Positions 1 to 61,913 of a stretch of DNA of 61,913 bases are shown in pieces. The notes under the pieces were generated by a model. The model worked only from the letters and a program-made list of their open reading frames with translations, was not told the origin of the DNA and ran no database searches. Each line of letters starts with the position of its first letter. The first letter of the stretch is position 1. The position numbers were made by a program, and so were the translations under genes. Origin of the DNA: a virus (taxonomy: Duplodnaviria > Caudoviricetes); the IMG/VR virus record IMGVR_UViG_3300048587_000154, positions 1 through 61,913 of that record; one strand, given 5' to 3'.

Positions 1-127
1 CATCAAGGTCTAGCACCTTTGCCTCAAGCGCGTTTTCGCCCATCGCCTCCTTCTTGGCGAGGATGGTGTTGTAGGTCTCGGTCAGCGTGTCGAGGAGGTC
101 TTGCTGTTCGGATGGCGTCAGCAACAT
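1..127. repeat. 127-bp terminal direct repeat, left copy (circular assembly overlap)
   Basis: Bases 1-127 (catcaaggtc...cagcaacat) are identical to 61787-61913. The repeat lies inside one continuous reading frame. Confidence 0.97.
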
Positions 128-3100
128 GATGCGCCCGGTCAAGCGCTGCATCGGGTTCTCTGTCGAGACCGCGCCCTTTTCGTTGAAGGCAACCGGCGTG
201 CCAAGGCGATCGTTCAGTTCGGCGTTGTCGCGCGCCCACTGAACGGCGGCAAGATCGCCATATTCGTTCATGAAATCGACGGCATCGGCGGTGAACGCGC
301 TCTTGCGGCTGGCTGTGGTGTTCGCCGACAAGGAGGCCATCTTCTTCATGAGGACGGCGGTTGGTCGCGCCTCTGCCGGGATATCGGCGGAAAGCTGCGT
401 ATAGGCCGGCGCAATCACCTGTCCGGTACGGTGGATGCGGCCAAGCATCTGCATGTGCGTATCAATGTTTCCGTCCGCCTGGGCGATGACCATGCGGCGG
501 CGCGAGCGATCCTTGTACTTGGATGACGCATGCAGCGAAACGCCAGTCGAGCCGGAGCGGTTGAGGATAACGACATCGAGACCGCCGTCGTTGAACTTCT
601 TGATGGTGACGCGCTTGCCCTCTGCGCCCCGCTCGGCGGAAGGCCGCGACGCCAGCGTGCCGGTCTTGTAGTCGATCATGGTCCCGCGCCCGGTGATCTC
701 GGCGACCTTGTGGCCGTCCTTGGTCAGTTCGTGGCGGATGTAGTCGATCGGGGAGGCAGGCAGGCCAGACAGGTCGGCTTCCTCGATCGCGGTTTGCGCG
801 GCCTCGTAGCCGGCCCGAAACTCGCCTGGCAAATCCGTTATCGGGATGAACACATGATCCTTTTCGTCCTCTCCATCCTTGATGGTGATGCGCAGCGTGC
901 GGTCGAGGTAGCGCTGCACCACATCGGCGAAGGTGATGTTGATCGGATCGCCGATCGATAGGCCCTTGTCCGCCGCATAGTCGGAAATGAACGACTCGTT
1001 GGTGAACGAAAGGGTGATGACCGGCTTCTCACCATCCGCCAGCGCCTGCTTGGCGCGCTCCACGGCGGCCTTGGCCTTGATGGAAAGCAACATCTGGTTG
1101 ATGATGTTGTGCATGATCGAGGCAAATTCGGTCGAGTTCGCCGCTAGTTCACCGATGCCGCTATCCATCCCCATAGCCGCGCCGTTTTCCTTAAGCCACG
1201 CCTCGATCCATTCCTTGCGGAAATCCTTGATGGATCGGTCGAAGTCGAAGATTGTCCGAATGGAGTTGGCGAAGTCGGCATAGGCTTCGTAATTGACCTC
1301 TGCAACGTCTAGGTCGTACTCGACACCCTCGAATGAACGCTCGCGCCTGGCGTACTGTCCAGCATCAGCCAGCATCGACGCCACCACCTGTTGCAGCGGC
1401 ACCTTGCCCTTGGTGATGAGTTCGGGGAGGTCTTTCGGATCATTGACCGCCTTGGCCATGTCGGTACGGCTGTACAGGTCCATGACGGTCGGGTTTTTGG
1501 CGTAGGTGGCAGAGGAATACATGACCGCCTTGGCGACTGAAATCCACTGCCGGAACTTCTGCGCACGCGGAACCGGGGCACCCTTGGCGGCGCGCTGCTT
1601 TTCGCCCTGACCGCCCGCATTGTGCGACTCGTCCATGATGAGGAAGGCGCGCGGGGCGATCTGGTTCATGAAGCGACGGCGCGAGGTCTCCAACCCCTTC
1701 ACCGTGTTCATCTGGTCGTAAGTGGTGAAGATCACATCCGGCTTGATCTTGCCAGACAGGATCGCCAGCATTTGTGCGTCCGCGTCCTTCGGCGATTGGG
1801 ACTTGGTGAATTGGCCGCGCTTCTTGGGGGCTTTAACGCCGTCTACCTTGGCCTGATCGCGCTCGATGAGCCAATCGACCGCCTCATCGTCCAGCGGAAC
1901 GGTGGTGTTTGAGTTGGTCATGAAGATGTACGGATCGCGACCAAGCGCCTTCGGCCACTGGATATCATTCAGGTCGCGGTACATGTCGCCGTAGAGGTCG
2001 GGCTTCTCCGTGACGAATACCGGCACCATGCCGCGCTTGTGGGCGAAGCGAATGGCAGCCGCGACGACACGGCCCTTACCGATGCCGGTCTGGTCTCCGA
2101 TGATGAAGGCGTCGCCCTTGGCAACGTTGTCGATCGCCAGCGCGATTGCGTCTATCTGCTCGGCGCTGAACACGTCCTCAAGCTCGGACGTGTCGTAGCC
2201 AAGGCTCTGCGCAACGAAGGCGTCGATGTCGCCGTGGGTCTGCTCGATCTTCGCCAGCGAAGCATCCATCGCCGCGCCAAGGGCGGCGGGAACAAGCGTG
2301 TTGAGCGACTGGCCTTCGCGCGAATAGGGCCGGTACGGCACTTGCCCGGTCGCGTTGGCCTCGCTGGTTACTCTAGCGTCTCGCGGCTTGGCATCAACGC
2401 GCTCACCAGTTCCTCCGGTGTCGTCGCGCCCTGCCAGGCCGCTTCGTCCCTGATCGCCATCCACCAATCCGTCAGGGCTTCGTTGTCCCCGATCATCTGG
2501 AAGGCTGCTTGGCGCGGGCTGGCGTCCGCCGACGGGCGCTGCATCAACAGGCCCTCGGCTTCCATCCTGTCCGCTGCGTCCGCTATCTCCTGCGGGGCGT
2601 TCTTCGACTGCTCCAACAGGGTTCTGAATTTCGCCTCGACCTTCGATAGAAACCGGCTCTCCTCGGTCTGCGGCACTTTCTGAACTACGGCTGCCATCGA
2701 GATATCCTTTCAGCGATGCCCATGAATTAATGTAGGCAGGAACGCGGGCTGCGGGAAGGGGTAGGCTTGATTTGCCCTTTCCGTCGATCACGATCACGTC
2801 AACCGGCCATGCCGCGCCTTGGCGCTGGTACATCTGACCGGACACGGTGAAGTGCTCGATCACGTTGTAGCTGTCGTAGAGGCGCTTGTAGAACTTGCGC
2901 TTTTGCGAGGTGTTGTAGTTGTCGCTGCGCTCGGCCTCTGTGCCATCCTTGACGCTGCCAACGATGAATACGGCTCGACCGTCTGGCGTCATGCCTTCCA
3001 GCGCCTTGAGCACGATCGCCTGATCTATCGCGGTGGTGCGGTGCTGGCCGACCTCGAACACGATCGACTCGCCATTCTTGCGCACGGCACCAAAAGGCGG

Positions 3101-6100
3101 GTTGCCAACGATGCGGTCGGCTCCGTGCGGGGTCTCCATGTCCAGCGCGTCGTTGTCGGTCACGCGGAAGCCCTGATTGCGCAAGGCTGCGGAGCGATCC
3201 TTGTTCAGTTCGTTGGCGTGAACCTGTTGGGTTTCGGGATCGGTGTCGATCAAGAGCGCGCCGTTGCCGGCTGTCGGCTCGTAGATGATCTTACCGCCTG
3301 CGACGTTCGCCAGGCGATCGACCACGTAGGCGAGCGGCATCGGCGTCGAATAGGCCTGCTCTGCGACGCTCTGCGATGTGCGGGTGGCAAGGCGCGGCTG
3401 GCGCTCGTAGAGGCTCACCAAGCGATCGTAGACCACTTCGCTACCGCGCTTCTTGCCGGCCTTGATGATGTCACGGGCAGCCAGCACAACGGCCTGCTCT
3501 ATGACCTCCTCGGCCTCCTTGTTGGCAATCTCCTCCTGCTTGGCCTTCCAGCCGTGATCCGCCAGCCACCTACGGGCCTGATTGATGGTCTCGAAGCGCG
3601 TATCAGGCGAAAGCAGATGGTCGCGAAGTTCTTCGACCACGGAAGCGGGCGTGTTAATTTTTTCGACCTCTTTTGCGGGCGTATTTTTTACCGGCTCGAC
3701 TGGCTTGGCCTCATCCGCGACCAGATAATCCTTGCTGCGGCCTTCCTTGTTGATCTGGATGCCGCCGCCCGGCACAAAGCCAACCGCTTCGGTCACACGC
3801 ACGTTGTTTTCCGTGTAGGACCGAACGCCCTTGTCATCCTCCCACACGGTGTTGCCGCGCGCATTGACGCCGATCTTGGTCCAGCGCCCGCTTTTCGTTG
3901 CCGGCGTCTCTGCCTTCGGCTCCGGTCTGGCCTTCTCGGCTGCGGCCTCGAAGGCGGCATCGGTGTATTCGTGCCCGCCCAACTCCGGCGTCTTTTCCTT
4001 GCCCAAATCGGCATGCAAGCGCGCCGCCTCCTTGGGCGATGTCATGCCGGTCGCATCGAGGCCGGGATAGTTGCGCGCGCCCTCCCAAAAACTCAACAGG
4101 TAGGGATGAATGGCCTTGCCGAAGTCGGCGGTCATAGCCTTGGCGAAATCGGCAAAACTTTTGACGCCAGACTCGATGTAAGCGCCGGCGATGGTCATGC
4201 CATCGACCAGCATTTCCGGGTCGATGCCGCTGTTGAGTTGCGACAGTTTCGAGCGAAGTCGGGCGCGGGCGGCTTCAACCTTGTCGGTGGTGAATATCTT
4301 GTTGCCGGCGAAACGATCGGTTGGCTTCTCCGTGGACTTGGCCTTCACCTGATTGTGCAGGTCCATGAGGTCGGTCTGCCTGGCATCGTCGCCGAACAGC
4401 CCGCCAACGTCCTTTTGCGGCTTGGCGGCCTTGAGCGGGGCATCGGCCTTGCGCTGGGCCATGGTAGCGTCGGAGGCGCGCTCTGCGCCGGGAATGACCG
4501 TCTGCGGCTTACCGTCGGCTCCGGCCTCGGTTTCCGGCTTACGGGCACGCAGCTTCAACAGCGCCAGGCGGGCAGTGCGCTTGTCGAAGGCCATGCCGTC
4601 AACAACGACGCCATCCTTGGAAGTCTGAATGCGGCGCTCGATGGTGGCGATCGCCGCATCGGCATTGCCGTTTTCACCAGCGAGCATGCGCTCGGCCATG
4701 ATTTCGGCCTCGGCGTTGTCGGCGCGCGGGGCTGGCTCGCTGCGGAGCGCGGCTAGTTCTTCGTCGGAGGCGAACGTGTCGCGTGCGCCGCCTTCTGTGC
4801 CCGTTCGAGCGCTTCCGCCGTCTGTTTCTTGGCCTGCACCTTGCGGCCCGCTCTCGCGGCCATCCGGTGCTTGTGCGCGGAAGTCTTGGCGATCTGCTTG
4901 CGCTTCGGATCGGTCGCTGCCTTGGCTTCCTGCTCGCGCTGCCGCGCCGTCCGCAAGTGCTGCTCCGGGGTGTACTTCATCGGACCCTACCTCATCGAAG
5001 AATGGAATAACCGGCGTTGCCTCGGCTTCGGGCTGCGGGTTGTCTGCGTCATAGCCCATCGCATCACGTTCAAGCGCATCGTCCACGCTCATCCCCCCAG
5101 TCATCAGGTCGATGACTTCTGCCATGCCAGCGGCATCGGGATCAATGCCCAATTCACGCAATTCAGCCATCGCGCGTTCGCGGGCGTTGACATGCTGACG
5201 TTCATCGGTGGCGCGGCTCTGATCTTCCCGCCAAGCCTGCGCCCAATCGTCGTCGTTGCGAGAGAACTGGTCGCGGCTGCCAATGTCGGTCGCAAGCGAT
5301 ACCAGCATGTCATCAATGGTCGAGGTGGAAAGCTCGCCATCCTCCGAGTCCTGCAAATAGCCGTTCTCGACCAGAAGCGCGCGGGCCTGATCGAGCGATC
5401 GGCCATTGGCGCGCACCAACTTGCCTACGCCTGGCACAAACACCTTGTCAGCGTCCATGTTGGCAAGCTCGCCCTTGTGATCGCGAACACCACCGCTGGC
5501 CGCAAGAAACTCGACCATCGACTGCGGGCGCTTCACACGGCCCTGTGCGTCTGCCGGCCAGCCTTCTTGCGTGGTTTTGACCTTGCCCATCGCATAGGGC
5601 GTGCGATGCGCCTTTGGCGTGGCGATCCAGTCGCGGAAGGCCTTCGGGGAAACCGACGTGATCGCGCCCACACGCTGGTTTCCCGATCCATCGGAGAACG
5701 CCTTGACGTACAGGTCGCGGGCCTGCGCGATGCTGTCTGCGCCAAGAATGACCTTATGCTCATCGAAGCGCCCGTTTTGCGTCGGCGCACGCTGGTCAAC
5801 GATGTAGATTTTCTTCGATTTCGGGTTGTCGCCCACGTACACATCGACGTGATCGCCGTCCGCGCCCGTGGTTTTCTTGATATACCCGTAATGCGCCGGA
5901 AGGACGGACTCCCATGCCGGCCCGTCGGGGTTCTTGTTGCGGCGCGTCGATCCCTTTGGGTTCTCGATCGTGATGTCTTGCCCGGCGATGCGAACATGCG
6001 CCTTCTTGTAGTTCCCAGCCTGCGCCTGTGCGTCCGACGGCTCGGCAACGCGCTGTCCAGCCGCTTCGAGGTCTTGCGAGGTCTCGATCGATGCCGGGCG

Positions 6101-7696
6101 CGCACGCGATGCGTCGGTCTCAAGCCCGCGTGCAGATGAGAGCGCGGCAGGCTGGGCTTCTTCCGGCTGCTGAATGACGGTCGGAGCCTCAAGGGCGGGT
6201 TCCTGCGCAACAGGCTGGGCTTCCGGTGCAACGGGTGCCGGTTCTTGTGCAACACCGTACTGCGCGGCGATGGCAATCTCGTCTGGCGTGGCTGGGTCGA
6301 TCGCCTGGCTCACCTCTGCGGCGGCTTCTTCCGGTGACATCGAGTCGATATCGGCGTCGGTCCACAGCATCTTGCGAAGCGTGGCACGGACTTCCGGGGG
6401 GACGCTGGTCGAGGGTGTGGCCGGAGGTGGCATGGAAGGCGCAATGGGCACTGCCGCCTCCTGCTCCACCTCCGGCGCGGCGGGAGCGGCGGCTTCTGGC
6501 GATCCGCGCTCAACCGCATCCGGCTCGGTCGAGGTCTCCAATGGCGCTCGCGCGTAACGCTCGGCAGGGTGCGTCACCACCTGCTGATTGTTAGCGTCCG
6601 CCGCACCGCCCTCGCCCTTGCCGAATATCGCGCGTCCGGTCTTGGACACGACTTGCTCGCCCACCTTCAAGCCACCGCCGACGATGCCGCCGATTGCAGC
6701 CGACTCGGCCACGCCATCCATGATGTCTTGATCGGGCTTGTAGACGTAGCGCGCAATGAGGTTCTGCGCCGCCTGCTGAACGGCTTCCTGACCGCCTTCG
6801 GCTGCCGCCTGTGCAAGCACCTTCCCGACGGCTCCGGCCAACTTGCCGGCGAACGGCAGCGGCACGCGCTCGAACAGCGTTTCGATCGGGATTTGCTCTG
6901 TGAGACCGGGATATCGGCCCAACCTGGCCGCTTGGATGATCTGCTCTTGCGTCGCGCCCTTGGAGATAGCGTCATCGATCTGCTGACCGCCCGTCGCCAG
7001 TGAGCCGCCGACAACGCCGGCAACCGGGCCAAGGCCGGGCACCGCGCCAGCCGCCATGAATGGAACGGTCGAGCCAAGCCCTTCCGAGATCGACCGCGAC
7101 CAAGTGTTCTCATAGTCCTCGGCTGCCGGGAAGTTCTCGGCGGCATAGTCCTGCATCGCCTGCCCTGCTTTGAACAGGGATGTGTCCTGAATTTTCTCCT
7201 CCGGCATGATGTCGGCGTTTTCGCCGAGTCCTGCCAGCGCCTTCACGCCACCATCGACCGTGAGCGTTCCGTTTCGCACCTGCGAAGCGACGGCCAGAAG
7301 AACGATTTCCTTCAAGCCGCGAATGCCCTTGTTGGCCTTGCGCTGCCAGTCCACCCATTCCGTGTTCGTCATGAGCGGGATGCGCTCGAAGTCGGTTACC
7401 AAGCTCTTGACGGCTTCGCGCTCTGCCGGCGAATTGGCCTGTTCCGGGGCAAGACCCTTGACCATGGAGCCGATGGCGTTGATCGCTCCGGCTGCGATGC
7501 CCTTGCCAACTTCGGGGAAGAACGATCCGCCTTCCTCCTCGGCGATCGGCTGGGCCGGCTTTACGCTCGGCGCGGCGTATTTCGCCCATGGGCCTGCGGC
7601 CTTTGCGCCGGGCGTCGGCGACGGGCTGGGCGTAACTGCATCGACCGTAGGGGCTGCATACTTCTCCCACGGGCCACGGATCGCGTTTTCAGCCAT
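1..7696 (-). CDS. Giant DarB-like polyvalent protein, N-terminal part (continues across the junction to 56316; 4,388 aa total): InPase domain, N6-adenine methyltransferase, strawberry-notch/SF2 helicase
   Basis: Translated by hand from ATG 7696 (MAENAIRGPWEKY, abutting the upstream TAA) with no stop to the junction. InPase motifs AGNYKK..IENPKGS..HYGYI..DGDHVDVY..FDEHKV (~5590-6040). MTase motifs QAYSTP, YEPTAGNG, NPPF (~2760-3360). Helicase motifs GDQTGIGKGR, DESH, SAT, QMLGRIHRTGQ (~420-2100). Absent from the ORF track because it runs off the window edge. Confidence 0.93.
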   Translation of the reverse strand, partial: MAENAIRGPWEKYAAPTVDAVTPSPSPTPGAKAAGPWAKYAAPSVKPAQPIAEEEGGSFFPEVGKGIAAGAINAIGSMVKGLAPEQANSPAEREAVKSLVTDFERIPLMTNTEWVDWQRKANKGIRGLKEIVLLAVASQVRNGTLTVDGGVKALAGLGENADIMPEEKIQDTSLFKAGQAMQDYAAENFPAAEDYENTWSRSISEGLGSTVPFMAAGAVPGLGPVAGVVGGSLATGGQQIDDAISKGATQEQIIQAARLGRYPGLTEQIPIETLFERVPLPFAGKLAGAVGKVLAQAAAEGGQEAVQQAAQNLIARYVYKPDQDIMDGVAESAAIGGIVGGGLKVGEQVVSKTGRAIFGKGEGGAADANNQQVVTHPAERYARAPLETSTEPDAVERGSPEAAAPAAPEVEQEAAVPIAPSMPPPATPSTSVPPEVRATLRKMLWTDADIDSMSPEEAAAEVSQAIDPATPDEIAIAAQYGVAQEPAPVAPEAQPVAQEPALEAPTVIQQPEEAQPAALSSARGLETDASRARPASIETSQDLEAAGQRVAEPSDAQAQAGNYKKAHVRIAGQDITIENPKGSTRRNKNPDGPAWESVLPAHYGYIKKTTGADGDHVDVYVGDNPKSKKIYIVDQRAPTQNGRFDEHKVILGADSIAQARDLYVKAFSDGSGNQRVGAITSVSPKAFRDWIATPKAHRTPYAMGKVKTTQEGWPADAQGRVKRPQSMVEFLAASGGVRDHKGELANMDADKVFVPGVGKLVRANGRSLDQARALLVENGYLQDSEDGELSTSTIDDMLVSLATDIGSRDQFSRNDDDWAQAWREDQSRATDERQHVNARERAMAELRELGIDPDAAGMAEVIDLMTGGMSVDDALERDAMGYDADNPQPEAEATPVIPFFDEVGSDEVHPGAALADGAAARAGSQGSDRSEAQADRQDFRAQAPDGRESGPQGAGQETDGGSARTGTEGGARDTFASDEELAALRSEPAPRADNAEAEIMAERMLAGENGNADAAIATIERRIQTSKDGVVVDGMAFDKRTARLALLKLRARKPETEAGADGKPQTVIPGAERASDATMAQRKADAPLKAAKPQKDVGGLFGDDARQTDLMDLHNQVKAKSTEKPTDRFAGNKIFTTDKVEAARARLRSKLSQLNSGIDPEMLVDGMTIAGAYIESGVKSFADFAKAMTADFGKAIHPYLLSFWEGARNYPGLDATGMTSPKEAARLHADLGKEKTPELGGHEYTDAAFEAAAEKARPEPKAETPATKSGRWTKIGVNARGNTVWEDDKGVRSYTENNVRVTEAVGFVPGGGIQINKEGRSKDYLVADEAKPVEPVKNTPAKEVEKINTPASVVEELRDHLLSPDTRFETINQARRWLADHGWKAKQEEIANKEAEEVIEQAVVLAARDIIKAGKKRGSEVVYDRLVSLYERQPRLATRTSQSVAEQAYSTPMPLAYVVDRLANVAGGKIIYEPTAGNGALLIDTDPETQQVHANELNKDRSAALRNQGFRVTDNDALDMETPHGADRIVGNPPFGAVRKNGESIVFEVGQHRTTAIDQAIVLKALEGMTPDGRAVFIVGSVKDGTEAERSDNYNTSQKRKFYKRLYDSYNVIEHFTVSGQMYQRQGAAWPVDVIVIDGKGKSSLPLPAARVPAYINSWASLKGYLDGSRSSESAADRGEPVSIEGRGEIQNPVGAVEERPAGDSGRSGQDGSRGPVDAAPVGGRQPAPSSLPDDRGQRSPDGLVDGDQGRSGLAGRDDTGGTGERVDAKPRDARVTSEANATGQVPYRPYSREGQSLNTLVPAALGAAMDASLAKIEQTHGDIDAFVAQSLGYDTSELEDVFSAEQIDAIALAIDNVAKGDAFIIGDQTGIGKGRVVAAAIRFAHKRGMVPVFVTEKPDLYGDMYRDLNDIQWPKALGRDPYIFMTNSNTTVPLDDEAVDWLIERDQAKVDGVKAPKKRGQFTKSQSPKDADAQMLAILSGKIKPDVIFTTYDQMNTVKGLETSRRRFMNQIAPRAFLIMDESHNAGGQGEKQRAAKGAPVPRAQKFRQWISVAKAVMYSSATYAKNPTVMDLYSRTDMAKAVNDPKDLPELITKGKVPLQQVVASMLADAGQYARRERSFEGVEYDLDVAEVNYEAYADFANSIRTIFDFDRSIKDFRKEWIEAWLKENGAAMGMDSGIGELAANSTEFASIMHNIINQMLLSIKAKAAVERAKQALADGEKPVITLSFTNESFISDYAADKGLSIGDPINITFADVVQRYLDRTLRITIKDGEDEKDHVFIPITDLPGEFRAGYEAAQTAIEEADLSGLPASPIDYIRHELTKDGHKVAEITGRGTMIDYKTGTLASRPSAERGAEGKRVTIKKFNDGGLDVVILNRSGSTGVSLHASSKYKDRSRRRMVIAQADGNIDTHMQMLGRIHRTGQVIAPAYTQLSADIPAEARPTAVLMKKMASLSANTTASRKSAFTADAVDFMNEYGDLAAVQWARDNAELNDRLGTPVAFNEKGAVSTENPMQRLTGRIMLLTPSEQQDLLDTLTETYNTILAKKEAMGENALEAKVLDLD
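2368..2697 (-). CDS. 109-aa protein overprinted in an alternative frame inside the giant gene
   Basis: AAAGGA Shine-Dalgarno 7 nt before the ATG, G/C-ending codons and globular-looking sequence. The host frame here is a low-complexity linker between MTase and helicase. Confidence 0.7.
   Translation of the reverse strand: MAAVVQKVPQTEESRFLSKVEAKFRTLLEQSKNAPQEIADAADRMEAEGLLMQRPSADASPRQAAFQMIGDNEALTDWWMAIRDEAAWQGATTPEELVSALMPSRETLE
4753..4980 (-). CDS. 75-aa basic helical protein overprinted inside the giant gene
   Basis: GAGGT SD 8 nt before the ATG and strongly G/C-ending codons. The host frame is open but linker-like. Confidence 0.6.
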   Translation of the reverse strand: MKYTPEQHLRTARQREQEAKAATDPKRKQIAKTSAHKHRMAARAGRKVQAKKQTAEALERAQKAAHATRSPPTKN

Positions 7697-8581
7697 TTAC
7701 TTTTCCAGCGTCCAGTTGTTCGGGTCTGCGGGATCGCCGCCGTTGAAGCGGTATCCATCTTCTACCGTGCCGGCAGCCGGTGCGGATAGACCACCGCCTG
7801 TGGATAGGCCGGCTTGCCCGCCGCCCGTCACCTGCTTGGTCAGGCGCTCGCGGGTCTCATCAATCACCTTTTTGCGCTCATCCGGCGAATAGATGTTTTC
7901 TGCCGCCGCCTGCGCGATGCGCTCGATTTCGAGTTGCTGCGAGACTGATATGCCGTTCGTCTTGGCGAGGTTTTTGATTTCCATGGCCGTTTTCTGGTTG
8001 GAAAGCTCGGCGGAACGGTTAAGCCGCGACTCGGATGCGCGCCGCAACTCCATTTCCTGCGCGTCTTTTTCGTCGGCGCGCTTCATCTTCAAGGCGTCTT
8101 GGCTGCGGTCGTAGTTCACCTTCTCGGCGTCGGCTGCGGCCTTTGCCTCGGCCTGTTCCTTGGCGTCGTAATAGCCGCTCGCGCCGCCAAAGCCGCTCCC
8201 GAAGGCGAGGAAGGGATCGCCGCGCCCCGTCCTGATGTTGGCCGCGCCTGCACCGAAGGCGCGCACCATCGAGCGAAGATCGCGACCGCCAAACAATTGC
8301 GAGAGAGGATCGACCGGCGCTGCGCTTTGCGGGATGGCCGGCTCCTGCGCAACCGGAACGGCTGGTTCTTCCTGCGGCATGGCTGCGGGTGCGAATGATC
8401 CGCCTGGCAGTTGAGCCATGGGGCGATCGGGCGGGATCGGGCCAACCATAGGCAGCCTTATTTGCGGCATCGGCGGACCCTGTACCGGGCGTGGGGCTGC
8501 GGATGGCGTCTGCGCGGCGGCTGGGGAGCCTCCAAGCAACTGCATGAGCGTGTCTACGATCGAGGTGTTGGCGATGGGCAT
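7697..8581 (-). CDS. Putative internal virion (ejection) protein
   Basis: Pro/Ala-rich N-terminus, coiled coil, C-terminal GYRFNGGDPADPNNW. Lies between tail genes and the giant gene. Confidence 0.65.
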   Translation of the reverse strand: MPIANTSIVDTLMQLLGGSPAAAQTPSAAPRPVQGPPMPQIRLPMVGPIPPDRPMAQLPGGSFAPAAMPQEEPAVPVAQEPAIPQSAAPVDPLSQLFGGRDLRSMVRAFGAGAANIRTGRGDPFLAFGSGFGGASGYYDAKEQAEAKAAADAEKVNYDRSQDALKMKRADEKDAQEMELRRASESRLNRSAELSNQKTAMEIKNLAKTNGISVSQQLEIERIAQAAAENIYSPDERKKVIDETRERLTKQVTGGGQAGLSTGGGLSAPAAGTVEDGYRFNGGDPADPNNWTLEK

Positions 8582-8584
8582 TGG

Positions 8585-8995
8585 TTACCTCCCCGCCCCT
8601 TCGCGGCCCGGATTACGGATATTCGGAGCCTGATAACCCGGCCTCGTCGGCGTGACCGGCGCTGGCGTGACTGGTGTCGTGGGCGTTACCGGCGCTTCCG
8701 GCAGGGAGGTGACGCCAAGAAGCTGCTGGACAGGATCAGCGGTCGGTGCTTTGGGCTGATACCAGTACGGGGTTCCAGCGTTCGCCCCAAGGCTTGCCAT
8801 GCCAGATGTCGGCAGGAGACCGCCCTGCTGTGTGTTCATCCCCAAGTTCTGGCGCATGGCGTTCGAATAGCCCATCGGGCCATTGGTGATGATGTGCTGG
8901 ATGAGCTTGGCGAAGGCGTCGCCGCTGACCGGGTTGCTCGCCTTCCCGTCCTTCACGTCCGACCCCATGAGGGAGTTGAGAGCGTCGAGTGCCAT
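8585..8995 (-). CDS. Putative virion protein (136 aa)
   Basis: GGAGG RBS, tightly packed in the structural operon. Confidence 0.65.
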   Translation of the reverse strand: MALDALNSLMGSDVKDGKASNPVSGDAFAKLIQHIITNGPMGYSNAMRQNLGMNTQQGGLLPTSGMASLGANAGTPYWYQPKAPTADPVQQLLGVTSLPEAPVTPTTPVTPAPVTPTRPGYQAPNIRNPGREGAGR

Positions 8996-9008
8996 GGGTT
9001 ACCCCTCC

Positions 9009-9938
9009 TTAACCGAACAACGCGCTGATGCCGGAGCCTAGCAGCCCCCACAAGCCATCGTTGGAGCTTTCCTTGCTGGTTGCCGTGGTGGAATACGGCG
9101 CACCGTTGATCGCGCCGAGAATGCGCATGGCGTCGTCGTACTTCTTGTTCTTGATCGCCTCTTGGAAGCTCTGAATGGCGACGCGCTTCTCCTCATCGGC
9201 CTCGCGCTGCACCTGCCCGGAGTTGAACAGGGCGTCGTTGACCGCGTTCCACTGGTCTTGATACTGCCGGCCAAGCCCGGCGACGCCTGACGCAGCGGTG
9301 AGTTTGTTGGCCTGCTGGGCGAAATCGTTTTGCGAGTTGGCCGTATCGACGCCGAACTTTGCCGATCGATCGCCTGCTCGGATAGCCATCGCCGTATCGA
9401 ACGCATCCTTGTACGCCTGGCCGGTCACATCGGCGACATTGCGCGCCGTGGTGTCGTAGATGTCGCCTTCGAGAACGCCGTGGCGGGCATCGCCGAAGGC
9501 TCCCGACATGGTGGCACCGTCGGCGAGGTCGCGCCGGCCAATCTGCGCCTGCTTGTTCAACTCCCTGATCTGCGGCTGCAAAATCTGCTCAAGATACGGG
9601 TTCATGTCGCCCGCGATCGAGCCAAGCCAGCCGCTTTCGTCGGTGAGCTTCGTCGTGTTGATGTCGGCAGGGTTGAAGCCGGCGACGCTATCGAGCAAGC
9701 CGCCCGCCTTGTTGATGCCGAACAACTCGGCCAAGTCCTGATCGGCCATCCAGTTGACGTTGCCGATCGCCTTGTTCTGGCCGTCGGAAAGCGGCGTGTA
9801 GAGCGACTCGCCCGGCTTCGAGCCGTAGACATAATTGTCGCCGCTCTTGGTCCAGTCGGTGATCCCCTTTAGCGCATCTTTAGTCGGCGTCTCGATGTAG
9901 GCCGGTACGGTGTTGCTGCTGGTTGTCGTGGTTGCCAT
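9009..9938 (-). CDS. Putative internal virion / DNA-transfer protein
   Basis: MNPY..Q, GAFG..R.G motifs and a C-terminal Gly-rich helix typical of podovirus ejection proteins. Confidence 0.7.
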   Translation of the reverse strand: MATTTTSSNTVPAYIETPTKDALKGITDWTKSGDNYVYGSKPGESLYTPLSDGQNKAIGNVNWMADQDLAELFGINKAGGLLDSVAGFNPADINTTKLTDESGWLGSIAGDMNPYLEQILQPQIRELNKQAQIGRRDLADGATMSGAFGDARHGVLEGDIYDTTARNVADVTGQAYKDAFDTAMAIRAGDRSAKFGVDTANSQNDFAQQANKLTAASGVAGLGRQYQDQWNAVNDALFNSGQVQREADEEKRVAIQSFQEAIKNKKYDDAMRILGAINGAPYSTTATSKESSNDGLWGLLGSGISALFG

Positions 9939-9942
9939 GGTG

Positions 9943-10197
9943 TCAGCCTTTGACCACTTCCGCCGCCTTAAGGTCGGCGATCAGAGTTGCGAGGAAGTTT
10001 GCGATATCGCCCGCCGTCGCCGTCGAGGCGTCGAGCGTGCGGGTCTTGGTGTAGTTCGTGACGGTGTAGCCGGCCACAACGTCGATGAAGCGCTCGGCGT
10101 GCGATGCTTGTTCAATCTCGCGAAACGCCGCCAAGACGAACTTGTCGAACGGGTTTGAGGTGGCGGTGCGCGGCGCGCCAACGGTTACGGGCCTCAT
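9943..10197 (-). CDS. Small structural-operon protein (84 aa)
   Basis: ATGA overlap with the upstream gene; fills the gap exactly. Confidence 0.65.
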   Translation of the reverse strand: MRPVTVGAPRTATSNPFDKFVLAAFREIEQASHAERFIDVVAGYTVTNYTKTRTLDASTATAGDIANFLATLIADLKAAEVVKG

Positions 10198-12020
10198 CCG
10201 ATCGATCCCCGCTTCTTGCCGGCTACGCTCACTTCAAGCCCCCACCTGCCAAGCCTAAAATCGCCGCCCAGCACGTTTGAGGTGATGGTCATGCCGAACT
10301 GGCGACCTGACACGCGCGCATCCACAAGCTTGTCTGTAGGCTCGCACGGTAGCGTCTCCTCATGCATGATATCGTCCCTCGGATGATCCTTCCCGTAGAT
10401 ATGTACCATGAGTGTGCCCGCCTGGCGCTTGCAGTCGGGGACAAAGCCAAAAATATCAACGGAAGTGTTGTCGCCGTCGATGTCGCTGGGAGCGAGTTCG
10501 ATCCATGCCGGCAGGATCGTGCCGTCATCGTCATGCGTTTCGTCAACGTCGTGAATGTAGATGGTGCCGTTGAGGCCGAACAGGATCGGGCGCGTTTCAC
10601 CTGACTGGTATCGAGCATGGGCGCTGCGATCCCATGTCCCGTTCACCCATGCGTAATTGTTGTCGATGCTGACCATCACGTACAGATTTGGTTCGGTCGA
10701 TCCTTGTGACGGATAGACGAACCACACCTCGTTGTAGGTCGGGTTGTAAAAGGCGAACGTCTTGGTGATGTGTTCCTTGTTGATGCTGCGAAACACATAA
10801 TCGCGCATGTCCTCTTGGTTCGGGATGTTCTGCACCGATCCGTCGTACATGAAGAAACCGCGCTCGCTCATCCAGAAGGCCGCGCCCTTGTCGGACGTGT
10901 GCGCATTCGGCCCGACCAGCCCGCAATTGTCGCCCACCGATCGCGAGGCGTAGGAGGTCGATCCGCCCGTGAATTGGAACATGAAGGCGTTGGTGTCGGA
11001 CCATACGATGTTGAGGCCACCGCCCAGCCTGCGCCCGCCCATCAAGCGGGTTCCACCTTGCAACTTGCGCTCGTTGGCGCGGTTGGTGTCGCTCGGCGTC
11101 CAATCCGTCGGGTCGAGAACATCCGGCCACCTGACCGTCATCGAGTCGAATGTGCCGGCGAGCGTGATGCAGCCCAGCGCCATGACGTAGCGCTCCTCCG
11201 TCACGTAGACGTATCGGACTTGCGTCGGCGCACCCGCGATCTGCGCCGGGCGCTGGTTGCCGGTCGAGGTGTCGTAGAGATACAAGCCGCCGTTCATCGG
11301 GTTGACGATCAAGTCCTCGCCATAGAGGTCCATCGACCAGTTCGACGGCTCTGTGATGATCGCGGACGCCAGCGAAGCATCCACGCCCCAGCCGCCAATA
11401 CCCCATCCGCCAACGCCCCAGCCCAACACGTATTCCGGGCTGTCGGAGCCGCAATTGAGTTCGTAGGACGCCAGCACGGAAGCGCCGCCGGTGGTCGAGT
11501 CGGTCGAGCTTGCCGGCGCTGAATGCTCGATCGTGTAGCTGTTCACGTCAATGATGGTCGCGACCTCGTATTCCCCGTCGATCGTGATCCCGCCGCCTGC
11601 GGTCGCGCCGGAGAATTTGACGATGGTGCCAACCTGCGTGATGCCGTGATTGTTGTCAGTCACCGTCACGGTGTTGTCGCCGCTGACGACGGCGAACGGG
11701 TCGGTCGCAAGCGCGATGTTGGTGGCGTCGGTGCGAAAGGGAGTGATCTTGGAGAGCGTGTTTTCGCGCAACAGGTAGAGCGAGCATGCCGTGCCGAACA
11801 CAAGGCACTGAACGCCGATGAAGGAAGCCCACGCCTTGGCCGTGCGAGCGATGCCGTCGAAGGCTCCGACGGCTGGTGCAAGCTTCGTGGTGCCGCCGAT
11901 CTTTTCCGGCCTGCCCTTGACGAAACGGACGTGGTTGCAGTCGAGCCAACGGCCCGTCGTAGCGTAATCGCTATCCGACTTGACGATGCCTGGCGGTATC
12001 TCGATTGCAACGAACGGCAT
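10194..12020 (-). CDS. Tail nozzle / stabilisation protein (P22 gp10 / T7 gp12-like)
   Basis: 608 aa, beta-rich, starts IPPGIVK..Y...GRWLD.N.VRF..G.PEKIGG; position after fibre genes. Confidence 0.75.
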   Translation of the reverse strand: MPFVAIEIPPGIVKSDSDYATTGRWLDCNHVRFVKGRPEKIGGTTKLAPAVGAFDGIARTAKAWASFIGVQCLVFGTACSLYLLRENTLSKITPFRTDATNIALATDPFAVVSGDNTVTVTDNNHGITQVGTIVKFSGATAGGGITIDGEYEVATIIDVNSYTIEHSAPASSTDSTTGGASVLASYELNCGSDSPEYVLGWGVGGWGIGGWGVDASLASAIITEPSNWSMDLYGEDLIVNPMNGGLYLYDTSTGNQRPAQIAGAPTQVRYVYVTEERYVMALGCITLAGTFDSMTVRWPDVLDPTDWTPSDTNRANERKLQGGTRLMGGRRLGGGLNIVWSDTNAFMFQFTGGSTSYASRSVGDNCGLVGPNAHTSDKGAAFWMSERGFFMYDGSVQNIPNQEDMRDYVFRSINKEHITKTFAFYNPTYNEVWFVYPSQGSTEPNLYVMVSIDNNYAWVNGTWDRSAHARYQSGETRPILFGLNGTIYIHDVDETHDDDGTILPAWIELAPSDIDGDNTSVDIFGFVPDCKRQAGTLMVHIYGKDHPRDDIMHEETLPCEPTDKLVDARVSGRQFGMTITSNVLGGDFRLGRWGLEVSVAGKKRGSIG

Positions 12021-12030
12021 TAGCGGGCCT

Positions 12031-12285
12031 TCACTCCGGCGTTTCGGGCGCGAGGATCACAGCGGGATCGAGGCCAAGAGCCTGCACCAAGCCGATAGCG
12101 TCAGGATCGTCGCAGTAGACAACCGGACGGTCAGGGGCGAACCAGCGGGCGAAATAGACCGCATTACTGTCGAGGGCGGCCTTGGCTTCGGCCATCTTCC
12201 CAGCCGCGATGATGCGGGTCTGCACGATGGATTTCGGCACCACCTGACGAACGGACGGCGCTGGCCGCACGATGATAACGCTCAT
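12031..12285 (-). CDS. Putative tail-fibre assembly protein
   Basis: Small ORF coupled by ATGA overlap downstream of the fibre gene. Confidence 0.55.
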   Translation of the reverse strand: MSVIIVRPAPSVRQVVPKSIVQTRIIAAGKMAEAKAALDSNAVYFARWFAPDRPVVYCDDPDAIGLVQALGLDPAVILAPETPE

Positions 12286-12527
12286 TGTTCCTGCTCCTGT
12301 TCAGCGAACCACGCTTCAGCGCCGATGCCGTATCCGTCTGGCGTCGAGAAGTCCGCCGCCCATTGGCTGCGTTCGCTGCGATCCGCTGGAATGTCGCTCT
12401 CGTCTACGATCCTGTAGGGAACGCCGGCCGGTACGTCTTTGCGCGCGGCCTCTGCAATGTCCCAGCCCTTGCCGGGGATCAGAACGGCCACGCCTCCGTC
12501 ATCAGTTGGATGGATAATGCGCTGCAT
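12282..12527 (-). CDS. Putative tail-fibre assembly chaperone
   Basis: GGVAVLIP..A.KDVPAG.PY.IVD.SDIP.DR..R..W motif, directly after the fibre gene. Confidence 0.65.
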   Translation of the reverse strand: MQRIIHPTDDGGVAVLIPGKGWDIAEAARKDVPAGVPYRIVDESDIPADRSERSQWAADFSTPDGYGIGAEAWFAEQEQEQ

Positions 12528-12530
12528 CGA

Positions 12531-13982
12531 TCAGTCTCCGTGAATGGCCACATGGGCATACGTCACATCGCGGGCTCCTGCCGAGACGTTTGTGTCCAGG
12601 TAGCGGCTGTTGAGCCTTACAGCCGTGGTGGATGGTGCCGTTGAGGCGTGGATGCCAGCGCTGACAGAGGCGAGGCCTGGCCCAGCCATGATCGGAACGT
12701 CTACCGTGAACGAAACGGCATAATTCGCGTTTGGCATGGCCGTCGCGAAGTTGACCGTATAGTCCCCAACGCCGTTGTCAGTGATCGATGAGACGTTGAA
12801 GCTGTCCCGAATGGCGATGGTTCCGCCGCCATTGAAATTGACCCACGCCTTGGCCATGCCTTGATGCCCATCGACGTACTGTTTAGGGGCAGCGTGCAAG
12901 GCGCTTGATGGATTGCCGGATAGCGTGAGCGCTCCGGTCATGACGCCGCCAATCAAAAGCAGCACGTCATCCGACCATGGCACCGAACGCCATGGCCCCC
13001 AGTCCGTGGCCGCGATGTTCCGCACCCATATGTTGCGCGAACTGATGCTTGAGTACGGGATGAGGATTTGCGTCAAGCGCGTGTCATTCGTCTTGATGAC
13101 CAGCGCATGATAGAGGCCTGCGGAGGGCGGCGCGTTGGCGATGGCTCCCGTCGTGAACTCGACGCGATGTTGCCACCCAGCCGTCAGGTACGTGTTCATG
13201 TTTGGATCGGTGACGTTCGCCGTGGACAGAGGCACCCACGGCGGCACCAGCATGGATGCTTGCACGGCGGCTTGGATGACTTCCAGCGAGGTCGATGTGA
13301 CCGCCCGGAAGGCCGTGCCTGTGCACACCACAATCGCGAACGATCCGTCTGGAATGACCAGCGTCGCAGCGCCATTGATGAGTTCGCTTGCGTCGGGGTT
13401 GATCGTGACCGCGCCGCCGTTCGCCATGACAAGGCAAACCCACTGGTCGCCAAGCAGGGCGGCGGGCTTGAACGCCAGCGTCAGCGTTGCCGAACATTCA
13501 AAAAAGGCCCCATCGTCTGATGGGACCGCTGTGTACCCTGATGCTTTCAGGGCGTACTTCGTTCGAGCGCCCGCGCCGCTGGCCCGCGTCAAGGTGATAG
13601 GAACGATATCGGTCCCGTTCGAAGTGACCAGCGCCGATCCGCCTTGCGGGATGACAACGCCCGCGCCCGCGTCGGTCTTGAACGTCACCGTGTAATCGCC
13701 GGTGCAGGCGTTCTTGACCATCCAGAAGCCCTTGCGGCCACTGGTCTCAACCGCGACGTTCGCAACCAGCGCGCCGGATAGCAGGATCAGGGACGAAAGT
13801 TCCTCGTCTGCGGTAAGCAGAACGTCCGAGCCGGTCAACGTCTTGGCTGTCACCTCGCCAAGCGCTTTTTCGAGGCGGCTGAAATTCCGGTCGGTCACGT
13901 CGCCCCAGTTGGTGTCATCGCCGTATGACGACTCGCCTTGGACAAGGTTCACCAGTTGCAGGATTGCACTTATCGTTGCCAT
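12531..13982 (-). CDS. Tail fibre protein
   Basis: Pyocin-knob-like segment (NAPP..TQ..IWVRN..WGPW), GG.MTGAL..P...LHAA.KQYVD repeat, C-terminal AKAWVNFNG..FNVSSITDNG.GDYTVNF. Confidence 0.85.
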   Translation of the reverse strand: MATISAILQLVNLVQGESSYGDDTNWGDVTDRNFSRLEKALGEVTAKTLTGSDVLLTADEELSSLILLSGALVANVAVETSGRKGFWMVKNACTGDYTVTFKTDAGAGVVIPQGGSALVTSNGTDIVPITLTRASGAGARTKYALKASGYTAVPSDDGAFFECSATLTLAFKPAALLGDQWVCLVMANGGAVTINPDASELINGAATLVIPDGSFAIVVCTGTAFRAVTSTSLEVIQAAVQASMLVPPWVPLSTANVTDPNMNTYLTAGWQHRVEFTTGAIANAPPSAGLYHALVIKTNDTRLTQILIPYSSISSRNIWVRNIAATDWGPWRSVPWSDDVLLLIGGVMTGALTLSGNPSSALHAAPKQYVDGHQGMAKAWVNFNGGGTIAIRDSFNVSSITDNGVGDYTVNFATAMPNANYAVSFTVDVPIMAGPGLASVSAGIHASTAPSTTAVRLNSRYLDTNVSAGARDVTYAHVAIHGD

Positions 13983-14618
13983 TTACCGGGCCTCTCGCCA
14001 GTTGAAATCAAGTTCCATGCCGCGCATGTGAAGATCGCCCTCTTTCTTGACCTCCTCGACCTGTGCCATCGCCTTTATCTCGGCGCGGTCCATGGCGTCG
14101 TACTCCTTGCGCGCTTCTGCCGCGAACATCAGGCAGGCGCGGCGCAAGAGCGTTGGATAGCGATCGGTGAGGAAGTTGGTGGTGTTGGACGGCGAAAGCC
14201 TGTCAGGCGAGCCGTAATAGACGAACCTGCCGGTGTAGGCCATGTCGGCGCGGCTGTTGAATTGCAGCTTTTGGCCGAGGATGGAATAGGCCGTAGGCAT
14301 GGAGGCCTGCAACACGCCTGCGGTGTCGAGCGCCAGGCTCTCGCGAAAGCGATGTGTGTCGAGCAAGGGCATGTCGTTGATGTAGCCGGGGATCGCCAAC
14401 TGGATCGGATCGAGGAAGCCGGCTGGGGCTGTGACCTCACTGACCCCTTGGGCTATGGCAAGATCGCCCTCGCGGTGCATTTCGCGGATGCGTATCTTGC
14501 TGAAAATCCAAGACTGCGCCTCATCGAGAATGCCGGCACTATCGATGCGCTTGTAGTTGATCCAATACTTGATTGAACCTTCTACGTCGGCATCCGCGAT
14601 GAGGGTAGCATAGTCCAT
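13983..14618 (-). CDS. Head-tail adaptor (tubular protein A-like)
   Basis: Starts MDY..L and contains LS.SNTTNFLT..YP.LL; size and position fit an adaptor. Confidence 0.7.
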   Translation of the reverse strand: MDYATLIADADVEGSIKYWINYKRIDSAGILDEAQSWIFSKIRIREMHREGDLAIAQGVSEVTAPAGFLDPIQLAIPGYINDMPLLDTHRFRESLALDTAGVLQASMPTAYSILGQKLQFNSRADMAYTGRFVYYGSPDRLSPSNTTNFLTDRYPTLLRRACLMFAAEARKEYDAMDRAEIKAMAQVEEVKKEGDLHMRGMELDFNWREAR

Positions 14619-14627
14619 GTCGCCCCT

Positions 14628-15038
14628 TTATTTCGGCAGGACGCCGAGTTGCTTGAGAGACTGGATCAAGGCCTGCTTTCCGGAGGTGTCCACGTCGTCG
14701 CCGTACAGGGCGGCGGCTGCGGCTTTCACCTTGAACCATTCATATTTCTGTTCGCCAGATGCCCATAGCGTGAAGTCAACCGCGTTGGCGCTGTCATCCT
14801 TGCTGGGATCGGGCGCTTGCTGCTGTCCAGATGGTGGGGGCTGTTGGGTTTGCGACGCAACGGGGGCGGATTTCTCCGCCCCTATCGTGTAGCGCTTCCC
14901 GCTGCCCCGCTGACTGAACAGGTACGTGCCATTGCCGGCGAAAAAGTGCTCGCCGTCTTGATACTGCGCCCCGTCATATTCAGGCTGAATGTGCCCGATC
15001 GACGGCTTGTTCCTGTCCAGCTTTGGGATGTCGGTCAT
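14628..15038 (-). CDS. Hypothetical structural-operon protein
   Basis: GGAG RBS, typical codon use. Confidence 0.7.
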   Translation of the reverse strand: MTDIPKLDRNKPSIGHIQPEYDGAQYQDGEHFFAGNGTYLFSQRGSGKRYTIGAEKSAPVASQTQQPPPSGQQQAPDPSKDDSANAVDFTLWASGEQKYEWFKVKAAAAALYGDDVDTSGKQALIQSLKQLGVLPK

Positions 15039-15070
15039 TGTCGCTCTACTCCGTGGTGCCGTTGTGCGGC

Positions 15071-15247
15071 TTAGTCGTTCGGCACCCGGCCATCCTTGAT
15101 GGAATGGCTAAGATCGCCGACCGATCCTTTCATCTTCCCCGTGAGCGACTTCTTGTCGGCTCCTGCGTAGCTGGAATTGTCCAGCCCGGTGGAAGTCACG
15201 ATCTTGGTGCCGCGAGCGCCACCCTTCGTGTTGGTGTTTTCAGGCAT
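15071..15247 (-). CDS. Hypothetical protein (58 aa)
   Basis: GGAG 9 nt before ATG 15247. Confidence 0.55.
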   Translation of the reverse strand: MPENTNTKGGARGTKIVTSTGLDNSSYAGADKKSLTGKMKGSVGDLSHSIKDGRVPND

Positions 15248-15248
15248 G

Positions 15249-15473
15249 TCAGTAGTCTCCATAGAGGCTGCCGCTGTATTCCCGTTCGTTTTCGTCCATC
15301 AGCGACGGGCTGGCATAGTCCTCGCTGTAGTTCGAGCGGTTACGGCGGTCGAGCGGTTCACGATGACGGACGGTGTAGCCGTCCTCTGCGGCGTTCCCGC
15401 TCTCATCCGCGCTGATGCCCTTCGGCTTCTTTACGCAGTTGGGGGAGCGAGAGACGTAACGGCGCTTGTCCAT
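15249..15473 (-). CDS. Hypothetical protein (74 aa)
   Basis: AGGGAG RBS, packed in the operon. Confidence 0.55.
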   Translation of the reverse strand: MDKRRYVSRSPNCVKKPKGISADESGNAAEDGYTVRHREPLDRRNRSNYSEDYASPSLMDENEREYSGSLYGDY

Positions 15474-15527
15474 GCGGGCAAACTCCCTTGAGGTTGAGCC
15501 AGGCGCACGGATGCGCCCGGCGTTGGC

Positions 15528-15908
15528 TTAGTCGGCGTAGTCTACGACGATGGTGACGTAGCCTTGTCCGGTCGGCGTGCCGCCCGTCTTGACGAACACA
15601 ACCTCGATCTGTCCTGCGGGCAGATTGGCGTCGATGATGGCATCAGGATCGAGACCATCAGTTGCGCATGTCGTGTCGGTCGCGGCGAGCGTGCCAAGAT
15701 CGAAGCTGGCATAGGCATCAGGATCGGCGGAAGTGCCGACGTTGACCTTGCCGCCCGTGGTGAACACCTCGACGCCGGTCACGATGATATCGACAAGCGT
15801 GCCCTTCTTGCCCTTTGGGCCTTTGAAGGACGTGGCGATGTCGGCACCTGTGCCGAAGTCGATAAGGCCGAACGCGAAGTGGCGACGGTTGGGGTTGGAG
15901 TAAGACAT
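15528..15908 (-). CDS. Putative capsid decoration/cement protein
   Basis: 126 aa, beta-rich (V.VGTSADPDAY), immediately after the major capsid gene. Confidence 0.65.
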   Translation of the reverse strand: MSYSNPNRRHFAFGLIDFGTGADIATSFKGPKGKKGTLVDIIVTGVEVFTTGGKVNVGTSADPDAYASFDLGTLAATDTTCATDGLDPDAIIDANLPAGQIEVVFVKTGGTPTGQGYVTIVVDYAD

Positions 15909-15957
15909 TTCCTTGTGTCTCCGTTACCGGCCTAGCCGGCATCATGTGTTGAGAGGT

Positions 15958-15983
15958 GGTAGGCCGGAGCGATCCGGCCTACC
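15958..15983. terminator. Hairpin after the capsid gene (attenuator or mRNA-stabilising stem)
   Basis: ggtaggccgga-gcga-tccggcctacc, 11-bp perfect stem with no U-tract. Confidence 0.45.
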
Positions 15984-15992
15984 GGGATCGGA

Positions 15993-17012
15993 TTAAGCCG
16001 CCGAGTCCCACAGGATGATGCGCGCGTTGAGCGCGTCGGGATGGCACAGGCCAGCTTCGCCGAGATAGTAGTAGGCCACGCCGTTGTCGCGACCATAGTC
16101 CTGCGGCAGCTTCGAGCGGATTTCCTCGGGAACAGCCGGGCTTTCGATCACCGTGTCGGCACCGAAGAACAGTGCCCACGACGACTTGGCGTTGTTCCAC
16201 GGGTCTGCCGCCGCCTGGTAGATGTAGTTGGCGCTGGCCGCATTGGCTGCACCCGCTACAAAGGCGGCGTCATTCGCGTGGCCCTTCGGGATTTCGTTCT
16301 GCTCGATGAAGCGAGTCGACTCGTAACGCCCGATTTCACCAGCAAAGATCATGCTGATGCCGGTCTCCGTGTACTGATGAATGTCCTCAAGCTCGTTCTT
16401 GAAGCCACGGAAGGTGGTTGGGTGTGAGATAGCGCAATAATCGTCGCCGGCAAACGGCGGGATATTGCGCTCCTTGGCGGTGTCCACGATCGCCTTAACG
16501 TGGGCGGCGGTCATGGCGAGGTTGTTGGTGGTGGCCGTCGCGCCGTTCGTGGTGAGAACGATCGAGGCGACGTCGGTGCCAGATACAGGCGCAACGCGCA
16601 GCGGCGTGCGGAAGAACTGGTAGGCCGTCATACGGTCGAACACCTTGCGGGCGTCGTCGCGCAACGTCTGGTCGATCACGTCCTTAACATCGTGTTCGCC
16701 CAGCAACTCGACCTTCTTGGTGAAGGGCACGGAATTGCCGAACTCGCCGATGGTAAGCGAACGCTGCTGGATGGAGAACTGGGTCTCCGGCATGCGCTGG
16801 CCTTCGAGGATCGGGCCACCACGGGTCTCCAGCGTTGAGTACACGTTCCAATTGTACGTGTCCCCCTTGTGGAGACCAAGGGCGTCGTCTTTCGCGTCCG
16901 CGAGATTGCGGAATTTGGTGCGCGGCTGCAACTCCATGCGGAGGTATTCGGAGAGGTTATCCGAATACAGGAAGCCGCCGCTGGCATCAGAGGACCAAAG
17001 CTGTCCGGTCAT
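15993..17012 (-). CDS. Major capsid protein
   Basis: 339 aa after the scaffold; EFGNSVP.T, GEIGRYE..RFIE, DYGR..GVA.YY motifs. Confidence 0.88.
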   Translation of the reverse strand: MTGQLWSSDASGGFLYSDNLSEYLRMELQPRTKFRNLADAKDDALGLHKGDTYNWNVYSTLETRGGPILEGQRMPETQFSIQQRSLTIGEFGNSVPFTKKVELLGEHDVKDVIDQTLRDDARKVFDRMTAYQFFRTPLRVAPVSGTDVASIVLTTNGATATTNNLAMTAAHVKAIVDTAKERNIPPFAGDDYCAISHPTTFRGFKNELEDIHQYTETGISMIFAGEIGRYESTRFIEQNEIPKGHANDAAFVAGAANAASANYIYQAAADPWNNAKSSWALFFGADTVIESPAVPEEIRSKLPQDYGRDNGVAYYYLGEAGLCHPDALNARIILWDSAA

Positions 17013-17043
17013 AGTCTCATTTCCTTTGTGCTGCCGGGCACCC

Positions 17044-18309
17044 TCAACGGCGCTTGCCGCGTGCCGCCTGCATATTGCGGACGGCCTGCAATCGCACTTC
17101 TTGCCGCGTTTTCTCGGTCGCTGGCAGTTGTGAGGGCTGGATAGCCCGGCGTGGTTGTGACGTGATCTGCTGTTTGCGGTCAGCGCGGGCAGTCAGATCG
17201 GGCGTGTTGGGGTTGGCGACGGTGGCGCGGCGAAGCCCCAGTTGCTTCATGACGCTCTCACCGGCCCTTGTGACGACATCTGCACGGGAAGGTAGGACGT
17301 GTCCCAGCCTCTCCATTTCGTCGTAGCAGTAGCGTGCGGCCTGCAACTCGGACATGCCGTGTTCACGCTTCAAGCTCTCGACAAAGCCATCTTCTAGACC
17401 GGCCTCGCGCATGGCATCCCGCATGATGACGATGGACTCTTGGGCAATAGCCGTTCGACCAAGCGGGGTGTGCATGACTGGCACGTCGTTGACCTTCACG
17501 TCGTTGAAGGTGTTGAGCGCGTCGGAGACCTCTTGCGTGCGGCGGGTGTTCTCTTGGACGGTCGCCATGTGCTGGTCGATCACGTCATCGAGGTTGCCGA
17601 TCCTCTCACGCACTCGGTTTTCGATCTGCTCACCGAATTTAAGCATGGCCTCTTTGGCCTGCTCCTTGTCGCCGACCTGAATGCGATCGACAATTTCGTC
17701 AAGGTCAACGTCGCCCGGTGTGGCTGCCGGTTCGCGTCCCCTGACGGCTTCCGAATTGGTCTCGACGGCGGGTGTGGCTGCCCGCAACGCTTTGACTTCC
17801 TCCAAGAATTTCGCGGCCTCGTCTCGCGACTGCTTGGCCTTCGACAAAATGTCGTCGCTGGCAAGCGCGCGGCTGGCGTGGGCAAGAAGATCATCCTCGG
17901 TGACCGTCACATCACGCCCATTGATCTTGAGCGTGCGGGTCTTGGGAGCGTCTTGCTGGTTTTGCTCTACGTTCGGATCGCCGGCCTGCCTGGCTTCGGC
18001 GATGCGATCGGAGCGGGTTCGGGTGTTTTCCCCAAAGAACTGTTTCTCGCGATCGGGCGGGACGATGGCGAACTCGTTTTCGCCCTCACGGGCCTCGCGA
18101 TTGGCCTTGGCCTTGGCGTAGATGTCGCCGCGCTTCTTGTCGAAGGGCGATCCGACTACGATTTCCTTCTTTTCGGTCTCGGCCTCGATCGGCTTCTCGC
18201 GCTCTATGACCGTCTCGGCGCGCGATGTCACATCTTCGACGCCGGCTTGACGCTGCGCTTCCTCGATCTGCTGGTTTTCAGTCCGTACAGTGTCGTTTTC
18301 GGTGCCCAT
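17044..18309 (-). CDS. Capsid scaffolding protein
   Basis: Acidic and helical, LKINGRDVTVT motif, basic C-terminus; precedes the capsid gene. Confidence 0.75.
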   Translation of the reverse strand: MGTENDTVRTENQQIEEAQRQAGVEDVTSRAETVIEREKPIEAETEKKEIVVGSPFDKKRGDIYAKAKANREAREGENEFAIVPPDREKQFFGENTRTRSDRIAEARQAGDPNVEQNQQDAPKTRTLKINGRDVTVTEDDLLAHASRALASDDILSKAKQSRDEAAKFLEEVKALRAATPAVETNSEAVRGREPAATPGDVDLDEIVDRIQVGDKEQAKEAMLKFGEQIENRVRERIGNLDDVIDQHMATVQENTRRTQEVSDALNTFNDVKVNDVPVMHTPLGRTAIAQESIVIMRDAMREAGLEDGFVESLKREHGMSELQAARYCYDEMERLGHVLPSRADVVTRAGESVMKQLGLRRATVANPNTPDLTARADRKQQITSQPRRAIQPSQLPATEKTRQEVRLQAVRNMQAARGKRR

Positions 18310-18313
18310 TGGA

Positions 18314-18685
18314 TCAATAGTCCTTCTGTTGCTGGTCAGCTTCGCCCAAAAGCTTCTGCATTTCCGCCTGCTCCTCGACGCTCAAATCCTCGACGGCTGC
18401 CGCACCGTTTTCGAGGATTTCATCGAAGTAGGAGACCAGCGCCCAAAAACGACGCACGCGCCACTGCAACTCGCGGATGATGGCTGCCTTGGTTGGGTCG
18501 CACTTGATGAGCGCTGCGTTGGCCGCGATTGCCTGTTCGCGGGCGCTGTCAAACACGGTTCGGATCGCACTACCCGGCTGCGCATACGTGCGCTTGAGGT
18601 CGAAGTAGGGCGCAAGAACGGACACGCGCTCCTGCTCCTCGCGTGAAACATCGTCCTCGTTGGTGTCTCGATCGAGCATGTTCAT
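18314..18685 (-). CDS. Hypothetical head-module protein
   Basis: Helical 123-aa ORF upstream of the scaffold. Confidence 0.6.
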   Translation of the reverse strand: MNMLDRDTNEDDVSREEQERVSVLAPYFDLKRTYAQPGSAIRTVFDSAREQAIAANAALIKCDPTKAAIIRELQWRVRRFWALVSYFDEILENGAAAVEDLSVEEQAEMQKLLGEADQQQKDY

Positions 18686-18730
18686 GCTTTTGGCTGTAGC
18701 CTATTCGTGCAAAAGGCGTAAGTGGCGTGC

Positions 18731-21040
18731 TTAAGCGATCAACAGCAAGGCGATGGCAATGTCCTCATCGCTCCATTCCGGTTCGGGCTGGGGAAGATTG
18801 GCGGCAAGGCCCTGATGCAGCGCCAATTTGCGCGCCTGCTCGGCTGCGGCCTGCGCCTCGCGGCCATAGGCCTCGATCTGTTGCGCCGTCATCGTGGCGC
18901 GCATCAAGTCGGCGTTGTCGATCGGCGGGATGAACGGCTCAAGCGCCGGGTCGGGCTGATTGTCCTCGATCTTGGGCCGATAGATATCCGCCACAATGTC
19001 CCGAACGGTCGGGATCGGTTTACGCTTGGTCTTGTCGCGCTTGGGCTTCGGTTTTCCGCCACCGCCGCCGCCCAGCGTATGACGCTTGAGCGTTGCCGGC
19101 GTGCCATCTACCAGATAGACGCCGCTGTCGAGCGACATGCGCATGTTCGGCGTGCGGAAGATCAGCGCCGCGTCCGTGCCGACAACGGTATAGCTGCCGC
19201 CATTGGCTGCAAGGAGCCGTGTGGCGCGCATTCCTGCCGCCTGGCCGGTGTGCCCGTATGTCCCGCCTGATGCTCCCAGCTTGCGGGCGCAACGCAACGT
19301 GGCAGTCTGCCCGGTTACGTCATATGCACCCGATCCTGCGGCAAGGAAGCGATCCGTGCGCTTGACCAACGTCGCGTCGGTGCCGGTAACGGCATAGGTT
19401 CCGCTCGCGGCTGCCAGCTTGCGCACCGTGCGCAGCGTCGCAGCCGTGCCCGTTACTGCGTATGATCCAGCCTGCCCAGCGACCTTAAGCGCACGCCGTA
19501 GCGTCGTTGCAGTCCCTGAAACGGCATAGCCGCCACCTGATGCCGTGAGGCGGTAAGCGGCGGCGGGTGGCGTGACCGAAAGCGTTGCTTCCGGGGTATT
19601 TGTCCAATCCGTCTGCGTGTAATTGTATGTGTCGGTCGTTACCCAGTCGATGCCGTCATAGGAATATTGGACTTCGATCTTTGATGGGCCGGGTTCGGCG
19701 GCATTGCGCAACACCTTCATTTCGGCGATCAGCGTTGGAGCGCCGAAATTCTGGCCTACCCAGCTTTTCGCGCCGGCAGCCTGAAAGGTCGAATACCAGT
19801 TGCTCGCGGTGTTGTTGTCAAAGACGTTCGAGGCGGCGTTCGAGGTGCCGTTGAACTGCGTCGAGTAGATCGTGTTGGCCGTCGAGGTGAGATCAGCCCC
19901 GCCCGATGATGCCGCCATCGATACTTCCGCAAGGCTCATGTAGCTTGCGTTTTCGTGCGTGCAGAGAATGCGCCAATAGGCCGGTGTCGATCCTCCGACA
20001 TAGACAAGCGACGCCGCGCTGCCGGTGACCAGATAGCTTGCCGACGACATGAGGAGCTTGCGGGTGCGCGAAAGCGTCGCCGACGATCCGGTAACGGCAT
20101 AGCTGGCCGTGTCCGCAGCCAGCTTGCGGGCTGTCTTGAGTGTCGCGGCGGTCCCAGTCACGCCATATGATGCGGTCGCGGCTGCCAGGCGCTTGTTCGA
20201 GCGGAGCGTCGCAGCCGTTCCGGTCAACAGGTATGCGGCGGTCGATCCAACCACCTTGTAGCCGCGCCGGAGCGTCGCAGCGGTGCCAACGACCGAATAG
20301 GCCGCGCTTGCCATCGCCAGCTTGCGGGAGCGCTTGAGGATGGCTGCGGTGCCGGTGACGGCGTAGGACGCTCCGGAAGCCGTCAGGCTGTATGCCGTGC
20401 CGCCCGTCGCCACCTTGAGCGAAATTAGCATCGCAGAGCGCGACTGACTATCGTCCGGGATAGTGCCGGTGGTGTTGTAAGCCGTCGATCCGTTGGCCGT
20501 TACTGCAAGCTGGGCGCAACCGATGAAGTCTGAATTGTTTACGAGGCTCGGGCCAGATGAAACGACGTGGGTGAAACTATTGGAGGCAGATAGGTTGCCG
20601 GTAAAATCCGAATGAGGTCCATCACTCGAAGCACCAAAGAAGGCAAGGATTAATCGGTCGCCCGCAGTAGGAGTAAGGTTACTGGACGCTAGCGTGGTTG
20701 CGTACGACTGCACGAAATTGCCGACCGATACGTCATAATAGCTCGCATCCAGCCCGGAGATTTCGAGCAACACCCACGACGAGTTTGTGGCGCTGCCTAT
20801 CGTGTATTGGAACGAATTGCCGCCACCCGACTGAACGCGATCCCAAACATACCCGCCGTGGTACGTCTGTTGCTCCATATCGGTGCGCTGGTTCCAACCA
20901 GCGTTCGGCGTGCCGTTGTAGTCGTCGGCAGCGAAGGCGAGGATAACAACGTTGCCGTTTGTCGGCGCGGTCGCAAACGCCGCTGTGACCGTGGCAAGGG
21001 TCGAGGTGCCCTTGGCAGTTTGGACAATTGTTGCAGCCAC
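18731..21040 (-). CDS. Repeat-containing fibre/decoration protein with discoidin-like domain
   Basis: About 13 copies of a ~22-aa repeat (SYAVTGTAATL.+.+KL) split by a YWRI..AEV..FDNN..W.S domain; GTG start. Confidence 0.75.
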   Translation of the reverse strand: MAATIVQTAKGTSTLATVTAAFATAPTNGNVVILAFAADDYNGTPNAGWNQRTDMEQQTYHGGYVWDRVQSGGGNSFQYTIGSATNSSWVLLEISGLDASYYDVSVGNFVQSYATTLASSNLTPTAGDRLILAFFGASSDGPHSDFTGNLSASNSFTHVVSSGPSLVNNSDFIGCAQLAVTANGSTAYNTTGTIPDDSQSRSAMLISLKVATGGTAYSLTASGASYAVTGTAAILKRSRKLAMASAAYSVVGTAATLRRGYKVVGSTAAYLLTGTAATLRSNKRLAAATASYGVTGTAATLKTARKLAADTASYAVTGSSATLSRTRKLLMSSASYLVTGSAASLVYVGGSTPAYWRILCTHENASYMSLAEVSMAASSGGADLTSTANTIYSTQFNGTSNAASNVFDNNTASNWYSTFQAAGAKSWVGQNFGAPTLIAEMKVLRNAAEPGPSKIEVQYSYDGIDWVTTDTYNYTQTDWTNTPEATLSVTPPAAAYRLTASGGGYAVSGTATTLRRALKVAGQAGSYAVTGTAATLRTVRKLAAASGTYAVTGTDATLVKRTDRFLAAGSGAYDVTGQTATLRCARKLGASGGTYGHTGQAAGMRATRLLAANGGSYTVVGTDAALIFRTPNMRMSLDSGVYLVDGTPATLKRHTLGGGGGGKPKPKRDKTKRKPIPTVRDIVADIYRPKIEDNQPDPALEPFIPPIDNADLMRATMTAQQIEAYGREAQAAAEQARKLALHQGLAANLPQPEPEWSDEDIAIALLLIA

Positions 21041-21053
21041 GGTCTATCCGTTC

Positions 21054-21293
21054 TTAGAGGTCGGGAACGATGACGTATGTGCCCGTCGTCCAGATTTCTT
21101 CATCGCCCTTGGGGTAAAACGCGCGGGCAGGCCAGCCGTCGCCGTCAGTGCTTTCCTCGGACGTAACGTCCACGTCCTCCCCGAAGATCGGCTTGATTTC
21201 GGTGGCGATGAACGTCGCCATGGAGCCGTGGAACTCGACTTCGCGATGCTCGATCGGCTCGCCTGGCCGGTAGATGGAGAGGAGGCGCACCAT
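21054..21293 (-). CDS. Hypothetical protein (79 aa, MVRLLSIY)
   Basis: GGAGGT RBS and TGATG overlap; start trimmed from the ORF track. Confidence 0.6.
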   Translation of the reverse strand: MVRLLSIYRPGEPIEHREVEFHGSMATFIATEIKPIFGEDVDVTSEESTDGDGWPARAFYPKGDEEIWTTGTYVIVPDL

Positions 21294-21568
21294 CAGCGCA
21301 CCTCCCACCAAGGCCGAACATCGCCCGCGCCCACCATGAAGCGCCGATGCTTGCGCCCGCATGTGCAGTAGAAGATGTAGATATCGGGCATCGTCTCGTT
21401 GTCGCTCGACCGGAACGCCTCGATGTCGTGGTTCTCCGGGTGGCGGCAGCATGAGTCGATCTTCTGGTTCTGTTCGAGCGCGTCGAAGAACTTCTGCGGC
21501 AGCATGCCATCGGGCAGCTTGGAGACCGCAATGCGTGGGCATTCGGGGATCGGGCCTGTTTCCTGCAT
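21293..21568 (-). CDS. Small Cys/His-containing protein
   Basis: CC.H and CTCG.KH motifs; AGGT RBS; couples to the next gene. Confidence 0.6.
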   Translation of the reverse strand: MQETGPIPECPRIAVSKLPDGMLPQKFFDALEQNQKIDSCCRHPENHDIEAFRSSDNETMPDIYIFYCTCGRKHRRFMVGAGDVRPWWEVR

Positions 21569-21571
21569 GGA

Positions 21572-21799
21572 TCACCTGCGGCCAGACACGATGATGGAAT
21601 TGCCCCTACGGCCTTGGATCGTGCCTCGCGACACGGCTTCATAGACGGCAGCCGCATACAAGCCGGGATCGTCGGGGCGCAAAGTGGGAATGTCTATGCC
21701 GTCAACCTTCGTCTCCGGTAGGTCGGCAAATGTTGGAAATCCTTCGAGTGTGCGGGCTGCCGCTTCAACTACGGCGTCGCGTTCCTGTGATGACTTCAT
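21572..21799 (-). CDS. Hypothetical protein (75 aa)
   Basis: AGGAGG RBS. Confidence 0.65.
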   Translation of the reverse strand: MKSSQERDAVVEAAARTLEGFPTFADLPETKVDGIDIPTLRPDDPGLYAAAVYEAVSRGTIQGRRGNSIIVSGRR

Positions 21800-21811
21800 A
21801 AGGGTGCCTCC

Positions 21812-22234
21812 TTAGCTGAACGTGTGGATTGAAGCGCCGAAATCGAGCGTAAACGTCTCGCCCGATGCCAGCGTTATCGAGGAGCCGTAATCCCAGTTGG
21901 AAATCAAGGGATCAGCCGGCGACGTAGGCGTGTCGTTGTACAAGATGGCATAGCGGAGCGGGCCGACCGCGCCCGATGCCGTCCAAGTGATATCGACGCC
22001 GGTCATCGTCACGGTGCCGCCCGATCGCGTCGAGTCGTTTTGCGTGTCCTCGCCGCCTGACGTGTAGCCGTTGGCGGTCGAAAGCTCCGTGGTGTCGGCG
22101 CGAACGGTGTGCGTCGAGGTGTTGGGCGCGGTGTTGGAAAGCAGGGCCTTCAACGTGTCGGTGGTGCCGAACAGGTCATGGACCTTATTCCACATGTCCT
22201 CGGCGAACTTTTCGTATTTCACATATGATGCCAT
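21812..22234 (-). CDS. Putative virion structural protein (140 aa)
   Basis: DTLK.LL..ELS..NGYT.GG..W.ASG..RYAILYNDT..LI..WDYG pattern; AAGGAG RBS. Confidence 0.7.
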   Translation of the reverse strand: MASYVKYEKFAEDMWNKVHDLFGTTDTLKALLSNTAPNTSTHTVRADTTELSTANGYTSGGEDTQNDSTRSGGTVTMTGVDITWTASGAVGPLRYAILYNDTPTSPADPLISNWDYGSSITLASGETFTLDFGASIHTFS

Positions 22235-22247
22235 TTCGTATTGCTCC

Positions 22248-22394
22248 TTAGCGCAATGGGTTGGTGGTGAAGGTTCTGCCGTCGGGCATGGTGACGGTCT
22301 TAGGAGCCGTCAACGTGCGCATGAGAAGCACCAACGCCTGTTGCGTCTGCGCCTCTTGTTGCAGGATGAGCTTGGCTATCTCCTCGAACGTCAT
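22248..22394 (-). CDS. 48-aa microprotein paralogous to the portal C-terminus
   Basis: MTFEEIAKLILQQEAQTQQALVLLMRTLTAPKTVTMPDGRTFTTNPLR fills the gap exactly; below the ORF-track cutoff. Confidence 0.65.
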   Translation of the reverse strand: MTFEEIAKLILQQEAQTQQALVLLMRTLTAPKTVTMPDGRTFTTNPLR

Positions 22395-22405
22395 CGCCTG
22401 GCCCT

Positions 22406-24772
22406 TCAATTCATGGTCGATGGCTTGGCGGTGAACACCCGGCCATCCGGCATCGTCACGCTCTTGGGCTGGTTGAGCGTTTCGATCATCTTGGCGATCA
22501 GCGCTTGTGTCTGCGCCTGCATCTGCATCACCTGTTCCACAAGCTTGTCGGTGTCGCCGTCATCGATCGGCGGTAGACCGACCTCGCCGCGCTTTTGGTT
22601 GTGCGCCGCGATCGCTTCGGAACGCCGGGAGCGGAGCGCCATTTCATGCTCCTCGCGCTTCCAGTCGTGTTCCTGCTTGGCGCGCTCCGACTCGGCCTGC
22701 ATTTCCTGCATCTTGAAGTCGTGTTCCTGCTCGCGCGCCTTGGCTTCGGCTGCGGCCTTGACCTCCTCCGGGTCGGGCTTTGGCTGTTGCTGCTCCGGGG
22801 TCAGCTTCTTGATGAAGCGCGACACGTCCTTATACCCCAGCAAGCCCCAAAGCTCTGTTGCGATGCCAACAGCATCGGGGCGGCATCCGTCGGCAGCAAG
22901 GATGGGCGTCATTTCCATGGTGGACTTCGCGCCCGCCATGAGCTTTTCGACCTTCTGCTTCGAGTCCAACGCGCCTATGCCGACATCAACGCGGACAGTG
23001 ACGGGCAGCGCCTCGAATGACTGCATGACCTCCTCAAGCGTCACCTGCGGCTGTGCCTGTTGCTCTTGCGGGTCGCTGTCCTCGATACCGGGCTTGGGAA
23101 CGACGCCGCCGATGACAAGGCCGGCGTTCTCGCCTGCCACGGCCATGATAAGTTCGTCGCTCTCGTAATACTGGATCAGGCGCACCAACTGGCGCAACAC
23201 AGGCTCCACCCACGTCTCAACCCACACGCGAAGGTCAAACTCGGTCAGCGCGTTCGATGACTGCGACATGAGGTTCATGCCGCCCACGGTCTCGTTAAGC
23301 TGGCGGTTGGTCTGCACCGATCCCGTGGAGAACACGCCGGCAAGCTCATCGAAATCAACGGCCAGGTTGTTCATGTCCTGTTGCGCGCCGCCATCGGGGC
23401 CGGGCGCGCGGTCGAACGTCACATCGTCCTCATCCTCGACCATCAGCGTCGAGTCGGGGCCACGGTTCTGCACTTGCTTGAGGTCGATGTTGCGCCCGCG
23501 CTTGACCTTGGTGATGGGCGAGATTGCCATCTTGCGGGCGTCCAGCGTCAGGTTGACGTTTTCGTTCATTTCCTGCTGTAGCTGCTGCCACGTCTCGACT
23601 GGAGCGGCTGGGAACGCCTTGTGCGCCTCGACGGCGGCGACGCCGCGCACATAGGGACGATCGCCTCTCTGCTCTGGATAGGCCTCACGGGTCGGGCGCG
23701 GATCGGACAGGATGATATGCTCGCCCAGCATCCACCAAGTGTAATCCTCGCCGTCGTAGCGGTAGAACACCTCGTAGAGCCAAAGGATGTCGCTGTCCTT
23801 CGAGGCGTGCCGGCTCTCGTACCGATCGATCCCCGATGTCTCACGCGCCCGGCGCACGCCTTGCGTGTCGCGCTGCTGGTTGGTCTTGCCGGCGCTCTTG
23901 ATCTTGGCAAGGTCGATGTCGTCACGCCATTTGCCGCCGCCAAGGCGCGGTCGCGATGCCTCTCGGCTTACCCACGACTCCAAGTCGCCCTCATTGACCG
24001 GGTAGCCGGCGACGAAATACGCGCCGCGCTGGATCGGATCGCGCCAGTCTGCCGTCGGGTCGATGAACGACTGTTCCGGGGGAATGTTGTCGATCATGAT
24101 GCGATCGGCCTTGATGATCTTCTTCGGCACAATCTCGGATCGCGTGAGCGGCTTGCCATCCTCGCCCGGCAGCGGGAAGCCCGTCGCTTCGTCCGTAACC
24201 GGTTGTGTGACGATGCTATCGACGGTCAGTTCCTCGTACTCCCAGTATTGCTTGGAGACGCATATCCCCTGCAACTGGGCGTCTTGGTGCGCGCCGACAA
24301 CGGTCATGAAGAACGGCGGGCCTGCCTCGTTGCCGCGATCGAGGCGATAATTCAGCACTTCGTGCAGGAAGCGCGCGCCCATGCTCTGCACTGGGTCGCT
24401 CGATCGGGTGGCCGTGATGTTGACCACATCGTTTGTCGAAAACAGCGCTGCGGCTGCCGTGGCGTCGTTCTTGCGAACGGCCATGCGCGTCTTGGGTTTG
24501 AACAGCTTCGAGCGGTTGCGGTACTTCGGCGTATCGTACTTGGTGCCGTTCGGGTGCTTCGACTGGTAGGCGCGGAGGTTGCGCGACCATTGCGCGCGCA
24601 GCGAATTGTTCTGGTACTCGGAAGCCGCATCCAGCGCGCCCTTGAAGAACTTCTTCCAGTCGGCGTCATCCAGCATGTCGGGAGAGGCTGCGGCCTCGTT
24701 GTCATTGACGGCCTTTGAGGCCTCAAGCCCATCTTCGAGCGCGGAGCGTGTGTCAGGCGATGAGAGGGGCAA
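22406..24772 (-). CDS. Portal protein
   Basis: 788 aa; RSKLF.PKTR, ET.GGM..M motifs and a C-terminal coiled-coil barrel; between terL and the head genes. Confidence 0.88.
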   Translation of the reverse strand: MPLSSPDTRSALEDGLEASKAVNDNEAAASPDMLDDADWKKFFKGALDAASEYQNNSLRAQWSRNLRAYQSKHPNGTKYDTPKYRNRSKLFKPKTRMAVRKNDATAAAALFSTNDVVNITATRSSDPVQSMGARFLHEVLNYRLDRGNEAGPPFFMTVVGAHQDAQLQGICVSKQYWEYEELTVDSIVTQPVTDEATGFPLPGEDGKPLTRSEIVPKKIIKADRIMIDNIPPEQSFIDPTADWRDPIQRGAYFVAGYPVNEGDLESWVSREASRPRLGGGKWRDDIDLAKIKSAGKTNQQRDTQGVRRARETSGIDRYESRHASKDSDILWLYEVFYRYDGEDYTWWMLGEHIILSDPRPTREAYPEQRGDRPYVRGVAAVEAHKAFPAAPVETWQQLQQEMNENVNLTLDARKMAISPITKVKRGRNIDLKQVQNRGPDSTLMVEDEDDVTFDRAPGPDGGAQQDMNNLAVDFDELAGVFSTGSVQTNRQLNETVGGMNLMSQSSNALTEFDLRVWVETWVEPVLRQLVRLIQYYESDELIMAVAGENAGLVIGGVVPKPGIEDSDPQEQQAQPQVTLEEVMQSFEALPVTVRVDVGIGALDSKQKVEKLMAGAKSTMEMTPILAADGCRPDAVGIATELWGLLGYKDVSRFIKKLTPEQQQPKPDPEEVKAAAEAKAREQEHDFKMQEMQAESERAKQEHDWKREEHEMALRSRRSEAIAAHNQKRGEVGLPPIDDGDTDKLVEQVMQMQAQTQALIAKMIETLNQPKSVTMPDGRVFTAKPSTMN

Positions 24773-25238
24773 GGTGGCCTCGTCCGGTTAGTCGCGCCTG
24801 CGCGGGCATGGCATTGAGCGCCATCCGCCAGTCATCGACGTTGAACTTGTTGCGGGGCAGGTTGTAGCGCTCAAGCAACTCGCCAGCGCCCTTCAAGACC
24901 GTGCGCTTTCCGCCCGGATCGGTCAGCGTGTCGGAGAGCTTGACCACGTACCAGCGATTGGCCGGCATGATGCCGTTCAGCCTAAGCTTGATGATGCCGT
25001 TGCGACCGTGCTGGCCGATCTGCGCTTCAACGTGCCAGGCGTGGCCGGGATAGCTGCGCTCCAACAGCGCGCCGACCCATTTGACGATTGCCATGTTCGC
25101 GCGCGCCATCGGATCGGGGCGCGGATCGTCGCCAAGGTCCGGGTGTTCGTAGTGCGCCTTGAGATTGAAGCGCGGTGCGCCATTGCGATTGAGGCGCGGT
25201 GCGGCAGGCTTTTTCAGGAACGGCAAGATGTCGGACAT
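24753..25238 (-). CDS. Hypothetical protein (161 aa)
   Basis: GAGG RBS before ATG 25238; L...YPGH.W.V and GELLERY motifs. Confidence 0.65.
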   Translation of the reverse strand: MSDILPFLKKPAAPRLNRNGAPRFNLKAHYEHPDLGDDPRPDPMARANMAIVKWVGALLERSYPGHAWHVEAQIGQHGRNGIIKLRLNGIMPANRWYVVKLSDTLTDPGGKRTVLKGAGELLERYNLPRNKFNVDDWRMALNAMPAQARLTGRGHLAPLIA

Positions 25239-25245
25239 TGCGGCC

Positions 25246-25419
25246 TCATTCGTCGGGATAGGCGGTGTTAACCCGGTTCGGGTCTCCCCGGAAAGTCTTG
25301 CCGGTGAACTCGTAGAGCTTTTCCTTCTTGCGATTGGCATAGAAATCCGGCTCCGACTTCAAAATCTGCGAAAGCAGGGTGAACGTGACGTTCTTCACGT
25401 TGCCGTCGGCTAGTGACAT
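25246..25419 (-). CDS. Hypothetical protein (57 aa, MSLADGNVK)
   Basis: Hand-translated ORF that fills the gap; GAAGGA RBS. Confidence 0.5.
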   Translation of the reverse strand: MSLADGNVKNVTFTLLSQILKSEPDFYANRKKEKLYEFTGKTFRGDPNRVNTAYPDE

Positions 25420-25814
25420 TTGGAGGATCCTTCCTTCAACACGGCGCGGGTGGCGTCATCCATCTTCAAGCGCGCCCAATTGGTCTGCTCGGCCTCGCCC
25501 TTCTCGATCATGCTCCACGTCACTTGCCGGCCCGATCCGTACTGGATGACCGCAAAGACGACTTCGCCAATGTTCTTGATTGCTGATTGCAGGGTGAACA
25601 GCGGAGACGAGTTGTTCCGCTCGATGACGTACGTACTCGCCTCGACTTGCGTGTTCGTGGTGAGGTTCGGCACCCAGCCGCCCGCATCGGCTTCCTTGTG
25701 GCAGGACATGCAGCGGGCGCAACTGTCATTGTGCAGCGAGAACGACGTGCAGCCGCAACTGCACACCCAAATCATCGGCTCTGGCTTTTCGGGAAACTCT
25801 ACAACGTCGGCCAA
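25410..25814 (-). CDS. Hypothetical protein with Zn-ribbon motif
   Basis: WVC.CGC..F...C..C; GGAG upstream. Confidence 0.6.
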   Translation of the reverse strand: MADVVEFPEKPEPMIWVCSCGCTSFSLHNDSCARCMSCHKEADAGGWVPNLTTNTQVEASTYVIERNNSSPLFTLQSAIKNIGEVVFAVIQYGSGRQVTWSMIEKGEAEQTNWARLKMDDATRAVLKEGSSKCH

Positions 25815-25902
25815 CTGCTCATGCTCCCCTGCGCTTTACGGCGCAAGATGTAGCATTATTCGCGGGGCAGCGCGCCACCACCGCCCCAGCGATACCCAGC
25901 TT

Positions 25903-26232
25903 TCATGCTGGCGGGTTCTTGATGCCGATCTTCTCGAACGCAATCGCCCGCATGTCATTCAGGTGGCGAAGCTGCGCCTTCTCCATGTCCATCATCGGCT
26001 TCAAGCCTGATGGCCGCATGCCGGCATCCCAAAAGGCGTCCAGCATGGCTTGGAAGAACATCGTATCGTTCTCTTGCAAGAACGGCTCCTCTGGCGCTTT
26101 CCCGAATGCGTCTATGCTCTCGATGCTCAACACTGCGGGCCGCAGGACGTGCAGCGAGCTACCGATGCTTTCGGCCATGAACAGCTTCTTGCCGCGCCCG
26201 TAGTCGTCATCGCGAACGAACGCCTTCCACAT
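25903..26232 (-). CDS. Hypothetical protein (109 aa)
   Basis: AGGAG RBS. Confidence 0.65.
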   Translation of the reverse strand: MWKAFVRDDDYGRGKKLFMAESIGSSLHVLRPAVLSIESIDAFGKAPEEPFLQENDTMFFQAMLDAFWDAGMRPSGLKPMMDMEKAQLRHLNDMRAIAFEKIGIKNPPA

Positions 26233-26233
26233 G

Positions 26234-26482
26234 TCACAGTCTCCTGTTGAGCAGGTTGCGGAAGCCGCACAGCGCTCGAACGAACAGGCCTGCGCCTGGC
26301 ACTGCCGGCACTTCCGCGATCAGTTCGCCGTCGATCCTCCCGTTGATGCCAATGCAGCGTATGCGGTTGCTGGCCTCAATCTCGTTGCGCGCCGGGATGG
26401 TGAAGGCGTATTCGCGATCCTGATATCTGTATGAGCAGGCGTAGCGCTTCCACTTCTCTGCGGTTTCGTTCTGTTCGCCCAT
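26234..26482 (-). CDS. Hypothetical protein (82 aa)
   Basis: AGGAGT RBS, directly after terL. Confidence 0.65.
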   Translation of the reverse strand: MGEQNETAEKWKRYACSYRYQDREYAFTIPARNEIEASNRIRCIGINGRIDGELIAEVPAVPGAGLFVRALCGFRNLLNRRL

Positions 26483-26491
26483 TGTCGACTC

Positions 26492-29400
26492 CTAGTCCAC
26501 GGTTGCAGGGGTTTCCGGCACTTCGTCATTGGTCGAGGCCGGAAGCGCTTCGATGTCGTAGATGCGCGACGTGGCGTCCACCAAGTCATCCCGCGTGCCG
26601 AACGGGAAATACAGCATTTCCTCCATAAGAGCGCGGGTCAGGTCGTACACCTTGTCCAACTCATCCTTGCGCATGAGCGGCTTGGCATTCAGGTACTCTT
26701 GCCCGCGATCCTTCGCCATCTTCTGCACCTTCAACTCGCCGTCGAGGGGAGTGAAGCTCATGTAGCCCTTCTCGATGTCAGGCTCCCACAGGCAGGTTTT
26801 GCCGTTCGCGTAGACCAAGCCGGGGAAAAAGAAGGTCGAGTATTGCACGTCCGGTTGCAGGCGCTCGACACGATCGCGTTTCGAGTTGCCGCCCTCGCGC
26901 GGCCATGCAAGCTCATGAATGGCGAAGTTGTACTTCTCGGCGCGCATGCGCTCTTGGAAATACTCATCGTCCGATTGCTGGCCGAAGCGCTCGTATCCGA
27001 CCTTCACCAGCATGACGCCCGGCATCTTCGACCATTTCTTGTGGTAGTGCTTCAACTGGTCCCAGCGCTGCGAGAGCTTCATGCGGTGCCTGGCACCGTC
27101 GAGGAAGTATTTGTTGCCCTGCGCATCCACGCCAATGACCGCGATGGCCGTGTTGTCGGACTTGGCCGTGCGCCCGCGCGAAGGATCGGCGAGGATATAC
27201 ACGTTCAGCGCGGCAGGCCGAACGAACCACGGTTTCATCCATTCGGCATGGAACGTCTTTGCCGTGCCGCCCAGCGGGTTTTGAAGCATCTGCGCGTTGA
27301 CGGTCGATAGCTGCTTGACCTTGGCCTTGTCCCATTGCGCTTGCGTCATCATGACCGGCTTGCCGTCCAGCTTGCCATTGTGCGTTGCCGGGTAAAGGCG
27401 CGGCTTGACGATCCCGCGCCCGATCAGGTCGCCATAGGTGTCAGCAAAACTATTCGAGGAGCAAAAGCCCTCAACCACGTAGTTGCCTGTTTCCGTCTCA
27501 AGCCAATGCACGTCGGCAACACCGGCAGCCTCGACCTTGCTTAGCTTGATGCGCCTTGTGGTCAATTGGCCGTACAATGTCTGTGCCAGCTTCTCAAAGC
27601 GTGCCGGGGCGATCTGCGCGAGGAAGCGATAGCGCTCTCGCCATCCTCCGTTGATGAGGAACACACAGCGGTCGTTCCAATGCTTGGCGCTCGGCTTGTG
27701 CCACGCCTCCGACCACTCGAAGCCCAGTTCCGACAAGACGCGGCGGGTTTCGTTGATCAATTCCGGGTGCGCCATCGTTTGCGTGATGGTGACCGCTCCG
27801 CTTGGGTGGTGTTTGTTCTTCTTGATGCTGCCTTCGCCGTCGAAGAAGCCGGCCAGCCAGCCGGCATCGCGGCCTTGATCCTCCTCGATCGGATCAACCA
27901 GTTCGCGCAATGCGATGAGCCTGCCGTCGCATTTCTTGTTGAGGAATGCTCGATCCTTCCTGACGTGCGCAGAAAGGCCGAGCGGAGCGTATTCCGGGCC
28001 ACCGCCATGCGGCCCGCGCCACCATTTGTGATCATCCGTGCAAACGACGGAACGGCCATTGTCCAGATGGTAGCGGTTGACCGCCTGGCAGAAGTGAACG
28101 CCACGGTTCACAACCTTCGCAGGGCGCAGCCAGCGCTTGCCGTCTCGAAGCTCCCAGCCAACGACTGTATCGCCTATGCGAACGTCTGCGATCGGCTTGT
28201 GCGACCAATCTCCCATCAAGATGCGCTGGTCGCCGCGCGTGCAATAGCGCGTGCCCACCATCCATTCCCGGCCCTCTGCGGTGCCAAGGTTGGTCGATAG
28301 CTCGTAGCTCGATGTGGTCTTTGCCACCTGCTCCGGGGTCGTCACCGACTCGCGCGTCACCATGTCGTCGTAGTTGCGCAGCGCAAAGTGCTTCGATGTC
28401 GGTTGCCCATCGACCACGCCCCAGCCTTCAACCGTGGCTTCCTTGGGGTTGCCCTTGCGCCGGATCGTGAAAGCCTGCTCCGACCAGATGGGAGCCTCGC
28501 CCTTGGGCTTCATCCAGCAGATGTCCGGGTAGATCATCCGCATTTCCGATGTCTCGAACTCGCGCCTGATCTGCGCGACGAACTTCTTTGCGATGGCTGC
28601 CGTGTGGGCAAAGATGCCGATCGTTATCTCCGGGTCATTGATGATTTCCTGCACACACCCGGCAAGCGTGATGATGGTCGAGTTGTGGGTGGTAATGTGC
28701 TGGCGACCGGTAAGGTATAGGCCATCGGTGCGCGCCACCTGAATACACCGCACCGGGACGCTGGCTACCGGCTCAACGCTGATGATGGCGTGTCGCCCGG
28801 AGCGTGTGCGTTTGGCATTCGACGCCCGCGCCTGTTTTCTTGGCAGGTGAAACACGGCTGGACCGTCGGCCTGCACTTGGAAGCTCACCTGATAGTACGG
28901 GTAGTCATCGCCCTTATATTGCCCAACTGGGCGACGGATCGACGGCTTGAGGCCGAGACCGGCAGCTAGGTCGAATACGTCATTTGCGAGCCGTTCCGTC
29001 GCATTGCAAAATGTCGCCGTTCCCCGTCCATCGCAGTGGCCGTCCGTGTCCATGAGACCGCGCAACAACTCCCAACGATCCTCTATCGATGCGCATTGGT
29101 AGGGGCCTGGGATGTGCTTGTTGGTGAACGTTCCCGCCTCACGAAGAAGGGCCGCAAGACCATAGATGCCGACCGCAATACCCCTGCCGCGCCGACGACG
29201 GGTCCGGTGCCCAAGCGCCTCGATCCTTTCGATGATCGCGTTGTCGAAAGGATCGTTGGCTATAGCCGCCGCGCCGCGCGCTCCATCCCCAAGCCATGCG
29301 CCGAGCACATAGGGATGGAGCGGCAATGGCGATGATGATGCGCCAAAGTCCAGCGCAGCAGCCACGGGTACGCTAGGCCACACCGCGCCCTTGATGAGCC

Positions 29401-30010
29401 GCGCATGATCGACCTTCTTCATCAGCGTCCGCGTATCGATAGTAACCCTGGCTCGACCGGCTCTCTTGTTGCCGCTCACCCGCGCGCGGTTGGCGATGTC
29501 CACTGTCCACAGGTGATCGCCGCTGCACACGATGCTCTCACCCTTGTCGAAGGTCACGCGGTAGCAGTCGGCGTCGGTGAAGATCGGCGTTTGGGCCACA
29601 ATGCGGGTTGGCTTCCCGTCGGGGCCGAACACCTCATCGCCAACCTTGAGGTCGCCGAAAGGTCGCCATCCGAGCGGTGTTATCGTCGGTGTTTCAAGAC
29701 ATTCGGCTTTGTAATGGTAGCGCGCCCATAGGTCCAAGTGGCCGTCGGGATCGCCCTCGACCTCGCGGCAGCGATCGTAGAGCCATGGGTGGAAGGCGTC
29801 TGTGCGCGCCAAGATGTTTGTCAGCAGGAAATATCGATCGACCGCGCCGAGGTAGGCGATATCCCCGATCGCGCCCACCTCGGCAATTTGTGTGTAGAAG
29901 TCCACGGCCTCCATGAAATCCATGGCGTGCAGTTCGCCAATCTCGGCATAGCGCACAAGATCGGGGCTGGCGGATGCACGGTACAGGGTGCCTTGGTACT
30001 TCTCGAACAT
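26492..30010 (-). CDS. terL: Terminase large subunit with two inteins (1,172-aa precursor, about 566 aa spliced)
   Basis: After removing inteins: P-loop WARYHYK/ST, Walker B YDD, GTRY; nuclease DPS..SD.TA and DDLVDA. Start placed at MFEKY. Confidence 0.9.
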   Translation of the reverse strand: MFEKYQGTLYRASASPDLVRYAEIGELHAMDFMEAVDFYTQIAEVGAIGDIAYLGAVDRYFLLTNILARTDAFHPWLYDRCREVEGDPDGHLDLWARYHYKAECLETPTITPLGWRPFGDLKVGDEVFGPDGKPTRIVAQTPIFTDADCYRVTFDKGESIVCSGDHLWTVDIANRARVSGNKRAGRARVTIDTRTLMKKVDHARLIKGAVWPSVPVAAALDFGASSSPLPLHPYVLGAWLGDGARGAAAIANDPFDNAIIERIEALGHRTRRRRGRGIAVGIYGLAALLREAGTFTNKHIPGPYQCASIEDRWELLRGLMDTDGHCDGRGTATFCNATERLANDVFDLAAGLGLKPSIRRPVGQYKGDDYPYYQVSFQVQADGPAVFHLPRKQARASNAKRTRSGRHAIISVEPVASVPVRCIQVARTDGLYLTGRQHITTHNSTIITLAGCVQEIINDPEITIGIFAHTAAIAKKFVAQIRREFETSEMRMIYPDICWMKPKGEAPIWSEQAFTIRRKGNPKEATVEGWGVVDGQPTSKHFALRNYDDMVTRESVTTPEQVAKTTSSYELSTNLGTAEGREWMVGTRYCTRGDQRILMGDWSHKPIADVRIGDTVVGWELRDGKRWLRPAKVVNRGVHFCQAVNRYHLDNGRSVVCTDDHKWWRGPHGGGPEYAPLGLSAHVRKDRAFLNKKCDGRLIALRELVDPIEEDQGRDAGWLAGFFDGEGSIKKNKHHPSGAVTITQTMAHPELINETRRVLSELGFEWSEAWHKPSAKHWNDRCVFLINGGWRERYRFLAQIAPARFEKLAQTLYGQLTTRRIKLSKVEAAGVADVHWLETETGNYVVEGFCSSNSFADTYGDLIGRGIVKPRLYPATHNGKLDGKPVMMTQAQWDKAKVKQLSTVNAQMLQNPLGGTAKTFHAEWMKPWFVRPAALNVYILADPSRGRTAKSDNTAIAVIGVDAQGNKYFLDGARHRMKLSQRWDQLKHYHKKWSKMPGVMLVKVGYERFGQQSDDEYFQERMRAEKYNFAIHELAWPREGGNSKRDRVERLQPDVQYSTFFFPGLVYANGKTCLWEPDIEKGYMSFTPLDGELKVQKMAKDRGQEYLNAKPLMRKDELDKVYDLTRALMEEMLYFPFGTRDDLVDATSRIYDIEALPASTNDEVPETPATVD
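27452..28243 (-). mobile_element. Intein 2 in TerL (264 aa, Cys1, one LAGLIDADG motif)
   Basis: GTRY|CTRGDQ...CTDDHKW...LAGFFDGEG...NYVVEGFCSSN|SFADTY. Confidence 0.85.
28682..29707 (-). mobile_element. Intein 1 in the TerL P-loop (342 aa, class-3 type, LAGLIDADG endonuclease)
   Basis: HYK|AECLETP..TP.GW...DHLW...LGAWLGDG...LRGLMDTDG...VRCIQV...ITTHN|ST. Confidence 0.92.
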
Positions 30011-30020
30011 CGCGTCGCGT

Positions 30021-30998
30021 TTACACGATGTGCGGCGGCGACGACATGATCGCAAAGATGCGGTGGATCGCCATATCCACCTGCTCAAGCCCCTTCTGGC
30101 CGGCATACCAGTCTTTGTTCGACAATACCCAGCCGCACAGTTCGGAAATGGCAATGCGTGCCGCTGCGAGATTGCCCAGCATGTGGATATTGCGCAGATC
30201 GCGCTCCTTCTCCGACCAGTAGCCGATCGCTTCCGCCTTGCCGTCGCCGGTCTCCTCCTTCATGCGCTTTTCGAAATCCTTGGCGCTGCGCTTCATCACT
30301 TCCTCACGGAGTGCGGCGGCTGCACCGTCCTCTGCGGCTTGGGTCTTGGGGCTGTCGATCCTCCCCGCCATGAGCGCAAGAATGTCAGCGAGCGCTGTGA
30401 ATGCTTCATCCGGGTCCGGGTCTGCCCCAACCTTTGACTTGGCTTGGAACTCCATCAGGACCGCCAGCGCGGATGACAAGGCCGCGTCGAGTTCATCCCT
30501 GATGTGCCTCTTGCTGGCCTGGCGGTTGTCACGATCCATCTGCACGTCATCGCGACCGCCGTTGAGAACTCGGTTGATGGCTGCGTCGAGGTCGTTGAGG
30601 CATTCTTCGTCAAGGTCGGGCACACCCTCGCCAAGCGAGACTTTGATGGTGATGCAGCCGGGCGGCACCTCGATGTCGTCCCACGCCTGCTCGTAGTGCG
30701 CCCGCTTGCCGTCGTCGGTATCGGCGATGGCCTCGTTGTGGGCGTCGATCGCCTCGCTTATGGCCTTGGCGAAGCCGGGGAACAATGCGCCCGTGCTGGC
30801 CGCACCGCCGCCGCCATCCATGGTGTTTGGGGCGGCGCTCATCACGACGATGCCGTTCTTGATGTAGCTCTCAAGCTGCGTCGCCTGCGCGATGATGTCG
30901 GCGGTCTGCATGCCGTATCCGTGAGCGTCCAAAAGCTGCCCGATCAGTTGCGCCCGGATCGCGACCGCTTCATTCGCCTTTTCGTATTTCTTGCCCAT
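30021..30998 (-). CDS. Hypothetical protein (325 aa)
   Basis: AGGAG RBS; long ORF with typical codon bias. Confidence 0.75.
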   Translation of the reverse strand: MGKKYEKANEAVAIRAQLIGQLLDAHGYGMQTADIIAQATQLESYIKNGIVVMSAAPNTMDGGGGAASTGALFPGFAKAISEAIDAHNEAIADTDDGKRAHYEQAWDDIEVPPGCITIKVSLGEGVPDLDEECLNDLDAAINRVLNGGRDDVQMDRDNRQASKRHIRDELDAALSSALAVLMEFQAKSKVGADPDPDEAFTALADILALMAGRIDSPKTQAAEDGAAAALREEVMKRSAKDFEKRMKEETGDGKAEAIGYWSEKERDLRNIHMLGNLAAARIAISELCGWVLSNKDWYAGQKGLEQVDMAIHRIFAIMSSPPHIV

Positions 30999-31010
30999 TT
31001 CGTATTTCTC

Positions 31011-31235
31011 CTAGTGTGTTTGCCCATTTCGTATTGCTATGCCAGTGTCGCGCCACGCCTGCGACGGTGCGGTGCGGTAGGGCGACGGCTGGGTGGTAAA
31101 GTCAAGCTCGCGCTCCCATGCCCTCGCCCGGTTCACCCGGCGCAGCGCTTCGGCCTCATGAATGCGGAGACGCGCCGCAATCTCAAGGGTATCGTGCCCC
31201 GCTTTGAACAGGGTGTAGGCGTCCTTCTCTTTCAT
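31011..31235 (-). CDS. Small HTH protein
   Basis: LF..G.DT.EIA..L.I.EA pattern. Confidence 0.6.
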   Translation of the reverse strand: MKEKDAYTLFKAGHDTLEIAARLRIHEAEALRRVNRARAWERELDFTTQPSPYRTAPSQAWRDTGIAIRNGQTH

Positions 31236-31327
31236 TTGCGATGCCTTTCGATCAACTCGAACACCAGCACGACGGCAAAGAAGGCCAGCCAGATTGTCAC
31301 GTCGATCAGTGATATCGATTGTTCCAC
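31232..31327 (-). CDS. 31-aa membrane peptide
   Basis: GTG start with GGAG RBS, one hydrophobic helix (IWLAFFAVVLVF), ATGA overlap. Confidence 0.45.
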   Translation of the reverse strand: MEQSISLIDVTIWLAFFAVVLVFELIERHRK

Positions 31328-31363
31328 GCCGTCGCTCCGGTGTCCGCTTATTTTCGTATTCGT

Positions 31364-31392
31364 ATTGCCGCTATCTGTCCAGCGCGGTAAAT
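31364..31392 (+). promoter_or_regulatory. Putative sigma70 promoter of the brnA-like gene, flanked by three TTCGTATT motifs
   Basis: ATTGCC-N17-GTAAAT; motif copies at 31353, 31359 and 31401. Confidence 0.45.
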
Positions 31393-31428
31393 GCTTCCAA
31401 TTCGTATTGCTGCCATGGAGCGAAGGAT

Positions 31429-31734
31429 ATGGCCATCAAGATCGCCTCTACGGTCGATGAGACCGCCGCTAAGCCCGTCAAGCGGGCGCGCCGTGCGCCA
31501 CAGGCCTCAAAATCAAAGCTCGCAAAGCTGCAAAAACCGGCAGAAACGCCCGTTGCGGCCAAAACGCAATCGGAAGCCCCAGCCGAAAAGCATGGGCGCG
31601 GCAGGCCAGCGACCGGCAAAATCATCGTCACGCTGCGCCTCGATCCCGATGTGGTGGAGGCCTTGAAGGCGGGTGGTGCGGGCTGGCAGCCGCGCGCCAA
31701 TGCTCATCTGCGCAAGGCGCTGGGCCTCAATTGA
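31429..31734 (+). CDS. brnA: BrnA-family ribbon-helix-helix antitoxin-like protein (orphan)
   Basis: GRP...K..VTLRLDPDVVE..KA.G.GWQ.R.N..LR signature; inverted relative to neighbours. Confidence 0.85.
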   Translation: MAIKIASTVDETAAKPVKRARRAPQASKSKLAKLQKPAETPVAAKTQSEAPAEKHGRGRPATGKIIVTLRLDPDVVEALKAGGAGWQPRANAHLRKALGLN

Positions 31735-32008
31735 GCTTGCCATCCTTGGCCCGCATCGCCTCGATATAGGCTGCTGCCTTCCCGGCAGCGTGCAGGCTCA
31801 ACGTCTTGATGTTCGTCAAGACGGCCTCCTGATCGTGATGACCTCCCGCCAGATTGACGGCGAACATGCCGAGCAGATCGGACATGGCGCTTATGCTGAT
31901 CGCCACGTCCTGCCCATTGAAATGCTGCATCATTTCGTTCGCCAGCTTGAATGACGCCTGGCGCTCCTCCGGCGTGTTGTCGAGCCTGTACTTCCTTGCG
32001 TCGCTCAT
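31727..32008 (-). CDS. Hypothetical protein (93 aa)
   Basis: ATGA overlap with the upstream gene. Confidence 0.6.
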   Translation of the reverse strand: MSDARKYRLDNTPEERQASFKLANEMMQHFNGQDVAISISAMSDLLGMFAVNLAGGHHDQEAVLTNIKTLSLHAAGKAAAYIEAMRAKDGKLN

Positions 32009-32235
32009 CCTGCCAATCCCAATGCTTCGGCCTTCCACTCCATGAGGCGGAAGGTGTGCCGGGTGCCGTTCCGTCCGATCGTCAGACTGTCCAGCTTCAA
32101 ATCATCTGCCGCATGGATCAGGGAGCGCGGGATCGAAGTCTCGCCCGGCCCGTGTGGGCGCTCGATGAAAATCGAATTGGCACGGACTCCGGTCACGCAA
32201 GCCGTGACAGTCCGGTATTCGTCGGTGTTTTGCAT
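32005..32235 (-). CDS. Hypothetical protein (76 aa)
   Basis: GAGGA RBS; IPRS.I..M.EWKA...GL motif seen in small phage proteins. Confidence 0.65.
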   Translation of the reverse strand: MQNTDEYRTVTACVTGVRANSIFIERPHGPGETSIPRSLIHAADDLKLDSLTIGRNGTRHTFRLMEWKAEALGLAG

Positions 32236-32415
32236 GGTTTTCCTCGTTGGACTGCTGTGGTTTGGCGCTTGCAGGGCATCGTGCATTCTCAAAATGTATC
32301 ATTTTTGTGTTGACGGTCGTTGGTGCTTGGTTGATTGCTGGTGTTGCGCTTCCTGTTTACGGGGAGCCAAAACCTGCGGGTAGCGCGCATGGTGAGGAGG
32401 GGTGGTGCGATCTTG

Positions 32416-32613
32416 TCAATCGCGCTGCCCCTCTTTCTGTTGCTGGGCTTTCTGGCGAACCTTGTCAGCGAAGTAGCGGCCTTTGACCACCTCGTACCAG
32501 TCGTGGAACGCGCCGGCGCGGCACCGTGAGCATGGGCGCAGTTCGAAGTCTGCGGAGAGGACGGTGCCCTTTCCGCCACATGCCGCGCATGTTTTCGTAT
32601 TGCTGTCCGTCAT
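32416..32613 (-). CDS. Small Zn-finger protein (65 aa)
   Basis: CxxCGGKG...CxxC; ATGA overlap. Confidence 0.6.
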   Translation of the reverse strand: MTDSNTKTCAACGGKGTVLSADFELRPCSRCRAGAFHDWYEVVKGRYFADKVRQKAQQQKEGQRD

Positions 32614-32837
32614 TTCGTATTTCTCTTGATGGCGTTGCCGCTGGTGATGGTGCGGTGGCCGTCCTCGAACTCCAACAGGATCGAGTTGAAGTTCTTGGGC
32701 GCTGGCGGGGTGCCGACGATGGCAATGCCCGGATCGACCGGCTGCGCCGGCATGCGGCGACTGCGGGCGAGGACTCGGCACGCCTGGCCTTTGCGGTCGC
32801 CTTCGTTCCAGCGGTAGACGTAGCGAAAATCAGTCAT
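32610..32837 (-). CDS. Hypothetical protein (75 aa)
   Basis: Overlaps both neighbours; RKGQ.CRVLAR..NS.L.EFEDG motif. Confidence 0.6.
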   Translation of the reverse strand: MTDFRYVYRWNEGDRKGQACRVLARSRRMPAQPVDPGIAIVGTPPAPKNFNSILLEFEDGHRTITSGNAIKRNTK

Positions 32838-33363
32838 CGGCCTTGTTTGCGATCTTGCGCAACTCCTCGACCTGTTCGAGCGTGACGCGGGGAATGGCGG
32901 CAAAAGCCTCCCTAGCGCGCGCCGTGGCTGCTCTCTCCTCTGCCAAAAACACAAGAAAGGCCTCATGTGCGGCGTGCGCCTCCGGCGTATCCGGCATCAG
33001 TTCTTTCAGTTCGGCGTCTCGACGCGAAGCGCGTGAGGAGCCGGGGCGCTGGGCGACCACGGCTACAACGTGATCGATCGATACGACTTCGTTGCTGTGG
33101 TACTTCTTGTTCTCGACCTTCTTCACATACTCCACGATCTGCGCTTCGGTCTTGGACTGGGAAAAGGTGGATGAGTGGGCTTTCCCTATCTCGAAGCACT
33201 TGACGGCGCTGGCCTTGCGCACGGCCAGCAACATCGTGTCGATCCGGGCGCGTACCTTCGCCAACGATGGCGAGGTGTAATAATTGCCAACGTCGGCGCA
33301 ATACCATTCGTCCGCGTTCTCGTTGAACGTGATCTTGTATCCCCGATGATCGACCTCAATCAT
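32830..33363 (-). CDS. Hypothetical protein (177 aa)
   Basis: ATGA overlap; typical codon use. Confidence 0.65.
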   Translation of the reverse strand: MIEVDHRGYKITFNENADEWYCADVGNYYTSPSLAKVRARIDTMLLAVRKASAVKCFEIGKAHSSTFSQSKTEAQIVEYVKKVENKKYHSNEVVSIDHVVAVVAQRPGSSRASRRDAELKELMPDTPEAHAAHEAFLVFLAEERAATARAREAFAAIPRVTLEQVEELRKIANKADD

Positions 33364-33590
33364 GACTTCCACCTCAAATAGCGCTTCGTTGACTTGTCGT
33401 ATGTGCATCGGTTCGGAAACCGATCCTGATACTTGGTGAGGTCCAGCGATGCCTGCGGCATGCTTATCTCGAACTTGCGAATGATGTGGTCGCGGTTGAT
33501 GAAGCCGTAGATATCCAGCATTTCATCGATCCACATCAGGCGGCGGCGCTGAAACCATGGAAGATCGGCTATGCGCTCCGCGTCCGTCAT
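33360..33590 (-). CDS. Stand-alone CapW-like winged-helix protein (no WYL domain)
   Basis: RL.WI...L...G.INR..I...F.IS.PQAS.DL..Y.......YDKS.KRY matches my recollection of the CapW N-terminal wHTH. Confidence 0.75.
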   Translation of the reverse strand: MTDAERIADLPWFQRRRLMWIDEMLDIYGFINRDHIIRKFEISMPQASLDLTKYQDRFPNRCTYDKSTKRYLRWKS

Positions 33591-33790
33591 GACCGCGCCT
33601 GCTTGCGAAGCATGTAGCCCGACCCCTTGCCGGGACCGGACAGGATGCGCCAGCCTTCATCCTTCAACGCGCGCACGTCGCGGTAGACCGTGCGAACACA
33701 CACGCCCGTCTTGGCCGCTATCGTCTCGCTGCCTACCATCGTGCCTGCGATCATCAGGATGATGGTCCTGTGCCGTTCTTCTCGCGTCAT
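33587..33790 (-). CDS. Stand-alone HTH_11 (YafY/PafB-type) winged-helix protein
   Basis: IA...GV..RTVYRDV.AL...G..I....G.G.GY.L; GGAGG RBS. Confidence 0.8.
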   Translation of the reverse strand: MTREERHRTIILMIAGTMVGSETIAAKTGVCVRTVYRDVRALKDEGWRILSGPGKGSGYMLRKQARS

Positions 33791-34374
33791 GCCTTTGCCT
33801 CCTGCATGGTGGATGGATCGGCCAGGCGGTCGATATACGTGCCCTTGTCGTGGCCGGGAATGGGCGCGTCGAGGGAAAGCGTGGACCATGTGTCCATCAG
33901 CTTGTTGAAGCGCCTGTAGGCGTCCTTCACCAGCTTATCCATGTCTCCCAGCTTCGCGCGGCCTTCGAGGATATCGAGGCAGATCATGCCGGCGATGTCG
34001 TCACGCAATGATTTCTGCCAGCCGCGCGGGATCGCCTTCACGATGTCGCGGTATATCGCGTCCGGGTTCATGGCGATGGCGCTCTTGACTTTCAGCCGGG
34101 CGCAGTAGGCCCGGTTGGCCGCGTTCCGCCTGTCGTTGTTGGCCGTACTCCACGCCTTGTACCAAGCGCGGTAGCGTTCGATCTTCTCCGGTGTTGATCG
34201 GCTGCGCTGATAGGCACGACGGCTCAATTCCTTGAGCTTTTCGGGGTCAAGTTCCTTGAGGCGCTGACGATAGAGGCGACGCCTGAAATTGTGCTTCTCC
34301 TTGGCGCTCATGGCTGCCCATTTCTTGAACGGCACACCGTAGCTGTTTGCGCCGTATGTACCTGCCCGCGCCAT
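33787..34374 (-). CDS. Basic protein with a sigma-factor-like SLDAP C-terminus
   Basis: Arg/Lys/Tyr-rich helices, then LSLDAPI; GAGGT RBS. Confidence 0.6.
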   Translation of the reverse strand: MARAGTYGANSYGVPFKKWAAMSAKEKHNFRRRLYRQRLKELDPEKLKELSRRAYQRSRSTPEKIERYRAWYKAWSTANNDRRNAANRAYCARLKVKSAIAMNPDAIYRDIVKAIPRGWQKSLRDDIAGMICLDILEGRAKLGDMDKLVKDAYRRFNKLMDTWSTLSLDAPIPGHDKGTYIDRLADPSTMQEAKA

Positions 34375-34586
34375 CACGTCACCTCGTCGGATAGAGCGGC
34401 GCGACCGGCTTCGGTGATGGTCCACACAGGTCGGAGAGCGCTCCCTTCTGTCTCGAAGAATTTTAGCACCATGCCGCGCTCAACTAGCCGGCTGACGGAT
34501 CGCTCGTCCGTAATGTCGAATACGCCATTGGGCTGCGAGCTAAGCCAGTCCAGAACCCGCAGCTGTGCCTTCGTCAGCTTCATCAC
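34374..34586 (-). CDS. Small winged-helix-like protein
   Basis: LTKAQ..L...L..RG.V....ITEAGRAAL. Confidence 0.6.
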   Translation of the reverse strand: MMKLTKAQLRVLDWLSSQPNGVFDITDERSVSRLVERGMVLKFFETEGSALRPVWTITEAGRAALSDEVT

Positions 34587-35134
34587 TCACCCCCTTGCTG
34601 TGGAGCGGCGGGGAGATAGTTTGATGGCAGCCAATGCGTCATGCGGCCGTGTATCCAGCCACCCTTGGTTGAGCCATACAGGCCGTATTCGACAACCCAC
34701 TGGTTGCGCGGCCAACTTTCCCAACAACCCATCAGGACTTCGACATCATTCGGCGGTCTGTCATCTTCGGTGATTTCCCGCCACCTGGATACAGACTCGG
34801 ATAGTGCTGCGCGGGCGTCGCGAAAGTCAGCAACCTTGAAATGATGGAAAAGGTGATCTTCGTAGAGAAGGTCGAACTCGTCGGTGTCCGCGAAGCCTTC
34901 CGTCTCGCTATCGAGGTAGTCTGCCATGTCCGCAAATGGTCGCAGCGCCTCGCTCAACCGCGCCTTGTCCGCCTCGGCGGTACGGATACGTTCAAGCAGC
35001 GCGTCCAGTTCGGTCACCCAAAGTTCGGCTTTGCCAACGGTTTTCTTGCGTCGGTCAGAGCGCACCGTGCGCTCATTGCGCTCGAAGATTTCTTTGATTT
35101 GCGCGTTGGTGGCTGCCTCAACCATTTTGGCCAT
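34583..35134 (-). CDS. DUF551-like mosaic protein
   Basis: C-terminal W..I...P...VL...THWLP. Confidence 0.6.
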   Translation of the reverse strand: MAKMVEAATNAQIKEIFERNERTVRSDRRKKTVGKAELWVTELDALLERIRTAEADKARLSEALRPFADMADYLDSETEGFADTDEFDLLYEDHLFHHFKVADFRDARAALSESVSRWREITEDDRPPNDVEVLMGCWESWPRNQWVVEYGLYGSTKGGWIHGRMTHWLPSNYLPAAPQQGGE

Positions 35135-35441
35135 CCTTCGCAGCGAGGGCGGCGCGGGCGGAGTGCGCAGTCTTGAACATACCGCGTGTTAAGACGAATG
35201 GCTTTCCAGCGCCCTCAATGGTGACCATAGGGGTGTCGTCAGGCAAATCGCGAGCGAAAAGCCATTGTCCGATCCATGCAAAAGGCTCAAGGGCAGCATC
35301 CTTCAGCGCCAGATCGGCGTCACGCTCTGCTAGCTGGCGCTCAAGGTCTTCGTAGTCGGAAAAGCGAACCCACGCGCCGCCGGGGGAAACTTCCATTTCA
35401 GGGCCTTCGTAGGCGAATGGCAGTATCCAGCGCTCAACCAT
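35118..35441 (-). CDS. Hypothetical protein
   Basis: G.WVRFSDY and ALEPFA modules; GGAG RBS. Confidence 0.6.
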   Translation of the reverse strand: MVERWILPFAYEGPEMEVSPGGAWVRFSDYEDLERQLAERDADLALKDAALEPFAWIGQWLFARDLPDDTPMVTIEGAGKPFVLTRGMFKTAHSARAALAAKDGQNG

Positions 35442-35697
35442 TGCGGCTTTCTCCCTGTGCGAGAGCAGCTTCTAGACCGGCTAGGACTTCGCAAAGGGCC
35501 TGCCTTGAAACTCCGACCATTACGCCATCTATATCGAGTTGCGTCTGGTGGTGGTTAAGATCATCGATTGCCCCTTTATAGATGCCGTCAATGTGGGCAA
35601 GCCTAGCCTCAAGTCGTTCGATAACGGCTCCGCGCCTGTCCATTTCGGCGGCGATTTCATCAATGCTGGTGGGGCGTGTAGTGTGGGTAACGCTCAT
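35434..35697 (-). CDS. Hypothetical protein (87 aa)
   Basis: Packed in the operon. Confidence 0.6.
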   Translation of the reverse strand: MSVTHTTRPTSIDEIAAEMDRRGAVIERLEARLAHIDGIYKGAIDDLNHHQTQLDIDGVMVGVSRQALCEVLAGLEAALAQGESRNG

Positions 35698-35699
35698 GG

Positions 35700-36929
35700 T
35701 TATTCGGCTCCTGTTGGACCGTCAAAGCCGTCAGGTCGCAAATCGGAAAGAACGGGTGCAACCAGCGGAGCGGGAAGCGGCATCCATCCGTAGCAAGAAT
35801 GCAGGGACGGCTTGCCTGTATCGACCCACGTCCAGACTTGCTCGCCGGTATCTTCGTCGCGAAGCATGATCGCCTCACATACCCAACCCCCGGCAGTAGC
35901 GAGGATAACGCGACAATCTTCCGGTGCGGTATCGATGGACCGCCAGCCGTTCCAGTTCGGCAGCGCCTCCACCACCGTCTCATCGTCCTTGACGGCTGGC
36001 TTCGTGGCGAGGGCGCGTTCGCGAAGGAATGTGTCTATGCTGGATTGGCGGGGAAACCGGCCAATCTTCATGTCGTGCGCTATGTGATCTCGCGACGATA
36101 CGCCAGCAGGATACTTCGTCACGTCGCTCGACGTTGCACTTGCAAGCGCGTCTCGCAGGTTCGGCATGTCTTCGCCGATACCTTCAAATGAATACCCGGC
36201 CTGTAGCTTGCTTAAGAATGCCGACATATGTTCGATATGGTCGATTGCAGTACGCAAAGCGCCGACTAGGCGATCTTTCGTGTCGAAACTTATGCAATTC
36301 GCCGGTTCGGCGTCCGCCTCCACCACCCGCTCGGCTGGCGGGGTGGCCCGCTGGGCGGCAAGGGCGGCGACGTGATCGGAATACCGCACCCATTCTCCAT
36401 CTGGAGTCGGCTTTAGCCCGCAACCGTCAAGCGCCCACATGATGGCCGAAGTGCTGAACCTTTTCACAGGATCATTGCTGACGCGGCTGACGCTGATAAA
36501 TCCATCGCGGAGTATCTTTATGGCCTCACGAAGCTTGGCGCGACCGTTGCCGACGTTGTTGTACGCGAGCGCGGTGTGCAACTCACCCAACAGGCTGATG
36601 ACGCTATCGATGACGGCGGGTGCGGGCTTCTCCGAAGGCTCATTTGCTGGAGCGTCTGGCGCTGGCTTGCCGATCGCGTACACGGCGCGGATTTCCTGCC
36701 CTTGATTGCGGTAATAGTCGCGATCTTCATCGCGTACCGTCAGCCATCCTTCCGTCGGGTGCTTGCGCTGATATCCGATCGGCTGCGCGGTCGCCTGCGC
36801 GTCCAGAAGCCCAATGGCCCGGTCCATTGCCTCAACCTGATCGTCGGCATCAGGTATGCGGCCATTGCGAATGGCGTTCCTGATGGCGCGGAGCGTGTTT
36901 GTGGTGGCGTTGAGGGATGGAGTGGGCAT
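35700..36929 (-). CDS. Mosaic accessory protein with DUF551-like C-terminus (409 aa)
   Basis: AAGGA RBS before MPTPSL; W.SIDTAP...WMPLP.P at the end. Confidence 0.65.
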   Translation of the reverse strand: MPTPSLNATTNTLRAIRNAIRNGRIPDADDQVEAMDRAIGLLDAQATAQPIGYQRKHPTEGWLTVRDEDRDYYRNQGQEIRAVYAIGKPAPDAPANEPSEKPAPAVIDSVISLLGELHTALAYNNVGNGRAKLREAIKILRDGFISVSRVSNDPVKRFSTSAIMWALDGCGLKPTPDGEWVRYSDHVAALAAQRATPPAERVVEADAEPANCISFDTKDRLVGALRTAIDHIEHMSAFLSKLQAGYSFEGIGEDMPNLRDALASATSSDVTKYPAGVSSRDHIAHDMKIGRFPRQSSIDTFLRERALATKPAVKDDETVVEALPNWNGWRSIDTAPEDCRVILATAGGWVCEAIMLRDEDTGEQVWTWVDTGKPSLHSCYGWMPLPAPLVAPVLSDLRPDGFDGPTGAE

Positions 36930-36930
36930 G

Positions 36931-37122
36931 TCATGCGTCCTTTGTCTCGATGCACTGGAAGGCGGTCGCCCGGCAGCAAGCGAAGCAGTAGTAATCGGGA
37001 TCGTCCATGTCGCCGTCGTCGTCATCTTCGTCCGACCAGCAATCCGGTTCGTCGCAGCCGTCACAGCCGCACCCGTAGAACTCATCCGATCCACAGCACA
37101 CGTTGCCGCAAGCGTTGCACAT
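36931..37122 (-). CDS. Cys/Asp-rich 63-aa protein
   Basis: AGGAGG RBS; 12 Cys. Confidence 0.7.
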   Translation of the reverse strand: MCNACGNVCCGSDEFYGCGCDGCDEPDCWSDEDDDDGDMDDPDYYCFACCRATAFQCIETKDA

Positions 37123-37131
37123 GGTCGCCTC

Positions 37132-37665
37132 CTAGAACGGGATGTCGTCTGGATCGATCGCCGGCTTGATCGGCTTCGGATCGATGATGCCGACGGCCTG
37201 CGGGTCGAGGACTGGCGAAATGAAGGCATCAACGGCCTCCAAGATCACGAACAACTGCGCCGGGCTCAAAGCAGCCAGGCGCTTACCCTCGGTCGATGCA
37301 CTGGTTTTGTCCTTGTGCTTGTGCGTTGGGCTTGCCGATTTTTGTATGTTCCACACCATCCAAAAGCGCTCGATCGGCTTTTGCTGGTGAAGCTCGGGGG
37401 CAGGTGGCGGCGGCTCTGACGCGGGCGGCTGCCGGGATGCTGGTTGGCGGCTTTCGATATAGGCGAACAGGCGCTCGAAATTGGCGTCTGGCATCCGCAA
37501 AGCTTCCATTACGGGGTCAATTATGAAAGCCCCGATCTGGTCGCGCGGCGATGCCTCTGGCGTTCCCCAGTTTTCATCGCAAATGCCAGCTTCTTTCAGT
37601 TTGTGCGCGTCGATGCCGTGCAAAATGCGCAAGGCGTTGTGAAAGCGTGCTGCGGCTTCGTTCAT
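37132..37665 (-). CDS. Hypothetical protein (177 aa) ending DDIPF
   Basis: FWMVW..P..KH....A..E..RLA module; SSB-like acidic tip. Confidence 0.65.
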   Translation of the reverse strand: MNEAAARFHNALRILHGIDAHKLKEAGICDENWGTPEASPRDQIGAFIIDPVMEALRMPDANFERLFAYIESRQPASRQPPASEPPPPAPELHQQKPIERFWMVWNIQKSASPTHKHKDKTSASTEGKRLAALSPAQLFVILEAVDAFISPVLDPQAVGIIDPKPIKPAIDPDDIPF

Positions 37666-37865
37666 CTTCTTCCCTTTCCTTGGTGCCAGTCGGCGAGGTC
37701 CGCCGTGTCCATGCCTGTCATTTCCTCCATCATCGCCCAATAGGCACCGTCTGGAAGATCGTCGTCTATGAGGTCGAAGGCGTCGCCCGGATCGAGGCGT
37801 GGGCCTTCCTGCTCCTGTCGCTGCCGTTGACGCTGGTTGCGCTTTTTCTTGCTGGGCTTGCCCAT
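37662..37865 (-). CDS. Hypothetical protein (67 aa)
   Basis: AAGGGA RBS; ATGA overlap. Confidence 0.6.
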   Translation of the reverse strand: MGKPSKKKRNQRQRQRQEQEGPRLDPGDAFDLIDDDLPDGAYWAMMEEMTGMDTADLADWHQGKGRR

Positions 37866-37869
37866 GTGG

Positions 37870-38136
37870 TTATTCCCTTTTTCCGTACAGTGCCTCACTC
37901 ACACGGCCCTGATTGACGCCAAAGTGAACACCAACGTCGAGTTGAGACATGTTGGGGTGCTTGCGCGCGAACTTGCGTATTTTCTCTGCGAGCTTTTCGG
38001 TCATCTTGTTGGATGATATCGGCGCTCTGGTCGCCAACTGCCTGCGGCCAAGCTCGTCGGCCAGTTGGCTTAGACGGGGTATGCCGTGCTTGACGGCAAG
38101 CTCTCGAAGCTCCTTGGCTACCTCTGGTATCCTCAT
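37870..38136 (-). CDS. HTH protein
   Basis: SQ..VG..FGVNQGRVSE.L. Confidence 0.7.
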   Translation of the reverse strand: MRIPEVAKELRELAVKHGIPRLSQLADELGRRQLATRAPISSNKMTEKLAEKIRKFARKHPNMSQLDVGVHFGVNQGRVSEALYGKRE

Positions 38137-38534
38137 GACCGTTCCCGCTTGTTGTCGCGCTCGACGGCGTTGTTGTAATCGTCGGTCGCAAGGTTCTGTC
38201 GCGCAGCCATATAGCCAAGGTTTTGCGCGCAGAAGCCCTTGCAGAAGTATTTATCGGCGTAGCTTTCGCCGTCCCACGTCGTCACCTGACTGATGTAGTC
38301 AAAGCCGGGATCGTATGATCCGCGCACATATCCATCTTTCGGTGGTTCGGTGCGAAACCACTTCACTGATACGATCGGCTGGTCGAGAAGGGCTTGCGCC
38401 TCATCCTTGTTGCAGGGCATTTCCTCGCGGTAGCTCCACCACTTAGATGATGATGTTTTCTGCGATGAACCAAAGAAGGTGGTTTGCGTGCGCTTGGGGA
38501 TCGGCTTCGCGCAATACCGGCAACGGCGGGTCAT
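38133..38534 (-). CDS. Cys-motif hypothetical protein
   Basis: CxxC and FC...C; GGAGG RBS. Confidence 0.65.
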   Translation of the reverse strand: MTRRCRYCAKPIPKRTQTTFFGSSQKTSSSKWWSYREEMPCNKDEAQALLDQPIVSVKWFRTEPPKDGYVRGSYDPGFDYISQVTTWDGESYADKYFCKGFCAQNLGYMAARQNLATDDYNNAVERDNKRERS

Positions 38535-38839
38535 GACGATCTACCCTCCGAGTCGGCGATCAGGGCGTCCAGCATGGCGATCTTGATATCCTTCAAGCGC
38601 AAGCCTTCGTCGTCGGATGGATCGTCCACCTCTTGCTTGAGGCGGTAATACTGGACGGCGCGGCGGAACTCCTTGACCTCATCCAGCAATTGCGGGGCGG
38701 TCGCGATCAGCGCGGCGTCCGCCACCTGCTGTTCGCGGCTGCGGTTGGTGTTGATGTACGCAATCGTCTTGCGAACGCGCGGTGCCAGCGTCTCGATGCG
38801 CCACGTCTTGCCGTCGAATATCTTGACCCAGTAGGACAT
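38531..38839 (-). CDS. Hypothetical protein
   Basis: A.A.LIA.AP.LL motif; GAGG RBS. Confidence 0.65.
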   Translation of the reverse strand: MSYWVKIFDGKTWRIETLAPRVRKTIAYINTNRSREQQVADAALIATAPQLLDEVKEFRRAVQYYRLKQEVDDPSDDEGLRLKDIKIAMLDALIADSEGRSS

Positions 38840-38840
38840 G

Positions 38841-39041
38841 TCAGCGCCTCACACTGAACTTGCCGACGCCATAGGGTTCTCTGTTGCGCCCCCATGCCAT
38901 TTCATCCCGCTTGCTCTGCTTGCCCTCTCCGAACATTTCCAAATACTGGATGCTGTTCCAAACGGCGTAGCGAGCCTCCTTGGCGGTCAACGGCGCGTCG
39001 AAGCGGGCGGTTATCGTGATCGTGTGCGTTTTCTGTCTCAT
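38841..39041 (-). CDS. Hypothetical protein (66 aa)
   Basis: GAGGGAG RBS before MRQKTH. Confidence 0.55.
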   Translation of the reverse strand: MRQKTHTITITARFDAPLTAKEARYAVWNSIQYLEMFGEGKQSKRDEMAWGRNREPYGVGKFSVRR

Positions 39042-39048
39042 GGCTCCC

Positions 39049-39525
39049 TCACGCGCCTCGAACGATCGCGGCAAAGCGCAATATCTGGTCATCGGAAAAC
39101 GCGGCGATTTCCGCCTTGAGGTGCGCCGGAAGAACGTCCTCGGCAGCTTCTTCTATCACCACACGAAAGCGCGTTGCCCGCGCCCGCTTCTCCGTTTGAA
39201 GCCTCTGACGCTCGACCGCCTCGGCCTCGGCATACGCCTTGTCCACGTTGTTCTTGGTGACGATCCGGTTCAGTTCCTCAACGACCACATCGTGTACTTG
39301 GGCGTTGGCGTTAAGTGCCTTGTGGCCGCTGGCCTTAAGGTCGAGGGGGTTCTTGTGGATGATGTCGTCAAGCTTGATCGGGTTTGTCCTGATCCACATG
39401 TGGTAGCGGAATTTATCGTCCTTCCAATGCGCGCACAGGCCGTGGCGCATCGCCTCGCCTGCCTCGTCTCCGATGATCGAAACGCGGGCTTCGAGGGTGA
39501 TGACGGGGATCGGCTTCTTGCTCAT
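39049..39525 (-). CDS. Hypothetical protein (158 aa)
   Basis: ATGA overlap; typical codons. Confidence 0.65.
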   Translation of the reverse strand: MSKKPIPVITLEARVSIIGDEAGEAMRHGLCAHWKDDKFRYHMWIRTNPIKLDDIIHKNPLDLKASGHKALNANAQVHDVVVEELNRIVTKNNVDKAYAEAEAVERQRLQTEKRARATRFRVVIEEAAEDVLPAHLKAEIAAFSDDQILRFAAIVRGA

Positions 39526-39716
39526 GACTTTTCCCCTTCGATGATGGCCGGCTGCTTGTGTTCGGCCACGTAGGCATCAGCGATACGCGCCATGCGCTTC
39601 AATTCCGCGATGGCCGTCGCGCGGCCCTTGGTGTCGCCGTTCTCGATCAAGAGGACGAATATGTTGACGCTCTGCTCCCATGTCGGCGTCACATCGATGT
39701 ATTGAGGTCCAGCCAT
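39522..39716 (-). CDS. Hypothetical protein (64 aa)
   Basis: GGAGG RBS; ID.TPTW...EL.RMA..AD motif. Confidence 0.65.
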   Translation of the reverse strand: MAGPQYIDVTPTWEQSVNIFVLLIENGDTKGRATAIAELKRMARIADAYVAEHKQPAIIEGEKS

Positions 39717-39719
39717 GGA

Positions 39720-39920
39720 TCAGCCCTCCTTCTCGACGCGCAGCATCAGCGCAGTGATCGAGTCGACCACGCGACCGGCGTTGGCGGCAAAGGTCTCGCG
39801 TTTCTCAAGGCTGGTGTAGTCGAGCTTGGCCAGAAGGAATGCCGTCTCCAACGCGCTGTTGGCGATGCCGGAGAACTCCATAAAGCGCGGATGCGCCATT
39901 TGCTTTTCGCTTAAACCCAT
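39720..39920 (-). CDS. Hypothetical protein (66 aa), first gene of the accessory block
   Basis: GGGAG RBS, downstream of a strong promoter. Confidence 0.65.
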   Translation of the reverse strand: MGLSEKQMAHPRFMEFSGIANSALETAFLLAKLDYTSLEKRETFAANAGRVVDSITALMLRVEKEG

Positions 39921-39972
39921 TGCTCAAACTCCCCAGTTCGCAATGTTTAATGTGTGATACCTGTAAATACGA

Positions 39973-40001
39973 AAATAGCGCCAGAAAGCGCTATCGTCAA
40001 C
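39973..40001 (-). promoter_or_regulatory. Strong sigma70-type promoter for the accessory block
   Basis: GTTGAC-N17-CTATTT versus the Sinorhizobium consensus CTTGAC-N17-CTATAT. TTCGTATT follows the -10 element; the spacer is the palindrome ATAGCGC-N6-GCGCTAT. Confidence 0.65.
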
Positions 40002-40024
40002 AACTTTATTCCGGGGGCATCGCG

Positions 40025-40492
40025 TTATTTGCCAGCCTTGATTTCCCTCATCTTTGCCAACGCCTTGTTCAAAGGCACCACGTTGCCCTTGTTGTCGTCT
40101 CGATCGAGCGACGGTTCTGGCGGGGCTTCCTGCTTGCCGTGCAGGCTCTCATGCGTGAGCGTCGGGCTATCCTTGAAGCCCAAGCATTCGGCGATGAACT
40201 TCTCCGCTTCGATCGCGGCCTTGTGGTCGCCTGCCTCGGCGGCGGCGTCGGCGCGGTTTATCATGCGGGAAAAAATCTGCTGGGCGCTGAACGCCGTCGT
40301 CTCGACCGTCTTGTTGACCGCCTGGCGCTGCAAGTCTCGAAGGAACTCTTTGATGTCCGGGGAAGCCGCGAGCCGGAGAGCGTTGGGATGATGCCTCTTG
40401 TAGCCTGCGTATGCGTAGGCGTCTTGGATCGTCATCCCGTCGAAGATCGCTAGCGCGAACTTCTTGTGCTTGTCGCTTAGCTCTTTTTTCAT
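40025..40492 (-). CDS. terS: Terminase small subunit
   Basis: LS.K..KF.......AY..AGY...A.RL...P.I HTH, then A....D..AA..A. Confidence 0.75.
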   Translation of the reverse strand: MKKELSDKHKKFALAIFDGMTIQDAYAYAGYKRHHPNALRLAASPDIKEFLRDLQRQAVNKTVETTAFSAQQIFSRMINRADAAAEAGDHKAAIEAEKFIAECLGFKDSPTLTHESLHGKQEAPPEPSLDRDDNKGNVVPLNKALAKMREIKAGK

Positions 40493-40684
40493 GGCTCTTT
40501 GTGGGGTGCCGGGCCAACAGGTGCATGACTACCCATCGGCCCGGCAAGCGGAACATCGCTACTGCACCGCAGTTCTGGATGATTTGGCCCAGCCTGTAAA
40601 GAGACCCCCGGCAATCCTGCTGTGGACGCCGGGGGCCAAGTGGATCGTCGGGAGGCGTTGACGATCATGGGAACGCGATGGGCG

Positions 40685-41011
40685 TTAAGCTCGCCAAGGT
40701 ACTGCGTCAGGCGGCATGTAAAGATCGGCGGCTATGCGCCATGGCTGCCCGACTTGATTGGAGCGATTGAAATCGGCATTCGCCTGCTTGCCGCATTTCC
40801 TACACCCGTCCCTGATCGTCTCGCGCACAGCGGCGCGGATATCTGCGACCGGATGGAGGGCGACAAGCTGATAGACCGCGACCGGCTCGACGGTCAGGGA
40901 ACCGACCACTTCGCCAGGCGGTTTGACCACATAGGCGATGGCTAACGTGCAAAGCGCCGTGAGCGTCATGAGGCCAAGAGTGTAGAGGGATGCTCGATAG
41001 AAAGTTGCCAT
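40685..41011 (-). CDS. Hypothetical membrane or secreted protein
   Basis: N-terminal hydrophobic helix; GGAG RBS. Confidence 0.5.
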   Translation of the reverse strand: MATFYRASLYTLGLMTLTALCTLAIAYVVKPPGEVVGSLTVEPVAVYQLVALHPVADIRAAVRETIRDGCRKCGKQANADFNRSNQVGQPWRIAADLYMPPDAVPWRA

Positions 41012-41089
41012 GATGGATTGCTCCGTTTTGTGCAGGCCTTGGAAGCGCCGCGTCCAAATCATGGCATTGTTCGCGGCGCTTTACAGTGG

Positions 41090-41452
41090 CTATTTGAGCG
41101 GTTCGAGCTTGTATCCACCAAGCGTGGAAACAATCTTCCACCCGTAAGGCGCGATCTTGCGCCGCATGCGCATGATGGCCTGCTTGACGTTGGCTGGCGG
41201 GTCGCGCGGTGCCCGTCCTTCCGGCCACATCTTGGCGATCAAATCCGCCGTCTGGACGCTCCCCGGATAGCTATCAACCAGCGACGTGATGAGGATGCGC
41301 ACCACGAAGCCCAGCCGCAAGGCCGGCAGGACGCCGATAGGCACTCCCATGTGTACTTGGAGGGTCTGACGGCAGGCTGGGCAGCGTTGGGCCTTGAAGC
41401 GCGGGTAGCGCTCGCCGTGGGCGTTGTAATGACCATCGGTGAGTCCTCTCAC
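41090..41452 (-). CDS. OmpR/PhoB-type winged-helix protein without receiver domain
   Basis: CPAC, then DLI..MW.....VK..I.R.RRK....G..I....GY.L. Confidence 0.65.
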   Translation of the reverse strand: MRGLTDGHYNAHGERYPRFKAQRCPACRQTLQVHMGVPIGVLPALRLGFVVRILITSLVDSYPGSVQTADLIAKMWPEGRAPRDPPANVKQAIMRMRRKIAPYGWKIVSTLGGYKLEPLK

Positions 41453-42009
41453 GGCAGCCTCTCGTCTTGCGGGCCTTCAACCAGTCCTTCGGGGATCGGC
41501 AGGTTGTATTCCAACGCCTTCTCGATGTACGGCATCAGCCCGCCCTTTTTCATGCACTCTGCCGCCACGTCAGGCCCGCAATGGCTCAAGACTGCCATCT
41601 TGAGCTTCATGCGGTTGCGATGCTCGTCGGTCATTCGACTCGGCGGTCCAAGCTCCTGCTCGTCGCGCCGCCGCCTGGCGGCTTCGGCCTGCCGCTTGGT
41701 CTCCTCGGCGATGATCGGGGCCAGTTCAGCCCGGATCGCCTCGCACAGTTCGGGCGGCTTCGGCGCAAACTTCTTCGAGGAGCCGACGATGGTCCCGTCG
41801 AGGAATTTCAGGATGGCCGCGTGCAGCGCCCATGCTGGGTATTGCTGCAACGGCAGCACGTAGCCGACCATCGAGTTTTCGGCTTCCTTCTGGCTGTCCT
41901 TTCGCACCTCGAACACGGAGAACAGGACTTCCAGTTCTTTCGTGATTTCATCGACGGTGGCCGGCGTCAGGCGCGGGTCGCGGGTCTCGACCTTACTGAT
42001 TTCGCCCAT
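41449..42009 (-). CDS. Putative helicase loader/recruiter
   Basis: L..YP.WA...A...F..G......F.P.P.EL pattern; overlaps the initiator-like gene. Confidence 0.5.
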   Translation of the reverse strand: MGEISKVETRDPRLTPATVDEITKELEVLFSVFEVRKDSQKEAENSMVGYVLPLQQYPAWALHAAILKFLDGTIVGSSKKFAPKPPELCEAIRAELAPIIAEETKRQAEAARRRRDEQELGPPSRMTDEHRNRMKLKMAVLSHCGPDVAAECMKKGGLMPYIEKALEYNLPIPEGLVEGPQDERLP

Positions 42010-42301
42010 AGCGGCCTCCGCTCAAGTCTGCCGCCAGCCCGGCCATGCTGACGCCTCGGTTTTGCACCTGCGCCGGCACGTTCTGCCATTCGTCATCCCA
42101 GCATTCTTGGTTGAGCCACGTCGAGGGATGCTTGAAATCGATCCGCTCCGGCTTGTGTTGGATATACGCCTTGATGGCGTTCAGCATCGTTTCCAGCGTC
42201 GTTTTCTTGATCGCCTTGTCGAAGGCCTTTCGGGCGGCTCCCTTAGCGATGCGACGCGGGTACGCGGACCAAAACACGGAAAAAGCCTCGTCCTTTGTCA
42301 T
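41993..42301 (-). CDS. Replication-initiator C-terminal-domain-only protein (102 aa)
   Basis: F..FW.AYPR...K.AA.KAF...K.PSTWLN...W.DE; no N-terminal HTH. Confidence 0.75.
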   Translation of the reverse strand: MTKDEAFSVFWSAYPRRIAKGAARKAFDKAIKKTTLETMLNAIKAYIQHKPERIDFKHPSTWLNQECWDDEWQNVPAQVQNRGVSMAGLAADLSGGRYGRNQ

Positions 42302-42861
42302 GCCGTTATCCCCCTGTCTGTGTAGCCGAACTCTCTCTCCTTTTCGCTGCGCCAGCGTTCCACGACTGATCTGTCTTTGGAGTATTTGGAAAGATTTTTC
42401 CCATTAAGATCGTGAATGCGCGCGCACCATCCGTCCGACTGACCGTGCTTGTAGACGCCCTTTCTGCCACTGGTGTTGGTGGTGGGAAGTTTCGTATTGC
42501 GCTGATTTAGACGCCTCGATCCATTTCTAAGGTTGCGCTTCTTGTTATCGCCAGATGTGCCGTTGAAGTGGTCGATTATGGTTGGGTCACTCCCATTCAC
42601 GATCTTCCAGATGATCCGATGCGCATAATAGGAACGACCGTCCAGCGTGCCTTTGATGTGGCCATGCGTGTTGGGTGAGCCAAATTCTTTCCCCGCCATA
42701 GTTGAGTTGCGGCGGCGCATTTCCCATTGCGAGTCCCGTTTGCAGTTTTGGAAATGCGATAGAGGGCGCGCGCGCCACCTAAGCGATCCAGATTTGGGAT
42801 CGTAATCGAAACATTCCCTCAAATAGTCAGCCGAAGGGAGCGGCGTTGGCTTACGTGTCAT
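42298..42861 (-). CDS. HNH homing endonuclease
   Basis: YDP.SG.L.W, AHRIIW, IDH.NG...DN...NLR, NTSG.KGV; visibly AT-richer. Confidence 0.85.
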   Translation of the reverse strand: MTRKPTPLPSADYLRECFDYDPKSGSLRWRARPLSHFQNCKRDSQWEMRRRNSTMAGKEFGSPNTHGHIKGTLDGRSYYAHRIIWKIVNGSDPTIIDHFNGTSGDNKKRNLRNGSRRLNQRNTKLPTTNTSGRKGVYKHGQSDGWCARIHDLNGKNLSKYSKDRSVVERWRSEKEREFGYTDRGITA

Positions 42862-42864
42862 GCT

Positions 42865-43284
42865 TCATCCCTCATTGACGGGCGTAAGAAAAACCACGCA
42901 TGGAAGCCCGTCGTCCCGCCATGCGTATTTCAGGTCTCGAACGTACTTGTTCGAGTCGTCGGTGATGACGCGGTTCTTTACCAGCGCATCCATGACGGAT
43001 TTGTCGCAGTTGCCGGCGTCGCGCTCGCGCTTGTCCGGGGCGACGAGTCGAACGGTTACACTAACCCGTTCTGGAAGCAATATGCCTGCGGCATTCTTCT
43101 TCATGCCGCGTGTCTGCAAGAAGATCATCCGCTCGGCCTTCTTCTGCCAATCCTCGTAGCGTGATGTCGGAGCGCGCGTGTGTATCCAGCGGAACGGCGG
43201 CGATTTGCTGCGAAAGCTCACATCCTTGAAGCAAGCCGAAAGAGGGATCGGGAATGGAAGCTCAAGGCGCAGTTGATCGGTCAT
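42865..43284 (-). CDS. rusA: RusA-like Holliday junction resolvase
   Basis: PD.R.RD..N..K...DAL....I.DDS. Confidence 0.75.
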   Translation of the reverse strand: MTDQLRLELPFPIPLSACFKDVSFRSKSPPFRWIHTRAPTSRYEDWQKKAERMIFLQTRGMKKNAAGILLPERVSVTVRLVAPDKRERDAGNCDKSVMDALVKNRVITDDSNKYVRDLKYAWRDDGLPCVVFLTPVNEG

Positions 43285-43874
43285 GGCGTTGCCTTGTCGA
43301 ATTTGGTCGCGACACGCCGGCACATTTCGATGAACTCTGCCATCGGCAGACTTTGCTTTGCGAAATTAACCTGCTTCGTGACAAGATGAACGTTGCCGGG
43401 AACATACCCGTGAGCGCTGTCGATCCGATCTATGGAAGCGTTTCCACGCCCATGCTTTTCACCTCGGAAAAAATAAAGCGGATCGCCCGTCATGGCGCAT
43501 TTTCCACCCTGATCGTCATACATCTTGGCAACAAATTCGATGGTCAATTTCCATTCGATCCCGCGTCGCTCTGCCTGGGCGACGAAGTTGCGATAGGCGG
43601 TGCCTGTCACGGCTCCGCACCCCCGCCAGCCGGGACTATTCACCCCTCTCGCGACGCCGCGCGCGCATAATTTGCAGGAATTGGCCATTCCTCGCATCAG
43701 AAGCGAGGCCGCTACCTCATCTTCTTGCCCGCAATCACAACGCATGATCCACATCTGGTTACCACGCCGACGGGCTATCTTCTTAACTACGATGCGCGTA
43801 CCAAAGCGATGACCAACATAATCAGCGATCTTGTATTTCGATCGCTCCGGCAACTTCTTGTTAAGCGTTCCCAT
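43281..43874 (-). CDS. HNH-type homing endonuclease
   Basis: G.RFG..V..W..RCDCG..SC, Q.GKCA.TG, SIDRIDS..GY..GNV..V...VN..K. Confidence 0.8.
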   Translation of the reverse strand: MGTLNKKLPERSKYKIADYVGHRFGTRIVVKKIARRRGNQMWIMRCDCGQEDEVAASLLMRGMANSCKLCARGVARGVNSPGWRGCGAVTGTAYRNFVAQAERRGIEWKLTIEFVAKMYDDQGGKCAMTGDPLYFFRGEKHGRGNASIDRIDSAHGYVPGNVHLVTKQVNFAKQSLPMAEFIEMCRRVATKFDKATP

Positions 43875-44463
43875 CGAATTTACCCGCCTCATTTCCCCAA
43901 GTTGTCCATCCGGCCCTGCTCTGCCGTGAGAAAAGTTCCAGATAAGGACCGTCGCAATATCGCTCCACACGCCTGAAAAATTCATCTGGTTTGCGCGAAT
44001 GCTGCCTGACAGGGGACAGCATGACTTCGGGAACGTCTTTCGCCTTTCGGCGTGCGCTTCCGCGACGCCCCAAGATTGCAAATTCTGCATTTTTTCTTGT
44101 GGTCATTCCTAAGCCCAAATGCAGATCGGTCTCCATCAGCGGGTTGAACGTGGCCGCGTCGAAGTTGCGGCGAAGCTTGATCCAGACAAAGCCCGACGCC
44201 GACGGCTTGAAGCCCCATGCCCGCATGATCGGCAGGTGCGCGCCGATGACCAGCAACGGGCCGGGAACCCACATCATCAGGTGACACGCCTTGTCGGCGA
44301 TCGTCTTGACCGGCATGGCCTCGATTTCCTCAAGGCTCATTGTCTCGTAGTGGCGGTCAGGGTTGCGCACCTCTTTGTGCTCCTTGCGAACACGAAAGCG
44401 CCATGGCGGATCGGCCACGATACACCCGAATTTCTGGCCTTCCAGACTGGAAAAATCGACCAT
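43861..44463 (-). CDS. MT-A70 family adenine methyltransferase
   Basis: I.ADPPW, Y.TM, WGF, W.K, HSRKP, ELFSR, WGNE. Confidence 0.92.
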   Translation of the reverse strand: MVDFSSLEGQKFGCIVADPPWRFRVRKEHKEVRNPDRHYETMSLEEIEAMPVKTIADKACHLMMWVPGPLLVIGAHLPIMRAWGFKPSASGFVWIKLRRNFDAATFNPLMETDLHLGLGMTTRKNAEFAILGRRGSARRKAKDVPEVMLSPVRQHSRKPDEFFRRVERYCDGPYLELFSRQSRAGWTTWGNEAGKFDGNA

Positions 44464-44464
44464 G

Positions 44465-44932
44465 CTATTCCTTGATGCCCCGCAACGCCGCGCGCTCCTG
44501 CGCGGTGCCTTGTCCCTTCGACCAGCCGGCATGTTCACAACAGTAGGACTTGCCCGGCTCGGTCGGATTTCCGCAAAACAGGTATTCGCCGTCAAGCCGG
44601 GTGGTGTCGCCGATCGTGGGAACATCATTGATCGGCCATCGGCATTCGTTGAGTTTTAAGTCAACAAGGCACACCGCGCGGCACTCGAACGTTGTCTGAC
44701 GAACTTTCGGGAGAGGTTTCGGCTCTGGCTCCGGCGCTGATTTCTTCGGAGGATGATTGCGCCGCATCTTCTCGGATGGCCGGTTCTCCCCCAGTTTCAG
44801 GGAGAGGCGTAGGCAGCGGCCCACGACGGCGTTGACGGACCTTCCGACCTTACAGGAAATGGCGCGGGCGGTTAGATCGTCCGCCACCATTTCCCGAAGC
44901 ATTTTATCCTCGGTTTCTGTCCACGCTTTCAC
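44465..44932 (-). CDS. gcrA: GcrA cell-cycle regulator homologue
   Basis: WT....L...S.NAV.G...RL; L..L...CRWP..D..FCG......YC.EH. Confidence 0.88.
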   Translation of the reverse strand: MKAWTETEDKMLREMVADDLTARAISCKVGRSVNAVVGRCLRLSLKLGENRPSEKMRRNHPPKKSAPEPEPKPLPKVRQTTFECRAVCLVDLKLNECRWPINDVPTIGDTTRLDGEYLFCGNPTEPGKSYCCEHAGWSKGQGTAQERAALRGIKE

Positions 44933-44950
44933 GTCCCCCGCACCCGAAGC

Positions 44951-45682
44951 TTAGTGAAGCGCTGCCCCGGCATCCTTTTCGGGGTCAAGCTCCGCGCCGG
45001 GGTCTGCTGCATCGAACTCGGCGTGTACTTGGTCTACGTCCTCGCCATCGGCGTCAGGATTTGGCGCGGCTCCGGCCTCCGTGTCCTCGGTATCCGTGTC
45101 AACCACGTCATCCTCGCCGTCCTGTTCGCCCTTGATGAGCGTTTCGTCGCCGACCGCCGCATCCATTTCCAGAATGCGCTTGTACTCATCCATACCGTTT
45201 CGGAAGGCTTCAAGCCAGGCTTGGCCCTGCTTGCTCTCGACGGCGTAGGGGATCGATCCTTCGCCCTCACCGCGTAGCGCCGCCATGCGCCCATTGTGTG
45301 CGGCGGTCTCGATTGCCGGTGTGCGCCCATCGACGTAGGCGAACAGGTCGAGTTGCTTCTTCTCGATCGCAAAGCCCAAGATCGCCAGATATTCGAGGGT
45401 CTTTACCAGTTCGACAACAAGTTCGTCGCGGTCGATGCTCGACTTGATCGCCAGCGCCCGCTTGGCTGCCTTGATGTGCAGGCCCTTGGCCTCGACGTGC
45501 TTCACGACATTGCGATAGCTGCCGGTCTCACTCTCCAACCGGGTCTTGGCGCGCGCCAGCTTGCCAAGCTGGACGGCAGCTATGGCGCGATCTTCCGGGC
45601 CGTTGTGCAGCGGGCCGGGACGATCGCCTTCATCTTCTTCGGGTTGCTGCGCGCGAGCAGCCTTCTTTGGCGCTTTCACCAT
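44951..45682 (-). CDS. GapR-like nucleoid protein with acidic tail
   Basis: HN motif, K..G...KA.K.A....K..Y...LG..Q.DLF; GGAG RBS. Confidence 0.55.
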   Translation of the reverse strand: MVKAPKKAARAQQPEEDEGDRPGPLHNGPEDRAIAAVQLGKLARAKTRLESETGSYRNVVKHVEAKGLHIKAAKRALAIKSSIDRDELVVELVKTLEYLAILGFAIEKKQLDLFAYVDGRTPAIETAAHNGRMAALRGEGEGSIPYAVESKQGQAWLEAFRNGMDEYKRILEMDAAVGDETLIKGEQDGEDDVVDTDTEDTEAGAAPNPDADGEDVDQVHAEFDAADPGAELDPEKDAGAALH

Positions 45683-45704
45683 AGGTTTCAGTCTCCGTTG
45701 TGGT

Positions 45705-45971
45705 TTAGGTCGAAAGGTCGTTGCGGATGATGGCAAGGAGCTTGTCCAGCGGCTCATCACCTGTTGCCAGGCTAAGCGCTTCGGAAACCGTGATCTTTCC
45801 AGTCTTGATGAGGAGGAAGATTTTCAGCGCGCCGTCGGCGGTGCGTGTCCCGGCTTCCAGCTTCGATAGCTGGCCCTGTGTGATCCCGCAAAAATCGGCC
45901 ATTTCGCGTTGGCTCATGCCGTTCTGTGTGCGGAACAAGCGGATATCTTCGGAAGTCAGGATTTGTGTCAT
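45705..45971 (-). CDS. Cro/XRE-family HTH regulator
   Basis: IR.FR...GMSQ.EMA...GITQ..LS.LE.G. Confidence 0.85.
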   Translation of the reverse strand: MTQILTSEDIRLFRTQNGMSQREMADFCGITQGQLSKLEAGTRTADGALKIFLLIKTGKITVSEALSLATGDEPLDKLLAIIRNDLST

Positions 45972-46049
45972 ACCCAAGCGATGCCGGCAGAATGCGATCT
46001 AGTCAATGCCCTTGGAATGTTCTGCACCGCTGATGCTGACAATCGATCC

Positions 46050-46465
46050 GGTTTTTTGCTGCTCTACTTCCTTCTTCCTTGGTTCTTAATCCTTAAGGCT
46101 TGACCTTGAGAGGAGGGAAGCGAGGGGGTTAAAGACCCCCTACCCAAGCAGACAAATCAATGTCCACAAGGGGAGGAGGATCGCTTGCACAAACTTGACC
46201 TCTCGTTTCGGTCGCTCGTTCGGCAGGGTGCCTTTCGGAAACCCGTCCTCTGTTTCAGGCTGCACCGTAGGACTTTCGACCCCCGCGCACGCGGCTACGC
46301 CTGCCAGATTTGCACTGGTCTGCCGCACAAAACGAACGGGAGGGGACGCATCGGGACTTGAGGGGACAGTTGGGAGACGCTATGTATTGGCCTCACTGTC
46401 CGATATCGGCTGCGACACCTCTCGGATAGTTCTCACGCCTCGGTCTTTGCAGGACCGGGGCGTTA
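46050..46465 (-). ncRNA. Candidate ~410-nt structured RNA (primer-RNA-like)
   Basis: Several GNRA-capped stems, a long-range helix with G-U pairing on this strand, a G-tract and a purine-rich tail; no credible ORF. Boundaries inferred. Confidence 0.55.
46357..46385 (+). promoter_or_regulatory. sigma70 promoter of the small antisense RNA
   Basis: CTTGAG-N17-CTATGT, one mismatch per box to CTTGAC-N17-CTATAT. Confidence 0.65.
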
Positions 46466-46472
46466 CCTTTTT
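46391..46472 (+). ncRNA. Candidate ~80-nt two-hairpin antisense RNA
   Basis: Stems 46395-46430 and 46435-46463, each completed by a G-U pair on the + strand, followed by TACCTTTTT. Confidence 0.6.
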
Positions 46473-46546
46473 AGAGCGCGACTCCCCGCACATCGTCAAT
46501 CGAAATTATTTTTCGTATTGCTATCGCGCGATGCCCGTGGCATTGT
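46471..46546. promoter_or_regulatory. Divergent promoter pair with a TTCGTATT motif between them
   Basis: Leftward TTGACG (46499-46494)-N17-CTCTAA; rightward TTGCTA (46518)-N17-CATTGT; motif at 46512-46519. Confidence 0.5.
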
Positions 46547-46578
46547 TCCACACGGCATAGCAACTGGGGAGTTCAAGA

Positions 46579-46983
46579 ATGCCTAAGCAAATGTTCACGC
46601 CACAAGGCCATCTAACCCGCCGCATGAAGCGGTTTTTGAAGCGCGTCGTGGTCGAAAACCATCATCCCGAAACGCCACTTATCCACGGAATTATCAACAG
46701 GCGCGCGGAAATCGTTGCAGCTTGGAAATACTACGCCGTCGGCGGTCGTATCGACATCCACCGCGAGGGTCGCGACTGCGACCATACCGCCTATCATTCG
46801 GTCTACAGCATCGATGTTCCAATCTCTGTTGTCGCTTGGGTGCGCGATGAGGCGGAACATCGTTCATGGCTCGATGGGCCGGAGCGGGTCTGGTTTGCCG
46901 CACCAAGCGGTCTATGCGAAACCGGCAAGAGCATTGCCATTTTCTCGCGTCCCTCATTCGTGCAGGGCGACGGCTGGCGCTGA
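46579..46983 (+). CDS. Hypothetical early protein
   Basis: GGGGAG RBS; first gene of the rightward operon. Confidence 0.65.
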   Translation: MPKQMFTPQGHLTRRMKRFLKRVVVENHHPETPLIHGIINRRAEIVAAWKYYAVGGRIDIHREGRDCDHTAYHSVYSIDVPISVVAWVRDEAEHRSWLDGPERVWFAAPSGLCETGKSIAIFSRPSFVQGDGWR

Positions 46984-47357
46984 TGCGTACCTTTACCCCC
47001 GAATACCTGCGGCTGATCGAGTCGCGCGACAAGGCACGGCCTGCCGGCGCTGATTATGGTCTCTCGCGCCCGCATGGTGGGCCGAGCTTCCCGACCATCA
47101 TTGAGGCGCTGGACATGTGGAGCGAGTGGCACGCCGACCACCCCTTTGACGGGTCGCGCGGCAACCTTTTGCTCGATCTGGCGCTGGGCGATGCCTTTCG
47201 TATGTTGATCCAGTTGACCGACAACAAGGCGCGCATGCGTTGGATCGAGCGCCAGATGCCGATCGACCACATGGGGTTGCCGCCCTATCACGCCGCCTTG
47301 GCGCGGTGGTGGATGGCGCTCTACGATTTTCAACAAGGAGACAAGACGAATGGCTAA
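46983..47357 (+). CDS. Hypothetical protein (124 aa, MRTFTP)
   Basis: TGATG overlap. Confidence 0.6.
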   Translation: MRTFTPEYLRLIESRDKARPAGADYGLSRPHGGPSFPTIIEALDMWSEWHADHPFDGSRGNLLLDLALGDAFRMLIQLTDNKARMRWIERQMPIDHMGLPPYHAALARWWMALYDFQQGDKTNG

Positions 47358-48438
47358 AAACCCGCGCTGGGCGTGGTGGGAAAAGGCTCTCACGGCTCGC
47401 GACAAAGGCACGCTCGAAAGGCTGCTTGGAACCCCGGAACTGCCGCTGCATGGCGATGAGTACCAGATTGGTTACTTCCGCATGCTCGACAAGGAAAAAA
47501 AACGCTGGGTGCCTGTCGGCATCTACAAGTTGGGCAGCGTCGATGTCGCCATGGTGGACAACGAGGAAAGCGATCGTGATCTGGTCGAGCTTTTCCATTG
47601 GTGCTGCAAGCATCCGGTCACCTTTGCGGCCTACAACGCCGCGATCAAGGGTGGCGGTTGGGCTGATGAGCCGGCGATTTCCCCGCAAGACGACAACACC
47701 AAGAACATGTCGGAGTTCGAGCGCCTTAACCTCGAATACCAAGGCGAAAAGGAAATGTGCGAGGAGTTTCTTAAAACTCCAATCACCACGCAAGAACAGG
47801 CCGACAAGGTGGCGATCTGGAAAAACCGCCTGACCAAGATCAAGGGCAAGGCCGAGACGTTCCACAAGGTCGAGAAGCAACCTCACCTCGACGCCGGGCG
47901 CGCGGTCGATGACAAGTGGCGCGACCTTAAGGAAGAACCCGACAAGCTCAACAAGCGGCTCCTCGCCCACATCAAGCCATTCCTCGACAAGAAGCAGCGC
48001 GAGGCCGATGAAAAGGCCCTCAAGGCGCGCGAGGAGGCCAAACGCATCGCCCGCGAGAAGGCGGACGCGGATCGGCGCGCGCAGGCCGAACAGGATCGCA
48101 TCGCTACACAAGCGGCATCGGAGGCCGAACGCGAGCTTGCATCCCGCCAGGCGCATGAGCGCGCCGAACAGGAGAAGGCCGATCTTGAGGCGCAAGAGGC
48201 TGCCGTCAAGGAGGAGGCTAAGGGCGAAAAGGTTTCTGCCGGTCGTACCGGCGCGAAGGTATCCAGCCGGAAAAGGCGCTACGGCAAGGTGAACGACTAC
48301 AAGGCGGCTGCGGTCGCTCTTGTGGAGTTGAAGAACAGCGAGTTGATCGAGCTTATCGACAAGATCGCGAACCGCGCTGCAACCGATGAAATGCCGTTCG
48401 ACGGCATGACGATTGAAACGGAGACTGTCTATGTCTGA
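47350..48438 (+). CDS. Coiled-coil recombination-module protein
   Basis: AAGGAG RBS; EK.PHL.AGRAVD.KW and an A/E/K/R-rich coil. Confidence 0.75.
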   Translation: MAKNPRWAWWEKALTARDKGTLERLLGTPELPLHGDEYQIGYFRMLDKEKKRWVPVGIYKLGSVDVAMVDNEESDRDLVELFHWCCKHPVTFAAYNAAIKGGGWADEPAISPQDDNTKNMSEFERLNLEYQGEKEMCEEFLKTPITTQEQADKVAIWKNRLTKIKGKAETFHKVEKQPHLDAGRAVDDKWRDLKEEPDKLNKRLLAHIKPFLDKKQREADEKALKAREEAKRIAREKADADRRAQAEQDRIATQAASEAERELASRQAHERAEQEKADLEAQEAAVKEEAKGEKVSAGRTGAKVSSRKRRYGKVNDYKAAAVALVELKNSELIELIDKIANRAATDEMPFDGMTIETETVYV

Positions 48439-48667
48439 TGAAAATCCCATCACGTTCCCAGCCATCGCGCGTTGCGCCTTCAAGGAAGGTGGCAAGCTCT
48501 ACGACTACATCGCGCCATTTCCCGTTTTGGTCGGGCAGCGCGTTTGGATCGACGGGCGCTACGGCAAGACCAAGCTGATTGTCGGCGAGGTCATTCAGGA
48601 GTCCGAGAAGGCCACGGCTTCCCTGATCGGCATTGTCGAGGAAGAACAGGAAAACGCCGATGAATGA
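48431..48667 (+). CDS. Hypothetical protein (78 aa)
   Basis: GGAG RBS; F...GK.YDY motif. Confidence 0.65.
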   Translation: MSDENPITFPAIARCAFKEGGKLYDYIAPFPVLVGQRVWIDGRYGKTKLIVGEVIQESEKATASLIGIVEEEQENADE

Positions 48668-49811
48668 TCACAATCGAAGCGGCGGCGGCAACAATGCCGT
48701 CGCCACCATCGAACCATCCCGCCTTGCGCTACCACCTGCCATCGCCAAGGAGTTCAGCGTCGAGGCGGCAGACTGGCGCGTGCTGGTCGATCAGATATTC
48801 CCATCGGCCAAGACGGTTGGCTCTGTGCTTTTGGCTCTGTCCTACTGCCGTCGGCGCAACCTCGATATCTTCAAGAAGCCGGTTCACATCGTCCCTATGT
48901 GGTCAACGGCCAAGGGACAAATGGTCGAAACCGTCTGGCCGGGCATCGCTGAAATCCGCACCACTGCCGCCAGAACCGGGAAATACGCCGGCATCGACGC
49001 GGTAGAGTTCGGTCCCATGATCCCGCGTGAGTTCGTGGGTGAAACCACGCAATGGGAGGAGGACGAACAGACCGGGCGAAAGCACAAGAAGAAGGTCACC
49101 ATCACCAAACAGGTGCTTTACCCGGAATGGGCTTCCGTCGTCGTTTACAAGATGCTCGACGGGCAGCGGTGCGCCTACCACGCCAAGGTCTACTGGGAGG
49201 AAGCTTACGCCACCATCGGCAAGACCAACGTGCCGAACGAAATGTGGGAGAAGCGCCCGCGCGGCCAGTTGGACAAATGCGTTGAAGCTGCCGCGCTGCG
49301 CAAGGCCTTCCCCGAAGAACTGGGCAACACCTATGCGGCGGAAGAAATGGAGGGCCGCACGATCGATCACGCTGCATCTGACGCGCCTGCCACCGCCAGC
49401 GCCGCCCCTCCTGATCCGCATGCAGGGGATAAGGCCGAAGAAAACCACGGCGGCGAAGTGGAAGATGCAGAGTTCGAGGAAGTGAACGAAGATGAGGAGG
49501 TCGAGGACAAGAAAGCCGCCGATCCCAAGTCTAAACCTAAGCCCGTCGATAAAGCGAAGCCTGCGCCGTCTGGCGGCGCTCCCAATCCCGACGATGACGA
49601 TGACGATGACGACGGCGACGGCAGCGAAGGCGATAGCCACTTCTTTGCCCTCCTACGTGAAACCATCCGCAAAGCCGACACGGAGGAGGAGGTGGAAGAA
49701 GTCTGGACCGACGCCGATCCCATGGCGCGCTTCGAGGGCAACGAAGTCATGCAAAAGACCGCGCTCGCCATCAAGAACGTGCGATTGAAACAACTGCAAA
49801 AGGCGCAATGA
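48660..49811 (+). CDS. bet: RecT/Bet single-strand annealing protein
   Basis: C....LD.F.K..HIV, GI...R..A.RTG.YAG, W.K.P..QL.KC.EA.ALRKAFP. Confidence 0.88.
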   Translation: MNDHNRSGGGNNAVATIEPSRLALPPAIAKEFSVEAADWRVLVDQIFPSAKTVGSVLLALSYCRRRNLDIFKKPVHIVPMWSTAKGQMVETVWPGIAEIRTTAARTGKYAGIDAVEFGPMIPREFVGETTQWEEDEQTGRKHKKKVTITKQVLYPEWASVVVYKMLDGQRCAYHAKVYWEEAYATIGKTNVPNEMWEKRPRGQLDKCVEAAALRKAFPEELGNTYAAEEMEGRTIDHAASDAPATASAAPPDPHAGDKAEENHGGEVEDAEFEEVNEDEEVEDKKAADPKSKPKPVDKAKPAPSGGAPNPDDDDDDDDGDGSEGDSHFFALLRETIRKADTEEEVEEVWTDADPMARFEGNEVMQKTALAIKNVRLKQLQKAQ

Positions 49812-50632
49812 CCATGGCTCCCAAGCCGCACAATGACGATTTCCCCGCCCTGACCATGAAGGTTGAGAACGGCAAGCTTGTCTGCTTGTCGGCTTGGGAC
49901 GCCGAACGCCTCGCCAGCTTTAGCCACCGCCCGGTTGTGTTCGTGAAGATCACAGCCGACCAGCATCCGGCCAGGCGCAAGTTCGAGGCGATACTGAACA
50001 AGCTCATCAAGGGCGGCAACGTGCCTTGGAGCAACCGCGAAACGGCGCTGGACGCGCTTAAGATCGCGCATGGGTGCGTCGATGTGGTGAAGCGCAAGGG
50101 CGAGCTTATTACCAAGCCTGCCAGCCTCACGACGCTTGACGATGAGGCCTTTCTAGATTTCTACGAGACGGCCATGGCGATCTTGAGTGAATTGACCGGC
50201 ATGGACCCCGAAACCATGGGGCGAGAAGCCACCGACACAGGATCATACGAATACCCCAAATCGTCCGGGTCACCCCCCCCCGACTCGGACGATCAGGGCG
50301 ACGATGCACCTCCCCAGTCGTCGTCGCCCGACCATTCACCCCCAGCGGGTGAGGTGGCGGCGACTGTCAATAGGCCCGAACAGTCAGAGTTGACGGTTGC
50401 CGACCGCCCGCTGGCGCTTGAGTGCATCATGAAGTGCATGCGCGTTGCGCTCGATCCGACCGTTCCCGATCCCACCGATAGGCAAGACGTTCTGCGGGTA
50501 ACAAAGGATCATTGGAAGGGGAAAGTCCCCAACGCTTTCCTTAAGCAAGTGATCGATCGATGCAACGAATTGATAACCGGCAAGGCGCGCGAGGCCGATG
50601 TGCGCCGTTTCCTTGGAGCTTTGATCCCATGA
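49808..50632 (+). CDS. Hypothetical recombination-module protein (DUF1367-like N-terminus)
   Basis: RKF.A.L, P.S....DD..F..FY pattern; ATGA overlap. Confidence 0.6.
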   Translation: MTMAPKPHNDDFPALTMKVENGKLVCLSAWDAERLASFSHRPVVFVKITADQHPARRKFEAILNKLIKGGNVPWSNRETALDALKIAHGCVDVVKRKGELITKPASLTTLDDEAFLDFYETAMAILSELTGMDPETMGREATDTGSYEYPKSSGSPPPDSDDQGDDAPPQSSSPDHSPPAGEVAATVNRPEQSELTVADRPLALECIMKCMRVALDPTVPDPTDRQDVLRVTKDHWKGKVPNAFLKQVIDRCNELITGKAREADVRRFLGALIP

Positions 50633-50817
50633 GAACCTTTACGAACGACGAAAAGTACAAGGCGGCGTCGCGCGAGGTCGATCAACGCGGGCGCGTCTAC
50701 AAGCGGCTGGTCGAGACCGGCAAGATGACGCAACAGAAGGCCGACTATGAAATCGAGATCATGGAGGCCATCGCCAGCGACTATGCAAAGCTCAAGGCGA
50801 AGGACTTGCTTGTCTGA
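50629..50817 (+). CDS. Hypothetical protein (62 aa)
   Basis: REV..R.RVY...V..GKM....A..EI..M.AI motif. Confidence 0.65.
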   Translation: MRTFTNDEKYKAASREVDQRGRVYKRLVETGKMTQQKADYEIEIMEAIASDYAKLKAKDLLV

Positions 50818-51185
50818 TGGGCTTGGTATCGCAGCGTTTGAGAGAGTCCGCCAAAGGCCAGCCGTGCATGTTCCGCCTGTCCTACTGTTGCAACCACGAT
50901 CCCGCGACCACCGTGCTTTGCCACGCCCCTTCCGAAATCAAGGGGACCGGCAACAAGTCGCACGACTTCCACGCCGCGTTCGGATGCTCCCAGTGCCATG
51001 AGGCGATGGACCAACGCCGGCTCGCGGCGTGGCCATGGGAGAACGCCTGGCGCTTGGCGCTGATGCGCACATGGGAATGGTGGGTCGAGAACGGCTACAT
51101 CAAGATCGTGGGCGATGACGAGAAGGTCGCGCGCCGGGCAAAGCCGCTGAACAAGATCGTTCCAAGGCGCGGTATCGGCGGATGA
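50817..51185 (+). CDS. DUF1364/YbcO-like putative nuclease
   Basis: LR.SA.G..C..R....C.....TTV.CH..K..D...A..CS.CH. Confidence 0.8.
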   Translation: MGLVSQRLRESAKGQPCMFRLSYCCNHDPATTVLCHAPSEIKGTGNKSHDFHAAFGCSQCHEAMDQRRLAAWPWENAWRLALMRTWEWWVENGYIKIVGDDEKVARRAKPLNKIVPRRGIGG

Positions 51186-51379
51186 CACTCCTCGAAATCT
51201 TCATCGCCGCCGAAATCATCCTGATCTTCGGTGTCACGCCGCTACTTCATCCGAACGTCCAGCATGTGCCGCTTGTCGCGGCGCTGCTTATGGCGGGAAT
51301 GGGCTTGGCCGGTTTTGTTGGCATGGTGGCGGCCTTTGCCGCGTTCATCTGGTTGGAAATACGGGAGGAGAAGGAATGA
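51182..51379 (+). CDS. Small two-helix membrane protein
   Basis: Two hydrophobic segments. Confidence 0.6.
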   Translation: MTLLEIFIAAEIILIFGVTPLLHPNVQHVPLVAALLMAGMGLAGFVGMVAAFAAFIWLEIREEKE

Positions 51380-51879
51380 AGGCTTTTACGATCTGGCAGC
51401 CGTGGGCCTCGCTCATCATGATCGGGGCCAAGCCATACGAGTTTCGTAGCTGGAAGCCGCCCGCGTGGCTGGTCGGCCAGCGCATGGCCATCCATGCCGG
51501 CGCGCGTCCGGTAAGGGCGAGGGAGGTCAAGGCCCTGATCGACGCTCTGAACGGGCGCACAAGCGAGCAACCGTGCCTGCGCAAGGATATCGCCCTGCCG
51601 ATGCTCGAACGTGTGCTGGTGGCGCTCTCTAAGTCGCCTGATACCCTTTGGGGCACCGATGAGGCTCTTACCCTTCCGCTATCGCACATCCTCGGCACGG
51701 TTCGAGTTGGTGAGCCGAAGCGCGGCGATCTGTGCGCTGCGGAGTTCGGGGAGGATGCCGGCAACGACAGTGATCGCGCCGGCACCTTCAACTGGGGCTG
51801 GCCTATGCTCGATATCCAGCACTTCGAGCCGCCACGCCATGCCAAGGGCGCGCAAGGCCTGTGGGACACTACTGCTTAA
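51376..51879 (+). CDS. ASCH-domain protein
   Basis: MKA.TI.QPWASLI..G.K..E.RSW..IHA..KG.QGLW. Confidence 0.85.
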   Translation: MKAFTIWQPWASLIMIGAKPYEFRSWKPPAWLVGQRMAIHAGARPVRAREVKALIDALNGRTSEQPCLRKDIALPMLERVLVALSKSPDTLWGTDEALTLPLSHILGTVRVGEPKRGDLCAAEFGEDAGNDSDRAGTFNWGWPMLDIQHFEPPRHAKGAQGLWDTTA

Positions 51880-52276
51880 GCGATCGCACGATCCACGCGA
51901 GGAAATCGCCCCAGTAATACCAAAGTGTCGACGTGATGGCCGAAGCGGTGATCCCCGAAGCGGCCATAGCCCCAACGCCCATCTGCTTCCAGCGCTTGAT
52001 TTCGGCTGCCGCTGCCTGTCCGTCCTTCACCTCGACCTTCAACACATCGACCGCGCCGACGACGACGGCAACGCTTGTTGCCACCTCGCCCATATCCTCG
52101 ACTATCCTGTCTACTCGCTCATGCAGCGCCTTGCGGCTGCGATCGGCGTGTTCAACGTTGTCGGCGTGAGCCTTTTCAACGCGCTCGAAGTCCCGGCGCA
52201 AGCCCTTGACCTCCGCACCAAGCGCGCCGATCGCCTCATAGATTTGCTGGTTGCTGGTCGCAGTCACGGCACCCAT
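51869..52276 (-). CDS. DUF1515-like membrane-anchored coiled-coil protein (holin candidate)
   Basis: IG.L.AEV..L, SR..LH.R.D, WK.MG.G then a TM helix; last gene of the lysis cassette. Confidence 0.6.
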   Translation of the reverse strand: MGAVTATSNQQIYEAIGALGAEVKGLRRDFERVEKAHADNVEHADRSRKALHERVDRIVEDMGEVATSVAVVVGAVDVLKVEVKDGQAAAAEIKRWKQMGVGAMAASGITASAITSTLWYYWGDFLAWIVRSLKQ

Positions 52277-52587
52277 TCCTCTCGAAGTGTATCGTAGAAG
52301 CCGCCAGCGCCGTTGCAGCGGCGAATGCGGGCGTTGGCGCGGGCTGTAGCGCGTCGCTCGGCCTTGATGACGATGGTCGGCTCCAAACCGACGTAGAGGG
52401 GCGCGTGCGGCTCCTCTACGCTACAATCGGCAGGCATGGGCGGTAGTTCCGCCTTCATCTGCCCTTGCGCCTCTCCCTGCCGCGCTGCGGCCTCGTCCAG
52501 CTTCGCTTGCTGGTTAGCGCAAGATGTAATCGATATCGTCGCCATTAAGAGGGCAGCGACGCCCCAGTTCCCCAAGCCGCTTTTCAT
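52264..52587 (-). CDS. o-spanin (Rz1-like lipoprotein)
   Basis: GAGGA RBS, signal peptide with ITSC lipobox, LPP.P.DC, AN.RI..C..FY; overlaps the i-spanin. Confidence 0.75.
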   Translation of the reverse strand: MKSGLGNWGVAALLMATISITSCANQQAKLDEAAARQGEAQGQMKAELPPMPADCSVEEPHAPLYVGLEPTIVIKAERRATARANARIRRCNGAGGFYDTLREEWVP

Positions 52588-52954
52588 AGTTATGATCCTC
52601 AATGCGATCTTGCTCGACCAAGGCGCGCTCGCTCGACTGGGCGTCTCGAAGCAAGATGGCGTATCCATCCGTGGCCTTGCGCGAGGCGTCGAAACGCTTC
52701 TGCAAGGCCTCCAACTCGGCTCTCGCCGCTACCAACTCGACTTGCTGGACATACCCCTTCAACGCTTCCTTGCGCTCTCGATCGATCCGCCCATCTGTGA
52801 TGGTCTCGATAACCGGGCCAATCAGGGGAATGGCCTTGAGCGCGTTGAATGGTCCCAGCGGGATACCCTCGTAGACCAGCACCGCGAGCGCGATGCCCAC
52901 GATGCCGCCCACGATGGCCGCAACCGCCTGGCGTATGTCGTTAATAGGAAACAT
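52514..52954 (-). CDS. i-spanin (Rz-like)
   Basis: N-terminal TM, coiled coil, C-terminal C.L...D...I. Confidence 0.75.
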   Translation of the reverse strand: MFPINDIRQAVAAIVGGIVGIALAVLVYEGIPLGPFNALKAIPLIGPVIETITDGRIDRERKEALKGYVQQVELVAARAELEALQKRFDASRKATDGYAILLRDAQSSERALVEQDRIEDHNYEKRLGELGRRCPLNGDDIDYILR

Positions 52955-53051
52955 TGCCAAGCAACAGGTAACCGATCAGGCCAATGAGGATCATGGCGCT
53001 GATCGCGCCGGCTGCGAGGCCGGAGAGGAAGAACAGAATTTCCTTGCTCAT
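52941..53051 (-). CDS. 36-aa single-TM peptide in the lysis cassette
   Basis: MSKEILFFLSGLAAGAISAMILIGLIGYLLLGNVSY; overlaps both neighbours. Confidence 0.55.
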   Translation of the reverse strand: MSKEILFFLSGLAAGAISAMILIGLIGYLLLGNVSY

Positions 53052-53890
53052 CATGCCCTCACGCGATCGAGCGCATCAGCAAGGTGCTTTTCGCGCTGTT
53101 TGGCCCAAGCCCTGTAGGCGATGCCGCAAAGGGCGATGACGACGCCGGCAACCGTGAGTGCCGCAACGATGTTCGCGATGAACTCGATGTTACTCAACGG
53201 GGTAAGCTGGTCGGACGCCTGCGCAATGACGCCGGAGACGATGCCGCCACTTGTGGCCATGTCGCCCGGAGCCTTCGACGGTGAAGGCTTGCCGTCCTCG
53301 ACAAAGGCCTTGGCGTCGCCACCTGCGGCAAAGAACGCCATGGGAGCCATGCCACTGCCCGTGGCCCAAGCCTGCGCGGTCGCCTCGACGCTGGCAACGC
53401 GGGCCGTCCAGCCCTTGCGATAGGTCGGCCAGTGCTTGAGCGCCTTCAAGAACAGCATCCGGCGCTCGGCAATCCGCTCGATCAGTTCGTCGTGGTTCGG
53501 ATGATCCTCGATCGCAGCGAGAGTCGACTCGCCCATGACGCCATCAATGCGGCCCGTGTAGTACGACCCAAGGGCGCGCTGGACCCATTTGACGGACTGG
53601 ACATTGCCGGAGTTCACGGAGCCGTCGAAGATCATGTAATCGATGCCCGCTGGAAGCTGGTCGCCCTTGATGACGTTCCAATAGCGCTGGCGATAGATTT
53701 CGTCGCGCTCGGCGTTTTCCATGTCGTACACGTCGCGCGCCGCAAGCTTCTTTGTCTTGCGATACATGTCATAGACACGCTGGGTAACGCCTTGATTGGT
53801 GCGCCCGCCCGGATCGCGCGGATCGTCTACCTTGCCGCCCTCATGAACCAACAGTCGCTTGAGCGACGGTGCAAAATTCGCCTTCGTCAT
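53051..53890 (-). CDS. Endolysin, glycoside hydrolase family 108, with PG-binding domain and C-terminal TM helix
   Basis: HEGG..D.P.DPGG.TN.GVT, IY...YW, FD..VNSG, DGV.G..T, GW..RV. Confidence 0.92.
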   Translation of the reverse strand: MTKANFAPSLKRLLVHEGGKVDDPRDPGGRTNQGVTQRVYDMYRKTKKLAARDVYDMENAERDEIYRQRYWNVIKGDQLPAGIDYMIFDGSVNSGNVQSVKWVQRALGSYYTGRIDGVMGESTLAAIEDHPNHDELIERIAERRMLFLKALKHWPTYRKGWTARVASVEATAQAWATGSGMAPMAFFAAGGDAKAFVEDGKPSPSKAPGDMATSGGIVSGVIAQASDQLTPLSNIEFIANIVAALTVAGVVIALCGIAYRAWAKQREKHLADALDRVRA

Positions 53891-53908
53891 GTCCCCGCCT
53901 TTCTTGGG

Positions 53909-55993
53909 TTAGTACAAGCCGCCTTGGCCTCGACCGATGGCGGCGGCTGCGCCAGGCGATATGCCACGCATACCTTCCGCCGAGTTGTTCGATTGTTTTC
54001 CGCCAAGAGCGCCCGTTGTGCCCGTCGGTGCGCTGGGGAAGCCGTACCCGCCACGGGGAGCGGCTGCCGTAAGTTTTCCAAGTGCAGGGGTGTTGTATTG
54101 CACTGTACCCATTTTCTTGCCCAAGCCCGATCCTATCCTTGCGCCGGCAATTGCGCCCGGCACACCGCCAACAAGACCGCCAAGGATTGCGCCGGCAATC
54201 GTTCCCTTGGCCTGCGGTGTATCGAGACCCTTGATCCCGCTGGTGATCTTGCCGCCGATCCCCTTCGACAAGCCCGACATGGAAAGGCCTGATGTCGCCT
54301 TCTGGCTTTCCTCCGGCGCTCCGATCGACGGCGCTGCCGGCATGCCGCGCGATGTCGTGGAAAAGCCTTGCGGGCTTGTCGTCGTCGTCACGCCGTAGGA
54401 GTTCGTTACGCTGATGTTTCCCAGCGCGTCGCGGGTGACGGTGTTCTTACCGGTGTTGTCGATCCCCTGCGCCGCCTTGCCGCTGTAAACGTCCATCGCG
54501 CTCGCGCGGGGCGCTGCCGGCGTCGAGGCCGTCTTTGTGGATCGGTCTACAGCGGGCGGAGAGATGGCTACAGCGGCCTTTGGGGCTTTGGGGGCAGAAA
54601 CGGTCACCGAAGGCGCTACCGTCGCTGCTGGGGCAGCCTTGGCCGGCGCAGCGGGCATTCCGGGCTGCGAGGGAGGCGCACCCACGTAAAGACCGCCAGG
54701 CCCGCCCAATCCGACCGGGTTGGACATGGTGACGCCGCCAAGCTGGCCGGGGTTGGACGGGTTGACCGACTTGTCCACATAGCCGGCTGCCGGCGACGCC
54801 TTCGAGGCGGGTGCGGAAGGCTGGCCGAGTCGATCGGTTTTCGCCGCTGCGGGAGCGGAGACCGGCCCGGAAGGACTGACCATGCCCTTTGCCGTAGTGT
54901 CGTAGCCGAAACGTGCCGCTGCCGGCTCCGGCGCACTGTACCCGAAGCGTGATGCCGACGGCTGCGAGGCAGGCGCGGAAGGTGTTGCGCGCGAGGCAGG
55001 CGATCCGAGTCGATCGGCCTTGGCTGCGGCTGGGGATGAAACCGGCCCGGATGGTGCCGCGCTCGGCGCGTACCCGAAGCGCTCGGGGGAAGGCATGGAC
55101 GGTGCCGCCTTGGTGTAGCCGAAGCGCTCGGCAGATGGCATCGAAAGCGCCGATCGGCTGGCCGGCGCTGCGGGCGAGACTGGCCCGGAGAAGTTGACGG
55201 CGGCTGCCGGTGCGTATCCGAAGCGCTCCGGCGACGGCATAGACAAGCCTGGCGCTGCGTACCCGAAGCGTGCGGCGCTCGGCGCGGCAATGCTCACCTT
55301 GTCTTTCGAATAGGGCGTTCGCCCGTCGAGGCCGATCAAGCCGGCTGCGCTCAAGCTCTCGGCCATCTGCGCGTAGCTTTGCTTCGTCGTCTCGTTCATG
55401 CCGATGGGCGAGGTCGGCGCGGCGTTGCGCGAGAATGAGGCCTCGGCATAGGCCGCGAAGGCCGGATCGACGTAGCTTGGCCGCGATGTCGGCGTTGGCG
55501 GGTTGAGGTTCGCAAACATGCGCGCCTCTTGCAGTTTTGTAAGCATCCCGCGCTCTGTGCCAAACACATGAGGGCCGATTTTCGTCTGGTTGTCTATCTT
55601 CTTCGCCCACGACGGCGCGGCCCGCTGCTTGTTGGTGATTGCCAGCATGCCGACGGGCGACCAATAGTGCGTGGCGTTCGGTACGGGCGACGTGAGGGTT
55701 CCGGCCTCGTAGGCGGCTATCGCCTCATCGATCGCGGCCTTGTTCTGCGCGTAGTTGGCCTTGGCGATGCTCTGCCCCTTGACCGTGTTCCACGTCGAAA
55801 ACTGGTTGGGAGCGCGAACCGTCTGCGAAATCGACTTGTTCGAAAGCATCGAACGGTTTTCAACCACGCCCATGATGCCAGCCATTTCCTGCCGCGCGGC
55901 CTCGGTGCCGTAAGCAGTCAAACCGGGGTCAATCTCGCCTGCGATGGTGAGGCCAAGATTTTGACGGTCTTGCGGAGACAATGCCAACGGCAT
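53909..55993 (-). CDS. Virion-associated cell-wall hydrolase (SleB/Hydrolase_2-like) with repeat linker
   Basis: TIAGE, V..NR, QFS.WN, ATHY, P.W, IG.HVF in the first ~150 aa; RFGY repeats; glycine-zipper end. Confidence 0.8.
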   Translation of the reverse strand: MPLALSPQDRQNLGLTIAGEIDPGLTAYGTEAARQEMAGIMGVVENRSMLSNKSISQTVRAPNQFSTWNTVKGQSIAKANYAQNKAAIDEAIAAYEAGTLTSPVPNATHYWSPVGMLAITNKQRAAPSWAKKIDNQTKIGPHVFGTERGMLTKLQEARMFANLNPPTPTSRPSYVDPAFAAYAEASFSRNAAPTSPIGMNETTKQSYAQMAESLSAAGLIGLDGRTPYSKDKVSIAAPSAARFGYAAPGLSMPSPERFGYAPAAAVNFSGPVSPAAPASRSALSMPSAERFGYTKAAPSMPSPERFGYAPSAAPSGPVSSPAAAKADRLGSPASRATPSAPASQPSASRFGYSAPEPAAARFGYDTTAKGMVSPSGPVSAPAAAKTDRLGQPSAPASKASPAAGYVDKSVNPSNPGQLGGVTMSNPVGLGGPGGLYVGAPPSQPGMPAAPAKAAPAATVAPSVTVSAPKAPKAAVAISPPAVDRSTKTASTPAAPRASAMDVYSGKAAQGIDNTGKNTVTRDALGNISVTNSYGVTTTTSPQGFSTTSRGMPAAPSIGAPEESQKATSGLSMSGLSKGIGGKITSGIKGLDTPQAKGTIAGAILGGLVGGVPGAIAGARIGSGLGKKMGTVQYNTPALGKLTAAAPRGGYGFPSAPTGTTGALGGKQSNNSAEGMRGISPGAAAAIGRGQGGLY

Positions 55994-56022
55994 ATCTATG
56001 AGCCTATCAGGGAGGAACGTTC

Positions 56023-56322
56023 ATGTTGAAATTTGCCGCCGCATTCTATGCGTTGTTCGTTTGTAGTGCGACCGCCTGCGATATCTTTACTGGGGAAGGC
56101 TCCGAGTTCGTCCCCGGAGCAACGCTTACATGGCATCCCGACGGGATATTCACACTCGCCGACTCGGATGGGTCGAAGGACTATGTTTTCCAGTCCACGG
56201 GAATGACTGATGTTCCCTACTCCATGGGCGTCTCGACCAAGGATAAAAACGATGTCGTCTTGATCCGCGAGCTTGATGGCAAGTGGATCATCGACATGGT
56301 GGTTTTCACCTGCGCTCATTGA
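56023..56322 (+). CDS. Secreted or lipoprotein-like 99-aa protein, inverted in the late operon
   Basis: GGAGGA RBS; signal peptide ending SATAC. Confidence 0.65.
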   Translation: MLKFAAAFYALFVCSATACDIFTGEGSEFVPGATLTWHPDGIFTLADSDGSKDYVFQSTGMTDVPYSMGVSTKDKNDVVLIRELDGKWIIDMVVFTCAH

Positions 56323-59300
56323 CGGCTGGCCTTGACGTAGGCCTTGCGCGCCTCGCGCATGGCGTCCAACTCGGCCTTTTCCAGTTCATCAAGCCGCTTC
56401 TTCTTCTGCGCCGCCGCCATGCTGTCGTCAGCTTCGAGTCGGCGGCGCTCTTTGTTCAGTGCCTTGCGCTGCTTTTCTGCCGCCTTGAACGCACCTGCCG
56501 CCTCAAGCTCTGCCGTGTGCGACTTCCGATAGGCATCTGCCTTTGCCGTCTGGCCGCTCTCGTTGTAGGTTTTCAGATACCCCTCTGACGCCATGACGGC
56601 CTCGCGCTCGCGGTAGTATTCGGTGCGCTGCGAATTTTCATCAATCTCGCCATAGAAGTTGCGCACCCACGGCGTCTTGCCCGGCTCAAACTCGCCCACA
56701 AGCGCGTTTTCCGCCGTCTGCTCGACACCAGTAACGAAGCGGCCAAGCCCGCCGACGAAGTATCCCCACAGATGCTCCAACGTGTCGGGGTGGATATCGA
56801 CCGCGCCTGGCACCACCTCATCACCGCCGCTTGTCCAGTTGATGAGTTCGGCCAACTTCCTGAATGCCGGGTGCGTGGTCGAGAACGCTTGCGAGCTTTC
56901 CGGCGCTGGCGATCGATCGAACGGATTGCTGTCCGGGTAGATCGGTGATCCCGCGAAGTTCTCGTTGCTGATGATATCAACAGCGGGATCGCCAATAGTC
57001 GGCGTCACCATGGAAGCCATGGAGCCGGAGCCGATCGGGTTGAAGGCGTCGAAAGCAACGCGGATCGCTGACAAGATGCCCGTCATCGGGTCTTGCGCGC
57101 CCGAAGCGATGGCCGCGCCCTGCAAGCCCAAGTGATGGAAGGCGTTGTAGCCATAGGCCATCGGGAACGAAACGTATTTCTCGGTGCCGGGGATGAAGAA
57201 CACATACTGGCGTTCGAGCTTGTAAGGCTCGTTTTTCAGCATCTTCTCATAGTACGACTCGCCGTCGTCATCCGTGCCGGAAAACAGCATGTTCCAAACG
57301 TGCTGCATCATCCCGCCAAATATGAACGTGGCGATCGCCGCGCGCACCGCCTTTGAGCGCACCGCCCTCGATCCGACGTTGTAAGCGCCCTGCGCAGCCG
57401 CGTTGAAGAACACGAACCATGCGTTCATCGCCGGGCCAAGCTCGCCATGCTTCTTGAAGTCCACGGTCAGGTCGCGCGCCATGAACGCGGCTTCCTTGGC
57501 CGTGCGGCCCTGAATGTTGCGGGCTGCCGCATAAGAGGCCAGGCGGATGCCGTTTTCGCCAGCATCGTTCAAATCGCCAACGAATTTGGTGACGGCGCGG
57601 TACGCCGCTTTCATGGGCGTGACGCCGTTGACGGCCTCGGTCATCTGCTTTTGCAGCTTGTGCAGGTTTTCTTCCAGCGTGGCGTAACCGTGGAACGTGA
57701 TCTTGCCGCCTGCCTCGACATACTCTGCGGCCATCTTGTCCCAAACACCGTCGCCAGCCTTCTTGCGCGACAAACGCCACAATGCGCCCATCGCCTGCGG
57801 GATGTTCTTCGTGATGGTGGCGATCTGCTTGACCGAAAAGCCTTCGTCCAGCAGGTGCGTTGTGCCTGTCTGAATGTCCCTGATGATGTTGATCGGGGTG
57901 AAGGCCGGGTTGGCGCGGGTGTTGACGATCGACTGCCACACGGTAAGCGGGCGCACGATCTTGGAGAGTGTTCCCAGTTCGGCCATACCCATCTTGCGCA
58001 GCGCGAGGCCGATCTTCGGATCGCGGAAGCGGATATAGAACGTCCGTCCGCCCACCTTCGCGGCCAACACGTCATCAAGGTTCGAGAACGGGTTGGGCAC
58101 GCGGCGATAGGTGACAAGACCATCCTTGCCGATCACGCGCTTGAACACGTCCGGGGCTTTGGTGATGTCGCCAAGGAACTTGTCATCGCCCGACCAGTAG
58201 ACTTGCGCGATATGCTCGCCTTCCGGGTCGAACTCGTTGATGAAGCGCGCCATGGCCTTGCCGACGGCGTTCTTGTGCTGGCGCAAGATCGATTGCTCGT
58301 TTTGCGTGATCGCATGCGCAAGGATGTTCTCGGCCTCGGAAAAGCGGCCCATGGCAACCTTGAACTCATCACCGCGCACATCGAAGCCGCCAGCGCCGTG
58401 ATTGTGCCAGAAGCCGTCCGATGTCATGCCCTCCATGCCCTTGAGGGGCACGTAGTTCTTCCACTGCGTCGTCAATAGGTCGAAGGTCTCGGCGCTGATG
58501 AGACCGGCCTTGCGCTGGTTCTTCAATTCGGCATCGATCATTTCCCTGATGGAGCCGGCAGCGATGCGCAAGGCGCGGTGCTTTTCCGGGTCGCTGCGGG
58601 CGTCCGCGATGATTTCGCGCACCTGATCGATTGACATGCCGGAAGCGCCGACAACCGACGAGTCGAAGATCGCCCGGTAGAACTGGCTTTCCTGCGGGTG
58701 GCGCATGCCGACGACGCGGTTCCGCTCCTCGGCGTGCAGGGCGTAGAGGTACTTGTGCAAATCCTCCAAGCTCGCGCCACCATCCGCCAGCGCTTTCACT
58801 GCCGGCGCGACATAGGTGTCGTGCATGCGCTCGATCTGCGGCAGCGCCCGATCTTCCATCAGGCGGGCGTTCAGATAGGCGTCGTTCAACTCGGACAGCT
58901 TGTAGCCGCCGCGCTCCTGCATCATGCGCAGCGGGTGAAGATAGTCGATCCACTTGCGGGTCAGGTAATCGCCAAAGCTCTCGCCGTCATCCTTGTGACT
59001 GCGATCCTTGGTCGTTGATATGCCCTTGAGCGTGGCCGTAGTGTTGCGAAGCATTTTGGCAATGCGCTGGCCCACCAATGCGCCAGGCGCTTTGCTCGGC
59101 TCGATCTTCGGCGGCACAAACTCGGCCTTGTCTGGCATCTGCATTTCTGCGGTGATGGAAATACGGTTATCGTCATAGATGACGTAATTGTACGTGCCCT
59201 TGCCGTCTGAACGCGATCCCCGATCGAGATAACGATGGCCGGGGATGCCAGCCGCACGCAAAGCTTCGGATGCGGCGCGATCGTTTGGAACAGTCTCACG

Positions 59301-61913
59301 CGGATTAACCCTTGCCATCAACGATCCGGCAGGAGGGGGGGAGCCAAGATCAACGGTCAAATACTTGTAGAGGCTGGAGAAGGAAACATCCCCCAGCGAT
59401 CCAGACGAAAGCAAATTCGACACGTTGGTTCCGAGTGATTTCAATTTCTCCACAAGGGCGGGTGGCTGCTCGGACATTTTCTTGTCCCAGTCCAGCAATT
59501 CATGATCTTCGGGGAGGTTGACGGTATAGAGCTTGCCGAAGGTCTTGACCTCTCCCTTGCTCCACTCGCGCAACAGCGCTGCGGCGGCACGCAACGTCTT
59601 GAAGTCTCCCCAGCCGGCTTCCTTCTGGAATGATGTCAATTCGCCCGGCGAAAGCTCTGCCGACCTCGCTTGGTTTTCCACCCAGCGCGCCTTGTCGGTC
59701 AGGCTCATCCCGCTATCAAGCGCCTGACGGGCGAAGATCGCGGCTCGTTCCTCGGCATTGGTGTTGGCGATGTCTTTACTGCCAACAGCAATTCGTTTGC
59801 CGTTTACCTCTATCGAAGCATGGCGCGATGCCAGCGTGTCGCGGTAATACTCTGCGACATCGCGCCGGCCAGCGAAGTAGAGACCCCAGCCGAACGACTG
59901 GTTGCCCTCACCTGTACCGATCTTGTCGGTCGAGAAACGGCCAACCTTGTGCGGCGTGCCGTGGTAAGCCGGCTGATAATCGAAATCGCTGTCACGGATC
60001 GGGTTCACAGGCCGGGTTTTCATTTCGCCGCTGCGCGCCTTGTCGAAGATATCTTCGGCGGTGCGGTAGCCGTGACCGGCAAGCAGGTTCTTGGCGCGGC
60101 GGATCGCTGCCCTGATCTTGTCCCACACCCTGCGAAGCCCGATGTGCAGGCCGCGAACTTCGCGATTGTCATCCATGCGGGTCGAGTAGATGGCGAACGC
60201 CTCGGCCTCCAATTCCTTTTGGCTCATCTTTTCCGGGCGGCGGAACGGGTTCGAGGCGACCAACTCGCGCAGGCGGGCGTTCTCGCGCTGCAACAGGAAG
60301 CGCTCGTCCTTGGTCAAGAACAGCGATTGCAGCCGGTGGAAGGCCTCATGATAGGCGGTGCTGTCGTTGAACGTGTCCAGCGCCAGCGCAATGATGTCAA
60401 TCGCCGGATCGTAATAGCCCGCCGCGTTCCTTGGTCCGTCATCCAGATGCGCGCCCCACGCCTTAAGCGCCGGATGATCTGCCGGGATGGGGATCACGTC
60501 ATGCAATTGCGTCTTGATGCCAGCCACACGGGAGACGATTTCAAGCGCCTTGTGAACCTCGGCTTGCGTCCTGACGATTGGCTCCGGCCCGCGATCCGAA
60601 ACGACGGTGCCGTTCGGCTCCTGCCGGATCGACATTTGCCGGGTGTCCTTCTTCGGAAAGACGATCGACTGGGCAAGCTCGGCCTCACCCGGAGCGACCC
60701 AGCGCACGCCAGCGGTTTGCAGGGCTGCGAGGAGCTTCTTGGCGGTGTCGGCGTTGACCGTCGCCTCCATCTGCCCAAAGCGCTCTGTCCATAGGTCGTA
60801 GACCTTGCGCACGGCGTCGTCTGTGACCAGCTTCTTCGCCTTACGGGAAACGCTAAATTCGAAGCCCCTGTAGGTGTTCTCGACTCTCACCGTATCCTTG
60901 TCGTTGACAAGCGTCTTTTCCTCCGACTCGGCAAGGAAGCGCATGGCCTGATCGGCGTTCTGGAAGCGAATGCGCCGCTCGCGCTGCCAATCTCCCAAGT
61001 CGAACACGCGCGGCATGAGAATGCCGGGCTTGATGTTGCCCTGCTTGTCGGTGAACTGGATGATCTGGCCCTTGCCGTTCAGCCCGTCGAAGGCTGCCAA
61101 CAGATTGCCCGTGGCGATGAAACGCTCGGAACGGCCCTCGGTCGCGGCTTTGGTGAACATAGGCTCCAAGGCTTCGAGCTTGTCGTTCCATCCAGCGCCG
61201 CGAAACTGGGTGATGGCTCCGGCGTCCTCGCCTTCCTTCGGCTTTTCGAACGTGATCTGCGAGAATGGCAGAATGATCGTGCGCGAGGAGTCGGGGATCG
61301 CGATTTCAACCGACCATGAGGAGAGCGCCGTCGGGGATTTGGCCTTCTTGCTGGCGCGGATATCCAGCACGATTGCCGGCATTTCCGTATCCCCCACCAA
61401 GATCACCTGCTTGCCGATCGACATCGACCGGATGATGTTCGACCACTTCTGCAACTGCTCACGCGCCTTTGTCTGCGCGTTTTCCTTCGCCTTCGGGTCT
61501 TTGAGGCTGTCCACGGTCCACTTCGCCCAAGCCTCATGCTCGGTGCGCATGCGCTCGATGGTGCGTTCGGCCTTGATTGCGCCGATCCGCTCCAACTGGC
61601 GAAGCGCCTGCGGGAAGTTCCATGTGTCGGGGCGATGACCAAGCGAGTCGGCAACGCGATCCACCACATCACGCGGCTTCATGGCGAGGCCGACGGACTT
61701 GACCGACATACGCTCCATGTTGGCCGAAGCCTCGAACGGCGACGGGCCGAGCGACGGCTTGATTTCGGTCGATCCCAAGCTTTCGGCATCAAGGTCTAGC
61801 ACCTTTGCCTCAAGCGCGTTTTCGCCCATCGCCTCCTTCTTGGCGAGGATGGTGTTGTAGGTCTCGGTCAGCGTGTCGAGGAGGTCTTGCTGTTCGGATG
61901 GCGTCAGCAACAT
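56316..61913 (-). CDS. Giant polyvalent protein, C-terminal part: HExxH metallopeptidase, ART-like domain, LPD38-like domain
   Basis: YHEAFH (~60336-60353); YHGT..F....IGTGEG.Q..GWGLYF (~59870-59966); NP.F...N..RD, DF...G, FFNA..QG near the end. In frame with 1-7696 through the terminal overlap. Confidence 0.92.
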   Translation of the reverse strand: MLLTPSEQQDLLDTLTETYNTILAKKEAMGENALEAKVLDLDAESLGSTEIKPSLGPSPFEASANMERMSVKSVGLAMKPRDVVDRVADSLGHRPDTWNFPQALRQLERIGAIKAERTIERMRTEHEAWAKWTVDSLKDPKAKENAQTKAREQLQKWSNIIRSMSIGKQVILVGDTEMPAIVLDIRASKKAKSPTALSSWSVEIAIPDSSRTIILPFSQITFEKPKEGEDAGAITQFRGAGWNDKLEALEPMFTKAATEGRSERFIATGNLLAAFDGLNGKGQIIQFTDKQGNIKPGILMPRVFDLGDWQRERRIRFQNADQAMRFLAESEEKTLVNDKDTVRVENTYRGFEFSVSRKAKKLVTDDAVRKVYDLWTERFGQMEATVNADTAKKLLAALQTAGVRWVAPGEAELAQSIVFPKKDTRQMSIRQEPNGTVVSDRGPEPIVRTQAEVHKALEIVSRVAGIKTQLHDVIPIPADHPALKAWGAHLDDGPRNAAGYYDPAIDIIALALDTFNDSTAYHEAFHRLQSLFLTKDERFLLQRENARLRELVASNPFRRPEKMSQKELEAEAFAIYSTRMDDNREVRGLHIGLRRVWDKIRAAIRRAKNLLAGHGYRTAEDIFDKARSGEMKTRPVNPIRDSDFDYQPAYHGTPHKVGRFSTDKIGTGEGNQSFGWGLYFAGRRDVAEYYRDTLASRHASIEVNGKRIAVGSKDIANTNAEERAAIFARQALDSGMSLTDKARWVENQARSAELSPGELTSFQKEAGWGDFKTLRAAAALLREWSKGEVKTFGKLYTVNLPEDHELLDWDKKMSEQPPALVEKLKSLGTNVSNLLSSGSLGDVSFSSLYKYLTVDLGSPPPAGSLMARVNPRETVPNDRAASEALRAAGIPGHRYLDRGSRSDGKGTYNYVIYDDNRISITAEMQMPDKAEFVPPKIEPSKAPGALVGQRIAKMLRNTTATLKGISTTKDRSHKDDGESFGDYLTRKWIDYLHPLRMMQERGGYKLSELNDAYLNARLMEDRALPQIERMHDTYVAPAVKALADGGASLEDLHKYLYALHAEERNRVVGMRHPQESQFYRAIFDSSVVGASGMSIDQVREIIADARSDPEKHRALRIAAGSIREMIDAELKNQRKAGLISAETFDLLTTQWKNYVPLKGMEGMTSDGFWHNHGAGGFDVRGDEFKVAMGRFSEAENILAHAITQNEQSILRQHKNAVGKAMARFINEFDPEGEHIAQVYWSGDDKFLGDITKAPDVFKRVIGKDGLVTYRRVPNPFSNLDDVLAAKVGGRTFYIRFRDPKIGLALRKMGMAELGTLSKIVRPLTVWQSIVNTRANPAFTPINIIRDIQTGTTHLLDEGFSVKQIATITKNIPQAMGALWRLSRKKAGDGVWDKMAAEYVEAGGKITFHGYATLEENLHKLQKQMTEAVNGVTPMKAAYRAVTKFVGDLNDAGENGIRLASYAAARNIQGRTAKEAAFMARDLTVDFKKHGELGPAMNAWFVFFNAAAQGAYNVGSRAVRSKAVRAAIATFIFGGMMQHVWNMLFSGTDDDGESYYEKMLKNEPYKLERQYVFFIPGTEKYVSFPMAYGYNAFHHLGLQGAAIASGAQDPMTGILSAIRVAFDAFNPIGSGSMASMVTPTIGDPAVDIISNENFAGSPIYPDSNPFDRSPAPESSQAFSTTHPAFRKLAELINWTSGGDEVVPGAVDIHPDTLEHLWGYFVGGLGRFVTGVEQTAENALVGEFEPGKTPWVRNFYGEIDENSQRTEYYREREAVMASEGYLKTYNESGQTAKADAYRKSHTAELEAAGAFKAAEKQRKALNKERRRLEADDSMAAAQKKKRLDELEKAELDAMREARKAYVKASRQ
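61787..61913. repeat. 127-bp terminal direct repeat, right copy
   Basis: Identical to 1-127. Confidence 0.97.

What the first reader, a model, noticed from the sequence alone, without database searches (positions are those of the whole stretch)
46050..46465. Candidate ColE1-like RNA-primed origin: structured leftward RNA with G-tract, purine tail and A-run
Seen on the minus strand after a TTGACG promoter: a long-range helix (CGUUCGUU..CGGCAG, 46338-46320, pairing with CUGCCG-AACGAGCG, 46226-46213, including a U-G pair). It encloses hairpins CCAGU-GCAA, CCGC/GCGG, C-GAAA-G and GGGU..CC-GAAA-GG.ACCC. Next come GGGUAGGGGG (46145-46136), a purine-rich run (AAGAACCAAGGAAGAAGGAAGUAGAG) and A6 (46057-46052). 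Known: ColE1 RNA II is folded, needs a G-tract to form an R-loop and is cut by RNase H at an A-run. Inference: a phage origin primed by an R-loop RNA. With the antisense RNA and headless initiator, this is my best candidate for an undescribed system.
Basis: partly seen in the sequence, partly recalled or inferred. Interest (0 to 1): 0.85.

Follow-up and report, generated by a model that had tools for sequence, protein, structure and literature searches.

The report
Conserved switch-like early phage RNA
This stretch encodes a member of a conserved, intricately folded RNA family that temperate phages place just after an early promoter; it is absent from the RNA family catalogue searched, and whether it primes DNA replication, as first proposed, is still open.

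Summary
About 50 related sequences were found: two Synechococcus phage isolates, IMG/VR contigs, metagenomes and 12 Hyphomicrobiales genomes. They share a ~270-330-nt element with 47 tested pairs in 8 helices, two of them pseudoknots. Of the pair cells, 91.8% are paired against 79.5% in shuffles (0/500), and 26 pairs change on both sides. Rfam 15 has no match, and it is not protein-coding.

In a related prophage the element follows an early promoter flanked by repressor operators, divergent from a RecT/nuclease operon.

It appears to be a two-state switch. A C-rich strand can pair with either of two identical G-boxes (47/50 identical, five states) and with either of two identical W strands. 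The 3' tail also repeats, in order, the phage-specific loop sequences of the variable domain. The X repeat has no complementary partner in cis.

The G-tract and purine-rich tail are conserved. Origin function is untested. My best reading is a cis-acting early leader switch (0.4). An R-loop primer remains a serious rival (0.25).

The parts
46471..46499 (-). Promoter-like TTGACG (46499-46494), 17-nt spacer, CTCTAA (46476-46471). The start of the sense RNA is inferred near 46465.
   Evidence: Read. One search lists TTGACG-N17-CTCTAA at -219 from the core, and the same in L043. The block is near-identical in L043. The generic sigma-70 scan found no site. The start site is inferred.
46435..46463 (-). 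13-bp hairpin in the 130-nt 5' leader. This leader is specific to the window and L043. On the plus strand it reads as an intrinsic terminator.
   Evidence: 13 pairs, 8 G-C, then TACCTTTTTA on the plus strand. One compensatory change in L043: GGUC/GACC becomes GGCC/GGCC.
46357..46473 (+). Candidate antisense small RNA unit: CTTGAG (46357-46362), 17-nt spacer, CTATGT (46380-46385), a body of about 82 nt, terminator 46435-46473.
   Evidence: promoter block 21/21 identical in L043. Weak Rfam ncS54 look-alike at 17.4 bits against a gathering score of 43. Expression not shown.
46211..46324 (-). Conserved core as matched by covariance model R1.
   Evidence: 103.8 bits, E 1.9e-28, the only strong hit in the window. 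The next hit (13.6 bits) lies inside a giant ORF.
46291..46326 (-). P1 (GCGGC 46326-46322 with GCCGC 46295-46291). It encloses the T-loop-like hairpin P2 (46318-46305, loop UGCAAAU) and the 5' strand of pseudoknot PK (CAGG 46303-46300).
   Evidence: P1: 4 of 5 pairs change on both sides. P2: 3 of 4. The T-loop label is my reading of the U-N-N-R-A loop, not a test.
46256..46289 (-). H3 (46289-46285 with 46265-46261), G-box1 GGGGGUC (46284-46278), GAAA (46277-46274), the 5' strand of H4 (46273-46266), and the PK 3' strand CCUG (46259-46256).
   Evidence: H3 is 100% paired, and pair 49-78 shows 5 pair types. PK pair 35-84: AU 11, UA 10, CG 3, GC 1. Coordinates.
46226..46252 (-). H4 3' strand CAGAGGAC (46252-46245), which crosses H3 to form the second pseudoknot. 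GNRA hairpin H5 (46244-46226).
   Evidence: H4 is 100% paired, and pair 73-89 switches G-C (25), C-G (6), U-A (1). In H5, 4 of 4 pairs change on both sides.
46183..46225 (-). Variable domain, type A: closing helix W/W*, inner hairpin GACC-GAAACGAGA-GGUC, and X1 AGGUCAAG (46201-46194).
   Evidence: The three domain types (A, B, C) were read.
46133..46182 (-). Long hairpin H8: C-box GAUCCUCC (46182-46175) and upper stem (46172-46143), paired with the bipartite G-tract GGGUAGGGGG (46145-46136), which includes G-box2 GGGGGUC (46140-46134).
   Evidence: helices 7 and 8 (86.1% and 89.5% paired; 3 of 8 and 8 of 11 pairs change on both sides)..
46099..46132 (-). Pyrimidine-rich tail: a local CCCCC that pairs with G-box2 in the window only, then CUUCCCUCCUCUC, then X2 AGGUCAAG (46106-46099).
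   Evidence: X2 sits at G-box2 +30..37 in 35 of 44 sequences.
46052..46087 (-). Purine-rich run (46087-46062) and A6 (46057-46052).
   Evidence: The purine-rich character recurs in relatives. A6 does not.
45705..45977 (-). First downstream gene, an HTH_3 (Cro-like) protein. It heads a run of minus-strand genes that continues to about 7.7 kb.
   Evidence: HTH_3, E 4.2e-09. ORF map.
46579..49811 (+). Divergent operon: two unknown ORFs, an exonuclease (47350-48438) and RecT (48633-49811).
   Evidence: RecT, E 3.8e-23. (phrog_10477 exonuclease).

Best explanation
WHAT IT IS. Window 46326 to about 46060 (minus strand) is one member of an uncatalogued family of ~270-330-nt structured RNAs of temperate phages and prophages, mostly of Hyphomicrobiales.

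SHOWN BY COMPARISON:
- The fold is P1 plus a T-loop-like hairpin, two pseudoknots (P1 crossing PK, H3 crossing H4), a GNRA hairpin, a variable domain and a long G-rich hairpin.
- It is not protein-coding.
- It sits after an early promoter, divergent from the recombination operon. In one annotated prophage that promoter region carries the same operator motif as the CI/Cro region.
- No regular intrinsic terminator follows it.
- One C-rich strand (W* plus the C-box) is complementary both to upstream elements (W, G-box1) and to letter-identical downstream copies (G-box2, W').

INFERRED MECHANISM. The RNA is a cis-acting, co-transcriptional two-state switch at the head of the early transcript.
- While the core and domain are held closed (W:W*, G-box1:C-box), the G-rich and purine-rich 3' tail stays free.
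- Otherwise the newly made G-box2-W' displaces them and zips up one long hairpin.
- The state sets what happens downstream. The output is most likely RNA polymerase read-through or attenuation, or accessibility of the first ribosome-binding region, for whatever early genes follow.

NOT EXPLAINED. The strongly conserved core would be the sensor for a conserved host factor or ligand, which is unknown. The duplicated phage-specific X and V1 blocks are not explained by this model.
For: FAMILY. It was found in 2 of 50,697 phage records, 27 IMG/VR loci of which 1 is a chance hit, 12 genome loci and 35 metagenome loci of which 5 are chance hits or copies of a chance hit. By covariance model it is in 3 of 151 genomes of one order.

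STRUCTURE. 91.8% of cells are paired against 79.5 +/- 0.6 in shuffles (0/500) and 46.6-58.0% when slid. The covariation score is 0.441 against 0.213. 26 of 47 pairs change on both sides. GNRA loops and many U-G pairs fix the strand as minus.

NOT CODING. The best frame is open in 11 of 44 sequences. The spacing between anchors, modulo 3, is 17/14/13.

SWITCH.
- The G-box 7-mers are identical in 47 of 50 sequences (GGGGGTC 32, GGGTGTC 13, GGGCGTC 1, GGAGGTC 1), with the C-box compensating.
- A fifth state, GGGAAGC, occurs in both boxes of 2 of 2 members found by the model.
- W*:W' duplex energy for own pairs sums to -322.4 against -264.9 +/- 13.0 for permuted pairs (0/5000). W:W* gives -433.0 against -397.9 +/- 15.9 (68/5000).

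CONTEXT.
- In L077 the operator motif GAAAG-N5-CTTTC lies just upstream of P1 and also between CI and Cro.
- Upstream divergent ORFs from 30 loci (92 ORFs): RecT 12, DUF3799 nuclease 10, ERF 2, YqaJ 2, Rad52 1.
- The first downstream same-strand ORFs are nearly all different. 36 clusters cover 41 loci, and 9 further loci have no ORF of 70 aa or more within 450 nt.
- A weak terminator-like site lies within 500 nt in 9 of 48.
- TTGAC occurs upstream on the RNA strand in 24 of 46.
Against: - No transcript, 5' end or 3' end was seen. No RNA run held the stretch.
- A cis regulator should precede a coherent gene set. Here the downstream genes are unrelated.
- In 6 of 6 loci tested, a CI-like repressor gene lies downstream on the opposite strand. 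The annotated L077 prophage shows the same layout. In those phages nothing obvious is regulated nearby.
- The model gives no role to the X repeat. X has no complementary partner in cis: 19 of 34 have none within about -250..+500, and the rest show no positional clustering.
- The window itself lacks the W*:W' pairing (+0.5 kcal/mol).
- Known antitermination RNAs such as HK022 put are about 70 nt with two stem-loops, and occur after both early promoters (PMC9378689, passages). Here there is one copy per genome.
- The shuffle controls do not remove relatedness, and the exact-pattern ascertainment inflates core invariance.
Confidence: 0.4

Rival explanations
1. R-loop primer or origin. The folded 5' part carries copies (G-box1, W, V1, X1) of blocks that recur in the same order in the DNA of its own tail. 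It can therefore re-anneal to the template strand behind RNA polymerase. This stabilises a persistent RNA:DNA hybrid over the bipartite G-tract and purine run, which is then processed into a leading-strand primer. The C-box acts as a gate: when it captures G-box2, the nascent RNA is stripped from the DNA.
For: - Upstream RNA blocks are identical to downstream non-template DNA. G-boxes: 47/50 plus 2/2.
- X: own-pair match sum 298 against 199.5 +/- 7.4 for permuted pairs, maximum 235, 0/20000. It sits at a fixed position in 35/44.
- V1/W region: 206 against 186.3 +/- 4.7, with 2/20000 reaching the observed value.
- X has no RNA partner in cis, so the template strand is the simplest reader.
- The rG/dC contact is reported as essential for the ColE1 hybrid. 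T4 oriF/oriG and mitochondrial OriH are R-loop origins, and OriH also forms a hybrid G4 (review PMC4412123, passages).
- The element is independent of downstream gene identity. It is under repressor-type operators. It lies next to recombination genes and at the head of a co-oriented gene array.
- An antisense small RNA candidate is present in 2 members.
Against: - There is no replication data.
- The A-run is not conserved.
- The G-box and W identities are already explained by RNA-RNA alternatives.
- An elaborate double-pseudoknot core with many invariant bases is not needed just to form an R-loop.
- There is no sequence relation to ColE1 replicons.
- GC skew is uninformative, because the locus is also the point where transcription diverges.
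- In L078 the DnaB-like helicase module is about 8 kb away.
Confidence: 0.25
2. A stable, trans-acting non-coding RNA made early in lytic growth. The conserved core would bind or sequester a conserved host factor, for example RNA polymerase, an RNase, or a tRNA-recognising enzyme via the T-loop-like hairpin. The phage-specific loop blocks would be read by a phage factor or a target nucleic acid.
For: - The core is very strongly conserved across phages whose flanking genes are mosaic.
- A downstream gene is often absent or convergent.
- One locus (L010) has a phrog_850 'RNA-binding protein' gene downstream.
- Phage-specific V1 and X sit on the two sides of an internal loop, a typical recognition site.
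Against: - No regular terminator or defined 3' end.
- No protein partner is conserved next to it.
- No complementary target was found in the loci held.
- The duplication of the loop blocks in the tail is not needed for a sponge.
Confidence: 0.2
3. DNA-level element: the repeated blocks are binding sites (iterons or operators) for a phage-specific DNA-binding protein, and the apparent RNA structure is secondary.
For: Direct repeats of phage-specific sequence with fixed spacing.
Against: - Compensatory base-pair changes, G-U tolerance on one strand only and GNRA loops show selection on an RNA fold.
- The real operators in L077 have a different, palindromic motif located upstream of P1.
- No co-varying DNA-binding gene is conserved nearby.
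Confidence: 0.05
4. Chance structure or an unannotated small protein gene.
For: Single-sequence folding energy is not better than shuffles. Open frames overlap the element in some loci (clusters 2 and 6).
Against: - About 50 homologues with covariation.
- No frame is open in more than 11 of 44, and indels are not in threes.
- Covariance model hit of 103.8 bits.
Confidence: 0.01

Closest known systems
ColE1/pMB1 primer RNA II with antisense RNA I
   Same: - A promoter-proximal folded RNA.
- An upstream rG stretch matching a downstream G run (dC in the template).
- A purine-rich region downstream.
- In the window and L043, a short antisense RNA with its own terminator over the 5' leader.
- Alternative RNA folds could decide whether a hybrid forms.
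   Different: - No sequence or Rfam relation.
- The fold is a double pseudoknot rather than a series of stem-loops.
- It carries several phage-specific duplicated blocks, not one G run.
- The A-run is not conserved.
- It is found in phages, with the only plasmid hits being prophages in megaplasmids.
- RNase H and Pol I dependence are untested.
HK022 putL/putR processive antitermination RNAs
   Same: A cis-acting nascent RNA just downstream of an early phage promoter. No dedicated phage protein is needed. It would explain independence from the identity of downstream genes and conservation across hosts through RNA polymerase.
   Different: put is about 70 nt, has two stem-loops with a triplex, and has one copy after each early promoter (PMC9378689, passages). 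Here the element is about 270-330 nt, has pseudoknots and a switch, occurs once per genome, and carries duplicated address blocks. Binding to RNA polymerase is untested.
Riboswitch or attenuator leaders with mutually exclusive pairings
   Same: A conserved pseudoknotted 'aptamer-like' core followed by strands that can pair in two ways (G-box1 or G-box2 with the C-box; W or W' with W*).
   Different: There is no common downstream gene class, no terminator, no known ligand and no Rfam family. The tail also copies unpaired loop sequences.
R-loop origins of phage T4 (oriF/oriG) and mitochondrial LSP-CSBII
   Same: Transcript-primed initiation downstream of a promoter. CSBII forms a hybrid G4 with the G-rich RNA (review passages). 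That CSBII is a bipartite G run interrupted by one base is recalled, as is its likeness to G5-UA-G6 here.
   Different: Those systems have no large conserved folded RNA upstream and no duplicated address blocks. Nothing here shows termination or priming.

Membership tests
ColE1-type RNA II/RNA I replicon | Sequence or profile similarity to the ColE1 replicon RNAs (Rfam RNAI) or to ColE1-type plasmid origins | tested here: not met
   No Rfam hit at gathering score or at E<=10 in 45700-46900. blastn against 72,556 plasmids found only 4 Pseudochrobactrum megaplasmids, where the hit lies in a prophage.
ColE1-type RNA II/RNA I replicon | Upstream rG stretch in the RNA matching a dC stretch of the template near the origin | tested here: inconclusive
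   G-box1 and G-box2 are identical in 47/50 plus 2/2 sequences through five states. A C-rich RNA strand complementary to both explains this equally well.
ColE1-type RNA II/RNA I replicon | Antisense RNA complementary to the 5' part of the primer RNA | tested here: inconclusive
   A plus-strand promoter-like site and an intrinsic terminator are conserved in the window and L043 only. It is absent from most members, whose promoter lies about 35-70 nt before P1. No expression data.
ColE1-type RNA II/RNA I replicon | RNase H cut at an A-rich site, Pol I extension, and replication start at that point | not testable with these tools
   The A6 run exists in the window but not in relatives.
HK022 put-type antitermination RNA | About 70 nt, two stem-loops, one copy downstream of each early promoter | tested here: not met
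   The element is about 270-330 nt with 8 helices. There is a single strong covariance model hit per window or genome. put features are from PMC9378689 passages.
HK022 put-type antitermination RNA | Makes RNA polymerase terminator-resistant in cis through the beta' zinc-binding domain | not testable with these tools
   Position only: it follows an early promoter and heads a co-oriented gene array.
Riboswitch (any Rfam class) | Match to a curated aptamer model | tested here: not met
   The best sub-threshold hits are a plant miRNA, an L19 leader and ncS54, all far below their gathering scores.
Riboswitch (any Rfam class) | Conserved aptamer plus mutually exclusive expression-platform pairings upstream of a coherent gene set | tested here: inconclusive
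   The conserved core and alternative pairings are met. A coherent gene set is not: 36 clusters cover 41 first downstream ORFs.
Protein-coding gene | A conserved open frame with indels in multiples of three | tested here: not met

The most novel reading that the evidence does not exclude
A self-addressed R-loop anchor. The folded 5' part of the early transcript displays, in order, copies of four blocks of its own tail: G-box, W, V1 and X. V1 and X are phage-specific and sit on the two sides of an internal loop. With these copies it re-anneals to the template strand just behind RNA polymerase. A C-rich gate strand decides whether the bipartite G-tract stays on the DNA or folds into a hairpin. 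The resulting hybrid over the purine run primes leading-strand synthesis in the same direction as the long gene array. This would make the element a repressor-controlled, initiator-free phage origin whose specificity is written in RNA.
Probability: 0.2. Interest if true: 0.9.

Novelty: new variant of a known kind. Interest (0 to 1): 0.74.

Why it matters
Large pseudoknotted RNAs with dozens of near-invariant bases are rare. Those already characterised are mostly ribozymes, riboswitches or parts of ribonucleoproteins. This one is made early by temperate phages, apparently under direct repressor control.

Its design is unusual. One strand has two identical alternative partners. The 3' tail repeats the phage-specific loop sequences of the folded part.

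If it is a leader switch, it is a new way for phages to time early transcription. If it is an R-loop anchor, it would be an RNA-specified phage origin and a natural case of an RNA addressing its own DNA. Either way it is directly testable in culturable lysogens such as Kaistia, Mesorhizobium and Bradyrhizobium.

Tried and rejected
- Rfam at gathering score and at E<=10 gave nothing usable.
- Single-sequence folding z-scores were -0.88 and -0.91, not significant.
- RNAalifold alone gave only part of the fold and no pseudoknots. An all-against-all column scan was too noisy to use.
- Sequencing runs: no RNA holder was listed. I laid four runs labelled RNA-Seq but judged probably DNA, kept as contigs. 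They carry only short pieces, including relatives' conserved core at about 46242-46296, and say nothing on expression or ends.
- X as the repressor operator: rejected. The operators in L077 are a different palindromic motif upstream of P1.
- X complement in cis, exact or with G-U allowed: none consistent.
- The window's X 8-mer occurs 9 times on the minus strand. The other 7 lie in coding sequence as GAG/AAG-GTC-AAG codons, so this is a codon effect.
- One reverse-complement site at about 51531 lies inside an ORF and is judged chance.
- Antisense promoter at the tail: I saw no consistent -35/-10 by eye. No tool test was run.
- Regular intrinsic terminator after the tail: none.
- Plasmid origin: rejected.
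- G-box1 pairing with the tail CCCCC appears in the window's minimum-energy fold only. By eye it does not recur in relatives.
- GC skew has a shallow minimum near 47-54 kb. It is confounded by the divergence of transcription there, so I did not use it.
- Literature: searches for the phage name, for motif strings, and for prophage, structured RNA, pseudoknot, Rhizobiales and recT terms listed no description of this RNA. The one passage look-up in the Minerva preprint concerns other RNAs.
Candidate-motif lists in the supplements of comparative RNA surveys (for example PMC5737381, seen only as a search listing) could hold it.
I then obtained handles through 'handles' and searched the order.
- Rows dropped before counts: chance pattern hits L024, L047, L050, L061, L065 and L070; exact duplicates (L002, L017, L021, L023, L032, L035, L037, L038 and others); loci cut too short for a given measure (named). 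For the permutation tests, near-identical sequences were thinned from 50 to 44.
Full report
SETTING. The window is a virus record. A giant minus-strand ORF runs off both ends of the window, so the record looks like a circularly permuted genome.

The finding lies in a 600-nt gap between two diverging sets of genes:
- On the minus strand is an HTH_3 gene (45977-45705). It heads a run of minus-strand genes: a D5-like regulator, an MT-A70 methylase, HNH endonucleases, RusA, a 102-aa piece like the C-terminus of a replication initiator, small terminase and others. The run continues to about 7.7 kb.
- On the plus strand is an operon with an exonuclease and RecT.

The picture changes with relatives:
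- blastn against 50,697 phage records found the 100-nt core (46231-46330) at 78.6% identity. The hit lies in the syntenic unannotated gap, also next to RecT, of two Synechococcus phage isolates.
- An 18-base pattern from the shared core found 27 IMG/VR loci (one a chance hit). It also found 35 metagenome loci, of which four are chance hits and one copies the IMG/VR chance hit.
- A 20-base pattern found 12 loci among 185,579 species genomes. All genera looked up are Hyphomicrobiales. The remaining genera I place there from memory.
- A covariance model of the core scores the window at 103.8 bits (E 1.9e-28), with no second copy.
- The model finds one copy in each of 5 host genomes and in 3 of 151 genomes sampled from one order.

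THE FOLD. I used a 32-sequence alignment (A2) and wrote a structure by hand from RNAalifold plus visible covariation. It has these parts:
- P1, enclosing a hairpin with a U-N-N-R-A, T-loop-like loop.
- A pseudoknot (PK) between the P1 loop and a strand 3' of H3.
- H3, and H4 crossing H3 as a second pseudoknot.
- A GNRA hairpin.
- A long hairpin whose 3' strand is the G-tract.

On 47 pairs, 91.8% of cells are standard pairs, against 79.5% in shuffles (0 of 500) and 46.6-58.0% when partners are slid. 26 pairs change on both sides. The covariation score is 0.441 against 0.213.

GNRA loops and the many U-G pairs (which would be A-C on the other strand) fix the strand as the window's minus strand. 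It is not a gene: no frame is open in more than 11 of 44 sequences, and the spacing between conserved anchors shows no rule of three.

The long-range helix does not (as few as 2 and 7 of 32 paired). The CCGC/GCGG hairpin is replaced by P1 and H3.

Two cautions apply. The shuffles ignore relatedness. And bases inside the fishing pattern are invariant by construction. Two members found only by the model (L080, L081) do vary there and keep the design.

A TWO-STATE DESIGN.
- The 7-mer before GAAAG in the core (G-box1) and the 7-mer ending the G-tract (G-box2) are identical in 47 of 50 sequences. They pass together through GGGGGTC, GGGTGTC, GGGCGTC and GGAGGTC. The C-rich 5' strand of the long hairpin changes to stay complementary.
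- L080 and L081 add a fifth state, GGGAAGC, in both boxes.
- Next to the C-box lies W*, the 3' strand of the helix that closes the variable domain. It can pair with W (upstream) or with a copy, W', just after G-box2.
- Own-pair duplex energies beat permuted pairs for W*:W' (-322.4 against -264.9 +/- 13.0, 0 of 5000) and less clearly for W:W* (68 of 5000).

So one strand has two sets of identical partners. Either the core and domain are closed and the tail is free, or one long hairpin forms and the domain opens. The window lacks W' and instead has a local GGGGG-UCUUUAA-CCCCC hairpin.

THE UNEXPLAINED REPEAT. The variable domain comes in at least three forms. In all of them the two sides of its internal loop recur in the tail, in the same order. 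The inner hairpin is replaced there by an unrelated linker of similar length.
- For the 3' side (X; AGGUCAAG in the window, at 46201-46194 and 46106-46099), the longest shared word maps to the same two places in 35 of 44 sequences. Own pairs beat 20,000 permutations (298 against 199.5 +/- 7.4, maximum 235).
- X differs widely between phages.
- It has no complementary partner in cis, even allowing G-U.
- It is not the operator.
- The 5' side (V1) and W give a weaker signal (206 against 186.3 +/- 4.7, 2 of 20,000).

CONTEXT.
- In the annotated Pseudochrobactrum prophage the order is: RecT/nuclease operon leftward, then operator-like GAAAG-N5-CTTTC repeats, then the RNA rightward, then DUF5131. 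After that comes a cassette on the opposite strand (TcmP, restriction enzyme, LexA-like CI). Then come Cro, a DnaB-like helicase and the structural genes, all in the RNA's direction.
- The same operator motif stands between CI and Cro. The RNA promoter is therefore probably repressed in the lysogen. This is an inference.
- Six of six further loci tested have a CI-like gene downstream on the opposite strand.
- Among 92 upstream divergent ORFs from 30 loci, 12 are RecT, 10 DUF3799 nucleases, 2 ERF, 2 YqaJ and 1 Rad52.
- First downstream ORFs are nearly all unrelated.
- No regular terminator follows (9 of 48 weak sites).
- TTGAC stands upstream on the RNA strand in 24 of 46.

WHAT IT MOST LIKELY DOES. 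I commit, at 0.4, to a cis-acting co-transcriptional switch at the head of the early transcript. The state of the switch sets polymerase read-through or access to the first ribosome-binding region. This reading explains the position, the conserved core, and the G-box and W duplications. It does not explain X, nor the lack of a common downstream gene.

The R-loop primer idea (0.25) explains X and V1 without any partner, along with the G-tract, the purine run and the indifference to downstream genes. It parallels the rG/dC contact of ColE1 and the R-loop origins of T4 and mitochondria (review passages).

A trans-acting RNA that binds a host factor (0.2) also remains open.

COMPARISON AND NOVELTY. 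The element is not a member of the ColE1 RNA family, of put RNAs (about 70 nt, two stem-loops, two copies; PMC9378689 passages) or of any Rfam riboswitch. It may nonetheless work like one of them.

My literature searches found no description of it. Supplements were closed. I rate it a new variant of a known kind: a promoter-proximal structured phage RNA with an unusual self-copying tail.

Noticed in passing
window 46357-46473 (+): Candidate ~82-nt antisense small RNA over the sense RNA's 5' leader. It has CTTGAG-N17-CTATGT and a 13-bp terminator hairpin followed by a T run. The promoter block and hairpin are conserved in metagenome locus L043, with one compensatory pair. There is a weak, sub-threshold Rfam ncS54 look-alike.
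   Followed up: partly
window 2-7696 (-) and 56316-61913 (-): Two very long minus-strand ORFs (2565 aa running off the start; 1865 aa beginning at the last base). They would join into one protein of about 4430 aa if the record is circular.
   Followed up: no
L077 5836-6000 and 11051-11132: Repeated GAAAG-N5-CTTTC / CTTTC-N3-GAAAG palindromes lie both upstream of the RNA and between the LexA-like CI and Cro genes. They are probably the prophage repressor's two operator regions.
   Followed up: partly
L001, L002 (Synechococcus phages Yong-M2-251, Ssp-JY39): These cyanophage isolates carry a type-B copy nearly identical to those in Aquamicrobium and other Hyphomicrobiales prophages, and share the RecT-side synteny. 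This is an unexpected link across host phyla, or it raises a question about the true host.
   Followed up: no
window 41993-42301 (-): A 102-aa ORF matches only the C-terminal part (profile positions 176-260 of 383) of a phage replication-initiation protein family (phrog_270). The adjacent 186-aa ORF has no known function.
   Followed up: partly
L077 6313-8217; L001, L004, L039 downstream of the RNA: A DUF5131 (Gp37/Gp68) gene directly follows the RNA in several phages. In L077 it overlaps a convergent TcmP gene and is followed by a restriction endonuclease, which looks like a lysogeny-expressed defence cassette.
   Followed up: no
L010 6185-7573 (+): A 462-aa phrog_850 'RNA-binding protein' gene lies about 450 nt downstream of the RNA in one locus only.
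   Followed up: no
window 4475-4588 (-): Weak covariance model hit (13.6 bits, rough E 0.013) inside the giant ORF. Probably noise.
   Followed up: no

Follow-up and report, generated by a model that had tools for sequence, protein, structure and literature searches.

A predicted cis-antisense RNA with hypervariable loops opposite a conserved structured leader at the head of the leftward gene train of a phage

The window analyzed in this work, a complete phage genome of 61,913 bp with direct terminal repeats, carries at positions 46357-46472 of the plus strand a compact unit composed of a promoter-like site, a large-loop hairpin and an intrinsic terminator. On balance, and with some reserve, we interpret this unit as a real cis-antisense RNA of ~80 nt that restrains the leader of the leftward transcript by a combination of RNA pairing and convergent transcription. 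If this interpretation is correct, one RNA of ~80 nt would sit at a bottleneck for the expression of about 57 of the 62 kb and offer a simple handle for switching off the main operon of the phage, and related phages could ignore or exclude each other by RNA alone. The analysis also exposed a conserved structured leader that belongs to no Rfam family and occurs in phages and prophages of several genera.

The unit is located in a 601-bp gap (45978-46578) between a leftward gene train and a rightward exonuclease/RecT operon. The leftward train occupies ~57 kb of the minus strand and contains nearly all other genes; given the gene orientation on either side of the gap, about 57 of the 62 kb are read leftward from it. 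Its first gene (45705-45977, minus strand) encodes a 90-aa HTH_3 (Cro/CI-type) protein (Pfam HTH_3, E 4.2e-9), which is the sole match of this family in the genome. The other leftward genes near the gap encode an unknown protein, GcrA, an MT-A70 methyltransferase and HNH nucleases, and those further leftward encode the terminase, portal and major head protein as well as tail fibre and ejection proteins; beyond the terminal repeat, the train continues with genes for a giant polyvalent protein and an endolysin. The rightward operon (~4 kb, plus strand) includes the exonuclease and RecT genes and is headed by a gene for a 134-aa protein of no family (46579-46983, plus strand), which in the related locus L046 is inherited together with the unit at ~91% identity; used as a query, this protein retrieved no relatives in viral contigs. 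No matches to Phage_integrase (tyrosine), Resolvase-type recombinases, Peptidase_S24 repressors, ParB_N or AAA_31 (ParA-type) were found in this complete genome, and none of the replication initiator, polymerase, helicase or primase families scored above the cut-off among the ~40 window proteins scanned.

All elements that the first-pass annotation had listed for the unit, namely a promoter, a hairpin with an 18-nt loop, a second hairpin and a tail, are present at their sites. The promoter Ps consists of CTTGAG (46357-46362), a 17-nt spacer and CTATGT (46380-46385), read directly on the plus strand. Promoters were scored by their matches to the familiar alphaproteobacterial consensus, CTTGAC-N17-CTATAT, with a maximum of 12.5. 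On this scale Ps reaches 10.5 and is the best plus-strand match of the intergenic region, where the next-best site scores 8.5. The pattern CTTGA-N18-CTATNT occurs once on both strands of the 61.9 kb, with 0.00 occurrences expected from 100 shuffles; a scan for E. coli-type promoters gave no match within 45000-48000. The predicted small RNA (46392-46472, plus strand, ~80 nt) would start ~7 nt past the -10 element and end in the T-run.

The first hairpin of this RNA, H1 (46395-46430, plus strand), is formed by ACTGTCCGA (46395-46403) and TCGGATAGT (46422-46430), which enclose the 18-nt loop (46404-46421) with a 9-bp stem including one G.U pair. The intrinsic terminator (46435-46472, plus strand) combines ACGCCTCGGTC (46435-46445), a loop (46446-46452) and GACCGGGGCGT (46453-46463) into a G+C-rich stem of 11-13 bp with one U.G pair, and continues into the tail TACCTTTTT (46464-46472), a T-run that exists on the plus strand only. 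The G+C-rich terminator hairpin of the unit is followed by UACCUUUUU. The consensus scan flagged 46435-46463 of the plus strand as terminator-like with 13 pairs, and a stricter scan of the whole window yielded three sites on the plus strand, the unit terminator among them, and one on the minus strand. The U-run of the window is set off from the terminator stem by UACC, so that termination may be leaky. The plus strand of the unit folds with -34.7 kcal/mol (z -3.48; equalled by 1 of 200 shuffles) and the minus strand with -29.8 kcal/mol (z -2.89). Since the minus strand places C.A mismatches in both stems, the earlier statement that these stems are perfect only on the plus strand was upheld. 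The two-sequence covariance model R1, described below, matches the unit once in the window, where no second copy of the H1 loop was found at up to three mismatches, and an 8-nt repeat, ACCTCTCG, found at 46198 and 46417, does not exceed chance. At the sequence level, the possession of a promoter and an intrinsic terminator of its own gives the unit one generic feature of cis-encoded antisense small RNAs.

The presumed target was delineated by a comparison of about 80 related loci, which revealed a structured leader RNA of ~250 nt (the core, 46092-46338, minus strand) at the head of the leftward train; it would form the body of the target transcript. A blastn search of deposited phages gave one noncoding match only, between 46231-46330 and two Synechococcus phage records (78.6%), located there in the syntenic gap upstream of the RecT operon. 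The best-conserved motif of the leader retrieved 5 + 28 viral, 12 genome and 36 metagenome contigs. The genome contigs with the core are named Aquamicrobium, Phyllobacterium, Hoeflea, Aliihoeflea, Pseudaminobacter, Limoniibacter, Bradyrhizobium, Ensifer, Kaistia, Mesorhizobium and Pseudochrobactrum, and some of the relatives that carry it are integrated prophages. For 33 distinct copies aligned over about 250 nt, the alifold energy equals -88.2 on the minus strand vs -61.7 on the plus strand, and the predicted pairs include 341 G.U and 46 A.C combinations on the minus strand vs 90 and 146 on the plus strand. A consensus of 33 pairs is paired in 92.9% of cells, compared with 47-52% in slid controls, and its covariation score of 0.462 (0.12-0.17 in slid controls) was reached in none of 500 shuffles. 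Judged by this comparison of sequences, the long leftward RNA assumed in the first-pass annotation is real as a conserved minus-strand structure.

No Rfam family reached its gathering score anywhere in the window, leader and unit included, and the matches obtained for 45900-46650 at E<=10 were at chance level only: MIR815, ncS54 (17.4 bits with a gathering score of 43) and a human lncRNA. A model of 130 positions from the 5' half of the leader (R2) detected a single copy in the window (E 4.6e-26). With the leader 5'-half model, single copies also turned up in 3 of 151 genomes sampled from the order of one carrier, a count that includes the carrier; a prophage element of sporadic occurrence would be expected to show this pattern. 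The first gene downstream of the leader varies by locus and encodes, for example, an HTH protein, DUF5131, an HNH nuclease or methyltransferases, with a first leftward ORF in L035 whose N-terminus looks DnaB-helicase-like by eye; the leader thus belongs to the start of the operon and not to one gene. When the 509-nt leader was folded with its first 82 nt blocked, 382 of 427 downstream positions kept the same state. An antitermination role of the leader was considered and found to be without support from internal terminators, since the whole window has a single strict minus-strand terminator-like site.

The predicted leftward promoter PL is the best minus-strand match and consists of ATTGAC (46500-46495), an 18-nt spacer and CTCTAA (46476-46471), with a start expected near 46464. 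To the right of the core, most loci, including those that lack the unit, have the motif GTCAA, which reads TTGAC on the minus strand, and then an A/T-rich tract. The argument for PL rests on this conserved position, as each single match is weak. The -10 edge of PL is located 8-43 nt from the core in most loci without the unit, and 141-164 nt from it in the window, L046, L024, L035, L039, L029/L067 and L051. Ps and PL would be convergent and about 72 nt apart. For the claim of a unit ending at the leftward start, the support comes from the conserved placement of PL among relatives, and thus from comparison only; the match in the window itself is modest, with a score of 9 out of 12.5 that was equalled by 28 of 200 shuffles.

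Units of the same kind were found in 12 different loci: the window, L046, L006, L057, L024, L035, L039, L029, L051, L042, L009 and L074. Each of them has a promoter-like site, a large-loop hairpin and a plus-strand terminator, always between the core and PL. With L067, which repeats the unit of L029, 13 of 60 distinct downstream stretches carry the unit; four others (L007, L031, L045 and L048) have a plus-strand terminator without the rest of it. Setting these aside, the unit is missing in about 43 of the 60 stretches, some of which are incomplete, so that the denominator is rough. Its absence from most relatives implies that the leader can function without the unit. A Ps-like promoter scoring at least 9.5 out of 12.5 is present in seven of the 12 unit loci (at most 28 of 1000 shuffles were as good), and the distance from the end of the -10 element to the end of the T-run equals 86-88 nt in eight of them. 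In seven of the 12, the GTCAA of the leftward -35 element lies 17-22 nt past the end of the T-run, which makes the terminator T-run coincide with the leftward -10 element.

The covariance model R1, built from the units of the window and L046 alone, identified further units at the expected place and strand in L035 (E 5e-4), L051 (7e-3), L029/L067/L073 (0.02), L057 (1.9) and L024 (5.3). It also matched elsewhere in L063 (E 0.022 and a weaker one at 3.2) and in L015 (E 5.9), and gave partial reverse-strand matches to the palindromic terminator. When the fold energies of the 12 units are summed, neither strand is favoured (-437 on the plus strand vs -434 on the minus strand, with 29 vs 33 G.U pairs); the U.G pairs of the terminator correspond to C.A mismatches on the minus strand in the window, L046, L029, L039, L009 and L074. 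MAFFT and RNAalifold applied to nine units recovered seven terminator pairs only, and an alignment of seven units was structurally inconsistent. Given the poor quality of these multi-unit alignments, we relied on pairwise comparisons and on the two-sequence model.

The pairwise comparison of the window with L046 revealed hypervariable loops on conserved stems. The two are closely related only from 46355 rightward, with 87.8% identity over 638 columns (46355 to 46990), and left of 46355 just the universal core motif can be aligned. Differences were counted in 14 of 18 positions of the H1 loop (P 1e-10) and in 6 of 8 columns of the terminator loop (P 6e-5). The arms of the H1 stem differ at 1 of 9 and 0 of 9 positions, the single A>G change keeping a G.U pair, and those of the terminator stem at 1 of 11 positions each, where 46444 T>C and 46454 A>G are compensatory. 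The promoter-switch region has 6 differences in 107 positions, and the third codon positions of the adjacent gene have 21 in 135 (0.156). Compared with the latter value, the loops have diverged at about five times the near-neutral rate. Diversifying selection on a specificity determinant, of the kind known from plasmid incompatibility, would be expected to leave such divergence between relatives that are ~88% identical.

A third loop allele was found on a metagenome contig covering 46369-46545, with all eight listed substitutions and both indels falling within 46405-46421. In a more distant pair, L006 and L057, no stretch other than the core is kept as well as the unit, with H1 conserved and the inner stem of the terminator changed by compensation. 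A search for more loop alleles through the conserved stems returned two viral and five genome stretches, which we attribute to chance because they lie in unrelated low-G+C contexts and are not followed by the terminator. A diversity-generating retroelement was rejected as the source of the loop variation, the listed substitutions not being adenine-specific.

An inverted repeat, GGACAGT (46364-46370) and ACTGTCC (46395-46401), encloses the -10 element of Ps (46364-46401, minus-strand fold -15.7 kcal/mol, z -3.69). Comparable significant repeats, linking the spacer of Ps with the 5'-terminal bases of the small RNA, were detected in eight of 10 loci with z from -2.2 to -3.9. Both arms would be present in the leftward RNA only, as the arm in the Ps spacer would be untranscribed from Ps. 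The arm in the small-RNA region overlaps the H1 stem in the window, L046, L006, L057 and L024. The repeat would act either as an operator or as a hairpin of the leader in competition with anti-H1. The hairpin would fit the need of an antisense-controlled refolding switch, with a palindromic operator of Ps as the alternative; the latter is disfavoured by the variable spacing of the arms (9-24 nt, by eye).

In the mechanism that we propose, Ps, a sigma-70-type promoter, would drive a plus-strand RNA of ~80 nt comprising one recognition hairpin (H1) and the intrinsic terminator. This RNA would be complementary to the first ~70 nt of a long leftward transcript from the convergent PL, which would begin with a structured leader of ~250 nt and then run into almost all phage genes. 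The small RNA would most likely lower or delay leftward expression, and it could do so in two ways. RNA-RNA pairing would begin at the loops and might either trigger cleavage of the duplex or free the downstream arm of a leader hairpin, allowing the leader to refold. In addition, polymerases from Ps would terminate atop the -10 element and start site of PL and thereby interfere with this promoter. As the loops would set which leader an RNA recognizes, variants with different loops would not cross-regulate. Both transcription starts, the expression of the RNA, the sign of its effect and its mechanism are what we infer here. A role in lysogenic immunity is doubtful for this phage, which has no integrase, resolvase, S24 repressor, ParB or ParA-type match.

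Plasmid and phage antisense systems offer several points of comparison. The RNA I of ColE1 has three stem-loops and a 5' tail as well as its own promoter and terminator, and ends about where the long RNA starts. Its recognition proceeds via hairpin loops, and loop changes would create new specificities. The unit would resemble it in the placement of a short antisense RNA which, by the predicted starts, covers the very beginning of a long structured leader. In contrast to RNA I, however, it has two hairpins, one of which is the terminator, and unlike RNA II the leader continues into about 57 kb of genes. In Rhizobiales plasmids, the repABC ctRNA (ctRNA_p42d) is encoded between repB and repC, has an intrinsic terminator, acts on the leader of the downstream gene and determines incompatibility. 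Common features are the host order and a predicted small antisense RNA with an intrinsic terminator, whereas the unit adjoins an HTH gene and an exonuclease/RecT operon in a genome without rep or par genes and would target the leader of a phage operon. The covariance models of RNAI and ctRNA_p42d gave no match within 45900-46650 at E<=10. The first-pass comparison with ColE1 RNA I and repABC ctRNAs therefore stands for the layout of the predicted elements, which is RNA I/RNA II-like, and fails for family membership, given the lack of model matches, the different number of hairpins and the absence of rep and par genes. The likeness to ColE1 RNA I is one of geometry only.

In the pT181, pIP501 and pAMbeta1 systems, the antisense RNA binds the 5' part of the nascent leader and changes the downstream helices, which results in attenuation. 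The inverted repeat at 46364-46401 would similarly provide our leader with an alternative helix; unlike these systems, no minus-strand terminator was predicted in 45000-48000, nor in the leader by the strict scan. The face-to-face promoters of coliphages 186 (pR/pL) and P2 both produce mRNAs. Ps and PL resemble them in being convergent and tens of bases apart, a spacing at which transcriptional interference is expected, but here one transcript would stop at a terminator placed on the opposing promoter. A terminated transcript of the lambda PR'-tR' type was rejected, since only the ~4-kb exonuclease/RecT operon lies downstream on the plus strand and the structural and lysis genes are on the opposite strand.

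Among phages, P22 sar and lambda OOP are cis-antisense RNAs to lytic transcripts, overlapping coding regions or ribosome-binding sites. The unit differs from both, and from the prophage antisense RNA STnc6030, in that it would cover the very beginning of a leader that is not translated, some 400 nt ahead of the first start codon. Unlike the case of P22 sar and STnc6030, no lysogeny genes (Phage_integrase, Resolvase or Peptidase_S24) were detected here. PMC7067206, which also treats lambda OOP, describes how STnc6030 of prophage BTP1 excludes its cognate phage but not P22, and this cognate-only exclusion matches the specificity suggested by the variable loops of our units.

Four other explanations of the unit were weighed. 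Ps might serve the rightward exonuclease/RecT operon as an upstream promoter, in which case the hairpin-terminator would be an attenuator, the short RNA a by-product, and read-through, regulated or leaky, the event that matters; we regard this as unlikely. In the window, Ps is the best plus-strand promoter of the gap, and the best score downstream of it is only 8. For want of a good rightward promoter there, Ps could also feed the rightward operon, which keeps the attenuator alive, and the offset of the window U-run by UACC and the co-inheritance of the unit with the rightward region in L046 (homology from 46355) favour it as well. Other loci, however, have strong promoters of their own for the rightward genes past the unit (by eye, TTGACA-N17-CATAAT in L006 and comparable sites in L009, L029, L042 and L057), and L006 and L057 keep the unit while their rightward genes are not alignable. 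What is constant is the distance of the unit from PL (17-22 nt between the T-run and GTCAA in seven of 12 loci) and not that from the rightward genes, and most relatives have the exonuclease/RecT operon without the unit. It is decidedly improbable that the plus-strand unit is unexpressed or non-functional as RNA, with a 5' extension of the leader (three hairpins) as the conserved part and the promoter and T-run as by-products. Such an extension would not account for promoter hexamers that keep a 17-nt spacer and a fixed distance in seven to eight of the 12 loci, for a T-run on the plus strand only, or for terminator U.G pairs that would become C.A on the minus strand in the six loci listed above. 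It agrees with the about equal overall folding of both strands across the 12 units and with the inverted repeat around the -10 element of Ps, which makes sense only in the leftward RNA.

Control of replication in the manner of ColE1, where the leader would be a primer or origin RNA and the small RNA its RNA I, setting the replication rate and incompatibility, would by analogy be conceivable and has in our view only a slim chance of being correct. The geometry is alike, with a short antisense RNA that would cover the start of a long structured and non-coding transcript, and both the hypervariable loops and the lack of replication initiator, polymerase, helicase or primase matches among the ~40 proteins scanned would suit it. 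PMC7157519 describes RNA II as a primer with RNA I as its modulator, and reports RNA-based prophage origins in mycobacteriophages. On the other hand, neither the RNAI nor the ctRNA model matched, the leader runs on into genes the first of which differs among loci, that of L035 appears by eye to encode a DnaB-helicase-like N-terminus, and integrated prophages carry the core. A trans-acting small RNA directed against host or other phage transcripts, for which the position opposite the leader would be incidental, is very unlikely considering the constant placement between PL and the core in 12 diverged loci and the fact that the H1 loop has no further copy in the window when up to three mismatches are allowed. 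Small RNAs composed of a hairpin and a terminator are common, and the unit weakly resembles ncS54 of Burkholderia (E 0.35; 17.4 bits with a gathering score of 43), although this score is at chance level.

PMC7157519 and PMC7067206 provide precedents by which RNA-based replication and cognate exclusion are possible in phages. A broader proposal, which we consider a long shot, is that an undescribed structured RNA of ~250 nt, with a degree of conservation that would suffice for a CRISPR target, opens the main transcription unit of Hyphomicrobiales phages and may either modify the polymerase as a leader or serve as a replication primer or origin. Some of these phages would have acquired, in addition, an antisense RNA of the RNA I type, and its hypervariable loops would sort otherwise near-identical phages into mutually blind groups of 'incompatibility' or exclusion. 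If such groups were real, the head of a phage genome would harbour a specificity system made of RNA alone.

The leftward gene train is headed by a structured RNA of ~250 nt (46092-46338, minus strand), which is conserved across Hyphomicrobiales phages and prophages. Comparison of the related loci revealed strong covariation in this leader RNA, and a comparison with Rfam assigned it to no family. A CRISPR array was found on the metagenome contig L078 (positions 780-1417 of that locus), and one of its spacers, at about 967-998, corresponds to that segment of the conserved leader which is invariant; therefore, hosts target the leader element.

Both the leader and the gene order of the Hyphomicrobiales prophages are shared by two Synechococcus phages, Yong-M2-251 (L002) and Ssp-JY39 (L003), that were deposited as cyanophages, and it may be worth re-examining which hosts they are assigned to. 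An integrated relative is represented by L080, a prophage on a Pseudochrobactrum megaplasmid. Its leader is flanked by a DUF5131 gene and by a nuclease/RecT operon that extends to the prophage end. A LexA-family repressor and Cro pair is located 4-5 kb further left, with a restriction endonuclease and TcmP in between.

The region between the divergent promoters of the window contains nested palindromes at 46518-46563, namely TTGCTAT...ATAGCAA, ATCGCGCGAT and ATGCC-CGT-GGCAT, which are likely operator sites. Other repeated motifs occupy the same place in relatives. A second conserved noncoding motif of the related loci consists of ACGAAGAAGC and GCCGATCTG separated by a gap of 5-8 nt, with complementary-looking flanks. 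Of 60 distinct loci, 21 carry this motif downstream of the rightward promoter and ahead of the first gene of the rightward operon, examples being the rightward leaders of L005, L019, L042 and L057; it is absent from the window.

In a strict scan of both strands of the whole window (61.9 kb), no more than four sites were classed as intrinsic-terminator-like; the plus strand carries three of them (32398, 42460 and 46435) and the minus strand one (13527). The ~57-kb leftward train is almost devoid of such sites.

Within this genome, the large terminase frame (26492-30154, minus strand) encodes 1220 aa, with terminase matches at either end and, midway between them, a weak match to HNH, an arrangement that suggests an inserted element. 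Two very long minus-strand frames, of 2565 aa (2-7696) and 1865 aa (56316-61913), join across the terminal repeat and jointly resemble a giant polyvalent virion protein, with a DarB-like region, InPase, an N6 methylase, a Strawberry-notch-type helicase and LPD38.
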